A DNA stretch of 64,000 nt from Azolla caroliniana (lineage: Eukaryota > Plantae > Polypodiophyta). The notes beneath the pieces were generated by a model. The model was not told the origin of the DNA, ran no database searches, and was given only the letters and a program-made list of their open reading frames with translations. Position 1 is the first letter of the stretch. Every line of letters begins with the position of its first letter. The DNA is taken from the NCBI GenBank assembly GCA_043228905.1, contig JBHGNT010000007.1, forward strand, positions 7,626,001 to 7,690,000, written 5' to 3'. The translations under genes were made by a program, and so were the position numbers. Positions 1 to 64,000 of the stretch are shown in pieces.

Positions 1-1088
1 ATATTCATTGAGACAGATGATCCTATGCATGCACTTCCACAAATAACTTTGCACTCCATGGAGTCTATTGTTGGGTGGATTCATTCTTTGAGTGCTCTTA
101 CGATACATAAAGATAAGCAACATTCCCTAAATTTATCCGTTGGAACATATTCATGTGTTTTTTTTTGTGACATTCCTTCGTACGAGATGAGGTGTTAGCT
201 GAAACTGACGTAAGGGACTTCCAAATGGCAGATGTGAAAGTATAAACACATGAATACTAACATTTGGTCTTGTGTGTATTTGGCTTAAATGGCAAACAGA
301 GCAAAAGATAACATAGAAAAAATTCTGCCTTAGTCAATATCAATCAACAGAGTACCGTTCTATTTAGTATGTGGAAGAATGTGAAGATAGGGTAGATATC
401 AACAAATCGTACCCCATTTTCCATTCAGTCAGCCATATTTTTGCCCTCACTTTTGTGAGACCATCATGATGGCTGTAATCCAATGGCTAACATGTACTAA
501 TGAAGATTGGCTCCAGATTAGCAATTTGGATGTCCTATTTCTTCTACAAAGGAAGAAATAACTAGATTTTGGCCCGGGACTCTTGGCTTCAATTTCAGAC
601 CATACACAAAAGATGTACTCCAACAGTTGGATCAACAGAAACTCAACAAACTGCCAACCTAAGATGAATCCAAGTCAATAGCAATCAGCATTACAGCTTT
701 CTATTAGATATGAAAAAAGGATAGTCATTATGAAGACTGATCAAGGATCAACAAATTGAATGCCATTTTCCTTGCACAAAAGTAAATAGCTAGATTATTT
801 TTTTTGTTCTTGTGGTCATTATTGACAATTTAATGAATGATTTTGTTCATTATCGACAAAGTTTGGACGGATTTTTTCATCAATATTGACACTCATTGGC
901 GTGTTTTCAGGTCAATATCGACCAATTTCAAGTCAGATTTTGGTCAATACCAGAAAATTATGGTCAATCTAAAACTACTTACTAATACAAGAGCATGCGC
1001 ACTAAGAGGAAAACATTTTCCACTCCACCCAAGAGGTGGAATCACATGGAGGGAGGTAAAGAGAAAGAAAGAGAAGAGCTAATCCTAC

Positions 1089-1358
1089 CTTGTAAACGAT
1101 GGCGTACGGGGTGACATAGAGGCGCCGGGATCGGAGGTCACGGCGGACAACAAGGCGGCGGAGAGGGAGGTAGAGGAGCATGAGGAGTCCGATGCCCCAA
1201 GCGGGGAGCAGGGCCAGAGACAACATGAGCCATCGAATGCTCTCGTACCCAATCGTGCCCTCTTCGTTGCAGAGGAAGCAAGCCCTGTACAAAATTGTAC
1301 CATCATCACCATCACCATCACCATCACCACCAATCCCTTCTTTCTCTTCCTTCCTCAT
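1089..1358 (-). CDS. First coding exon of a conserved uncharacterised plant membrane protein; the gene continues beyond the window start
   Basis: Peptide LYRACF...YESIRWLMLSLALLPAWGIGLLMLLYLPLRRLVVRRDLRSRRLYVTPYAIVYK resembles a recalled conserved plant family with one hydrophobic hairpin. The exon ends at AAG|GTAGGA (GT at 1088-1087). The ATG at 1358 is the likely start. Downstream exons were not identified. Confidence 0.7.
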
Positions 1359-2780
1359 TCTCTCGCTCTGTCTCTCTGTCTCTCTGTCTCTCTGCTGCAG
1401 ACTGGTAATGGGAAGTCTATGGCACTTCTCTCTCTGCGATCTAGGCTCTAGCACCCCAATTTGAGCCCAAGCCGAACCGCAGCTTAACCAGTTCAGTCCA
1501 GTCCAGTCCAGTGACCAGCCCGGCCCGGTTCGGTTCGGTTCAGTTCGGTTCAAGTTTAGAGGTCCGACATGGCCATAGACAAAGTTCGGAAGGTTGTTTC
1601 CCATCCTGTCACTAGGCTTCCTTCCGGCGGCTACGCTGTATAGGGCCCTCGACGCTTTGTTTTGGAGACGATTCTCCTGGTTCAAAGTTGATCAAGCACA
1701 CTTCTAGGATCAACGTATGCGATACCAATTACGAATAGTTAAGATGGTTTCGCCAACGTTAATCTATGTAATCAAACTTTTAGAGCGGTATTTATGTTTG
1801 TTTTATCAGTTGTGATAAAAATAAAAAAACCCTGCCTGGGTTGATAGATTTCCCATGGCAAAATTCTCATATAATAACTCAATTCGTGTTTCCATAGAGC
1901 AATCCTCTTTATTTGTGGTGTTCGCGCTACATCCCTTCGTGGTCTTTCTTACATGACATAGAGCACTTTGGTCAATCCTTATGCAAGATCCCATCATGAA
2001 CATCTACAAATTCAAACTAAACTTTGAGACTAATGTCTAACAAGATCAATAGGAAATTTTATCGGGTTTGCCTTTGAAAGGGCAATGTTATCTTTTTTGA
2101 TCTTTCATATTACGTTAAAATTGGCAATTGTTTTTGGTGATATTCATCATCTAAACTCGTCTCACTTCTATTTTGTACCATGGGAAAAAATGGCATGTTA
2201 ATGTTTTAAAGCCATCGTTAGGAGCAACCTAAATTATAAACATTGAAGAGCTTTTATTCTAAATGTGTCAACAAACCCACAACCCTAACATTACAAGCAC
2301 AAGATTTATTTATTGTTTTGAAACTTTGAGTTCTATTAGTAATTGTAAATGCAAACTACAAAAACAGGAGGACAATGCTTCCATATTGTTCTTATGGGCA
2401 GGAATTTTTGTAAACACTTGAAAAGAACTAATCTGGAAGCTTTCGATAAAATGACGAAAGACACCGTGAAGGCTTTTCCTTGGTTAGCTTGTTCTTCATA
2501 GATTTTGCCTAAATAGTAACCATATAGACATTTTGATATTTAAACAAGAAAACCCAGAGCTTTTTAAAAGCAACAAAACTACCCCTTCCTCAAGTAAGAA
2601 TTACTATGCACCTAATTTTTAGAAATGGTTTCATAGAGCAGGTTTGCAACTTGTCAATTTGAACATCGGAAGTAAAAAGACGAATTAAACTAAACTTGAG
2701 TTTATTGAATCCTAATTAGCCATTATGAGGGTGTATTAATGTGTCTTGTTTGTTTATGAGTTTACAAAATCGAACATCGT

Positions 2781-3176
2781 TGTTGCCTTCTGGCCGAACT
2801 AGCCACAACACAAGTGTTCTTCCCGAGCACTTCTCCAAAGGGGTGGTAAGGTTAGGATGTTAGATCACACGCGTAAGATAAAGATTAATAGCATAGACAG
2901 TAAGGAAATACAGATACAAAGATAAGTGCTCAATGATAACTTGTATTACTTCCGTAAGAAAACATTACATCCCATCATATCCTTTTATAGGCATCCGGCA
3001 AAGTTACAAAACGGTGCCCTTTAGGCAACCGGCTCCGAATTGGTCCGGATCCGGATCGGTACAACTATCCCGGATCCGTCCCTCCGAATCATAATTATAA
3101 TAACTATACTATATATATATCCATATATATCCGGTTCTGCTTTCCCACTTGTCCTTCCGCCTTTGACCGGCCAACA
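2781..3176 (-). repeat. 3' LTR of the Gypsy element (396 bp)
   Basis: Near-identical to 13423-13809: about a dozen substitutions, an 11-bp indel and a TA slippage by eye. TATA-like CTATAAAAG on the minus strand at ~2982-2990. Confidence 0.95.
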
Positions 3177-3178
3177 CA

Positions 3179-3194
3179 TGGCACGCCCGTAGGA
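3179..3194 (+). other. Inverted PBS-like site TGGCACGCCCGTAGGA at the position where the PPT should be
   Basis: Starts 2 nt inside the 3' LTR. Resembles the complement of the plant tRNA-Arg(UCU) 3' end (TGGCACGCCCAGTGGGA, recalled). No purine tract adjoins the LTR on the coding strand. Confidence 0.6.
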
Positions 3195-3269
3195 AAGTGC
3201 CTTGCACTTTGAACCCACACACGGCCTCATTCTTCCTCCAATATATCGAGCAAACTTTGCTCGAAGGTA

Positions 3270-6200
3270 TCAAGTGGTTGGTGCCTCCCCGGTTTCCTGT
3301 TCCGTGCCTGTCTCCCTTCCGATTTCCGGCTGGATTGGTTGTTGCTCTGGTTCATCTGCCTTTGCTTGTTCTTGCTGTACTGGTGCTTCCTCTCCGCTCC
3401 TTCCGGGTTCGTCTTGTTTTTCTTCCATTTCCGGCTCTGATCTATTATCGGTGTCACTTTCACCGGTCTCGACTGGTCGGTTGGCTGCTAACTCTTCCTC
3501 TGCCTTGGCGTTTACTTGCAACTGCTCCTCTTCCGTCCCGGCGTTTGCCTGCAACTGTTCCTTTGTCAACACAGTTGTCCCTTGATTGATCTGGACTGGT
3601 GGCTCCTCCTCGGGTCCTTCTTGTCGGGGTTGTTCGGTGTTGGTTGGTTGTTCCCTAGCCGGTTGCTCCTCGTCACTAATTGTGATGGGCGTTGTCTTAC
3701 CCTCAGCTTCTTCTTGTTGACGGTCCTGCTCGTACTTCTCCAACTCCAACTGAGTTTCGAGTTGTCCGTCATCCAATCTTTCCACCAACCCCCAGATCTC
3801 CCTTAGATGTTCTTCTGCTAAAGCGAAGAAATCCTCGGACAGTTCTTCCCGAATGGTCACAATGCTTTCTTCATCCATCTTGTTAGAACTTGTCACTTGC
3901 CTTCATCCGGTTCTCTGCATCCGCCCGGAGTGTTTGCAGCTCTGCTGCTTGTTGTGACCACTCCTTCCATACCTTCTCAGCACATTCATTGATGTTGGTC
4001 TGAGCTCAGTACCTCCATGCTGACATGATGAGCCGGATCTGGTCCACCCCCAGTTGAGCACGTGAATTGGCCTCTTGCTTTTCCTGTCTCAACCGTACTA
4101 TAATCGCAACCGCGGCCTGGGCTTGGCTTTCATACTCCGCTGCCTTCTTTTCATATGTACTCCTAAGTTTGTTGAGCGCATAGGTGGCCCGTTCCTTCTC
4201 TTCATTCCGGTTCTTGGTTAGCTCCAACTTCTCCCTTGCCGCTGCTTCCAACTCCTTTACTCGCACCACCACTTGGGTTTCCTCTACCGACAATGCTTCC
4301 TTTTTTACATCTAATTCGTCCATTGTCTTGGCAAGATCCAACCGGGTCTCTTTCAGCTGCTCCTTTATCTTCTCCATCTGCCGGTCGAACTCCGCTCCCC
4401 GTTTTTTGTAATCCACCTTGGCTTGCTTGTGCTCTCGATACAACCTGTCAAAATCCTTAGTTTTCTGTTTCAAGCGTCGGTTTACCTCCTTTTGTTGCCG
4501 AAGTTCTTCCTTGAGACGTTCTATTTCTGTCTCCGCATGCCGGCGCAGTCTGTCCTTCTCTTGCTGCAGCTTGTCTTTTTCTTCCCTCAGTCGATCGTTG
4601 TTGGCCTGGCTTTTCCGGAGGCTTTCTTCCATCCTCCGCCTTTCTTCTTCTGCCAACTTCCTTTGTTCTCTTTCCTTCTCTCTCAACGCCTCCTGAGCCC
4701 TCAACTCTTCTCTTAAGGTTGCTATTATTTTCCCAGACTCAGGGCCGGTTTGCAAGGCCTCTCCTTCCATCGGTTCTGGGGTGGCTTCCTTCCTTGTTGT
4801 CCCGACCGGCTCGGTGACGACCTGTGCTTGTTGGCCCGCTGTGGCCGTATTGGCCGCTCTTTCCTTTGCCTTTGTCAGCTCCTCCTGCAACCCCTGGATC
4901 TGCGTCCGGAGCGAGACCAATTCCTGTGTTGTTGTTCGCGTAAGGTATTCCCTATGCCTCTCTTCCTCGTCCAGTTGGTCTGCTACCCCCAACACTTGTT
5001 CTGAAAGCCATCTTAGCCATTGTTGCATTGTGTTGTTCTCTAGTCCCTGGCTTACTCCCTCTGTCGGGGTGCTTTGCGCGCTCCCGCTTGGTGGCTCCGG
5101 TTGTTGCTCTTGTCTTCCCTCCGGCTGCTTTGCGCCTGTTTCCGATTCCAAGACTTGTTCACTTCCCAAGTCCGGGAAGATTGGTTCGCTGGCGACGTCC
5201 GACAACCTCTGATCTAGTGCTGCCTCTTGTTTTGCGGCCCTTGATTCTTCCTGTTCCTCTACCTCCTTGGTTATTGGAGTCGGTCCCTTCGCCCGTTGCT
5301 GAGTGCCGCCAACTGGTGGAGCCGATTCGTTCGCCCGTTGCTCCCGACCCCGCTTTGGTGCGTGTCTTTCCAATGGCTCGGCGGAGTCCTCCTCCTCAGC
5401 CTCCTCCTTCGTGGTGGTTCCCAGACAGAACTTTTGTACAAAGTCCGCTGGTTCTGGTCCTGGCATTCGCACTGTGATTTTTATCGGCTTTTGCACCACC
5501 GGCTCCTCCTCTGCCGGTTCCTGTGCGCGGGTGGTCTTCTTCGCCGATTTCTCTTTTCCTTTCCCCGCTGGTTTTGCTTTTCCCAACTGCTCCGGTTGCC
5601 GTCTGTTGGATGGCCCTTCTTCCAGCTGTTCGTCCTCCTCCTGGGTCCATCTCGAGGTATGCTTCTCCAGGAGCTGCTGGCGTTTCGCAGTCTTCTTTGG
5701 TGTCGTCTCCTGGCGACCCCTTTTCTTTTGCTTGATGGGGAGAATAGGTGGGACCAACACAATCAGCCACTGTGCTATCCCGGCCCATGATTTCTTTCCT
5801 TCTACCAGGTTCCCGATCGCATCTTTCAAACCTTCGGTGATGAAGTGGAGCCAGTCCACCCTCAGTCCTTCATATGCCGCAATCACGAACCCGGCCCGGT
5901 ACTTTGGTATGGCTGGGGGACGAGGGTGTACAAACCCGTATTCCATCATTGCGCGGGCCACTTCCCTGAACAACAGGTTCTGTCCCCCTTGCGTTCGGTA
6001 TGCCTTGCTACTCAGAGAGTACTCCCCGAAGTACTCGAACAAGATCTGGTTGGAGGGGCACTCTATTGATCGCAATCCTCCTGCCTGTAGCCCTGTGAGC
6101 GCCTGCACCGCGCCTTCTGTGATCTCAGATAGGTCAATGGTTGCGGCTGCTTGCTCTGGTTCCGCGTGCGGTGGTGTGTCGGCGATGCGCAGAAGTCCTT

Positions 6201-6447
6201 CCAACCCGTTTTCTATCAGCCACTGTCTTGCTTCCTTTGAGAGCGCCATAGGACCTATGTCTTCCGCGTGGATGTGTTGGTCGGTGTAGAAGCTAAGCTC
6301 TGTGCGTCCGGGTTCTCTTCTGTTTTCTCGCGCTTGCTTCAAAGAAAATTCACGAAATGTGAATACTTCACATGCCTTTGCCTTTTGTAGGTTCAGTCTC
6401 TTCGAGCCGTCGTTTCTTGATTCCCGCGCATGCATATCTCCTGCCAT
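3270..6447 (-). CDS. Extra ORF(s) of the retrotransposon downstream of pol (813 aa + 208 aa; probably one disrupted ~1060-aa ORF with a long coiled coil)
   Basis: ORFs 4006-6447 and 3270-3896 are in the same orientation as pol. The frame continues past the TGA at 4006 (AQTNINECAEKVWKEWSQQAAELQ...) to a 1-nt frameshift near 3885. Glu/Lys/Gln-rich heptad region in the C-terminal half. Confidence 0.7.
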
Positions 6448-8298
6448 AATTAGTATGTCCTGTCCTCGTTGTTCATGGTTGTGCCTTAAATAGCAACCCC
6501 CCCACCTTTTCGCTTATTCAATGGTGGCGCTTCATTAATCTTTTTCAATTAATTGCTGGCGCTCCCACCTTTTCCATTCTCCTTCATCATTGCGTATGTA
6601 TTTCTTTTTCTGTTTATTTTCTTTTCTGTTTTTTATTTTTCTGAAGTTTATTACGTTACTTGTTGGTTGTACCCGGGCGACCCGGATTGGTTACCTCCGG
6701 TGCCGGACCTTCTTCCTGCCGGTTTTCCGAATCTCGTGAGTCCTTGTTCTTTTGAAACGGGTTAGCCGGCATACGTCCTTTGTATGGCTTCAAACGGAAT
6801 CTGTTTGCCCATTTGTCTATGATCTCGCCTGCTAACGGGCCGAGCTGATACGACCCATTGTATTCCTTCGTAATCTAGAACGGTCCGGTCCACCGAAACC
6901 ATAGTTTTCCCGGCATGTTGCCCATTTGGGTCTGGAACAGTAGGACCGGTTTCCCGATTTTGAATTCCTTTTCATTACCTCTCCGATGTCGGTCTACGAA
7001 TGCCTTCCTCCTCCGTTGTTCGAGCTCAAGCTGTAACAAGCTGGTTATTCGGTTTTCCTCCAACTCGCACAATGTTGCCAACCGAATTTTCTCGGACTCC
7101 TTCTCGCTCAGGCGTTCCTTCACCTGGATTCGTAAACTCGGAATTTGAAACTCTACCGGCATCACTGCTTCCAATCCGAATGCCAATCGGAACGGGGTTG
7201 TCCGGATGCTGGTCTTGTATGTTGTCCGGTATGCCCACAGTGCGCTTTGTAGTTTCGTGTCCCAATCTGTCCGATTCTCATTGACAATTTTCCGTAAAAT
7301 GTTCTGCAGGGTCTTGTTGGTCGACTTAGCCATTCCGTTGGCCTGCGGGTAATAAGGTGTGCTTCGTTTGTGCACCACCGCATAGAACGACGTCAAGCTC
7401 TCCACTACTTGCCCGAGGAAATACCCTCCTTGATCACTTATCAACTCGATCGGGCAGCCATATCGGCACCATATGCATTCATACAAAAAATTTGCTGTAG
7501 AAGCGATTGTGTTATCTCTTAATGCCTTTGCTTCTACCCACTTTGTGCAGTAATCGGTGGCCACTATAATGTACCGATTCTCGGTTCTCATTGCCGGGGG
7601 TTTAAATGGACCGACAAAGTCTAGTCCCCATTTTTGAAATGGCTCCAGAGGCAGAACCGGGTGGTGAGGCATTCGGGCCTGCTCCATTGGTTGACCTAGC
7701 CGCTGGCACAGATCGCATTCTTTGCTAGACCTGACGACATCCTTGAGGGTGGTTGGCCACCATAACCCGCTTTGCCATATTTTCCGGGCTGTTGCTTCTC
7801 TGGCATAATGCCCTCCAGCTATACCGTAGTGAGCTTCCCTTAGGATCATCTCCTTTTCGTCACTTCGCACTGTTCGTCGCCAGATACCATCCGCCCCCTT
7901 GTGGTAGAGGGTGTCCCCGACCAGACAGAAGTGCCTGCTTCGGACCGCCACACGCTTCCGCTCATCTCGATCCATGTTCTCAGGAGGTAATCCGGTGCTC
8001 AAGAATTGGTGCATGTCGGTTAGCCACTTGTCCTCGGCTACTGTTGCGTTTGTGGCTGGTTTCGTCGTTATTCGGAACAATTCGGCATCGGGAAATTCGT
8101 CCTACACGCCGTTGCCCACTTCACCGGATTCGAGTCTGCTTAGGTAGTCAGCTACAGCGTGCTGCACTCCGGGTCGGTGGAAGATATCAAATTCGAACTC
8201 CTGTAGTAGCAACGTCCACCGTGCGATCCTACCGGTCAGTGATGCCTTCGATAGTAGGTATAGCAGCGCCGAATGATCTACGTGGAAGGAGAACTTTC

Positions 8299-9203
8299 TG
8301 TTGGGAGACAGGTCCCTCCGGATGGGAAGGGAGAAGAACAGTGCCGATGAACAAACTCGGCCGAGGCCGAAACCGGATGAGGAGTACCCGGTTACGGAGA
8401 GCCGGATGGTGCATGCCTGGTGTGAACCGGATGAGGAGTACCCGGCTACGGAGAGCCGGATGGTGCAGGCCCGGTGTGAACCAGATGAGGAGTACCCGGC
8501 TACGGAGAGCCGGATGGTGCAGGCCCGGTGTGAATCGGATGAGGAGTACCCGGCTACGGAGAGCCGGATGGTGCAGGCCCGGTGTGAACCGGATGAGGAG
8601 TACCCGGCTATGGAGAGCCGGATGGTGCAGGCCCGGTGTGAACCGGATGAGGAGTACCCGGCTACGGAGAGCCGGATGGTGCAGGCCCGGTGTGAACCGG
8701 ATGAGGAGTACCCGGCTATGGAGAGCCGGATGGTGCAGAACCGGTGAGAACCGGAGGAAGAGACATATTCGTAAATATGTTTTTGAGAGCCCATCAAGGC
8801 TATATTTGTAAATAGCCGAAAAGTCATATTAGTATAAATATGACTTAGGGCAAACTTTTAGTAGTTGTTGTCATTTTCTGTTTTGCACGAGATTAGTGTG
8901 CGTAACTGTACAGAGAGAGAGAGAGAGAAAGAGGTTGTTGCCTCTGTTGTAACCGCCGCCTGTGGCGAAGATTAGTGAGCACGAGGTCGGTGCCTCAGTG
9001 AACTCACTGTTGTATATTCCTACATAGTGACAGTTTGCAGCCTATGGGCTGCCGTGGTTTTTCCCCTAGTTTGGGGTTTTCCACGTAAACCTCCTGTGTA
9101 TCCTCTCCTTCTTTGTGTCGCGTTTTATTTCCCGTTTTCTGTGTATCATTCTAAGCTTGGTTGTGGCCGAGCGTTGCGCATAAGGAATGTTGGGTTCCCG
9201 TCA
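8299..9203 (+). mobile_element. Solo LTR (905 bp) inserted into the RNase H of the Gypsy pol
   Basis: Termini TGTTGGGA...TCCCGTCA with 5-bp TSD CTTTC (8294-8298 and 9204-9208). Removing it restores ...HYLLGRKFSFHVDH. Contains an LTR-type CCGTGGTTTTTCCCC...GGGGTTTTCCACGT motif. Orientation is tentative. Confidence 0.88.
8369..8760. repeat. Tandem array of ~7 x 54-bp units inside the solo LTR
   Basis: Unit GAACCGGATGAGGAGTACCCGGCTACGGAGAGCCGGATGGTGCAGGCCCGGTGT, head-to-tail with no spacers. Confidence 0.95.
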
Positions 9204-11539
9204 CTTTCTTCCTAGTAAGTAGTGTCGGTATTTTGTGACGTTGTATACCATGCCTAGGGCTTCCCTCTCGGTTGTGGAATAATTTCGTTCTGCCTTCGAG
9301 AGTTTCCGGCTGACGTAGTATACCGGCCTGTACCATTTTGGCTCAGTCAACTGCATTAAGACGCTTCCAATTGCGATGTTGGACGCATCTACGAAGACAT
9401 GGAAACTCTTTGCCCAATCTAGAGGTTGAACCACCGGGGCTTGTGATAGCATTACCTTCAGTGCTTGGTATGCCTTTTCCTCGGTTTTTGCCCATTGAAA
9501 GGGCACCCGATGTATTGCGGCATGTAGTGGTGTAGCAAAATCCACAAGGTGCCGTATCATCCGGCTGTGCCACCTTATTTGACCTAAGAACTGGCTCAGG
9601 GCTTTTGCGTTGTTTGGTGCTGGTGCCTCAAGGATTGCTCTTACCTTGTCCAGATCCACCACAATCCCTTCTTTGCTAACAACATGTCCTAGTAGGTTGC
9701 CGCTCGCTACTCCAAAGACACACTTGGCTGGGTTCAAGCTCAATCGGTATTCTCTGCACTTCTCTAAGCATAACCGAAGGTGGTCGAGATGTTCTGTTTG
9801 CTGGCTGTATACCGCAAAATCGTCGAGGAACACCTACATAAACCCATGGATGTATTCTCCGAATATCTCCATTATAATCCACTGGAATGTTTGTGGAGCC
9901 GTCTTTAACCCGAACATCATTACTACCGCTACAAATACCCCCCATTCCGTAATGAAGGCCGTCTTTTCCTGGTCCGCCAGGCGCATCCGAATTTGGTTGT
10001 AGCCACTGAATCCGTCTAGGAAGCTGTAGACCTCGTGTCCGGCGATCGCATCCAATACCCTGTCCGTGAATGGTAATGGAAATACGTCGGTTACCGTGGC
10101 TGCGTTCAACTTCCTGTAATCCACGCACACCCGGATCTTGCCGTTTTTCTTTGGAACGAACACTATCGGGCTTAACCAGGTTGCCTGCTTCACTAGTCGG
10201 ATAAACCCGACCCTGATCAATTTGTCAATTTCTTCTTTGACCTTTGCCACATAATTTGGGTTCATGCGATACCTTCGTTGTGCTACTGGTTTAGCATCTG
10301 TACTGAGGTGAATTTGGTGTTGATACAACTGGGGGTCCAGCCCTTGCATGTCTTCGTACGACCATGCGAATACATCCCGAAAGTCTGTTAACAATGCGAC
10401 CATTGCCTTCTTCTCCTTGTCCGACAATTCTTTTGCCACTTTTACCGGCCTTGGTTTGCCCATCGTTCTGAGGTCCACCTCCTCCAACTGGGACACTTCC
10501 ACTCTCTGTGATATCGTTATTTCCCTCTCGAGTGACTCCTGTGCTTGGCGCAATTCTCGGATTGCTGCTTGATCCGGCTCAACCGGTTCCGGGGTAGTGA
10601 TATACGACCCGATAGCTGCAGTGATGTCGACTTCAAAGAGTGGGACGATCTTTGGGTGTTCCTCCATATAACGATCGATCTCCTCGTCTGGCAATCCTTC
10701 CAGCATATTGATACTCTCTGCGTATAGTGGTGGTTCTTCTTTACTAGTGACTGCTCGTTGCTGTGTGGCCACCCGTACCTTCGTCTTCCCACGCCGGAAT
10801 GTGATGATATTCTTTTGCCAATTTTGTTTGATATGTGCCGTTCGTAGCCATGGCCGTCCCAACAGTAGAGGGTATGATCCTTGAACGTTTAGTTGCAGTA
10901 CCACGGCCAATATGCGGAATACGTGGCCCCCGATTGTGACCTCTAGGTCTCGAATAAGCCCGGTCGGTCGGACCGAACTGGTATCTGCCATGCGTAACCA
11001 GAAGGGACACGACTCCCATTCCTGGATGCCCAGGTTGTCGCATGTTCGTCGACTGATGACGTTCACTCTTGATCCTCCGTCGATGATCGTTCCGGTGATT
11101 TCCTTGCCCTTCACAAGTATTGTGATTGCCGGGCTGCTTGTGTCCACCACGGTCGGTCCTTCTTCCGGGTTGGAGAAAAATGCCGGTGCTGGCGCTGGCT
11201 TTGGTTTGGCGACGGTTGCCTGTAGATTCGCCGTGAATCGTGGTACCAACTGGTGCAATCGTGCTAATGGTAGCACGATCTGACAATCTTGTAGTGCTTG
11301 CCACGTCGGGTTGTCCTCCGGTTGTGTGATTGTTTCCTCAAGCTGCGTATTCTGGTTTGTTATCTCCGCCATGTTCTGTTCGTTGGCTTTTTTAATCCAT
11401 TTCGATGCCTGCTTTCGGATTTCTTCCTGGGCTTCCCATTCTGCCGCCTTCCCTTTCGACCGGGTTGTAACCTGTTGAACGTCTGTCACCTCGACCATGA
11501 CCATATTGACCGCCAGCTGCTTTTCATTTGTTTTGATTG

Positions 11540-13370
11540 GGCATTGGTTACTGTAATGCCCTTCCTTTCGGTAGTAGTAACAATATACTTTGTGGTTGGT
11601 ACTTGATTCTCCTTTGCTTCTGGTTTGGGAGGTGGGGATTACCCGGTGGTTGTCTTCTGTTTTCCGGTTATCTGGTGCTGATGCTGGGTTGTTATCCCTT
11701 GCTGCCTCTCGACGCTCTTCTCAACGGAAAAACCCTCGCTTCTGATTCCGCTAGAAATTACGGTTCCCTTGACGTCTATTGTCTCTACGTCGGTCATATT
11801 CCGGGAAGTCATCTCGTTCATACCGGTCCCTGCGATAGTCATCGCGATCATATTCGTCACGTTGCTGATCAGTGTATCTATCACCACGCTCGCATTGGTC
11901 GCGGTCGTCTCTCCGGAATCGGTCTTCTTCCGGGTCCTGATTGTTTCGTGGTTCTATGTGTCGGACCGGTGCCGCCTATCGATTGAGCAAGTTGTACTCA
12001 CATCGGTCCGTCGTATGTGCCCGAGAGTGGCATATCATGCACTGTGTGCGCATAGTGCAGTCGACCGTTGAGTAGCCCGAATTGAGACACGTTGTGCATT
12101 GTAGAGATTGCTGGAACCTCAAATCTTCTTCCTTCGGTAGGGCTTGGTGTAGCATTCCTAGTGACATGAATGAACTGTTTTTGTCCATCTCTAGTACTCG
12201 GTCAATAACCTGGTCCACCGTGCTGGTACGGAAGTTGAGGACTCCGCACATTGTTCTAAGTGGTTCCCTTAATGCAGCCAAAAATACTGCTTTTGCTTCG
12301 TCCTCAGGAGGTGCTCTTGTCAACTGGCTGTGCAAGGTCTGGAACCTGATTATAAACTGTGGCACAGTTTCGTGCGCCTCCTGCCGGGTGGTATAAAATT
12401 GCCCGACTAATTCCCTCTGTTCTACTTGTCCATGGAACAGCCAAAGGAATTTTGCCTTCAGGGCGTCGAATGTGGCAAAACTGCCGGGCAAATGTTTTGC
12501 ATGCCAATGTGCGGCCGGTCCTTCCAGTGTCATGCCGAATTCGGCGACTTTGGACTGCTCTGCCTCGGGCTCCGTCAATCTCTGAGAGACATGGTTGGCT
12601 TCCCATGTCTGGAGAAATGCGTACACATGAGCCTCCGCGTCGGGATCATCCCGGTATTTTGGGTAAGGATACAACATGGTGTCCTCCTGTTGTTCTGGTG
12701 GCGTGCGATTCCTTGCGTCCTCCGCTTCTTCCGCGGGTGGTGTCGGTATACGCTCTTTTGCTTCTTCCGCGGGTGGTGTTGGTATTTGATCCTTCGCTTC
12801 CTCCGCGGGTGGTGTCGGTATACGATCCTTCGCTTCTTCCGTGGGTGGTGTTGGTATACGATCCTTCACTTCCTCCACGGGTGGTGTCGATACACGATCC
12901 TTCGCTTCCTCCGTGGGTGGTGTCGATATACGATTAGTCTCTCTTGGCGATTGCCGGTCCCCGAACTCCAAGGTTATTTCTTCCGTTGGTTCCAGTGTTG
13001 ATGAGCCGTCCGACCCGTCTTCCTCCGGATCGTACGGTGTGTCGTGATTGCTTTTATACGGTGACGCAACGCTCTCTTCGCTATCCGAATCCGACTCTAG
13101 GGTTGCGAATGCTCCTGCGTCTCCGTCGCCACCGGCAAGCGCTTGTAGTATTGATTCTGCTTCTTGCAGACTAGTCAGGCTACTGCCTTCGTCGGAGAAT
13201 TGCTGCCTCCGGAACTGCAATGCTTCTTCTGCGACTATCCGAAGTGTTCTGGAAAAGGACTGATCCTGCCGGATTTCCTTGGCAGCTTGCTGCAAGGCTT
13301 CCTGTCGTTGTTGTCGTTCGGCGAATCGTCTTCCTCGTTTGGTAATGTGGTTGTTGTTCGGTCTAGACAT
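11540..13370 (-). pseudogene. Gypsy gag with zinc knuckles
   Basis: Gag core LEGPAAHW...QEAHETVPQFIIRF. CCHC-like motifs CTTCLNSGYSTVDC, CMICHSRAHTTDRC and CYYYRKEGHYSNQC. In-frame stop at 11976. The start is approximate (MSRPNNNH). Confidence 0.85.
12715..12933. repeat. 36-bp coding tandem repeat (~6 x RIPTPPAEEAKD) in the gag N-terminal region
   Basis: Directly visible in both DNA and translation. Confidence 0.9.
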
Positions 13371-13405
13371 CCATCCCCCGGTTGTTCTCTGCACTCCGTA
13401 GGAAT

Positions 13406-13416
13406 TGTGGTCGCCA
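13406..13416 (-). other. Primer-binding site TGGCGACCACA (tRNA-Arg(UCG)-type)
   Basis: Lies 6 nt downstream of the 5' LTR on the coding strand. Complementary to ...TGTGGTCGCCA, the recalled 3' end of plant tRNA-Arg(UCG). Confidence 0.75.
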
Positions 13417-13422
13417 AAATAG

Positions 13423-13809
13423 TGTTGCCTTCTAGCCGGACTAGCCACAACATAGGTGTTCTTCCCGAACACTTCTCCAAAGGGGTGGTAAGGTTAGGAT
13501 GTTAGATCACACGCGTAAGATAAAGATTAATAACATAGACGGTAAGGAAATACAGATACAAAGATAAGTGCTCAATGATAACTTGTATGAAAACATTACA
13601 TCCCATCGTATCCTTTTATAGGCATCCGGCAAAGTTACAAAACGGTGCCCTTTAGGAAACCGGCTCCGAATCGGTCCGAATCCGGATCGGTACAACTATC
13701 CCGGATCCGTCCCTCCGAATCATAATTATAATAACTATACTATATATATATATCCATATATATCCGGTTCAGCTTTCCCACTTGTCCTTCCGCCTTTGAC
13801 CGGCCAACA
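13423..13809 (-). repeat. 5' LTR of the Gypsy element (387 bp)
   Basis: Matches 2781-3176, is flanked by the TSD and is adjacent to the PBS. Confidence 0.95.
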
Positions 13810-14076
13810 ATCGTAATTTTAGAAACCTATGGTTTGCACTCAACAAAGGAGAAACACCTATGTTTTTCGGCCAACATATATGATCTAACCTCCCAGGTTT
13901 GAGTTTGGTTCACTAGTTAGGGCCAATGAGAGATAAATAGATAGATTATATTATTGTCTTTGGAGGTCAAATATAACCTATGAGACAAAAAATATTACAT
14001 TTCACGTGATATGTGTGAAAGTGAGTAGGGACTCTCTATGTTCAAGAACTTTACCAATGAATGTTACAATCGAGAG

Positions 14077-15272
14077 TGTAGATTGTGCTTGTGAGAGAAA
14101 TTTGTGCAAGTATTGGGCTTGGTCGAAGATGTGTGCAAAGCATGGTCGAATATGATCAAAGGCAGAGCATTGTATCAAAGTGTGATACTCAAACTCTCAA
14201 ACTTGTTTAGGGCAAAGTGTGCACAGTCCACCACTCTCATCACTTGTGTCCCAACGCCCCGTCTCAGATCGCAATGCATGAGAGCTAAGTCACATGTAAG
14301 CAATGGTTTGAATGGAAGACTACAAAATGGGCTCTAACATGTATCAATGTGTATAGTGTCGTGAAGATTTTCGATGATAGTAAGAAAACCGGGTGGAATG
14401 GGCGAAGTCGGCGATGTGCACCGTGTGCACATATAAAATACATTTCGAAATGTATATAAAATAAAAAGGGGAAAAGGAAGGGTGGAGGATGTTGGTAGAA
14501 TTAATGAGAGGAATAAGTGTGATGTGTACAACGGTTCACATGCACACGCATAGGGTAGTGGGGGAGTGTGAAAGTGAGGGAAATTAAATGTACTTCTCCC
14601 ATCAACACTCCAGATATCGAGGCAAGTATTTCCTCGAAAGGGGGTATATTTGACTGACTTGTGACGTACCTCCATCCTTGTGCTATAAAAGGAGGGAGGG
14701 TTCTCTTGTGAAGGGGTTCCCCGTGTTGGTTTGGTTTTCCCTAGTTTTGGTTGTTTTTCTCTGTTTTGTTCAGTCACCGATTCGAGTCTGTAACGGATTT
14801 GTCTATTAGGGTTTGGGGTTCCGTTTTGGTGTAGGGCTTAGTTTTGCTTGAGCTCTTATGCTTTGAGGATTCTGGTTTTCTGTTGTGTCTTGGGCGCAAG
14901 GCCTCCACTTGCGGGGCGAGCCCATGAACTCCCCGACTGGAGGCTTGCTTGCAAATACTCGTTGTATCTAGTCCGCTTGGTCCGGCTCGAGGCCGGAGAT
15001 GTAATTTGTTGCTCATGTATATATCTTAGTTGTGCATAATTGTCTTGTTGAGCGAGCAAGCTCAACTGGATCCGGATCTGTGTTCGGAACCAGGAGCCGG
15101 ATCGGATTGAAACCGATAGGCCGTTAGAGGTCTACGGATCCAGCCTAGTACGTAGGCATATTTTTGGGAGTCAGTGATAGTCGCTCGTATGAGCATTGAA
15201 GTACTTGTTAGTACTTCTGTCAGTCCTTTATGGACTTGTATAAAAGTGCTCTCTGAGCACATTCTATCTACA
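14077..15272 (+). mobile_element. Probable solo LTR (1196 bp), apparently inside the 5' LTR of the neighbouring Copia
   Basis: Perfect 7-bp terminal inverted repeat TGTAGAT...ATCTACA, imperfect TSD GAGAG/CAGAG, TATA-like CTATAAAAGG at ~14683, and no coding domains. Confidence 0.7.
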
Positions 15273-15306
15273 CAGAGGATTATTATTTTAGAATAGAGTT
15301 TTATGT

Positions 15307-15346
<40 letters not shown>

Positions 15347-16918
15347 ATCCCTTGTATGCTAAATATTCTCAAGCTTCCATTGAACTTGTATTTTCTATTC
15401 TCTATTGCTGCCTAGCTAAACCGGTTTTGTCAAGCTTTCCCACGCTAACTTTTACATGGTATAAGAGCGTGAGGGTTGAGACTCCTCTGCAGCCGACACA
15501 TGCTTTCGAAGACAAACCCTAACACTCGGTGAAGAATAGTAGAGAACCGAAATGGACAGAGGTATGGCAAGTTCGCTTCCCATAGAAAAGCTCAACCAGT
15601 GCAACTATGCATCCTGGTCATATAAAATGCATCAGTACCTGATGGGGCATGGATATTGGAGCTATGTGGAAGGAACTAACGAGGTAGCACCGGAGCCGGC
15701 ACACAAAGACTTCCCGGCATGGGAGCAAGTAGCGATTCAAGTATTGTACTGCCTCACGTTTGGCGTGCATGATCAGATGCTCGGCTACATCAAGGATGCA
15801 AAAATGCCAAAGGAGGCCTAGGAAAATCTACGGAAGATTTTCGCCGCAAGTACCACAACCCGTAAGTTGTAGCTCCATCAAGAGGTGAACAACATCCGGG
15901 AGAGAAATATGTTGGTTGCGGACTACACCACCAAGATTAAGGAGATCTGTGATGCACTCAGATCCATCAATGTAACGGTGGAAGAAGACGAGATGGTCAA
16001 GATCTGTCTTTGTGGTCTAGCACAACGGTACGGGCCAATCCGGACGGCAATTTGCACCCAGGAGAAGCCACCGTCCTTCTTCAACTTACAATCCATGTTG
16101 ATGGTCGAAGAAAACCACGCAAGTGGATCGAGGACCACTCAATCGGACAACCGGATGATGTACACGGAGGTGGATCGACCCTGTGGGCATGGAGGACAAG
16201 GTGGGTTGGCACGCAATGGAGGCGGCCGGCAAGAGTAGAACCGAAGGCACAGAGATGGTGCGAACAACAGTTCCGGACCCTCCACAAGTAGGGGGAGTCA
16301 AGTCGGAGCCAGAAACCGCCAGTCGAAAACTGACACGGAATGCTGGTACTATGGCAAGAAAGGCCACAGAGAGAGCGAGTGTTGGAAGAAGCATGCCGAT
16401 TCGGATAAATCCGGATCTGGCAAGGCCGGACAAGGGAACCGACAAAGCTTGCACAACACAGAAGGATCGGAAGGATCCGAAACCGGGAAGACCTGAAAAG
16501 GGCCAACCTTCGTGATGAAGCACAAGGCAAACTCGATGAAGAAGACCACTTCCGGATCGGAGAAAGTATGGTATGTTGATTCCGGAGCGTCAAACCACAT
16601 GACGAGCCACGAAGAGCGGTTCTTGTTTTTGGAGAAACCGGAACAACCGGGAATCGTCGAAACCGGAGACAATACCCTTCACCCGATTGTGCATCTCGGA
16701 GAAGTCCCTTTAAGCCATGTTGGACAAATGGGAAAGCTGATGAACGTACTACATGTTCCGACAATCACAAAGAACCTGGTGTCGGTCAGACAAATCATCA
16801 ACCAGGGAATGCAAGTGCGGTTTACGCACCTTGGGTGCTTCATCGAGGAAGAAGGCCGGATAATTGCGCAAGGGCACAGGGAAGGGAGGATGTTCATCCT
16901 CAACACAAATGACGTCAA
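15273..16918 (+). mobile_element. Truncated Ty1/Copia: LTR end, PBS, degenerate gag and protease
   Basis: LTR end ...TTTACA at 15456 and tRNA-iMet-type PBS TGGTATAAGAGC (15457-15468). Gag LPIEKLNQCNYASWSYKMHQYL, knuckle CWYYGKKGHRESEC and protease WYVDSGASNHMT. Breaks off before integrase. Several stops. Confidence 0.88.
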
Positions 16919-17699
16919 CGTTATTCCCTTCCTTTTCGTCTATGATATCTTCTTGGGGTCTTCTATGGATCTAGACCCGCTTCATGGCTATTGAGATCCA
17001 TACCTTCATTTTCTCTCCATTCAAACTCCATGGTGTCTTAAGACTTCAGGTACAAGGTATGGAATGCAAAGGGTTGAGGGAACAATAAAGATTCCAAGAA
17101 TTTCTACTTGCAAAAACACAAAGGTTCAAACTTGACAAAAATTACAAAGAATCAAATTTGGCAAAATACAGAAAGGATCAAACATTACAAAAGACGCAAA
17201 GGATTAGATATTGCAAAAAACGTAGACAAACATAGCTATGGTTCAACGCGAAGGATCAAATATTGCAAAAAAAGCAGACAAACATGGACAAAAAATCTAG
17301 AACCTGTATTTCATACCTTCTCCAGCAAGAGAGAGAGAGATCAAACTACGATTCTTCACATGTGTTACATATATCTTAGAGAGGATAAAATCTGATGACT
17401 TTCAACAATTGAAGTGTATAATAATAATATAGGCTTGAAGTTGCTTATATTTTGCCACTATAATATGCAACAAGTTTCTGATTCGTAAAATTGTGAAAAA
17501 TCCATTTGTATATATCAAAAAGAATATGAATTATAACAAAATTATACAACACAAGCTACCCAAGCTTAATCTGGCAGAGGTTCTGCCAGTAGCAAAACAA
17601 TAAATGAAAAAATAAAAATAAAAAATCGAAAGCAAAAAACCGAAACAAAAAAGAAAAAAAGTTCCAGTTCCTTCTCCATACAAACATGGCATAAAAAAC

Positions 17700-17945
17700 A
17701 TCATCATATGAACATATACATGATGTGATGATGCTCACCTATATGGTATCGTTATCATCATCTTCTTCATCATATGAACATATAAATGTGCATGATGTGA
17801 TGCTCTCCTATATGTGGTTTCATCATCATAATATGAACATATACATGATGTGACTGACACTCACCTATATGGTTACATCATCATCATATATGATGTGATG
17901 CAATCCTATATTGTATCATCATCATCATATGAACATACATATGTG
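17700..17945. repeat. Degenerate tandem repeats (CATCATCATATGAACATATA...CTCACCTATATGG) in the methyltransferase 3' UTR
   Basis: About 4-5 imperfect ~55-65 bp units begin just after the stop codon. Confidence 0.7.
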
Positions 17946-17959
17946 TATGTATAGCCCTC

Positions 17960-20900
17960 CTATCTTGCATCATCATCGGGTTGCCAGAGTTGTTTTCTTG
18001 CAAAAAGGATTTTCTCATCATCACTCGAAATGTCATCCCGCTCTGCTTTCACAACTTTTGACCACGCATCCCAGTGAAGCGCAGTTAGATGCATGCTAAT
18101 CTGATCTATCACTTGACCTTTGTCTCTAATTATCACAAAGCCTCGAGGTCTCAAAAGCCTATCCATCTCAAGAAGAAGATCTTCCATGCCACTACAGCTC
18201 GGGTTATCGATGTCTGTAAAAAGATTCCAAGCATGTAGAAGATCGTATGTCCTTGGGTATGTTGAGAAAGCTTGACACCTGTAGATACAAAGTTTTTGAG
18301 TCCGTTTATACTATTTAGAGTTTAGGGTTTAAAGGTTTAGAATTTGGGATCCAAAATTTAGGCATTAGATACTGCGAAGGAAATTTTTATGAGTTCATTT
18401 ATTATTATCATTTATAATTTGGTGTTTATATATCGAGGGTGTGTGTGTGTAATAATGGTCAAATGTAAAAGCATTTGGGGGGATAACGATTTTTACACTC
18501 ACCAGTCATGTAGAGATCCAATCAAGCCACGGTCATATATCACCTTCAATGTGTTGCTGCCAAAGCTCGGAACAACATTCATCACCCAAACTGGCTTGTC
18601 TTTCAAGGCAGCGGCAAAGCCCCCGAAATGAGCCTTCATATCCATTACATTCCGAAATGTGTTTTCTTCAATTTCTGAGCTCAACTGTTCCCAGTAGAAA
18701 TCCACTCTTGCACGCCAAACCATCTAACATGTTAACATATAACATCGTTTTAGCTTTCCAAATAACAAGTTAGAAGTTGATAATAGTTAGTTGATAATCC
18801 TACTTTGTCTTTCTGGAAATGGCCATTGCTGACACCCAATTCTTTCAGGCGTGGTGAAATCGAAGTCAGACGGCTTGGCCAAGGTTGTAAAGGATGAGCA
18901 TCACCTAGATGAAGACCAAGAAAAAAATCATGCATAAACCAACTCTTAGGACATAAAATGAAAATGATTTACTTGTAATAGAGCCTGTTTCTTCATCTTT
19001 ACTTACCCTCTGGTAATGGTGAAATGCATGCCTGCATTGGTACATCCCAGGAAGCATCAGGATCATCATTTTTATCACACAATGGAGGATCAGTACCTTC
19101 CACCCTATCTTCATAACACTGATTTGTCAAAGGCTTCATCCAAATAACAGTTTGGCCTTCTTTAGCTGCCACAGACCAACACATTCTTTTCACAAGATCT
19201 GACATATCATTCCATATTTTCACATCTTCTGGGTCATCTCTATAAGCAGGAGGCGAGGACCAAGCAAAAAATCCACCTGGCCTAAGCATTCTATCTACCT
19301 CCAAAAGAAGTATGCCATCACGTTGTAGCCAATCAATCCGACAACGAGAACAATGTGCAAGATCAAAAGACTTGCTTGGAAAAGGCAGCCTTTTAGTCCC
19401 TAGTACACCGAGAGTAGAAGGAATTCCCCTCTCTAAGGCAAACTGTATTTGATTCTCATGTACATCATTGGGAGCAATTGACATCGCCATAATCTCCAAA
19501 GGTAACAAATAAGCACCAAAGCTTGCAACCCCACATCCCACATCAAGGACAGTTCTAAGTTTTCCACGGTTGCTCAAGTTGTCATCTGGGTACTTTAGCA
19601 TCTATACATTGGTTAGAAAGAATGGATTAGGTGCAAAGTATGGTGGGTTAAGAAAAAATCTTGCTAGAACTTGAATCTAGATAAATATTAGTTGGTCTAG
19701 AGTATGATACTAACCTTAGCAAGTGATGCAATATACTTTTCAGCACCATCATGGAAGTGGGTTCCTCCACCTGGAAAGTTCACTTTATCACCATTGATGA
19801 CCATCCAATGTTGATCTGATTTCTCCATGGCAAGGAACGTATGAGGAACATTAGATTGCCACACTTCATCTCTGCTTGCAGGCCATGGTATTGACACCTG
19901 CCGTCGAAAAAGAAGAAAACTGTTACCAAAAGTAAAGCTGTTGCCTTTTCATACAGTTTTGGGATCATATAGTGCAACTGTGAAGGCTTTAGTTTGATTG
20001 AGAAATGGAGACTAATTAATCATATTAAGTCAATGCCCACGCAATGCACACAACCTTGACAAGCCAATATTATGGTAAGACCACGTACATTTAAATGCCT
20101 TTAAGATTCTAAATCACGGTTGCCCATACGCAACGATGCAAAGCCTTGAATAGGCCTCGTCTTTTTCATACGTATGAAATTATACATGTCCTCACATAAT
20201 AGACTACCAAGATCAGACATAAGACCATTTGCATCTGGATGGCTTTAAGACACTTAATCACATTTATTTAAGAGAAATAATGAAAAGCCTCAATTATCTC
20301 CCACCTTTTTTGTGCAATTGAATTTATAGATGTCCTCAACTAATAGACTACCAAGAATAGAGAAATGCAAATAAATGCATTGCATAACCTTCCTATCACA
20401 ATACATAATAATCCAACTAGTATACCTGAGAATATATTTTTCAAGCAGCGTAAAATTTGCATTTCATATTGACAGATAGCATAACCTTATCAAGTTTTCA
20501 GAAAGTAGTAATATTAGCATTCATGTCATACACTTGATAAAAATACATGAAAAACACTGAAATAGCCAGAGTTTTTCTATTTCTAGAAATGCCCCTGACT
20601 TTTCGTTATTTCTCCAAATATTCTTGGTCAATCCCAACATAAAATTGCTCAATATCACATATAGTCTAAAAAAATGAGATAAACTGACTATACAATCGCC
20701 CAAATAGCATGTGCATGTGAGAAAAACGAAAATTGACTATAACTACTGAAATAGGACATATACTTCAGAAAAACACAATTGGCATTAGGAGAAATAACAA
20801 AATATTTGGGGCATGCAGGGAAATAAAGAAAATTTTGGGTGTATTTGAGAGTTTTCACATAAAAGTAATCAGCCAAGATCTGTCCTGCATATGTTAAGCA

Positions 20901-22390
20901 TACCTTATAGTTGGGTGGTGGAGGTATAAGGCAATTCAGTCTGCGATGTGGAGGCGGACAATGCCGCTCATAATGTTCCATCAGTGAGAGATTCAACTTC
21001 AACTTCAGTTGGCTGTGAAGCTGCCTATCGAGACATGGAATCAGCTCAGAGTGGCGAGAATCACAAACCTGAAATATGAAACCCCATTATAATGTGGTTA
21101 CTCAAAGTACACATGTTAGACTCCAATGACATGACTAGATGTTTGTAACAGACACGACTAGATGTTTGTAACAGATCACTTACTAAGCATGATTAATTAG
21201 ATTAATAAGAGAAAGTCTTGCTATCATACTCTCCACCCAACTAATACCCATACTTGATTTTGAGGCCACAGCTACCAAGACTACATGCCCTTTGGGTCTA
21301 GTCCTAGTCTTAGTCAGATCCATGATGCATTGCTTTGGATGTATATCTGGCATTAGCTTCACCCCTAATGCATATGTTTGCAACATGAAATCTATCTATA
21401 GGCTTAATGCATACTTTTGGATTATTCTCTAGCCTTAATCTGACTTCTAATCCATGATTAATACACAGTTTTTGGTAATCATGCATACCTTTGGATCTAT
21501 CTCTGCCCCCAAATCCATGATTAATAAATGAACTCCGGATCTATATGTAGACTTAATTTGACCCCTAATGCATGATCAATACATAACTTTGGATCTATCT
21601 CTAGACCCTTAATTCAAAATCTAACGTATGATAATGCATATAACTCTGGATCTACCACTACCCTTAATTTGACGCCAATGTATGCTAATAAGTAGATTCT
21701 TATCTATCTCCAGAGCCTTAATTTGATTCTTACTACATAATTACTGCATAGATTGGGACCTATCTCTAGCCTTGATTTCACCCCAAACATCTCATTAGTA
21801 CACAAACACTGGATCTAGTTCTAACAGTAATTTTATCCATGATGCACACCTTTGTCTCTATCTCTAAAGCCGTAATTCAACCCCTAATGGATGATAATGC
21901 ACAACATTGGATCTACATAAAGCCTTAATCTGACCCATAATCCATGATTACCACATGACTTCGGATCTATCTCTAGACTTGATTCGACCTATAATGGGCA
22001 GTTCCGCATATGCTTATACTGATCTTGGAAAACATTGAGCTCATTTACACGGAAAGACTTGAGTTTAACATTAAAATCACTTACAGGAAAAGACTTTAGT
22101 GAAACATCGAAATCATTCTCCTCTGCACCACTCTTTCTGTTCTCATTCTTCAGCCTAATATTAGTTTCTTCTTCCACTGAGCCACCATCATTTCCTTCTT
22201 CATCTACATCAATGTCTTTTACCGACCTTCTCACACTTCTCTGCTTGACTCTTTCAGAATTCGTTGATTCACTAGTAGAGTTGAAGAACGATCCATAGAA
22301 CACAAATACTAAAGACAACGCCACAATGGCTAAGCACACATAAACAATCAAGTTTTTACTCTTCTGAATTCCATCATGGCGTCCTCTCAT
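17960..22390 (-). CDS. Probable Golgi SAM-dependent methyltransferase (PMT/DUF248 family, PMT1/QUA3-like clade), 7 exons, ~629 aa
   Basis: Exons 22085-22390, 20904-21068, 19715-19897, 19007-19601, 18804-18904, 18503-18723 and 17960-18278. All introns are GT-AG with consistent phases (1890 nt total). N-terminal TM anchor; motifs ELIPCLDR, HYERHCP, FPGGGTHF, LDVGCGVASF, HCSRCRIDW, RNVMDM, DWCQAFSTYPRTYDLLH and EMDRLLRP. Confidence 0.93.
21230..21990. repeat. Degenerate ~55-65-bp minisatellite in intron 1 of the methyltransferase
   Basis: Recurrent GGATCTATCTCTAGCCTTAATTTGACCCCTAATGCATGATTA-like units, roughly a dozen copies. Confidence 0.75.
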
Positions 22391-22899
22391 CTTGTTCAGA
22401 TCTATAATTCACGGAAAACAAGAATCTGTTATAATGTGATCAAACGCAAGATTTAGATCTCACTGAAGATATGATGGAAATCCAGATCTAGATCTCTCAA
22501 AATACATATAGGATGCAAGATGTAGATCTCATTGAAGATATGATAGAATGCAATATTTAGACGTGATTGACGAGCAAAAGCAAGGTTATTACTTTAATCC
22601 AAAAGAATTACTGATATATTTGCTCAACCAGCATGATCCATTTTATTATGATATGCTGCTACCTAAATGGCCATAACCCAATGCTGATTTAGACGAGCTT
22701 AATATCAGATACATTTCTATTGTGGACATTAAACCAATATTTTCTATTATGATACGCACCAATACTCTGCTCAACTGGACATAGCTCAAAGCTTCAAATG
22801 TAGATCAAAGAGATCTAGATACTAAATATAAGAACAGATCATAATACTTCTTCTTTTTCCTTTTATACAATGAAGAAACACAGACATACCTTAGAAAGC

Positions 22900-23400
22900 G
22901 TAATTGGAACCCAAATCAAGATGTTTGAGTAGTATAACTCGATTGAAAACCCAAACTGTGATAGATGGTGCAGATTGTGTGATTCCAAACCCCAATTAAG
23001 GAAGGTGGCTTAAGCCAATTCCAAGCCCTAATTCAAATGGGGCGATTCAGATTCAGCCAATTCGATACCCTAATCTAGATGGGTAGAGAGGTCAAAATCC
23101 AAATCGAGATGAGTGGACCAGATTCAACCAATTCAAAACATAAGTCCGAATGAGCAGTCCAGTTTAAACTAATCAGAAACCTCAACAGATCCAATGAAGC
23201 AAATCGGAAACCCTAACGGAAATGGATGGTGCAGATTTTAGCTGGTTAGAAACTCTATCAGTCAGGAAGATACGGGGATTAAGCCAACCAGCAACCTTAA
23301 TCCAAATGGGAAACTCGGATTTTAAGCTAACCAGAAACTCTAATCCAAGTTTTCACGGTTCAGATTAACCTAATCAGAAACTGTCATCGAGTTCAGAACC
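22900..23400. repeat. Degenerate ~40-45-bp repeats upstream of the methyltransferase CDS (probable 5' UTR intron)
   Basis: Recurring AACCAATCAGAAACCCTAATCCAAATGG...CAGATT-like units, followed by GT/GA microsatellites at 23426-23505. Confidence 0.6.
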
Positions 23401-23425
23401 TTGAACAGTAAATCACGGTCATAGC

Positions 23426-23463
<38 letters not shown>

Positions 23464-25379
23464 CGATACATATTAACGTCTTTTGAGAGAGAGAGAGAGA
23501 GAGAGATCATGGAGAGCTATAGAGAAAAAACAGGCTGGAATGAAAGGAACCCCACAACTTTATCTTCCTTTTTTTCTTGTTTTAGGTATTTAGCAGGAGA
23601 AAGTTTAAGAGGAAGGACGGCTGTGTGTCAGAGACAGAAACGCAGGGGAGGGGGGGGGAGCTCCATAAAAACCCTAAATTTGGTTATACATATAAAACCT
23701 GAATCCAGCCATTGATGCCATCTTCTTCTTCTTCTTCTTCTTTCTTGGTGGATCCAATGCCACTAACCTCTCTCATTTGTCAAATGGACAACCATAAAAA
23801 TGTATAGCTTTGTGGGACACTCTCTCGATCGAGTCATAGTGTGTGAAACTGACTGGAGACTCCCCGGATTGTGAGTGTCTGACCAATTCCTAGTTTCGGC
23901 TCCTAGAGTTGTAACGTGTGGACATTGCCGAGACTCTCAAGAGTTGCATGAGCTGGGATGTGCGGACATTGCCTAAGACTTTCAGGAACTGCTAGAGCCA
24001 GGACTCTCGGGAGCCGCCAGAGCCGGGACGTGTGGACATTGCTCGAGACTCTCCGGAGGTGTCGCCAAAGAGAGTCGGGATGTGTGGACATTGTCAGGAC
24101 TATCAAGATTGTGGACCGATCGGCTCCTAGTTGTGGCCACAGTCGCATTTCCTTGACACCGATCAAACCATTACGCTTGGTTTTCATTCAAGCTCTATCC
24201 AAAGTTGTCTGTCCTTTTTATGAGCGAAGGAGATTGGCCTTCATGGTACAATATGTTTGCTAAAGAGTAATGGCAAGTTGACTTTGAAAAGCATACGGAA
24301 TTGATTTATTGCCAATGTGGGACATCCTTAATAATAACGATATTTTGGATGTACAAATGGTTGTAGATCATGTGAAGGAATCCAAGATCTGACAATCATG
24401 TAAGTCAATCATTTCTGCCCAACTCACATCTCATACGGTATCACATTTTGGTGCAAGGACGACATGCCACACTTTAACATTGGGGATATGCGTTATGTCA
24501 CTTGTGTATGTTAATCTTAAGTATTCTTCCCAAGCACATGCATTTCTTGGTTGATCCCCTCCTCTATGCCAACATCGTTTAGCGAGGGTGAATTGATGTC
24601 TACTCTACTACAAGAGACACGAATAGATATGGGCATCAATCATATCTAAGCTTAGTGGTACAAATATTGTTCACAAATTTGGGCACTTCATTAAACATCA
24701 TATTGAGTCAAGAAGCTCTTACACTTAACTCTAAAGACATAATCAATATGTTGACCAACTTAAAAAATATGAAAAATACAGTAAAGGCAACAAACTTCAA
24801 CTAAATTTAGTTGTCAAGCTTAGTTATTATGAGAAGATCAAGTACTTAAGACTCAAGCCCGTCACTTCAAGCGTAGAGAAAGAGAGGCTAGAGAATTATC
24901 TAAAGTTCGAAAATTCAAGAGCTATTGAGAGGAGCTCTAGTGGAGAGTAAGGTGAGAGTAGAACCAAGGTTGTGGAGCTCTAGGTGTGGGAAGAAAATGC
25001 AAATGTGGAAGAGAGAAAGAAAGAGAGCACACATAAAACATAAGACATTAATCCACTCATAGTGGAGGGGTCACCTCTCCCCTTTATATACAATATACAA
25101 GTGCGAAAAGGGACAAAAGTGTATGTGGCGCACATTACCCTTCAACATGCACCCCGTAATGGGTAGTACATATGGTAGGAGGGATGCACAACAATAGTCA
25201 GAATATATAGAGAGAAGAAAACACCCCCATAAAGTAAGTATCATCTTATTTCTGCAATCACCAATAGAGAGAAACCATGGTTGGAAGGTCTGAGCAACAA
25301 CCGAGGTGCATGTCCCAATGTAAAGGTTACGATTGGGGATGTGTCCGACAATCAAAACTTCTTCATCCACAAGAAATCC

Positions 25380-26520
25380 TTCTAACTAGTAATCCTAGGG
25401 CAGTCCTACATCACACTAGCACGGATGGACACTAAGATGATTGACAATGAAGCGGCATTCTCTAGGATCTGGAGTCAAGATGGGAAGATGGGAAGATGAG
25501 AGGAACAAGGAGCATCTATGGGATCATCCACTGCAAGATGTGGAGGATTTCCTATAGAATTTCTAGGACAGGGACTATCTAATTGGTAAAAAGTGATTTT
25601 AGAGACGAATTGTTTACCAGTTCTCGGAATTTTTGCAAATTGCAATATTCAGCACCCAAACAATGTTTACATGGTGTGTCTATATCAAATCCATCAACCT
25701 TGAGGTTCGACATATCTTGGGAGAAAAGAATGCAATAGCTAATATGTTGTCTAGGGCAAGATGTGAAGATGAGGAAGTAGGGGAATCCGATAATGAAGAA
25801 GAAGGGCAATCAACTTTAGCCATAAATGCAATTAGAGGGGGTGAGGAGTTCAAGGAAAAAGAATTTATGAAGAATTTAAAGAGATTGGGAAGTATCTACA
25901 AGCGTTGTGGAAAGAAGGAACCTAGAGACAGGAAAACCACATGAGAATTTATGCAACCAAGAGCAATGGGAGCAAATATTAAAGGAGTTGCATGACATGG
26001 AGTGAGTTGGGCATCATGGAGTCTGGGTAACATTTAGAAAAATAAAGGAAATATATTGGTCGGAATTCTACAATGAAATTAAGAGTATGTTGAAACATGC
26101 CAAACGTGTCAATTCTACTCCAACATTAAGTATAGGGATGAGTTGCACCCAACCTACTTGCCGGGTGTACACTACAAGTAGATGGTGGATATGGTGGCGA
26201 TGCCGATGGGGGCAAGTTAGAAGAAATTATTGGTGTTAACCAAAGAAGACCTTACAAATTAATGGTATAAAAGAGAGCACTAAGATCCAAGATCACACCG
26301 GCAATATGTCAATTTATACCATAGGATACATTGTATAGATATAGGTGTGTAGGAAAGATAGTGGCCGATAGACATGAGCTCAATTCGGACGAAGCACGAG
26401 AATTCTTTGATACTATTGGAATTCTGCTATCATTGACGACTGCACATAATCATGCGGCGAATGGGAAGATAGAAAGAATTCATGGTCTCGATAGTCAAGG
26501 CAATTGCAAAACATGGTTCA
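25380..26520 (+). mobile_element. Highly degenerate Gypsy pol remnant (protease tail, RNase H end, integrase)
   Basis: ILGQSYIT..., WCVYIKSINLEVRHILGEKNAIANMLSR, GHHGVW...CQTCQ and YRYRCVGKIVADRHEL...NGKIERIHG, with many stops and deletions. Confidence 0.7.
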
Positions 26521-26619
26521 ACAAGCATATCAAGAAAAAGGCAACATTGTCGTGAGGTAAATTGCCTCGATGTAGAAACAAACTCAAATATTATATCAAG
26601 TGATATTTGTGAGGCTTGA

Positions 26620-27240
26620 ACCTGTAAGCTTATAGATAAAGCATAAGGTATAAACCATTAGGATAAGTTATTCCATAGACGGTGATTCAAATCAGTAGGA
26701 TAGTTATCATGCATCACATGTAACCCATGTCTGCCAAATGGCAATCATATATCACATTCATCACATGCATATCATGCACCCTCACATACATCACATGTAT
26801 GTGAGCGCCTATATAAAGAGAGGGGAGGGAAGCATGTAGGCATAAGACCAGTAGATAATTGGGCAAGCAAACAATCGATCAAATGAATAATTGATCAAGT
26901 AATCAAGCTAGCTCATCTGTGAAATGTCTTGTCTTTCAAAATTGAAGTCAAAACTTCACACTAGAGTTTGGCAAAGATAAAGTATCATCTTTGCGTTTGA
27001 GCATTGTAATTGTAATAAAATCATGTGCTCTCAATATAATAAAGCTTGCTCTTATGATATACTCTTGTTTTAGTTACACCCTTGTATTCTCAATGTAATA
27101 AAGCTTGTTCTTATCATATACCCTTGCTTCTTGAATCATACATTATCTCTATCCTTGTCCATGCTCTCTCTCTCTCGACTTTTGTTACGAACTCTCCTCG
27201 TACAAAATCAGGCTTGCGGTTTGATGCATCGAACATGAAT
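26620..27240 (+). repeat. Possible LTR remnant
   Basis: TATA-like CCTATATAAAGAGAGGGG at ~26808 and duplicated AATAAAGCTTG blocks. Termini and TSD are not resolved. Confidence 0.35.
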
Positions 27241-27249
27241 TGTACAACA

Positions 27250-27575
27250 ATACAAATCATGGACCGATGCTCACATCATATTTTATTAATTGCACACTTC
27301 AACAATAATGCCATCATTGTCATGTTTGTTGATCTTCTACAACACCCACAAGTACTATAGCAAAGCATTTGGCGAAAAAACATTGTCTGTTACACAATCT
27401 AAACCAAAATTCAAGCATTTCACAATCCATTCAATTTTCTATTGAATTTGCTAAAGTATCTTGTGTTTTAGAGAAGAAAATTGATGGTGCCATCATGAAG
27501 TATATTGTGAAGGGAACATTGCCCCATGCACATGTGGAATCACCTAAATTTAAGGAGTTCATACATAACTTGTAC
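27250..27575 (+). mobile_element. hAT transposase fragment homologous to the element at 49267-59280
   Basis: NQNSSISQSIQFSIEFAKVSCVLEKKIDGAIMKYIVKGTLPHAHVESPKFKEFIH aligns by eye with NQNSGISQQIQSSIESAKVSRVLENKIDAAITKYIVMGILPHAHVESLEFKEFIH in ORF 56131-56865. Confidence 0.85.
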
Positions 27576-27843
27576 ATGGGAGTAGAAACAATTAGCTATG
27601 TCCTTGACATAGGTAATTAGCTATGCAAAAGGTTACTAGTGATAACTAGTCTTTTTTGCACCATGAATGAAAACATTAGAATGTTTTAATGATATAAATG
27701 AGCACCATAAATGCGCAACATAAATATGCATCATAAATGGAAATGTGCACCATAAATTATATACCAAAATCCTAGGTCCATTATGCATGATCCATTTCCA
27801 CATCACGTTGGTCATCACTTTATGACTATTCAGTCTTAGATTA

Positions 27844-28545
27844 CTGCCACTGTTCGCTCCTATTGAGTTCATTCCTCCATTGTCGCCATTCTACACTCAG
27901 TTGCCACCACTATTCATTCCTGGATTGTTGCCATTGTTCGATTTGACGGAGTTCACTCCACTGCGCCATTCTACACTCAATTTCCGCCACTGTTCGGTCT
28001 TGGATTGTTGCCACTATTCAATCCGACGGAGTTCACTCCTCCATTTCCGCCATTCTACACTCAGTTGCCATCACTGTTCAGTTTTGGATTGTTGCCATTG
28101 TTTGATCCGACGGAGTTCACTCCTCCATTGCCGCCATTCTACACTCAGTTTCCACCACTATATGGTTCTGGATTGCTGCCACTGCTCGATCCGGCAGAGT
28201 TCACTCCTCCATTGCCGCCATTCTACACTGAGTTGTTGCCACTGTTCGGTCCTGGATGATTGTCATTGTTTGATCCGACAGAGTTCACTCCATTGTCACC
28301 ATTGCACTTTCAGTTGCCGCCATTGTTTGGTCCTAGATTGTTGCCACTATTCGATCCTAGTTTGTTGCCACTGTTCGATCCAACGGAGTTCACTCCTCCA
28401 TTGTCGCCATTCTACACCCAGTTGCTACCACTGTTTGGTTCTGGATTGTTGCCACTGTTCGATCCGACTAAGTTCACTCCTCCATTGTCACTCTCAGTTG
28501 CTGCCACTATTCGGTCCTGGATTGCAATAATTGTTCGCTCCGACA
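27844..28545. repeat. Higher-order tandem array: ~84-bp units built from ~21-bp TTGCCACTGTTCG-like subunits
   Basis: CATTCTACACTCAGTTG and GGAGTTCACTCCTCCATTG recur with an ~84-bp period, about 8 units. Confidence 0.88.
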
Positions 28546-28629
28546 AGTAGCCATTGCAACTACATCTTCTTCTGTTGATTATCTTATGTATTGTTGTGTA
28601 TAATTTTGTTTATAATATTCGTTTGTCAA

Positions 28630-31600
28630 TGTAAAGAATCGGATATGATTCTTGTGTAGCGGAAGAGATGTGTGTTATGTGTATGTGTGAGAAGAAGGAG
28701 ATGAGAAGAGAAAACACAAGATAGATTAGATAGGATGGGAAATAGAATACTCAAGAAGAAGGTGTATATTCACAAGTAGAATAGCAAATACAAAATGTAG
28801 CATTACAAGGAGTCACAACTGACTTAGTATCAAGTACGAGAAGGGTGCTTTATATAAGGTCACCCTCTCTCTTCATTAACTCACTACAACAACTACTCTC
28901 TCTTGGGGAATGTGAAGACTCATAGTCATGGGGAATATCGAACTCATTAGTTATGTGTCGTAGTTATGATTCTATGACACATAGTTAATGTGTAGAGAGT
29001 AGTGGTGTGGCTCTTGACCTTTGAGTGATCATAGATTCTCAAAGGGTGTGTTCACACATTGCACTAGGTTGAGCTTGATTCTCAACACACCCCCTCAAGC
29101 TCAACTTGGGTCGGTTCCTTTTGGTTGATGTCCGCTTCGGTTGGTATCAAGTTCGGACGATCTCCGGTGTCCGCTTCGGCTCATACCCGGTTCGGACGGT
29201 ATCCGGTTCTCTCTTGTACTCCCCCTCAAGCTTGGCATGTCAGGGATCGTCAATACAAGGTTTGACATGAATTGCCGAAGCGTGTCGACTCCTAGGGCCT
29301 TGGTGAAGATGTCGATCGTCTGAAGATTCGTGTTGATGTGTTGAAGGTTGACATCTCCGGCCTGTACGCGCTCTCGAATGAAATGATAGTGCACTTCAAT
29401 ATGCTTTGTGCATGCGTGGAACACCGGGTTCCGAGTCCAAAAAAATATTGCTCATGTTGTCGCAGTAAAGGAGAGTCGAATCCTTGATGAGAACGCCTAG
29501 ATCCTTCAAAATCCTCTTGAGCCATACGGCTTCACATGTAGCCACGACTGCTCCCCTTTATTCGGCCTCTGTGCTCGAAAGTGCAACGGTAGGCTACTTC
29601 TTACTACTCCAAGATATTGCTCCGCTGTTGAGAGAGAAAACAAATCCGGAGGTTGATCATTGATCGGCCTTGTAGTCGGCCCAGTCGGCATCTGTGTACC
29701 CTTCAAGTCGAATTGGTGTGGCCGATTTGTAGAGAATTCCGTGATCCATTGTGTCGCTCATGTATCGTAATACTCGCTTAGCACAATCGAAATGGATATC
29801 TTGCAGAGTTTGCATGAATTGGCTAAGGAGTCTGACTGGATAGTTAAGGTCAGGTCCAATGATCGTGAGATAGATGAGGCTCCCGATCAGTTGACAATAT
29901 TGAGTCGGCTTGCACTCGTCTGTGTCAGAATCAACATCTATTTTGAGGTTTTGATCGAGAGGGGTTGCCACAGATTTGCACTCAGCCATCCCGAACTTGT
30001 TTAACAAGTTGAGGATGTAATGCCATTGAGAGATCATAATGTCGGTCGAAATCCGAATTACTTCGATTCCAAGGAAGTAATGGAGCTCCTTCATGTCCAT
30101 CAAGTTCTTCGAGTTCCAATTCGATGAAGATATTGTGTTATCTTTGAGTGCCAAGCACGCGGTGCTTGCTTAAGGCCATAAAGTGGCTTCTTCAGTCAGT
30201 AGACTGCTTTTGGATGGATGTTCGATTCGAAGCCGGGTGGTTGTACCATGTACACCTCCTCTTCTAATTCGCCTTGAAGAAAGGCGTTCTTTACGTCCAT
30301 TTGATGGAGGTGCCACACTTTCGCCGCTGCAAGTGCAATCAATCATCATCTTTACCACAGGGGCAAAGGTCTCTTCATAGTCGACTCCATGTGTTTGTGC
30401 GTATCCTTTCGCTACGAGTCGGGCTTTGTAGCAGTTGACGGAACCGTCTGCATTATACTTCACCTTGTAAATCCATCTGCAACCAATTGCCTTCTTGTGC
30501 GGTGAGTGGGGAACGAGATCCCATGTCTCGTTCTTGCATTGTGCCCGCATCTCCTTGTTCATTGCTTCGAACCATCATGGATCCTTGACTACTTCCGAAA
30601 AACTTTCCGGTTCTCGAACTGTCGCCACCTTCATCATAAAGGCATAGTGGTATGCCATATAATCGTCGTAGCCGAATCGACTATCAGGATTCTTCTCACG
30701 GGTGGAACGATGGAGTTTTTCGTTTGTCGTGGCAATGGCTTTCTTTATGCTAGGTGTCCTCATGATAGGTACATCAAAGCCATTGAACTCACTATGGAGG
30801 GAGTGAGTTGATTCGTTGCCGTTGAATTGATCGTCCTCATACTCCGGCATTTTCACCTTGCCTTTGTCCATCTTCAGACTAGACCGAGATGTGCTTTGGT
30901 CGCTCGGGGGCTCTTGTGACCCACTAAGCTTTATCGTAATCGGACTTTCTTCAAACATGTGTTCGAGTCGATCTCCATCTTCTATCTCTTGTTCGGCGGA
31001 TTCCGGGTTGTGCGGGATCAAACTTGAAGTTGTCTCTAGTGCGTACCAGGATGTTGACTCGTCGAAAACGACATCTCCACTTACTCTAACTTTTCGAGCA
31101 GATGGGTTATAGCACTTGTACCATTTTTCTCCAATGAGTATCCTACGAGGATACATTTCTCTGACTTTGAATCGAGCTTTTGTCGCTTCTCGTCGGGGAT
31201 GTGCACGTATGCAATGGAGCCGAATATCCGAACATGTGATAGATCGGGCTTCTTTCCGAAAAACTTCCCGTGCGGGGTAACCTCATGCACTTCGGATGTC
31301 ATGCACTGATTCATGAGGTAGACGACAATATTCGCTGCTTCGGTCCAATATGACTTCAACAAGTGCTTTTCGTTCATCATGGCCGGTGCTACTTCGAGGA
31401 TGTGCCAATTCTTTTGTTCGGCTACTCCATTCTGTTGTGGCGTATGTCGACACGAAAAATCTCGTTGAATTCCTTCTTTTTGTAGAAAAGCCGAAAATTT
31501 GTCGGAGAAGTACTCCTTTCCTCCATCTGACCGAAGACATCGTACATGTCAGCCCGTGGCTTTCTCGACTTCATTCTTAAATTTTTGGAAGTGTTCGAAC

Positions 31601-33897
31601 ACTTCACTCTTTTGACACATGGGGTAGATCCAGGTGTGTTTGGAGAAGTCATCAATGAAGGCCACATAGTATCGGCATCCGCTGAATGTAGCCATTTGAG
31701 TTGGTCCCCATACATCAGAATGAATGATGTCGAGTACGTCTTTGCTCACGTTCCTCTCCTTCGGGAACGGGTGTCAATGTTGTTTGCCGAATTGGCAAGC
31801 TGCACACACGCCTTCAATCTCCTTCTCTTTGAAGGTCGGGAGCCCGATGATGACTCCTTTGATTGCATCGCCTTGAGTTTATTGAGATTGACGTGGCCAA
31901 TCCACTTGTGCCATAGCTCTATGTCGGAATCGGCTTTCGTGCCTTTTGCAAACATGGTCGATTTCATCTCATGCGAGTCGAGAATGAACATTCAGCCCTC
32001 TCTTCGCCCGCGAGTGATGAGTCAACCCTCTTTCTCGATGAAGCAACCACCTTGATTAAATCGAATTCGCATCCCTTACTCAACAATTTGGCCAACAGAG
32101 ACCAAATTCTTCGTAATGGTGGGTACATGCAAGACATTCTTTTGGTTACCTTCTTTGCCGAATGAGACATTGCCGATGTGTCAAATCGGATGCGTAGTGT
32201 CGTCTCCGGTTTCGACATAGCCGGCTCGGTCCGGCTCTCGAAGTTCTCGGAACCATTCTTGATGAGACGTCATATGGTTCGATGCACCAGAGTCGACAAA
32301 CCATACATATTTTGGACGAGAGGCACTAGTTGAAGTAGAAGCCGACATAGAATTTGCTCTATGTCTCATCACGAACAATCCACCATGATCATCATAGTCG
32401 GAGTTGGTTGCGTAATTGGTGAGTTATCGGCTAGTGGAAGCCGACTTGCGCATCTTCTTTTGGCACTCTTCTTCATGGTGGCCGAGTTTGTCGCAATATC
32501 CGTATTCGATCGAGTTTTGTTGGTTCGGACCGGAATGGAAGCTCCCCCTTCCTCCGAAGGTTCCTTGATGGCTTCCGTCTTGTTGCTGAAATTGGGAGTT
32601 GTTTTCGTGAGTCGAACCTCGTCCGCTTCGTCCTTGACCGAATCGGCCTCTTGCTCGGCCGCGTCCTCTTCCTCCGTTCGAATGCATGTAGAGCATGTGG
32701 CCTTCTGAGGCATTGCTCCTTGTTTGAACATGGTTTTCTTCGACCAAAACCATGGATTGAAGATCGAAGACAAAGGGAGGATTCTCCCTTGCTAGTACGG
32801 CGGTCCGCCGAACCATGGTGCAAGTCCACCGAGGCATATTTGCACCATCTCATCATCCTCCACGTTGATGCTTATCGAGTCGAGCGAGTCACAAAGCTCC
32901 TTGATCTTCAGGTGTAGGTCGTGATGGACATATCCCTTTGTTGGATGTTGTTCGACTCTTGGCGGAGTTGAAGCTTTCTCGGGGTTGTGTTGGCGACGAA
33001 AATCTTTCGTTGATTTTCCCACACTTCCTTCGGCGTCTTAGATTTTCGAATGTAGCCGAACATGTGGTCGTGAACACATGTCGCCAAGCAATACATTACT
33101 CGACTCATCGCTTGCTCCCATGCTGAGTAGTCGGTGTCCTTCGAGTTGGGTCAAATTTCTTGTGCTCCTTTGATGTAACTCCAATATCCTTGACCGACAA
33201 GGTATTGGTGCATCTTGTACTCCTAAGATGCAACGTTGTTTTGATCCAACTTCTCGTTAGGGAGGGCTCCCCATTTGAGTATTCATTGTCGATGAAGCTT
33301 TCTTTCTTCTTTTCCTTCTCTCTCAAACACGAGCTATGTAGTCCCACTACGATAATGATGAGCCAGTTCTTCTTGAACGTCGGCATAAAACACAACATAC
33401 GCGGATCGGCTTGATCGAGCTACCAAATTGCTCTGATACCATGTAAAGAATCGGATATGATTCTTGTGTAGAGGAAGAGATGTGTGTTATGTGTATGTGT
33501 GAGTGAGAGGAAGGAGATGAGAAGAGAAAACACAAGATAGATTAGATAGGATGGAAAATAGAATACTCAAGAAGGTGTATTTTCACAAGTAGAACAACTA
33601 CAAAATGTAGCATTACAAGGAGTCACAACTGACTTAGTATAACATAGGAGAAGGGTGCTTTATTAAGGTCACCCTCTCTCTTCATTAACTCACCACAACA
33701 ACTACTCTCTCTTGGGGAATGTGAAGACTCATAGTTATGGGGAATATGGAACTCATTAGTTATGTGTCATAGAATATGATTCTATGACACATAGTTAATG
33801 TGTAGAGAGTAGTGGTGTGACTCTTGACCTTTGAGTGATAATAGATTCTCAAAGGGTGTGTTCACACGTTGCACTAGGTTGAGTTTGATTCTCAACA
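28630..33897 (-). mobile_element. Full-length, degenerate Ty1/Copia LTR retrotransposon
   Basis: LTRs 28630-29087 and 33442-33897 with perfect TSD GTCAA (28625-28629 and 33898-33902). PBS TGGTATCAGAGC (33430-33441) and PPT GAGGGGGTG next to the 3' LTR. Gag, protease WFVDSGASNHMT, integrase [19 protein letters not shown] and RNase H HIEVHYHFIRE, with many frameshifts. Confidence 0.96.
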
Positions 33898-33979
33898 GTC
33901 AATAACCGGTTTGCATGTGGTTTAGTAAATTGCTACATGTCTATTTTTTGTTTCAATTTACTAATGAATATTTCAAGCC

Positions 33980-36846
33980 AAATGGAAGGGGAAGGACAGT
34001 GTTTACCAACAACCCTCATGGATCAACAAGATAGGGATGATGCTATCAGTACACAACAAGCGATACAAAAGTATTGGGCAGAAAAAAAAGGAAACATTGT
34101 CAAATGTTGAGCGATAAGAAAGACATGTTCACTAAAGGTAAGGATAGTATTCGTTGCGATGTAGGTCTGAATACCACCGAGAATGGAAGTAATGAGACTA
34201 CTATCGTAGAGAGAGAAAGGTTGTAGACTATTTCAATGTTCAGACCAAGCACATCAGCAATGAAGACAAGAAGGTATTGTTTTATGGAATATTAAATGAT
34301 CCATTGATAAAGGAGTTAGTTGATTGTGATGGTCTTAATGCAAACATAACATCTGTACTAGTAAATAATCTTTGTAATAGTTTCGTATCCATGAGCAGGT
34401 CAGAAGATGATCTTGTCTTAAAAATGTCCAATCTAATGATGTTACTTAATCAAGATGTTGACGATCTTAACATCAATGTGTTATCTAAGGTAATTGGTGT
34501 TAGTAGAAAAAGTGGCTACAATACAATGAACTAGATTATTTCAAGCGGTGAAGGAACTAGTTTGCTGAAGCTAACAAGAAGATGTAAGCCAATGACACCC
34601 ATAACATCAAAAATCAAGAATATAATCACCATATTTTGTACTAATGAGAGTAGGGTTTCACCCAATAAGAAGGATATATGCAGGAAACGTGTTGGAAGGA
34701 GTCAATACGAGGAGCATCCCATTCATCTTCTTGATGTAACTCAGGTATTTACATTTATCTCAACTTTTGTTTTGATTTTTGAGCATATTGTCACAAGTCT
34801 ATACACTATTGAGATTAGAATCACTAGGCAATTAGCTACATCAAGGATCAGGCATAACTAATTAGCGATATACGGTATTGGCCATAGCTAATTAACGACA
34901 TACGGTATTGGCCATAACTAATTTGCTACATTTGGTAGGGGCATAGCTCGTTAGCAACATTAGGTCTAGATAGTTATGTCTCGTACTTAACTACATAAGA
35001 GGTTTAGTTAATTGTGTCTCCTACTAGCTACAGGTAATAGCTAGTTCGCTACAACCGTTGCTAATTAGCATCAAAATATGACCATTATTAGCTAACTAGG
35101 TATTATCAACTAATTAGCTACATCAAAATATGATCATAGCTAACTAGCTACTGGAAATAGCTAACTAGCTATTGGTAATAGGTATTTATCTACTCTTAAT
35201 AGCTAATCAGCTACTCTTAATAGCTAATTAATTATTGGCAATAGCTAACTAGCTATTATCAACTAATTAGCTACATCAGAATATGATCATAGCTAACTAG
35301 CTACTGGAAATAGCTAACTACCGTGGTAATAGCTAATTAGCTACACGAGAGAATGACCATAGCTAATTAGCTACCATACTATATCTAACTAGCTACTGGT
35401 AATAGCTAATTAGGTATTGGTAATAGAATACTCATTGGACTCCCTTTTTATTACGCGGGCCGATTTATTTACTAGGTTCAGGCGAATGCATCCAAATATC
35501 AAAGTTCAACTATGAACATTCGAGTTTCTTAAGCCACACTTTGTGAAACGCTTAAAGGATCGATACACAGGTTGTTGCATTTACCATGTACAAATGGGTT
35601 TTCTCAAGGACTCTGTTAATCTACTACGTCACCATAGCTCCTCCCTAGAGGATGCAGTTTGCACTTGTGAGTGCACAATTTGTCGATCTAGCCTGCAAGA
35701 GCACTGTAAGTCATCAGAGCATGTTATCTCTTCCATGAGTGGTCTTTTAGATTCACTATTGTGTCCAAGAGAATCTGAGGCTATCTTCCACAGTTATAAA
35801 TGTGTCATGGGTTTATGTCAAGATTGTGGACCTAGTAGATTTAGGTGGTGTCCAAAATAGTTGAGTAGTGAAATATTAATCTCTGTCAAGTTATTTGAGT
35901 TTGTGGACACTAATTTCGAAGGAAAGGTGTGTAAAAGAAAGGATCTAGTTCGGAAGTCACTTAAACCAAGGGATTTGGCATCTCTAGGAAAGTTCATTAA
36001 ACACAACTTCATTTATTAATAGCAGGGCCATCAGTTTAAGACTTGCATATCTGATTTTCCAAATGATGTAGTAGTCTCAGTAATAGATTTCACAGAGAAT
36101 TATATTTTCAGGCAGTAGAATGAAATTCAATCCATGCATTGGTGTTCAGTGCAAGTAACCATTTTTGTGCACATAACATATTTTCGAGTTTCAGGTGATG
36201 TTAAGAAAGTAATTCATTTTTTATTTCTGATGCCAAGAAGCATGATACCTTGTTTGTACAACACTATTTTAAGTTACATTGGCAATGGTTATTATGTCAA
36301 CATTTGGACCTAGCTCAACATTGGGTATGGTTTGACGGAGCTGCATCACAATTGAAGGCAAGACGTCCATTTTATTTTGTTAGGAGGTATCCTTCTGTAA
36401 CAAGTTTGGAGATGAGATGGAATTTGTTTGGGTCTGGCCATGGTAAAGGTGAACATGATGGAGCAGGTGCAGTTATAAAGTGGGCAGTTACCCATGAACA
36501 ACTAAAGGCAAATGGCGTGCATATGAATTGTGCAACACATGTAGTCGAATTTTTAAGAGCTAATACGTCAACGAGTGCAACTGGTGTTTACCTCGCAGGT
36601 CCGAGATATCAAACACGTATTTTGGGAAGTGAGGATAGATGAAGTAAATAGGGAGAAGACATGGGAATGCCAAGGAATTCCCGAATTGTGATCTCTCCAT
36701 GTTGTTCGGGGGGGTTATTCTAGGTTGGATGGTCATTGTATTGTGGTTAGAGAATTAACTTGTTTTTGCTTCCATTGTGTGCAGGGGAATTGGAGGTATT
36801 GTTTAAACAAAGCATATATTCAGAATTGGGAATACCATACATTGAA
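33980..36846 (+). pseudogene. Degenerate DDD-type DNA transposase, probably Sola2-like, with one intron (~34745-35476)
   Basis: Motifs DFTENY..Q*NEIQSMHW..QVTIFVH (from ~36086), FISD..KHD, WFDGAASQLK, WNLFGSGHGKGEHDGAGAVIK and a C-terminal CFCFHC. Cys-rich region upstream. Several stops. Truncated by the LTR at 36847. The superfamily call rests on recalled motifs. Confidence 0.65.
34830..35430. repeat. TAGCTAA(C/T)TAGCTA-rich repeat array in the transposase intron
   Basis: Many quasi-palindromic TAGCTAATTAGCTA motifs in short tandem units. Confidence 0.85.
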
Positions 36847-39800
36847 TGATAAGTGTGAAGTCAATTTTTGCTATAAGAAAAGACCATGGAAAATACATCG
36901 AATGCTAAGGTTTATAAGAATAAAGCACAATGTGAAAGGTTCAAGAGTTAAAAGAAGAATGAAATTGAAGGGATATGAAGTTAGAAGCGTTTTCCAAAAG
37001 TAGAAAAAGCAAGAGAAAAGAAAAAAAGGGGGGTAAAAGCATAATAAGGCAAAGAAAGCAAGGCAAAGAAAAAAGCTCACAATTTCTTCATCTCTTATCC
37101 AAATTTCAAACGAAAATATTCCTAAGAAAGCTAACAAAGAGAGCTTTTTTGTGTGATAAATTTGGATGGCAAACCAGAAATAATGATATGAAAAAAGCAC
37201 CACACAAACTCGAGGATATGTAAAAGAAAAGAAAAGAAAAAAGCAAGAATAACGCAACTAAAAACCTATAAATATGAGGGTAATTGTAGCTATTGGGGGA
37301 AAAGGAGAGATAGAAGATCTACAAGAAGAAGTGAGGAAGAAGAACAAGATTAGAAGAAGTGAGAAGACGATTAGTAGAAGAAAGAGAGAAGACGGAAAGA
37401 CTATTTTAGTAATAGTATATTGAAGTAGTTATTTGGGGTTGTTACTCTTGGAGTATAAGAAGATTGTATTCTTTTCTTAATAATATATTCAAGTATTCTT
37501 TTCTCTTCCTCTTCTCTTCTCTATCATTTTTCTCTCTCTCCTCATCATTTTGGGGCTCCAGGGAGGGCAAATTCTTTCTGTATCGAAGGGAAGGAAAATT
37601 CTGTCCATATTGTCAGAAGGTCTTATTTTTAGCCGATATGGCTTTTCAATTTTCTTTTGCAAGAGATGGATGGGGTCCAAGATGGGGGAGCATTCTTGGC
37701 CGCCTTCGAACATCACGCGGTATCAATAGGGAAGATGACAGATTTGGAGATGCTTCCTCTATTGGTGGCAACTTTTTATGGACAAGTAAGGGATTGGTAT
37801 GAGTCCTTGCCAACTAACCAACAAGTTAATTACCAACTGTTGGTGCAACAATTTAAAGCAAAGTATATTAGACGTCGTAATGCAATGGAAGTGCGGGAGG
37901 AGCCCTTTCGTTTGCGGATGTCCTCAACAATGGAGTATAACGATTACGAGAGAGAGTTTATTGACCTTTGGACTACATGGATTCGGTTACGTGGGGGTAC
38001 GGAGGATGAATGGTTTAAGATGGACCGCTTTAAAGCAGGATTAAGTTGCACTTTGTGTTGGAAGCAAATCTAAAGAATCCTACGACTTTCCAAGTGCTCG
38101 TGCAAACTTGTCAAGCTTACAATAGACAAATCATGGTTCTACAAGCAAGAGCCGATTCGACGGTGGCGGAAATAGGAGGTAATCTAATTGCATCCCCTAT
38201 TCTTAATCAATCATCAATATTGCATGGTGGGCAAGTTTTTCCTAATGTTTTTATGACATCTCCAACAACATATCAAACTAATACCTCTGTATTGCAAGAA
38301 ACTATTCCACCTAAATTAGAGGGGGATTTCTCCGAGCAATTAAGTCAACGTTTGGATGAAGTTACTCGACAAATCCAACAAGTGCAAGCGAATTTTAATG
38401 TAAGTCAAACTCGAGATGCTCCAAGGGAAAGAAGAGTGGTTGTGTGCTACACGTGTGGTGTCGAGGGGAACATATCAACACGATACCCTCCATGACGACA
38501 AGGTGGTTGGGGTCGAGGCATGCACCAACTACAAGGCAATCAAAACAATAATATTAACCAGCTCAACATGCAAGTGGCGGGAGGGGAAAACATCACAACT
38601 CAAATTCCAACAATTCCCCCTAATGTAAATCTTCTTGACTTTATGTATTACAGATGAAGAATGTGATGTTGCACCCATAAAGAGAACTAGGGAATCACAA
38701 AAAAATATAGCAGTGGAAGGAGAAACTAGTAACTCTCAACAAAAGAAGAAGACTAAGGAGACCAACTTGGAGGATGAACCTAGAAAGAAACATTCGCAAA
38801 GAAAGATTAAAATTGATGATATGCCGATGGGGAAAGGTGTGGAACCGTTCGATCTCAAGCAAGAGCTAATCTCTAGTGGACCGCGCATCACTTGGCCACA
38901 ACTTCTCCAACTTTCCCCATCACTACGCAAGGAGTGAGGATGCCTATCGAGCATACGAAAGAGCGTAAGGACATTACATTATGTGGGAGTTGTGCAAGTA
39001 AAAGATCGAAAGGATATTCAACCAACTATCCCGGTAACCATCAAAGGTTTTTTAAGTAAGGATGCCTTCGTAGATAGTGGTGCTAGAATAAGCCTTATAT
39101 CTGAGGTTTTAGTAACTAAGATTGGAATTCCCATTTGTAAGAAATCCTCGGCAAAAGTAGTTGTAGTTGATGGGGGTTTGGTTCCTTGTTTGGGAATTAT
39201 AGAGGATGTGGTGATTGAATGTTTTGGTATATCTATTTCGATGGATTTTCATGTCATACCTCTTAAAGGCCCATCTTATTCCTTAGTATTAGGAATACCT
39301 TGGATGCAAGAGTTAAATGTAATCTAGGATTGGAGTAATGGCATCATGAACTTATCACCATCGGAGGGGTTCAACACCTTTTACAACATGCATCTACAAC
39401 GAGTATTTAAAGGTAAAAAGGAGAAAGAATCTTCTTCTTACAATAGCGAGCGAGAAAGGGAAAGTTTATCAAGTGATGAATACTCGTCGGATTGGGAGGA
39501 AAATACATCCTATGTGGTGTCTAAGGACGAAGGAGAAGGCATTGAAGAAGAAAGCATTATCACCTTCGAGGAGAAAGAGAAGATGATTTCCAAAGACATC
39601 CAAGGAGAAGAACGTCAAAGGTTTATTTCTCTTATTTCTGAGTTTCCAAAATTATTCATAAATGACTATTCGCAAATAAGAGGAGTAGACGTCATCAAGC
39701 ATCACATCAATTTAAAGGAAGGAAGTGTACCGGTTGCTCAAAAGCTTCGCCGATAAGGTATGGTACAAAAGGAAGCTCTTTTAAAGGAAGTCAAAGCATT

Positions 39801-42640
39801 GTTGAGAGCGGGTTTCATTTACCCCATGGAGGATTTTGAGTGAGTGTCACCAGTTGTTGTGGTTCCGAAAAAGAATGGCAAGTGGTGGGTATGTGTCGAC
39901 TTCAAACCCTTGAATGCTTCCACCAAACGAGATCATTTTCCACTTCCTTTCCAAGATGAGTTTTTGGATGAGATTGTTGGGCACGATCTATACACCATTT
40001 GTGATGGTTACTCTGGTTATTTTCAAATAAGAATCGCCGAAGAAGACCAAAGAAAAACAACATTTATTATTCCTTGGGGTTGTTTTGCATATAGGTGTAT
40101 GCTCTTTGGATTAACTAATGTTTTCTTTACTTTTAATCGTTTGGCTATTCATGTATTTCAACCTTTTTTTGGAAAGTTTGTAAGGGTGTTTATCAATGAT
40201 TTTGCTATATATAGCAAAAAAGATTGATCATCTAGAGAAGGTGCAAGTAGCTTTCAAACGACTCGATGAGTGCAAAGGACAACTCAACCCTGACAAGTGT
40301 CGCATTGGTGAAAAACAGGTGGTGATGCTTGGACATGTGGTATCTCTTCAAGGAATCAAGGTGGATCCATCAAAGATTAAGGCGCTAGAAGATCTACCTT
40401 ACCCGAACGATATTAAGTCATTGGAAACATTTGTACAAAAGTTGTGTTATATTGAAAGGTTCATCCATATGCTAGCCCAAGTACTTTATCCGTTTAGAGT
40501 CATCCTACGCACCAATGTCTTTGTGTGGAATCCTTTTCTAGAAGAAAATTTTAATACAATAAGAGATCTATTATAGAAAGCTCCTATCCTTAAGCCTCCA
40601 AATAGTAGTTCCACTTTCTTCCTCTCTCTAGTGTTAGTTCCCATGTTGTTGGTGTTATTCTTAAGCAACAAGATCCTCATAATAAACTTATGCATCCTAT
40701 TTACTTTATTAGTAGAGTCATAAGTGATGTGGAAAAGCCTTTCATGGATATAGAGAAGTGGATGTTAACCCTAATTTATGCATGCAAAAAGTTTAAGAGT
40801 TTTCTAATTTCCCAACACTTTATAATCATCACTAGTATGCCCTTACTACCATATATTCTCCAACATGTTAGTGTGTCAGCTAGGATTATGAAATGGGCTC
40901 TACAATTAGTTGAATATGATTTTGAGGTTAAGCTTGATTCTACCATGCGTGCGGAGTTGGCAGATCTTCTCACTTTTAGAGAAACCTTCATGAGGAGGAA
41001 TTGATAAAGATAAGAGAATCTCTTCTTAAACCAGATATGAGGATGCTTTTACATTATTCTTTGATGGAGCGTTTCGTAAGGCGACACATTCAGCGGTTGG
41101 AGACCTCATTATTAGAGACCCTAATGGAGAGACCATGCACACGGAGGGTATTATTTTATCCAATGCCAATACCAACAATGATGCTGAGTATGCCACTTTG
41201 TGCTATGGCCTTCGAATTTGAAAGGCAAGAGATATTAGAAGGTGATTCCCTTTTGGTTATCAAACAAATTCAAGGAGTGTGGAAATGTCAAAGTGATGGT
41301 TTACGTACATTTTTTAAGGAGGCACTAACTTTAATTAAGTGTTTTCATAAAGTTCAACTAAAACATGTAAGTCGTTTGGACAAAAAAGAGGCTGATGCAC
41401 TTGCTCAAGGTCAACTAAAGAAATTGAAACTTGAGACAATATGCGTTCTGGAAGAGTGTAAAGATGCGACATCTCTTATGGAGGTATGTGAGTTTCTTGA
41501 TGGTGGTAATTTTTCTAAAGGTTTAAATTCTACACAAAGAAAACGATTGGTAGTGAGAGCATCCCAATATATGATGGTGGATAAGGACTTATACCATAAA
41601 GGCAAAGATGGTGTTTTATGACGAGTGCCTATTAAGGAGGAAATTGTGGAGATCTTACAAAAGATGCATGAGGAGGCTTGTGGAGGGCATTTTTCTCATG
41701 ATATCATGTTGAGAAAAATTTTATTAACAGGTTTTACATGGGCTTCTATTCTCAAAGATATTCATGAATGGTGCAAGTCGTGTGATGCTTGTCAAAAGGC
41801 AGGAAGAAGACATATTCAAGCAGGCCCTTTGCATCCTATTGTGGTTTTTGCTCCCTTTGAAAAATGGGGAATTGATGCAGTGGGTCCCCTTCCAAGAACC
41901 CAAAGCAGTAAAGAATTCATATTGGTAGCTACTGATTACATGACTATGTGGGTAGAAGCAATAGCAACATCCTTGATTAAAGCAAGGGATGTGGCCCAAT
42001 TCATCTACCGTAATATTTGTACAAGATTCAGTGTACCGCTAGAGATTGTATCTTATCACGGTCCAAGTTTTCGTGGTGAAGTGTTGGCTTGCTTATTAGA
42101 AAGGTTAAAGATTAAACATAGGTATTCTACTCCTTATTATCCTCAAGCTAATGGAGTAGTCGAAAAGGTAAATGGTATTTTGGTTAAAAATCTTCAAAAA
42201 CTTGTAACAAATAGAATAAGAACATGGGATGAGTTCCTTGATGATGCTCTATGGGCCTATCGTATATCATATAAGTCATCCACAGGTTTTACACCTTTTT
42301 TCTTAGTGTATAGACAAGAAGCTTTATTTCTGATCGAACTTCAAGTTAGAAGCAATAGACTCTTAAGAGCATCTCTACATGGTGAAGAATGTTTCATGAT
42401 GGATAGGTTGTCACAAAACCATATTCTACAATATTCAAGGGAGGAAGCAGTAGATCATTATATACAACATGCTTGGAGGAGGAGGAAGTATTACGATAAA
42501 AGGTCAAGAAAATATACTTTTTCAAAAGGATCTTTTGTCCTTCGCTACAACAATCGTTTTGACAATATAAAAGGACAAAAGATGATAAATCGTTGGGAAA
42601 GACATACAACATTGTTGATACATATTATTATAGTAAATGT
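36847..42640 (+). mobile_element. Tat-like Gypsy element with an additional (archaeal-type) RNase H, 3'-truncated and degenerate
   Basis: Probable 5' LTR 36847-37547 (TGATAAG...CTCATCA). Gag with CYTCGVEG knuckle, protease AFVDSGA, RT VCVDFKPLN/DGYSGY and RNase H. A second RNase H (LFFDGAF...NTNNDAEY...EGDSLLVIKQIQG...EADALA, ~41040-41410) precedes integrase (HEEACGGH, WGIDAVGP, YYPQANG). Confidence 0.88.
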
Positions 42641-42849
42641 TTAGACTTTAGGTTTAAGTGCACTTCGCGGTCCTCGTAATAGGACTTAAGAGCCGAAACC
42701 ACATATGTGGGCACAAAAACATAGTTTATTGTTAACATTTTTTTCGTGTATAAACTATTCATGACGCGAACATACATGGTTGCACCTCAGGGAGCCGCCA
42801 TGAAATCGATATAGAGATTAGGGAAAGGCATTCATTTGTCACCCCCATG

Positions 42850-45800
42850 GTTTTTAAAACACCTTTGTGTTACCATAGCAACTTGATCTTGAATTTCATC
42901 TCCTACGTCTAGAGGGGTATTGACATGAGATCATGATCTCGATTAATGTTGGCCCATGATATGTTTACATCACGACTTGATGTTATGACTATTTTTCTAA
43001 CCTTATCCTATTTCTTTGCCAGAAATAATCATTCCTTGGTTATCCCTGGTTTTTTAATAAAAACTCTTCTTTATCTATTGATTGGGTTCATCATTCAATT
43101 ACTTTTGTATTGAACGATTGTACTCATTTTATTCAATGTGTTAAAAAACAATCTCTTTCAATTATTTCCTCGCCATCAATATCCAAGTTATCTTGTTCTA
43201 GTTTATTTTATTGTATACTTGATCCGGACATTCACATTTACAATATCAATAATGTCTCGGATCAATTATCATATTTTGAACAAGTCGATGAAATCTTAAA
43301 TGATTTTCGTGATGTTTTTCCGAGTAAACTACCACATGGGTTACCTCCTAAACGTAATATAGACCATTGTATAGATATTGTACATAGCATTGCACCAATA
43401 AGTATACCTCCTTATCACTTAAGTCGATCCGAAGAGGATGAGGTATCTAAGCAACTCAAGGACTATTTACAAATGGGTTATATACGTTATAGTAAATCTC
43501 CATGGGGTGCACTTGTTCTCTTGGTAAAAAAGAAAGAGGGCACATGGCGTATGTGTATTAATTACCGACGCTTGAATAAAGTGACGCTTGAATCCATTGC
43601 CCTGGGCTGACGATCTAATTGACCGTCTCCAGGGAGCTCGGTATTTTACGAAACTTTATCTCCGTACGGGCTACCATCAAATTCGTATTAGTGAGGACGA
43701 TGTTCCTAAAACGGCATTTCGTACGTGTTATGACCATTATAAGTTTTTGGTTATGCCTTTTGGTTTGACCAATGCTCCAGCCACATTTCAACAAGAAATG
43801 AATGACATTTTCCGAGAACAACTTGGAAAATTTGTCATTATTTTCTTGGATGATATTCTAGTTTATAGTCGTATAGTAGAAGAACATGCTAAACATGTCC
43901 GCTTTATTTTACAAACATTGCGCAACAAGCAATTCTACACGAAGATCTCAAAATGCGAGTTCTTCAAGAAATCAATTACTTATCTTTGACATCTCATAAC
44001 TGAACAAGGAGTTGAAATTGATCCTTCTCGCATCGAGAAAATCAAACTTTGGCCCACTCATCAGAATATTTGAGAAGTTCGATCATTCCTTGGTTTTGTC
44101 GGGTTTTTGCGAAAATCCCTTTGTAATTACTCCCAATTAACGACCCTGTTTACTGATCTTCTAAAAGGTCAAACGCGTAAGTCTACAAAACCTATTGCGT
44201 GGAATGCTACACTAGACCTCACCTTTAAGGAACTCAAGTACCTGGTGTGCAAGGCTCCTTCACTTCTTTTACCTGATCCTTCAAAACCTTTTGAAGTTGA
44301 AACCAATGCAAGCAATTATGCTATAGGTGCAGTCTTATATCAAGATGGTAAACCAATAGCATTCGAGAGTAAGAAACTTGATTCTGCTCAATGTCGATAT
44401 ATGGTTCAAGAAAAGGAATTAATTGAAGTTATATATGCGCTCAAAACATGGCGCCATTATCTTTATGGAAATCGTTTTGTGGTAACTATGGACCACGAGT
44501 CCTTGAAATATTTCTATGACCAACAAGACCTAAAAGGCTGTAATGCACGATGGGTTGATCTCATCCAGGACTTTGATTTTTCCATACGATATCGTAAAGG
44601 TTCTATGAACATTGTCGCTGATGCACTAAGTCGCATCCGTGAAGTTAACATGTTTGGCTTCACTAAAATAACATCATATCTTTATGATCACCTTCGAGGA
44701 AATTATCCTGATGAAAGTTATTTTGCGAAATACTGGGCAAGAGTTGAGTTTGGAAAAGACACCACCACATCCTCAAAGGAATCCTTCCACATTGCTAACG
44801 GTCTGCTCTACCGTAATGGGAAGGTTTGTATTCCAAATTTGCCTGTGGTCAAAAAGAGAATTCTTTTTCAATGCCATGATGCACCCTCAGCAGGGCACCC
44901 TGGAATACATCATACACTTGTTCTCATCTCCACTCAATTCTATTGGCCTAAGATGCGTCCTAACATACATAGCTATGTGACTAAATGTCACCAATGTCAG
45001 GTTAACAAAGTCGAGTAACTTAAAGCCGCAGGACTTTTACATGCCTTGGACATTCCCAATAATAAGTGGGAAAGTATATCCATGGATTTTATTGTTAGCC
45101 TTCCTCGCACCCAAAAAGGCCATGATGCCGTCTGAGTTGTGGTTGATAGACTAACTAAAATGGCCAGATTTATTGCTACTAACACCACGGGAACAGCTCC
45201 TGAATTGGCTTACCAATTTGTTGACGAGTTATTTCGTTTTTATGGGTTACCGATGGATATCGTGAGTGATCGAGATCCAAAGTTTACAAGTGACTTCTGG
45301 ACACAAGTCTTTAAGAAGTTAGAAACTACGTTGAGCATGAGCTCCACGGATCATCCTCAATCCGATGGACAGGCAGAACGAGTAAATCAAATTATTGAGG
45401 ACATGCTTCAAGCATGCATTGGTGCAAAACCAACAATATGGGAACGTTATCTCCCAATTTTGGAGTTTGCTTATAACAACTCCAACCATACGTCAACGGG
45501 ATATAGTCCTTTTATGTTGATGTATGGTTTTCAGCCACGAGCCCCAATTGATGTTAATATACATCATGATGAGTTGCGAATTACACAAAACTTTCTTCGG
45601 GATATGCAAGATATGTTGCATATTGCATGAGATAATATAAAAACAGCTCAGATAGAGCGCATTTTTACGTCGATCATAATAGGCAACCTCGTGTATTCAA
45701 CCCTGGACAGAAGGTATTTTTACGTGTACCTCACAATTCTAAGACATTGTCTATGGGTAAGTGCGTTAAGTTAGCCCCACGGTTTTGTGAACCTTTTCAA

Positions 45801-46612
45801 GTCTTCAAACACATTGGTTCATTAGCCTATCATCTCGCTCTTCCCGATGGTGTTGAAATTCATCCAGCATCCAGTTTTTCATGTAAGTCGTCTAAAAGAA
45901 CTTTTAGGTTCTGGTGACAATACAGTTACAACTGAAACTCTGGTTACTTCCAAAAAATTATCTTCTAAACCACGTATACCAAAAAGAAATCTTGATCTTA
46001 AAACAAAAAATCTGCGTACTAAAATAATCCGAGAATTTAAAATTAAATGGATGGATAAATCTATCAAAGATGCCACATGGGAATGTGAAAATACTCTTAG
46101 AAATAACTTCCCTAACTTTCCATTGCAAGAGTGCAATGTTTTAAAGAGGGGGAGTATGTTACGGGCATGACCATATAATATCCCGTGGTGAGAATTTACC
46201 GTAGTATTCTATACACGTGGATAAAGTGTGAGGGTTAAACGAGAATGTAAAGAAGGGGAGGATTACTTTTAATCCTCGGTATTAAGACAACCCATTAGGC
46301 CAACTGTGAACTTGCCTGGGGGCCTTAGGTCTGGTTATCAATATGAGGTCTAGCTACCCTCATTTCATCATCTTTTGACTACGTCAAAACTCTGACGTTG
46401 TGGTGGGTGAACTCTTGTAGCAAGCGCGCCAGCACTAGGTACGACTCGATGCCACGACGGTGGTATGGGACGCCGATCGAGGCTCGAGTCCATCTCGATT
46501 CATTCGCTCGAGGGTGGTCGGGTGGATCGGCACCCTTCTTTCTCTCTCTCCTTTCTTATTTTATATCTATTATATCCTTATCTCATGCTTACATAAGATC
46601 TAAGCTCTAACA
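42850..46612 (+). mobile_element. Chromovirus-type Gypsy, 5'-truncated: RT-RH-INT-chromodomain, PPT and 3' LTR
   Basis: [26 protein letters not shown], RNase H EVETNAS, integrase ISMDFI/VSDRDPKF/HPQSDGQ, HPVFHVS and chromodomain FKIKW...DATWE. PPT AAAGAGGGGGAG at 46143-46154; LTR 46157-46612 (TGTTA...TAACA). Confidence 0.9.
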
Positions 46613-47572
46613 GTTCAACTCCTGTGGGAGTTGAAGCTTGGGTGTAGTCATGTTGGTTGCAAAGAGCTTCTTGAGGTTACCCCAGGCTTCTTTCGGCATT
46701 CTGTTTCGGCAACTTGGTCCGGCAGGATTGCTCCCTCTTCTATCGAACTCCCCTGGTGTGTTCCTAGCCTCTTGCCAATGGTGGGAGTTGTGTTCTCATG
46801 TCGACTGACCATGTCGGCCTCTGTTTCTTCGGCTGAATCCTCTTCCCTCGCTCGATTGGGAGTAAAGCATCTGACCGTCTGGCACATTACTCTTTGATTG
46901 GACGTGATTTTCTTCAACCAACATTATTGACTTAAGGTCAAAAAAGGAGGGAGGATTCTCCCTTGCAAGGATGGCCTATCTGATTGTGCTTAATTGTGGT
47001 GCTAACCACCGAGGCATATCTAAACCATTTCATCGTCGATGCTGACGTTGATTGATCCAAGGGCATCGCACAGCTCCTAGATCTTCAAGGTGTAGTTGGT
47101 GACCAACATATCCCTTGCTGAATATTGTTCAACTCTTGTGGGAGTCGAAGTTTTTGTGTAGTCGTGTTGGCTGCAAAGAGCTTCTTGAGGTTACCCCATC
47201 CTTCTTTCAACATTTTTGCCTCTTGAATGTAGCCAAGCATGTGATCATGAACCCATGATGCTAGGTAGTACAACACGCGACTCGCCACCTGTTCCCAAAC
47301 TAGGTAGTCGGCATGTGCCAGGTTGGGTTGATTTTCTTGAGCTCCTTCGACCTAGCTCCAATAGCCTTGACCAACAAGGTATTGGTGCATATTGTATTCC
47401 CAAAATGCAAAGTTCGATCTATTGAGTTTCTCGATGGGAAGAGCACTTCCCATTTGAGTGTTCATTGCATGTCCTTTTTGTTTGTTCTCTATCATTGGGC
47501 CTATTGTGTTTGATCGTCGACTATAGACACAACATAGTTGAGCAAATCAGACTACCACACGCTCTAATACCA
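46613..47572 (-). mobile_element. Copia gag fragment with PBS
   Basis: LPIEKLNRSNFAFWEYNMHQYL...RVLYYLASWVHDHMLGYI. PBS TGGTATTAGAGC at 47561-47572. A diverged ~90-bp duplicate of 47127-47215 lies at 46613-46700. Confidence 0.85.
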
Positions 47573-47710
47573 TGTAAATAAACAGAGAGTGTAGGTGATC
47601 TTGTGCAACAAAAGGAACTCTGTGTGTGTGTGTGTGTGTGCGCGCGCGCGTGTTTAAGACAAAGACAAAGACAAAGACATAGACAAAGACATAGACAAAG
47701 ACATAGACAA

Positions 47711-47757
<47 letters not shown>

Positions 47758-49728
47758 AAGAGGCTATATTAGCAAAAGATAGAAATACATCCTATAAAGA
47801 ATGGGATATGATTCTGTGCAACGAAAGGTGTGTGTATGTGTTGTGTAGTCGAGAGAGGGAGAGAGAGAAAACATTGTGTTATACAAAAAACAGAAAACTA
47901 TATTAAGAAGAACAAGAATGAACCAACCGTTACAAAGAGGAGGAGGTGCTTATGTAGTCACCTTCTCTCTATGTTCTCTCACTACAACTATCTCTTACAA
48001 AAGAGGTGGAGACTTAACTACCTACTAAATATGTGTCATAAGACTTTTTCCATAAAAATTATGCTCCATTGGTATTAAAATTAAAAAGGCCATAGGCACT
48101 ATACAAATAGAATATAATCTTGTCCATCTCTACAAGTATATACTACCATCAATCTCCCCATAACCATACTCAACATATAACCAAATTCCCTCAGTCCAAG
48201 AGAATACATTTCTTGTTGGTAGTCATGCTCAACATACCCTGGTTGTCCACCTTGTTTGTTGGTAGTCCTGCTCAACATATATACCATGGTTGTCCACAAG
48301 ATATTGCTTTTGACAAATTTTTGTACATCAAGGCCTTCTTCAGCTGTTGAAGTTGAAGACACCAAAACAATCCATGATGCACATGTCGGTTGAGGTAAAA
48401 CATGATTGGTCACCTTGGACAGCCCCCATCTATCCTCTCCCATGTCGAAACGACCATGTCCTTCATCTCCACGATCATTGAAAATAGAGTTGTATTGAAT
48501 CTCCATACCATCAACACTCTGGTTTATCACAACCTTCACGTCCTCACAACAGCTATGCACCGGTTACACCACAATCATCTACCCACTCATGATAGTCGGG
48601 TTTGACCCCCCCACCATCTTCACTCATCCTTATCCCAGAAAAAATTCTTCATTTAGTCCACATCAGTCATCTCTCTTATTAACATCTTGCCAATGCCAAT
48701 GTCCATGAAAATCCTGTGTTAACAAGAAAAAATTAGTCCAAACGTTTCCTCACCCACTCCTGATAGTCGGCTTCGACCCCCCTACCATCTTCACTCATCC
48801 TTATCACAGAAAACGTTTCTTCATTTAGTCCACATCAGCCATCTTGCCGATTAGCATCTTGCCAATGTCCACACAAATCCTGTATTAACAACAAAAAATT
48901 AGTGTAAAAGTTTCCTCACCCACTCATGATAGTCGGCTTCGACCTCCCCACCATCTTCACTCATCCTTATCACAGAAAAAATTTCTTTGTTCAGTCCACA
49001 TCAGCCATCTCGCCGATTAGCATCTTGCCAATGTCCACAAAAGTCTTGTATTAACAACAAAAAATTAGTCTAAAAGTTTCCTCACCCACTCATGATAGTC
49101 GGCTACGACCCTCCCCACCATCTTCCCTCATCCTTATCACAAAAAATAAAATAAAATAAATTCTTCATTTAGTCCACATCGGCCATCATTGATGATTAGC
49201 ATCTTGCCAATGTCCACAAAAATCCTGTATTAAAAACAAAAATTAGTCTAAAAGTTTCCTCACCCATAGCAATGGGCGCGGTTCGGTTTCTTGACCTTGA
49301 AACCAAACCAAACCATTTAAAAATTTTGAAGCCCTTTAAACCGAACCATTTAGAGCTGAACCATTTAAACCAAACCATTTAAAATGTAGGTGAAACCAAA
49401 CCGTTTACAAAAAATTTAGAACCAAACCGAAACCGGTTTGTCAAAAATCAAAACCAAACTAGTTTTTCGTACAAAAAACCAAACCAAACCAAATTGTTTT
49501 GCCATAATCCAATGAAAACGGATCTACAAATTGAACCAAACCAAATACTCTAGAATAACAAATATCATAAAATAAACAGAAATTCACACCACATTTTCTG
49601 AGAATTACTAATTTTTAGAAAATGATAAGATATGACATAAAAAGATAAATGTTTTTTGGAATGATACTAAAATCCATATAGTAGAGTTCAAACTTTAAAT
49701 CCAAATATGTAACTAAAAAATAACAATC

Positions 49729-52700
49729 TAGATTTGCACTCAGCAATCCCGAACTTGTATAACAAGTTGAGGATTTTGGGTTTAGGGTTTAGGGTTTAGG
49801 GTTTAGGAGTCCGAATTACCTCGATGCCGAGGAAGTAGTGGAGCTCCTTCATGTCCGTCATCTCGAACTTGTCGGAAAGGAGGGATTTGACTTTATTGAT
49901 TTCGACGAGATGCTCACCTCCAATGACTAGGTCATCCACATATAAAATGATGACAATTGGACTTGCGGAATCGCTTCGTATATAGAGGGAGTTGTCCGAT
50001 TTTGACATACGGAAGCTGATTTGATGAAGATATTGTGTTATCTTCGAATGCCAAGCACGCGGTGCTTGCTTGAGGCCGTAGAGTGGCTTCTTGAGTCGGC
50101 AAATCGCTTTCGGATGGGTGCTCGAGTTGAAGCCGGGTGGTTGGATCATGTACACCTCTTCTAATTCGCCTTGTAGAAAGGCGTTCTTGACGTCCATTTG
50201 ATGGAGGTGCCACCCTTTCACCACGGAATCGGAATTACGGTCTGCACCATCGTCATCTTTGCCACCGGGGCAAAGGTCTCTTCGTAGTCGACGCCATGCG
50301 TCTGAGCGTATCCTTTCGCTACAAGTCGAGCTTTGTAGCGGTTTACGGAGCCATCGGCGTTATACTTCACCTTGTAGATCCATCTGCATCCGATCGCCTT
50401 TTAGTGTGGTGAGGTGGGAACGAGATCCCATGTCTCGTTCTTCCGTAGTGCCTGCATCTCCTCGTTCATTGCTTCCATCCATCACGGGTCCTTCACGGCT
50501 TCCGAAAAGGTTTCCGGCTCCCGTACTGTCGCTACCTTCATCATAAAGGCGTAATGGTATGCCATATAATCGTTATAGCCAAATCGGCTTACGGGGTTCT
50601 TTTCATGAGTGGATCGGCGGAGCTTTTCATTTGCAGAGATGAGGGCTTTTTTAGCTCCAATTGGTACATCGAAGCCGCTGAACTCACTATCGAGTGAGTG
50701 AGTCTATTCATCGTCATCAAAGCGATCGTCTTCATATTCCGCCATTTTCGCCTTGCCTTTGTCCATCTTCGGGCTAGGCCGTGATGTGCTTTGATCGCTC
50801 AAAGGCTCTTGTGGTCTGCTCAGTCGGGTCGTGATCGGACTTTCTTCGATCATGCGCGTAGGGCGATCTTCATCCTCGATCTCTTGTTCGGCAAATTCCA
50901 GGTTGAGCGGAGGAAAAGTTGTCTCTCGTGCGTACCAGGATGCGGACTCGTCAAAAATGACATCTCGACTTACTCGAGATTTTCGAGTTGAGGGTTGTAG
51001 CACTTGTACCCCTTTTGCTCCAATGAGTATCCTACGAGGATACATTTCTCCAACTTCGGGTCAAGCTTCTCTTCAGGGATGTGCATGTACGCTATCGCGC
51101 CGAATATCCGGATGTGCAATAAGTCCGGCTTCTTTCCGAAGTATTTTTCATGTGGAGTGACCTCGTGCACGCCAGATGTTGTACACCGGTTCATTAGGTA
51201 GATGACCGTATTTGCAACTTCGGCCCAATATGACTTGGGCATATGCTTCTCATTCATCACGGCCAGCGCTACTTCGAGGATGTGCCGATTTTTGCACTCG
51301 GCTACTCTGTTTTGTTGCGGAGTGTGTCGGCAAGTGAATTCTCGCCGAATTCTTGCCTTTCGGAGATACGCTGTGAAATCGTCCGAGAAGTACTCCTTGC
51401 CGCCATCCGATCGAAGGCATCGTACATGTCGGCCCGTGGCTTTCTTGACTTCATTCTTGAAATTTTGGAAGTGTCCGAACACTTCGCTCTTTTGCCACAT
51501 CAGGTAGATCCAAGTGTGCCTAGAGAAGTCGTCAATGAAGAGCACGTAATATCGGCATCCGCCGAATGTAGCCGTCTGCGCCGGTCCCCATACGTCGGAA
51601 TGGACTACGTCGAGTAGACCTTTGCTCACATTCCGCTCTTTCGGGAATGGGTGTCGGTGTTGCTTGCCGAATTGGCATGCTTCGCATACACCTTCAATCT
51701 CCTTCTCTTTGAATGTCGGGAGTCCGATGACGACTTCTTTCTATTTCATTGCTTTGAGTTTGTTAAGATTGATGTGGCCCATTCGCTTGTGCCATAGCTC
51801 TATGTTGGAGTCGGCTTTCGTGTTTTTCACGAACATGGCGGATTTCATCTCGCGTGAATCGAGAATGAACATCCGGCCCTCTCTTCGTCCGCGTACGATG
51901 AGTCGGCCCTCTTTTTCGATGAAGCAACCGCCTTGATTAAATCGAACTTGCATCCCTTGCTCTACAATTTGGCCACCGGAGACCAAATTCTTCGTAATGG
52001 TCGGTACATGCAAGACATTTTTAATTTAATTTTTCTTACCTTCTTTTCCGAACGGAACATTGCCAATGTGCCGAATCGGGTGCGTAGTGTCATCTCCGGT
52101 TTCGACATAGCCGGGTCGGTCCGGCTCTCGAAGTTCTCAGAACCATTCTTGATGCAATGTCATATGGTTCGAGGCACCGGAATCGACGAACCATACGTCT
52201 TCCGGACCGGAGGCACTAGTTGAGGTAGCGGCCAACATAGAGTTTGCTCTATGTTTCATCATGAACATTCCGCCACGATCTTCGTAGTCGGAGTTGTGCC
52301 CGTACATTTCGCCACGGTCGGAGTTGTGCGCGTACATTCCGCCACGATCTTCGTAGTCGGAGTTGTGTGCGTAATTCGTGAGTTGTCGGCTTGTGGAAGC
52401 CGATTCACGCATCTTCTTTCGGCACTCTTCTTCGTGGTGGCCGAGCTTTCCGCAATATCCGCATTCGGTTGCGTTTTGACGGCTCGGGCCGGAGTGGAAG
52501 CTCCCCCTTCTTGCGAAGGTTCCTCGTTGGCCTCCGTTTTGCGGCCGAAATTGGGAGTTGTTGTCGTAGGTCGGACCTCGTCCGCCTTGTCCTTGGCCGA
52601 ATCGGCCTCTCGTTCGTCCGCGTCCTCTTCTTCCGTTAGAGTGCGTGTAGAGCATGTGGCCTTCCGACTCATTGCTCCTTGTACGCACGTGGTTTTCTTC

Positions 52701-54375
52701 GACCAATAGCATTGATTGGAGCTCGAAGGAGGGAGATTTCTCCTGTGCTAGAACGGCGGTTCGCATCGCGCCGAACCGTGGTGCGAGGCCGTCGAGGCAT
52801 ATTTGCACCATCTCATCATCATCTATACTTACGCTTATTGAGCCGAGCGAGTCGCAAAGCTGCTTGATCTTCAAGGTATATGTCGTGATGGACATGTCCC
52901 TTTATTGAATGTTGTTCAACTCTTGGCGGAGTTGAAGCTTCCTCGCGGTCGTGTTGGCGGCGAAAATCTTTCGTAGATTTTCCCACGCTTCCTTCGGTGT
53001 CTTGGCTTCTCGAATGTAACCGAGCATGTGGTCGTGAACACATGTCGCCAAACAATACATCACGCGGCTTGTGGCTTGCTCCCATGTTGCATATCCGGGA
53101 GCTGCTTCAGCGGGTCAGTCTTCATGCGCTCCTTTGATACTCACTTGGATTGCGCTAAGCGAGTTCTACGCTACGTGAGAGGCACAATGGATTGCGGCAT
53201 CCTCTACAAGACCGCGATGCCAATACGACTTGAGGGGTACATAGACACCGATTGGGCTGGCTACAAAGTTGATAGAAGATCAACCTCCGGATTTGTTTTC
53301 TCCCTCAATAGCAGAGCAATATCCTGGAGTAGCAAGAAGTAGCCTATCGTCGCTCTTTCGAGTACAGAGGCGGAATATAGGGCTGCAGCCGTAGCTACGT
53401 GTGAAGCCGTATGGCTCAAGAGGATTTTGAAGGATCTAGGCATACCCATCAAGGATCCGACTCCCCTTTACCGCGACAACATGAGCACTATCTATCTGGC
53501 TCGGAACCCAGTGTTCCACGCGCGGACAAAGCACATCGAAGTGCACTATCACTTCATCCGAGAGCACGTTCTAGCTGGCGATGTCGACCTACAACACATT
53601 AGCACAAATCTTCAAACGGCCGACATCTTCACTAAAGCCTTAGGAGCCGACAAGCTATGGCAATTCATGACCGATCTCAGATTAACAATCCCTGACCTGC
53701 CAACCTTGAGGGGGAGTACTGAAGACATTACGCAATAAAGCGTGGATTCTACAAACCGCGCACATTACGCAATCACGCGTGGATTCCGCAAGAACACGTG
53801 GATTACGCAACCACGCAACGAAGCCGGGAAGAAAGACACAAGCCGAAGCACAGACTTCGCAACTACGCACAACGCAAACTGGAGCATGGATTCCGCAACT
53901 CCGCATAAAGTTAGTCGACACAGACTCTAGAACGCGAGTCGAAGCGGATTTCGGATACCGTTTGAAACCGACCTGACTTGAGCTTGAGGGGGCGTGTTGA
54001 GTATCAAGCTCAACTTGGTCTAGTGTGTGAACTCACCTTGAGAGTGAAGAGACACTCCAACGGTCAAGAGTCACCATTATGTCACCACTTTGTATTCTAG
54101 CATTTAGTATGAGTCATAGAATCATATTCTATGACACATAACTTATGAGCTTTCACATTCCCCATGCTCCATGAGTCTTGTAGTTAATGAAGAGATAGGG
54201 TGTCTACATAAAGCACCCTCCTCCCACCTTGTATAATGTTGAGTCTTTCTCCTTTGTCAATATACTTTTACCTTGCGTATTCCTTGTCTCTCTCACTCTC
54301 TCTCTCTCTCTCTCATACACACACATAACTCATATCTCTTCCGCTTCACAAGAATCCATCTCTTGATTCTTTACA
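49729..54375. mobile_element. Rearranged Copia inside the hAT: inverted gag-PR-INT-RT (minus, 49730-53138) plus RT end-RH-PPT-3' LTR (plus, 53136-54375)
   Basis: Minus-strand motifs WFVDSGASNHM, VHSDVWGP and YVDDL. Plus-strand motifs LDCAKRVLRY and HIEVHYHFIRE, PPT GAGGGGG and LTR 53995-54375. Flanked by CAATC (49724-49728 and 54376-54380). Confidence 0.9.
49775..49807 (+). repeat. Interstitial telomeric repeat (TTTAGGG)n within Copia RT
   Basis: TTTGGG TTTAGGG TTTAGGG TTTAGGG TTTAGG between two collinear RT segments. Confidence 0.93.
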
Positions 54376-54719
54376 CAATCCATATAATAGAGTTTATACT
54401 TCAAATGAAGCATTTTCCAAATCCATATATGTAAATGAGTGTTCATCTTCTCATTTCCAATCTTTTCTTTAAGTTTGAATTAGGGATTCCTAAAAGTATA
54501 AAATATATAAAAGAATTAAGTAATTAATAATAATAAATTTATAAAAAATCAAATGAAAAACAAAATAGTAAAAAGTATGTAGTAAAAATTACATTGACTT
54601 TGAGGATCTCCAATTGCAACCACCATAGTCATTAACTTGTGAAGAATCAACATGATTCCTGTATATATAAAATACATAAAACACATAAGTAATTAGTAAT
54701 CAAAATAACAAGTAATGTC

Positions 54720-56865
54720 TCAAATAAAAAACAACCAAGTAAAAAGTATGCACACCTTAATTTTCCTTTGACTATCATGTAAGATGTAATCTATTACCTC
54801 ATCTTCACTAACAAGATCATCCAAATTCATTATTAGTTCTTCATAAATAGTGTGAAAATTATCGGGAAATTGAACATTAGATTCTTTTAAAACATCCATC
54901 CATGATCGAATACACATTTTAGCTTTGAATGTGCATGAATTAAGTTTGATCTTGTTATCAAAGGTCATTTTTGCTACTGAATTAGCCTCTTCAGCAGGTA
55001 CTGTTGATGCCAGTACAGCGAGGTAATCACATGCCATCCTATATAGTTGTGGCATTGCAGATTTATTATCATTCCACCATTGTAATGGATCATTGTCTGT
55101 GCCAGCTGAAGGAAGTCTTATAAAGTGCTCAATTTCTGATTGTGAATCAGAAACAAGACTTTTATTATTTACACCCATTAATCTCCAAATTTTAGAGTTA
55201 TTATCATTTGGAGGAATTATGGTTGAAGCCAACGATGGTTCAACATCACTCAAGAACGAGTGGTAATGGGATGTAATCATGCTTTCAACCAACTTAATAT
55301 CTAACTCTCTTTCTATATGATCATTTGGAAGAGGCAATCTATGTAACGAATAAAAAGAATTAAAACCCAAATAAAAAATCAGCAAGCATGATGACAATTG
55401 TAAGACATAAAGGTAAGCATTACCTGGGATCAAGAAACATTGTTATGCGAGATGAAATAGACTTCAACGATTCTTGATACTTAATTAAATATTGTAAGCA
55501 ATTCTCAGACGCACTTTGAAGTACCTCTTGTGTGAATCTAGATGATGTTGGAAGTGAAGAATCCAATAATTGATTATAATGATTTAGTAAACAATTATAC
55601 GCTAGAGATGCTAGCGATAATGTGGGATATCTTGACCCTCCTAGAAAAGTAGAAACCTCTGCAGGTGTATCTAGCCATTCCTCCATGGCATGTATGTGGC
55701 TCCAATCTTCTCAAGTCAAGACATAACCATTGAAATCACTTGATATTGTTAAATCTGAAACTGTTAAAGTCAATACATCTCTATTCTTGATAGCTTGCCT
55801 AAACATTTCCAAGGTAGAATTCCATCTTGTAACAACATCAAGCCTTGGGGGTTCTCTTTCACGATGTTCAACTAGCCTAGCATACTTCCTAAATACTTCC
55901 CTTCGAACCTTACTAGATCTTATAGTCGAGAGAACTGTTCTCAACTTTTCTGTTGAGGGTGAGATAACCTCTAAAGCTGACTTGATGCCCAACTGAAAAG
56001 TATGTACCATACACTGTAACATATGTGACGGAGCCAAAATTTCCTTACCATGCTCATTTTGTAACAACATGCTCAACTCCTTTGCAACCGCTTGTGCATC
56101 ACTAACTCCATCAAAAATTGTAGCTAATAATCAACTAGAAATATTAAAGGATCGAAGTCGACGAAAGAGGGCATGTGCACAACGTTTCCCTGATCCTACA
56201 CTTGGAAATACATGCACAAAATCCAATAACATTGACCTCGACCTTGCTGTCTCAGGACATGCCCAATGAAGTGTCACCGAGCAGAAGCCCTTTAGACTTC
56301 TATTTGACCAGCCATCAAAAGTTATGGAAAATCTTGATTCGCATTTAGATAGCAAATCTATCACCTGATGGCGCAACACCACATACATTTCTAAGATAGA
56401 ACGTTTAATCGTGCGCCTTGTCTTCACTTGATATCCAGGCACAATTTGATGTATGAACTCCTTAAATTCAAGTGACTCCACATGTGCATGGGGCAATATT
56501 CCCATCACAATATACTTTGTGATGGCAGCATCAATTTTATTCTCTAAAACACGAGATACTTTAGCAGACTCAATAGAAGATTGAATTTGTTGTGATATAC
56601 CTGAATTTTGGTTTGAATCGCCGGATAGACGATGCTTTTCTGCCAAATTCTTTGCTATAGTACCTGTGGATGTTGTAGAAGACCAACAAACAGCACAATG
56701 ATGGCATCGTTGTCGAGGTGTGCCATTATCCATATATGATATGATGTGAGCATTTGTCCATGATGTTCGTTGCCTTTTTCTTGAGTTGCTTGTAGTTGTT
56801 GGCCCATGGCTAACATTAACTGAAGATGACTCTATTGTTGCATTAGTTTGAGATGATGATTCCAT
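54720..56865 (-). pseudogene. hAT transposase (BED finger, DDE core, C-terminal dimerisation domain) with two in-frame stops
   Basis: BED finger W...CHHC...KH, TFDGWSN, CMVHTFQL, DVVTRWNST, FLDPR (intron follows) and DPLQWW...LYRMACDYLAVLASTVPAE. TGA stops at 56131 and 55711. The true 3' end is uncertain because of a possible further intron. Confidence 0.9.
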
Positions 56866-59800
56866 TCAATGTTATTCCTATAAAACTCAATCAGCACATA
56901 TCAATCACTCAAATAACACATATAGTTCCTTCTTTGCTATAAAATGTTATATAGAATTGAATCAGATTACTAAAAACTCACCCACAAAATTTTTTGGTTT
57001 AAACACATGAAGGTCATCAAGCATCAAAAGATTGAGCCTACTTACCAAGCATGTGGTAAAATGTTCCTAAATATTGTTTGTTGGAAGCAATGGCCCAGCT
57101 AATTCCAAAATTGATAAGGCCTAATTTTTATGTTCATAATAAGCAATGAGAGATATGTAGTCCTTTTATATGATGTATGGAAGACAAAATCTTCAAATTG
57201 TAGTTTAACATATTAAGTCTTCTTAGTATTGATTCACTCAATATCAATGTCGTGATACTTTCCGAGGATAATGATTATTTTACATGACCTCAAGCTAAAT
57301 GACGTTAGATTCAAACCAACCACTTGTAACGAAAAATCACATTCTCATTTATAAAACATATAGCATCTTACAAATAGATAATGTGTAGGACATGGTAATC
57401 CATTGAAGATGATAGGTTACTTTTACATGCATGGGACATACACAAACGTTGGTGGTGATGAGGTGCAAAATATTTCTCCACTAAGTAAAGGAGAATTTTT
57501 TGTCAACAGTGAAGAACATGAGTTTTGAGGATTGAACAAACCTAAAGTTAATCGAAGCAAATTAAATTATCAAATGTGAACCACTGACATAATCCTTAAT
57601 TTATTCATTATTTTGAATAGGTTAAAACTTGCAAATGCCCCTACTTTTTCAAAACTGCTTTACTTGACATTGGTTGACCCCAATTTCAAACAATTACGCA
57701 CTTCAACAATTAGGTGCTTAATCCATAGATTTGGATATTTGGAGAAATAACAAAAATTAAAGGCTATTTAAGAAAGTAAAGAGAAACATGGATGCACTTC
57801 AAAGATTCCTTCCCACATGTTTTATAAGCTGATTTACCAATATTTAGTGAGCTTCACCCGTGAAAATTTCTTATCCAATTTCTGGCTAAATTTGTTATCA
57901 AATTCTCACAAAATGCATTCGTAGAGCTCATTATTATCATCTTTATCATTATTATATATCTCAAGAATCATTACCCCACTGAAATGGAGCTCCTATTAGG
58001 ACAAATTAAAAAACACAAAAAGACAAAAATGAAATAACCTCTACCACATTAAAATCCGCAACAAATGAAATAACAATAACGATTAAAATATCAATATTCA
58101 TGTTACAATAAGACCAGAATATTTTACACAAATGTTTTCCAAGTTCAGTCTTCTTGGGTGTGAACTTTACAACCCAAGGGAAGACTCTGTACAGACCCAA
58201 GAAAAACGCCATAGCATCAATCAGTTTGGTATTTCAATGGTAATTAAATTTTTTGTGTTCTATATATATATAGCATATTATCATGAGACTATGTATCAAT
58301 GGTGAGAAAATGCACTCCCTTACTATCACCCTGCTGTATTTTCAATTATAACTAATTATCATTCAACTTTTCTTTCTAGGAATCTGGCTAACTTAAGGGA
58401 GTAAAGAGAACATCCTATTGTGTAAAGAATTTTGGAACACGAGAAATAATGTATCCTACTACCCTCTTCTTGATGCCCTCATCATCATTACACACATCAA
58501 AATTGAGATGAACGCTTATACAATCCGAATCCAAGATCCTCCATAGATTGGACATCCGTAACCAACTACGAATTTTCCTGTCTTGGACCTACTTTCACAA
58601 TGGAACTTCTTCATGAAGCTTCAAGTGCTTAGAAAACTGAATGAGCATTGATACTCTTTTGTTTGGAATGCTTTTTTCACTAGAAATATGTCCTGGCTCT
58701 GGGATGCCAAGATGTTTGTTTGACACCATTTGACCTATTTGTTATTGGAGGAATGTCTAATGTTGATTTCTGATATAGCTTATATACGTTTTATTTGATT
58801 AATATCTAAAGCCTACAATAGAAGTGGTTGAGGTAGAAGAGTGGAGTAGAGTATGGAGGTATGATACCTGAGGAAGATAAAATAATAGGAAGAGGGATGA
58901 AGTGGTTGTAGCCTGTTAGCCTATTGCCGCCTGCACTTCCTTTTCGAACTTCTTGTACAGAGGAGTCAGTGAGTCGTGACAGAGGCCCGAGGGATGAGGT
59001 TTAATTTTTTAAATGAAAAGTTGAAAATGAGCACTAAAAAGTGGGAACTTAGAAACTGGTGTGAAAAATTAGGGCCCAAGGGCTAGGGGTATGTATGAAC
59101 CTATAAACCGATAAACCGAACCACATATATAAGAAACCGATAAACCGTCAAGTTTAAAACCAAAGCGACCTAACACTTTATAAACCAAACCAAACTGTCT
59201 ATTTATATTTGAACCGATAAACCATTAAGCCACGGTTTAATGGTTCGGTTCAGTTTGAGCCGAAACCGTGCCCATTGCTACTCACCCACTCATGATAGTC
59301 GGCTTCGACCCCCCCCCCCCACCATCTTCACTCATCCTTATCACAGAAAAATTTCTTCATTCAATTCACATCAGTCATCTCGCCGATTAGCATCTTGCCA
59401 ATGTCCACGAAAATCCTGTATTAACAACATAAAACTTCCATTCCCACACCATAAACACTCAGCATAATAAAAAACAAAAAAAACAACTTCCTCAATACCC
59501 CATCAATCGGCTCACTATCATCGAGTATCCCCAATAGTTTAAACCTACAGAAACAAACATGAATACACACTCTCCTCTCTTTATGAAAATCATTATTAGT
59601 CATCCCTATCTAAGGTAAAGCATCTGTTTTACTATCCGCACCAAGCATATCGGAGATTGCCGCCAAAAGCTTCTTTTATGAAAAGACTATTGTTATGTGT
59701 CACAATCACCTCTTCCATGTTGATTCATGGTGTGTGCTCTAAGGACGGTGCTGGTGGCGGGAACAACCAACGAGGTGGTATGTAATTCCACTTGACATTA

Positions 59801-62800
59801 GCCTCTGCATCCAACATGATAGGAATAGATGACCAAACTCTTCTAATTCTCCTTCTTTTTCGACTAGTTGTGTTTCATGATCCCTTACAATTGTCATAAT
59901 CACCTTTAACCGTATGTACCAATAAGTCCCAAAAAGACTTAACTTGTTCTACAACATGAGTATTTTCATCCTTGTATAGCTTGGAACACCTAGCTTTCCA
60001 AAGAACCCATAAACCCAAAGAGGAAACAATTTGCCAAACATAACTCCGCGAGAAGAACTTGATTCCCTGCAAGGAACTTGAACTAGCATATACTTGAAAA
60101 CTTCTCACATGTAAGGACAAGGAAGAATGCTGATAATGATAAAAGGCCGTTTGTTGATCCAACATTCTAAAAGACTGCACCCCACGTGAAGAGACCCGAG
60201 GTATACTTACGACCTAAAAGCCTAAGAAATTGAAACCAAAACCTTTTAGCGAACATGCATTCCCAAAATACATGATGCAATGACTTAGATGCAAACCCAC
60301 ACATAACACATGACCGATCACGCACTGAACCCCTCAATAGTTCACCTACTGGCAATGCATAATGAATCATCAACCAACGAAAATGCAATATCTTATTCAT
60401 ACATTTAGTTACCCAAAACCGTTTCCAAAACATCCGCATATGAGACGACGAGACATTACTTTCCTCCCAATACTTTTTTCCCACTGGGACCAACTCGGTC
60501 TAATTCAACATAAAGTTTCTACCCAACGCCACCGAATATGAGAAGAATGGAAGGATCTTATTTGCTGTGTCAGACATGGACAATTTCCAACCATAATCTG
60601 ATGGATCCCACTGCATATCGACAAGTGGCGTAGAGTGTAAAACCCAAATATGAGATGCATAGTTAGCAATTAACGGACTAGGATCGATCAAATTTTTTTT
60701 ATCTAATCTAGCAATTACTCTCACTAGCAACTGCTTTGCATCGGACATAATTGGAGACTCCTCCGCCACTAATATCAATCTACTATTGTCCAAAACTTCA
60801 TAACAATAAAAATTGCCATTATGATTATATAAACGAGCTCCTATAAGTATATTAAATGTCGAAAACATACCGTACCAACTTTGAAAATGATCAAACTAAT
60901 GTGTCTTAAGACTTGACTTCTATGACACATTAGTTATGATACAAAGGAGGTAGGATGTTCACACATTAGTTACTAAGATGTGTTCCCACACTAGGGATGT
61001 TGAGTTTGATTCTCAACACATTCAATCGTTACTTTGTTAAAAAAGTGTTGGTTTAAATACCGACTACCTTAGGGCAACTACCCTTTCTACTATTTACAAA
61101 ACTAGCTTGAACCTAGAGTGTCCATTGCTAGTGTGAAAGCCATTCCATTGGGGAGTTGGGTTTGACTCTCAACAAGTTATTTCAATACATGGTGAATCCA
61201 ATCAACTCTTTTAGACTAGAATTGTGTGGCATCATTACCAAGTGGTTAGCTACAATAGAGCACAATGGCTAGCACATCCTCCATTTCCGAATTCTAAGCT
61301 CTCTCACTCGCATTGCCAACATTAGGAAAGTATAAACTTGGTTGTCGAGGAGTAAGTGATTTATCCATAGGCACGCCCGCCACATACTAGAAAGTTCCAA
61401 CACAAGGCCTTCTAGCATGGGGAGATACACAATTTGGCCACTAGACCTAATAATAGGCTTGCTTGTTTCACATCAATCCTAACCTAGCATACATTGGTAT
61501 ATGGTATCAACAAGCATATGTAATCACATGCTAGTCACACGAGCATTGTGTTTCACACCACAAAAGAGTGATCTAACATGTCAAATGGTGATCGTTTCTA
61601 CATGGACATCATCAATGTCCTTGTTTCCATATTTACGGGCATGATAGTTTTAAGTGTGGCATTCTAACAACATGTAGCACTTGCGACATTTATGAGTCGA
61701 CTTGTAATCTAGTGGCTAGCCTTTTTGCTTTGCAACTCTAGTACATCATACACCCAAGTCTTTTGAATCAAGCATCATGGATTTGATTCTTCCATAAACA
61801 AAAGTTAAAATATATCCAACTTAATGTCATCTAGCCTTGTAGGTTTGCTTTGCAAATCCAAGTACTTCATAAACAAAAGCCTCGTAACTTTGCAGCTCGT
61901 AGTACTTCATCATATACCCAAGTCTCCTTTGAATCAAAACATCGTAGGTTTGATGCTTCCATTAACAACAGTTGAATCCATCAAAGTTAATGGATAGATA
62001 TGTTAAACTTGTAACTCTAGCTCCTCTACTTTGAATTTGATGATCACCCCCTTGGAGTAACTCAAATAGTGAAACTTTACTCAATGAGACATAGGCTGCC
62101 TCCTATGACATTGTGGTGATGGCTATAAGTGGTATGATCCCTCCATATCATACCGCCATCTCTTTTCTACATTAGAAATACAAACAACTAAAAAATTTTA
62201 ACAAAGCCTATTGGTAATAGTGCTGCTCAATAGAGATTCAGTACCAGCTAATGAGTCATGGTAGATCAGTGGAACCTAAAGGGTTGAAAGAGTAGCTTTT
62301 GAAAGACACAGCAAAAACCATACAACATAGATCCTGTCCTGCATATGTGAAAAAAAGCAACTATAACATGTAGAAAATATGTTAATTTAAGGCATACACA
62401 TTAAAGATCACTTAGTCCCATGCCTCTTGAGAGAGCATAGGTTCTTTCCTGTACTGAGTTCTATCTTCTTAACAAGATCAAGGGTGGCAGAAAATCATGT
62501 TCACCATAAGCTTATCATCTGTAAAAACATCATCTTAGGTGTTATATTTACATATCATTCTCCAATTTGTCAGTGACTACAAACATAAGGAATTATTTCT
62601 TCATTTCATCACCATGATGATGACCAAAACATTGCCAGCAAAATACATGGTAATTCAATAGATTCCCAAGCTCAATATCTTTCTCAAATGCTGTTAAACA
62701 GAAATTTTACTGACCTAGTAAACAGGGTAGTATAGAAGATTCTCCATGGTATAATTCTCATAAAATTATGGAACAAAAACCAAAGAGGGAACACCCAGAA

Positions 62801-63106
62801 ACAGAAAATTGTTCAGATACCAAGTAAATCGTTCAAAAGCCAGTACAAACTATATGATGCTCACCTATTGGTCTTGCCAGACCACAGGAAAAGAGCCTTA
62901 CATGTTTTTATGAACTACAAGAAGGAAACATTTATTTTATGGAAAGCAAAGCCAATTGCCATAAACCGTAGATGAAGCTAGGCCCTAGCCATACCTAGGG
63001 GCAAAGCTGCAAACCATGATTAATCATTCCTAAAAACCATGGTCAGAAGGAGTTCCACCGTTAGCCAATGGGCAAATAGCTGTTGCATCTCTCTTTTCTC
63101 TTTAGT

Positions 63107-63622
63107 TTAGAGCTGGCCAGAATCAGCAATAACCACTGGTTTGGAGGTCTTACCGGATTGAGAGCCCACAGCCTCAATTGCCTTCACAACGTTTAGGCCC
63201 TCCACAACGCTTCCAAACACAACATGCTTACCATCGAGCCATGGTGTGGCAACCGTGCAGAGGAAAAACTGGGAGCCATTGGTATTTGGCCCAGCATTGG
63301 CCATGGACAAAACTCCTGGTCCTGTGTGCTTTCGTGAGAAATTCTCATCAGGGAACTTGGCGCCATAGATGGATTCTCCACCAGTTCCATCGCCACGGGT
63401 GAAGTCTCCTCCCTGGCACATGAAGTTCGGGATAACGCGGTGGAATTTGGAGCCCTTGAAGTGGAGTGGTTTGCCAGACTTCCCGACGCCTTTCTCTCCG
63501 GTGCACAGTGCCCGGAAATTCTCAGCTGTCTTAGGGGTGGTATCAGCATAGAGCTCCATAACAATTCTCCCAGCTGGTGCACCACCAATAGTCATATCGA
63601 AGAAGACCTTAGGGTTTGCCAT
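63107..63622 (-). CDS. Cytosolic single-domain cyclophilin (peptidyl-prolyl cis-trans isomerase, ROC1/CYP18-19-like)
   Basis: Intact 171-aa ORF: [14 protein letters not shown]...[16 protein letters not shown]...[16 protein letters not shown]...[16 protein letters not shown]...[11 protein letters not shown] splice acceptor CTGTAG|G lies 1 nt before the ATG, indicating a 5' UTR intron. Confidence 0.97.
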
Positions 63623-64000
63623 CCTACAGTGGTCAATAGAAGAAAATCATACACGGCGTTGTCAATGTATTTTGACCCATAAATGAGTAAGTTCGGTCAG
63701 AAAAGACGAGAAAAATCCAATGGGGGAAATATGCATCATTCTCCGAATGTAAATGTTAGGATGATATCAAAACAGACAGAAAATGAGACAAGAAAAACAA
63801 TATAATTCCTAATTTCTGGCCAATCTGAGGAGACAAACTAGGCGTCGACTCATATTCGGGACAAATAGCGAGACAAAAACCTGAAAGTTTCAAAAACTAG
63901 TAGTAAAGAATCCGATAAATTGCAGGCAGAAACAAACCAATTTAACAACGGGAAAAAGAAACTAATAATTCACAAGGACAAGCGGAAACCGCACAGATGT

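Follow-up and report, generated by a model that had tools for sequence, protein, structure and literature searches.

The window analysed here, 64,000 nucleotides of the Azolla caroliniana genome (GenBank assembly GCA_043228905.1, contig JBHGNT010000007.1, positions 7,626,001 to 7,690,000), harbours a long Gypsy retrotransposon (Table 1). On the minus strand the coding regions follow the order Gag, protease (PR), reverse transcriptase (RT), RNase H and integrase, which is also the order in the relatives L068 and L123. This gene order and the TATA-like word CTATAAAAGG on the minus strand of the LTR agree with an earlier note on this DNA, which had placed gag-pol and the LTR promoter on that strand. 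The two LTRs are identical at 373 of 385 aligned positions, and the note's view that the element integrated normally is borne out by ATCGT on both sides and TG...CA ends of both LTRs. The copy is nevertheless decayed: pol is split by stops, and the RNase H region is interrupted by the insertion of 905 bp. The gag region contains 36-bp tandem repeats (12682-12969). The two extra ORFs downstream of pol have nine environmental homologues and gave no match in Pfam; in full relatives, the first of them comprises 1047-1135 aa. Among named cyclophilins the nearest were those of Ceratopteris (89%), Diphasiastrum (88%) and Sphagnum (87%), which points to a seed-free land plant as host.

Table 1 Features of the Gypsy element in the window (positions are those of the window)
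Feature	Position	Strand	Remarks
Gypsy element, whole	2781-13809	minus	5-bp target-site duplication (TSD), Gypsy gene order
TSD, left	2776-2780		ATCGT
TSD, right	13810-13814		ATCGT
3' LTR	2781-3176	minus	396 bp; TATA-like word at about 2983-2989
Spacer between site and 3' LTR	3177-3178		2 nt
Opposed tRNA site, segment 1	3179-3195	plus	complements last 18 nt of tRNA-Arg(UCU) minus one base; at polypurine tract (PPT) position
Small hairpin	3195-3208		4-bp stem, 3-nt loop, extra pair across a bulged A; compensatory changes between subfamilies
Opposed tRNA site, segment 2	3209-3218	plus	complements 5' strand of T stem plus T loop (tRNA nt 49-58)
Purine run	3230-3239	minus	10 nt; 53 nt from LTR, not conserved
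Extra ORF 2	3270-3902	minus, sense	210 aa stop to stop, acidic, no Pfam match
Extra ORF 1	4006-6513	minus, sense	835 aa stop to stop, no Pfam match
Integrase	6875-8101	minus	zinc-binding and core domains; no chromodomain match
Nested insertion	8299-9203		905 bp, TG...CA ends, TSD GAAAG, 54-bp tandem repeats; solo-LTR-like
Protease, reverse transcriptase, first part of RNase H	9201-11720	minus	split by stop
gag region	11976-13372	minus	Retrotrans_gag; stop-to-stop frame extends to 13493
Hairpin-forming stretch (in family majority), then GAAC	13389-13401	minus	behind 5' primer-binding site
5' primer-binding site (PBS)	13406-13416	minus	6 nt from LTR
5' LTR	13423-13809	minus	387 bp; TATA-like word at about 13614-13620

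Gene order, LTRs with a TSD and a PBS behind the 5' LTR identify a Ty3/Gypsy element; a PPT before the 3' LTR, a usual though not a classifying trait of this group, is absent. Neither the piece in the window nor the intact 2444-aa ORF of L123 gave a Pfam chromo match, the trait of chromoviruses, and no additional archaeal-type RNase H, the trait of Tat, was found in either, while a positive control elsewhere in the window (40980-41618) matched RVT_3. The Tat/Ogre/Retand elements, which are defined by this RNase H, share with the present one tRNA-Arg PBS words and a 5-bp TSD (PMC6317226). The resemblance to Athila extends to the lack of a chromodomain or extra RNase H, the 5-bp TSD, a length of about 10-14 kb, an AT-rich spacer ahead of the 5' PBS and an extra ORF 3' of pol; in contrast, Athila uses tRNA-Asp/Asn and has a PPT-3' LTR junction that is conserved in 97% of Brassicaceae elements (PMC6317226 and 10.64898/2026.03.20.713144). 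No Athila ORF1 Pfam match was obtained here, and no tRNA-Asp/Asn PBS was present when the 5' PBS words were compared with supplement 5 of PMC6317226. Phygy and Selgy, in which a polyprotein fills the internal region, differ in that the TSD here has 5 bp instead of 4 bp and about 3.4 kb with extra ORFs follows pol.

No purine tract adjoins the 3' LTR of the window copy; instead, TGGCACGCCCGTAGGA begins 2 nt inside the LTR on the plus strand at position 3179, and both features had been recognised in the earlier note. The note was also right that the nearest purine run is distant from the LTR, but the closest pure run of at least six purines is a 10-nt stretch that ends 53 nt away, not one at 3223-3238 at a distance of about 45 nt. 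In the control, a Copia element elsewhere in the window, an ordinary purine tract precedes the 3' LTR at a distance of 2 nt. The opposed site, previously described as 10-16 nt long, extends over about 40 nt, with 17 nt facing the 3' end of tRNA-Arg(UCU), a hairpin and 10 nt facing the T arm. Its 10-mer occurs once in the window (0.01 occurrences expected from 100 shuffles), and the letters A3191 and T3210 of this copy are minority variants of G and C in the family. The site is neither a tRNA gene nor a full tRNA-like structure: ARAGORN found no tRNA gene in the window, Rfam gave no match at E up to 5 within 2700-3500, and there is no cloverleaf and no conserved partner for an acceptor stem (majority fraction 0.3-0.7 past position 40). 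A GGCAC...GTGCC stem proposed at 3180-3201 did not hold as a conserved structure, since it depends on the GTGC/GCAC stem type, which is replaced in other subfamilies; the covarying hairpin is the one listed in Table 1.

A search with a pattern that fixed the first 16 nt of the site and allowed a spacer of 1-3 nt gave 123 matches, of which L006 and L061, long contigs without hairpin or element ORFs, were dropped from all counts as chance matches. The remaining 121 are plant-type matches; the 119 plant-type loci belong to 15 assemblies whose accession numbers are adjacent and which probably stem from one campaign. The spacer between site and LTR is 2 nt in all 121, the fixed spacing that, according to the earlier note, would support its model, and all 86 ORF matches on the inner side (46 loci) are opposite in strand to the site. 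Purine runs of at least ten within 78 nt occur in only 3 of 97 distinct relatives, so that sister copies are likewise devoid of a PPT, and the run at 3230-3239, not being conserved, is not a displaced one. The site was also met independently of the pattern, namely in three public DNA runs, where it is the deepest among 30 bins, and in three of three junctions chosen without it, and it is present in contigs without detected gag-pol. RNA runs yielded 49 and 3 reads, mostly continuing into unlike sequence. In viral contigs neither the window's version of the site nor relatives of the integrase were found; a looser pattern led to two phage repeats that are unrelated. That the site is a relic or due to chance, with a head-to-head rearrangement or mis-orientation having left a second PBS and a displaced purine run acting as PPT, is highly improbable: the decay of the window copy and its 10-nt purine run would fit, but the TSD is perfect, the site is common to subfamilies with unalignable LTRs and with integrases down to 56% identity, it shows compensatory changes, and the relatives do not share the purine run.

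These changes concern the hairpin, in which pairs 20-28 and 21-27 are of the Watson-Crick type in 88 of 97 relatives each and pair 17-30 in 78. The counts were reached by none of 2000 column shuffles, which ignore relatedness. Four stem types recur among subfamilies; the wobble forms of pair 17-30 (six TG versus six CA) have a polarity that is blurred by C-to-T decay on both strands. Positions 32-35, unpaired in the local fold but facing the T loop of the tRNA, stay conserved, and the largest recurrent change at the bases that face this loop retains a wobble with the tRNA. Some subfamilies lack the base opposite A58, yet 7-8 pairs to nt 49-56 remain. In the L013 group, an inserted base lengthens the local stem and would bulge the tRNA duplex.

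As the reference for duplex predictions we used a 76-nt tRNA-Arg(TCT) that ARAGORN called in L002, a single low-coverage contig, and that is only inferred to be the host's. With this molecule three sister sites and the window site are predicted to form 11 perfect pairs, a bulge, up to six further pairs, a looped-out hairpin and 10-11 T-arm pairs, so that the 3' site would pair with the last 28 bases of tRNA-Arg(UCU). The predicted duplex energies lie between -50.7 and -53.5 kcal/mol in the sisters; the window copy has -42.2, and 0-2 of 300 shuffles of the unselected part reached these values. The match of the 3' site to the end of tRNA-Arg(UCU), proposed in the earlier note, is supported. None of the three observations that the earlier note had named as contrary to its idea at the sequence level, a PPT in sister copies, an unconserved motif and the lack of a matching tRNA end, was made. 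L123, a full-length relative found by its integrase alone (56% identity), has no PPT and carries an opposed site of 18 nt, separated by 2 nt from its 3' LTR and followed by an unrelated 8-bp hairpin and AACCC. Its T-arm part is weak and its duplex with the L002 tRNA does not surpass shuffles (178 of 300 were as good); the tRNA scans found none with an end like that of the L123 site.

The 5' PBS, TGGCGACCACA, lies on the minus strand and begins at a distance of 6 nt from the 5' LTR, in the place where it had been noted before. The tRNA-Arg(UCG) end that had been suggested for it fits a private letter of this copy and not the family, which has G instead of A at the 11th position (13406 T>C). Among the 113 loci scanned, the only tRNAs ending in TGGCGACCACG were two phage tRNA-Asp genes; the same word in human is labelled R or W in PMC4724089. 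Across subfamilies the 5' PBS alternates between two tRNA words and the 3' site is unchanged; a cognate tRNA was shown only for the L032-type PBS (13 nt). The 5' spacers range from 2 to 8 nt. GAAC is found at position 30-34 behind genuine 5' PBSs in 7 of 9 loci examined, in most of them behind a predicted hairpin; in L032 this GAAC gave no better predicted duplex (90 of 300 shuffles were as good). That the 3' sense copy itself primes the minus strand (self-priming) was rejected for the window's subfamily, where only 4 nt match. A reversed genomic RNA, with the 3' site as the main PBS, is less likely because promoter word and ORFs run oppositely; moreover, it is the other site that shows the AT-rich spacer known from PBSs of non-chromoviruses as typical, and the reversed orientation would also be without a PPT. 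It is improbable, too, that the 3' site has another function, for example in tRNA recruitment, packaging, dimerisation or end processing, and that the plus strand starts otherwise. Where the 5' PBS is the same tRNA word, the 3' sense copy can pair with it and such pairing could circularise the RNA, but the window's subfamily and L013, L053 and L056 keep the 3' site despite a different 5' PBS word with 4 nt in common, no other candidate primer shows conservation, and precisely 2 nt separate the end of the CCA from the LTR.

To our knowledge, priming of the plus strand by a PPT is regarded as the general rule in retroviruses and LTR retrotransposons, and the priming variants we know of (half tRNA, self-priming, split PBS) all concern the minus strand. 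The absence of a PPT and the conserved split anti-tRNA site in its place suggest that, like the first strand, the second is probably begun by a host tRNA. Judged from the sequence, we give an even chance to the reading that a host tRNA pairs with the minus-strand DNA and serves, in place of the PPT, as primer of the plus strand. This reading is favoured by a complementarity far beyond a PBS word, by the constant position of the site at the PPT end of the element, by the lack of a PPT in sister copies, by the covariation in the hairpin, by the cases met independently of the pattern and by the 3' spacer, which is fixed at the 2 nt of the Copia PPT whereas the 5' spacers vary. Minus-strand synthesis would be primed by a first tRNA at the ordinary 5' PBS and would proceed past the 3' site. 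After RNase H has cleared the genomic RNA, the exposed DNA could fold into the small hairpin and pair with a second tRNA over about 17 bp (acceptor strand, with one bulge) and about 10 bp (T arm), which would place the tRNA 3' end 2 nt from the LTR, where the 3' end of a PPT would be. RT would then extend the tRNA, RNase H would later remove it and integrase would trim the 2-nt extension. More speculatively, the junction at the hairpin, 17 bp back from the primer end, may shield the tRNA from RNase H until extension begins. The wider proposal, for which the arguments appear to us evenly balanced, is that of a land-plant Gypsy clade (integrases down to 56% identity, reaching into ferns) that has given up the PPT and in which host tRNAs prime both strands; the second tRNA would dock on single-stranded minus-strand DNA via a structured three-way junction. 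Two Adiantum proteins fall inside this clade in a tree without named lineage references.

The same letters could act on the other strand, and sequence alone does not separate this from tRNA pairing. In the main alternative, the element's own tRNA-like RNA just before the 3' LTR (T arm, acceptor strand and CCA) would survive RNase H through its fold. The activity otherwise responsible for removal of the tRNA primer would cleave this RNA behind the CCA, and the RNA would prime the plus strand in cis as a substitute for the PPT. We consider this rather unlikely, although it would retain the logic of an element-encoded primer and require no invasion by an RNA. In all seven sequences folded with RNA parameters, the fold of the sense RNA is more stable than that of the opposite strand, the hairpin sits between the equivalents of A58 and G59, where T loops tolerate bulges, and the inserted base of one subfamily lengthens the stem. 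On the other hand, the A58 equivalent is lost in some subfamilies, L123 retains the layout with little T stem, and 27 of 28 tRNA bases mimicked would exceed the expected need of a cleavage signal. The missing acceptor-stem partner, the conserved T-loop-facing bases that are unpaired in the local fold and the PBS-hairpin-GAAC layout at true 5' PBSs, where a tRNA must bind, all speak for a real tRNA instead of a mimic. A further route would begin with an antisense transcript that starts in the 3' LTR and on which the 3' site serves as a genuine PBS; a tRNA would prime on this RNA, and the resulting short DNA would move to minus-strand DNA. No RNase H-sensitive tRNA/DNA hybrid would be needed, and split PBS designs are known on RNA templates (PMC5371799). 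We regard this route as decidedly improbable: TATA-like words are in sense in 9 of 11 LTRs and in antisense in 4 of 11, the extra ORFs run in sense, and a full LTR copy would require an antisense start at the outer end of the LTR.

Among known elements the nearest are two of Saccharomyces cerevisiae that replicate canonically with PBS and PPT, namely Ty1, with a PBS split by a small internal loop, and Ty3, with a PBS that pairs with acceptor stem and T arm (PMC5371799). They share the tRNA-primed minus strand, the split PBS on acceptor stem and T arm and a primer end next to U3; according to the same source, however, their plus primer is a purine tract and both PBS segments are on the genomic RNA, whereas here the site is on the opposite strand and a PPT is missing. 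Tf1 and Tcn1 are likewise lineage-wide departures from standard priming, but they alter the minus-strand primer and keep the PPT (PMC10085805 and PMC6317226), whereas the plus-strand primer would be altered here. Our search of openly accessible literature, mostly at the level of abstracts, found no description of an opposed PBS at the PPT position. The primer activation signal of HIV-1 provides extra pairing to the tRNA T arm, but at the minus-strand PBS on RNA. CCA-ended tRNA mimics also take part in the replication of the Mauriceville plasmid and of plant viruses with 3' tRNA-like structures; these stand at the RNA 3' end, as template ends, and are not internal primers.

A tRNA on DNA is an RNA/DNA hybrid, which speaks against tRNA priming, and RNase H and NC of HIV-1 suppress RNA primers other than the PPT (PMC2665208); the RNase H motifs of the present lineage look intact. 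Under either leading mechanism, host tRNA or cis-acting RNA, an abundant lineage free of PPTs represents a natural test of primer choice by RT and of sparing by RNase H, and an RT able to extend a structured RNA from its docking site on DNA would, if real, be a new biochemical tool. Annotation that relies on PBS and PPT for orientation will mis-orient or down-score the clade; one PBS primer would be enough for amplification across entire elements.

In the Gypsy copy the primer-binding site (PBS) starts 6 nt inward of the 5' LTR. At the other end, 2 nt inward of the 3' LTR, where a polypurine tract (PPT) would be expected, the sequence on the opposite strand is TGGCACGCCC.... No purine tract was present on the coding strand beside the 3' LTR, the nearest run ending 53 nt off, so that the absence of a PPT claimed in the earlier note holds in this copy. 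It is not a genome-wide trait, since our control, a Copia element elsewhere in the window, has a normal purine tract. The 3' site has probably taken over the role of the PPT in fixing the U3 end, a judgement that sums over three priming models.

Features of the window (5' to 3' on the forward strand)
Feature	Position	Strand	Remarks
Whole Gypsy element	2781-13809	genes minus	LTRs and target-site duplication (TSD) ATCGT
3' site	3179-3218	plus	
5' PBS	13406-13416	minus	
Lineage-specific extra ORF(s) after pol	4006-6513 and 3270-3902	sense	Pfam search of both ORFs: no match to a family
Solo-LTR-like insertion in RNase H	8299-9203		seven 54-bp tandem repeats, TSD GAAAG
Copia element, control	28630-33897		TSD GTCAA, TGGTATCAGAGC PBS, purine tract 2 nt from LTR
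Host genes	17960-19601; 63107-63622	plus; minus	plant methyltransferase-like exons (by eye); intronless cyclophilin
Other mobile elements	38034-45630 and 54720-56865		decayed Gypsy with extra RNase H (Tat-like), second decayed Gypsy pol, ORFs resembling hAT transposase (by eye)

The LTRs measure 396 and 387 bp and agree at 373 of 385 aligned bases (Jukes-Cantor 0.032). On the minus strand gag is followed by protease, RT, RNase H, integrase and two extra sense ORFs; the extra ORF(s) of relatives comprise 1047-1135 aa with a conserved N-terminal region and a coiled-coil-like C terminus. Neither a chromodomain nor a second RNase H was detected in the element. The copy is decayed, with pol split by stops and RNase H broken by the 905-bp insertion. 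Its host is probably a seed-free land plant. Functionally, the element resembles a non-chromovirus Gypsy; it is set apart from Tat, from Phygy and from Selgy on the defining test of each, and its PBS is not of the Athila type.

Comparison of sister sequences inside the LTR found the opposed motif conserved at the 2-nt spacing that had been proposed, and a normal PPT not in place. A metagenome scan for an LTR end together with the 16-nt family word yielded at least 123 matches at no fewer than 121 loci; two loci were set aside as chance matches, and the remaining 119 belong to 15 assemblies whose accession numbers are adjacent. Among the matches listed, 121/121 have a 2-nt spacer, although the pattern permitted 1-3 nt. 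Among these matches, 97 distinct sequences offer 90 nt inside the LTR, and in them the unselected positions 17-40, counted from the LTR side inward, are conserved (majority 0.5-0.98), while beyond position 42 the majority drops to mostly 0.3-0.5. Purine runs of at least 10 within 78 nt occur in 3/97. Positions 19-29 form a hairpin with the stem types GTGC/GCAC, GGAC/GTCC, GTAC/GTAC and GGGC/GCCC. Watson-Crick pairing is found in 88/97 for pair 20-28, again 88/97 for pair 21-27 and 78/97 for pair 17-30, counts reached by 0/2000 column shuffles, which ignore kinship; for the nearly invariant pairs 19-29 and 22-26, 8 and 237 of 2000 shuffles reach the observed counts. CCCAC follows the hairpin in 68/97 sequences and in 0/97 of a control stretch. 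At three further 3' junctions that the pattern had missed, the site is likewise present, differing by one substitution in its first 16 nt. In 46/121 loci the inner side contains element ORFs, with 86/86 ORF matches on the strand opposite the 3' site; two of these loci (L004 and L068) encode integrases with 74-75% identity. In six loci gag spans a single LTR, as in collapsed assemblies, and in one (L064) an outer gag is found on the other strand.

Logan contigs from three DNA runs with three organism labels, of which run X1 is possibly the window's own sample, were aligned to window 2700-3700. In this view, which involved no selection by motif, the greatest depth among 30 bins falls in 3176-3209 in each run (205,186; 310,135; 100,291), as against 41, 24 and 10 in unique flank, depth not being a copy number. 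Position 3191 is G in >99% and position 3210 C in 94-99% of depth, and position 13406 in the 5' PBS is C in 97-99%. Since the family letters at 3191 and 3210 differ from those of the window, the window copy is a decayed form of a longer tRNA-like motif. That the site as such is a relic or a product of chance is, next to the conservation among the sisters, highly improbable.

A search pattern combining the two outer segments of the site found one viral-contig locus, called tRNA-Arg(TCT) by ARAGORN. In another contig, L002, ARAGORN called a complete, CCA-ended 76-nt tRNA-Arg(TCT) (L002:1190-1265), which joins internal family sequence directly with its first base; the contig ends one base after it. 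We infer reverse transcription of a host tRNA, seen in one contig with coverage of about 2; the structure resembles a primer that was copied into DNA instead of being removed. The predicted pairing of this tRNA with the 3' site begins with 11 nt and continues, past a bulge at the tRNA base that the element lacks (position 66/67), for up to 6 nt; then come the looped-out hairpin and 10-11 nt of the T arm (-50.7 to -53.5 kcal/mol in three sisters; 0-1/300 shuffles of the unselected part are as good). The break in pairing coincides with the tRNA 58/59 boundary, where an 18-nt PBS classically ends. The 5' PBS of L032 type has a 13-nt match to the same tRNA. Of the tRNA-Arg matches claimed earlier, that of the 3' site is thus borne out by tRNA-Arg(TCT) of L002, and no tRNA was identified for the word TGGCGACCACG.

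For priming we favour, at about even odds, a model based on these sequence comparisons in which a host tRNA would dock at the 3' site on minus-strand DNA and prime the plus strand. It is favoured because the bases that face the loop are conserved even though the local fold leaves them unpaired, because their commonest change retains a wobble with the tRNA, because the base opposite A58 can be lost, because there is no acceptor stem in cis, and because GAAC at position 30-34, mostly preceded by a predicted hairpin, stands behind 7/9 true 5' PBSs examined. Against it count the greater stability of the folded sense RNA compared with the opposite strand (7/7 cases) and an insertion in one subfamily that favours the local stem. 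Priming of the plus strand by a fragment of the element's own RNA, for which such a local fold would matter but which finds no acceptor stem in cis, is possible though unlikely. An antisense RNA as template and a non-primer role of the conserved site are both improbable. The suppression of non-PPT RNA primers by RNase H and NC in HIV-1, as described in PMC2665208, likewise counts against the host-tRNA model.

The 5' PBS carries TGGCGACCAC in the window and in seven relatives (L013, L028, L031, L053, L056, L018, L070) and TGGCACGCCC in L004, L021, L032, L040 and the short elements; its spacer ranges from 2 to 8 nt. L018 and L070 contain both words, with nearly identical downstream bases. As the 5' word changes while the 3' site stays, the latter is no mirror of its own element's PBS. 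Self-priming of the minus strand by the 3' site was ruled out for the window's subfamily, whose 5' PBS word differs from it.

Of 398 candidates from a protein scan of prokaryote genome contigs, 5 were confirmed, four of them too short or too distant to reveal junctions. The fifth, L123 (G001:C10, about 1-22,500), found without the site pattern, is a complete element with LTRs of 1.65 kb and with 56% identity in integrase and 61% in RT-RNase H. Its contig is filed in a bacterial MAG and otherwise bacterial, with ~22 kb of plant-type LTR retroelement DNA beside bacterial genes and GC climbing from about 0.42 to 0.6; it is most likely a chimeric assembly. The pol frame of 2444 aa extends ~1000 aa past the integrase, a stretch for which a Pfam search gave no match. 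The 5' PBS is a third word and the TSD is not clean. At the 3' junction, where a PPT is absent, an 18-nt site lies on the opposite strand 2 nt inside the LTR, matching the anti-tRNA at 14/18 positions and free of the one-base deletion seen in the family, followed by an unrelated 8-bp hairpin and AACCC; its T-arm part pairs no better than shuffles. A quick integrase tree with 66 rows places the window, L004, L068 and L123 in a smallest common clade of 33 rows (SH-aLRT 97), which includes two Adiantum nelumboides proteins.

Ty1 and Ty3 are known to have split PBSs with pairing to the T arm, which serve minus-strand priming (PMC5371799); here the split site sits at the PPT position. In the literature searched, no report of an opposed tRNA-type site at that position was found.

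Six short elements (L009, L048, L016, L022, L035, L059) without gag-pol matches, probably non-autonomous members, contain the two opposed sites, and at either end the spacer is 2 nt. L009 and L048 have a period of 2.3-2.5 kb and gave no match to the window's ORFs; that these two retain both sites would be expected if each is required in cis. A further contig (L037:688-1889) holds an imperfect 1.2-kb inverted repeat with two 3'-type sites back to back across ~550 bp.
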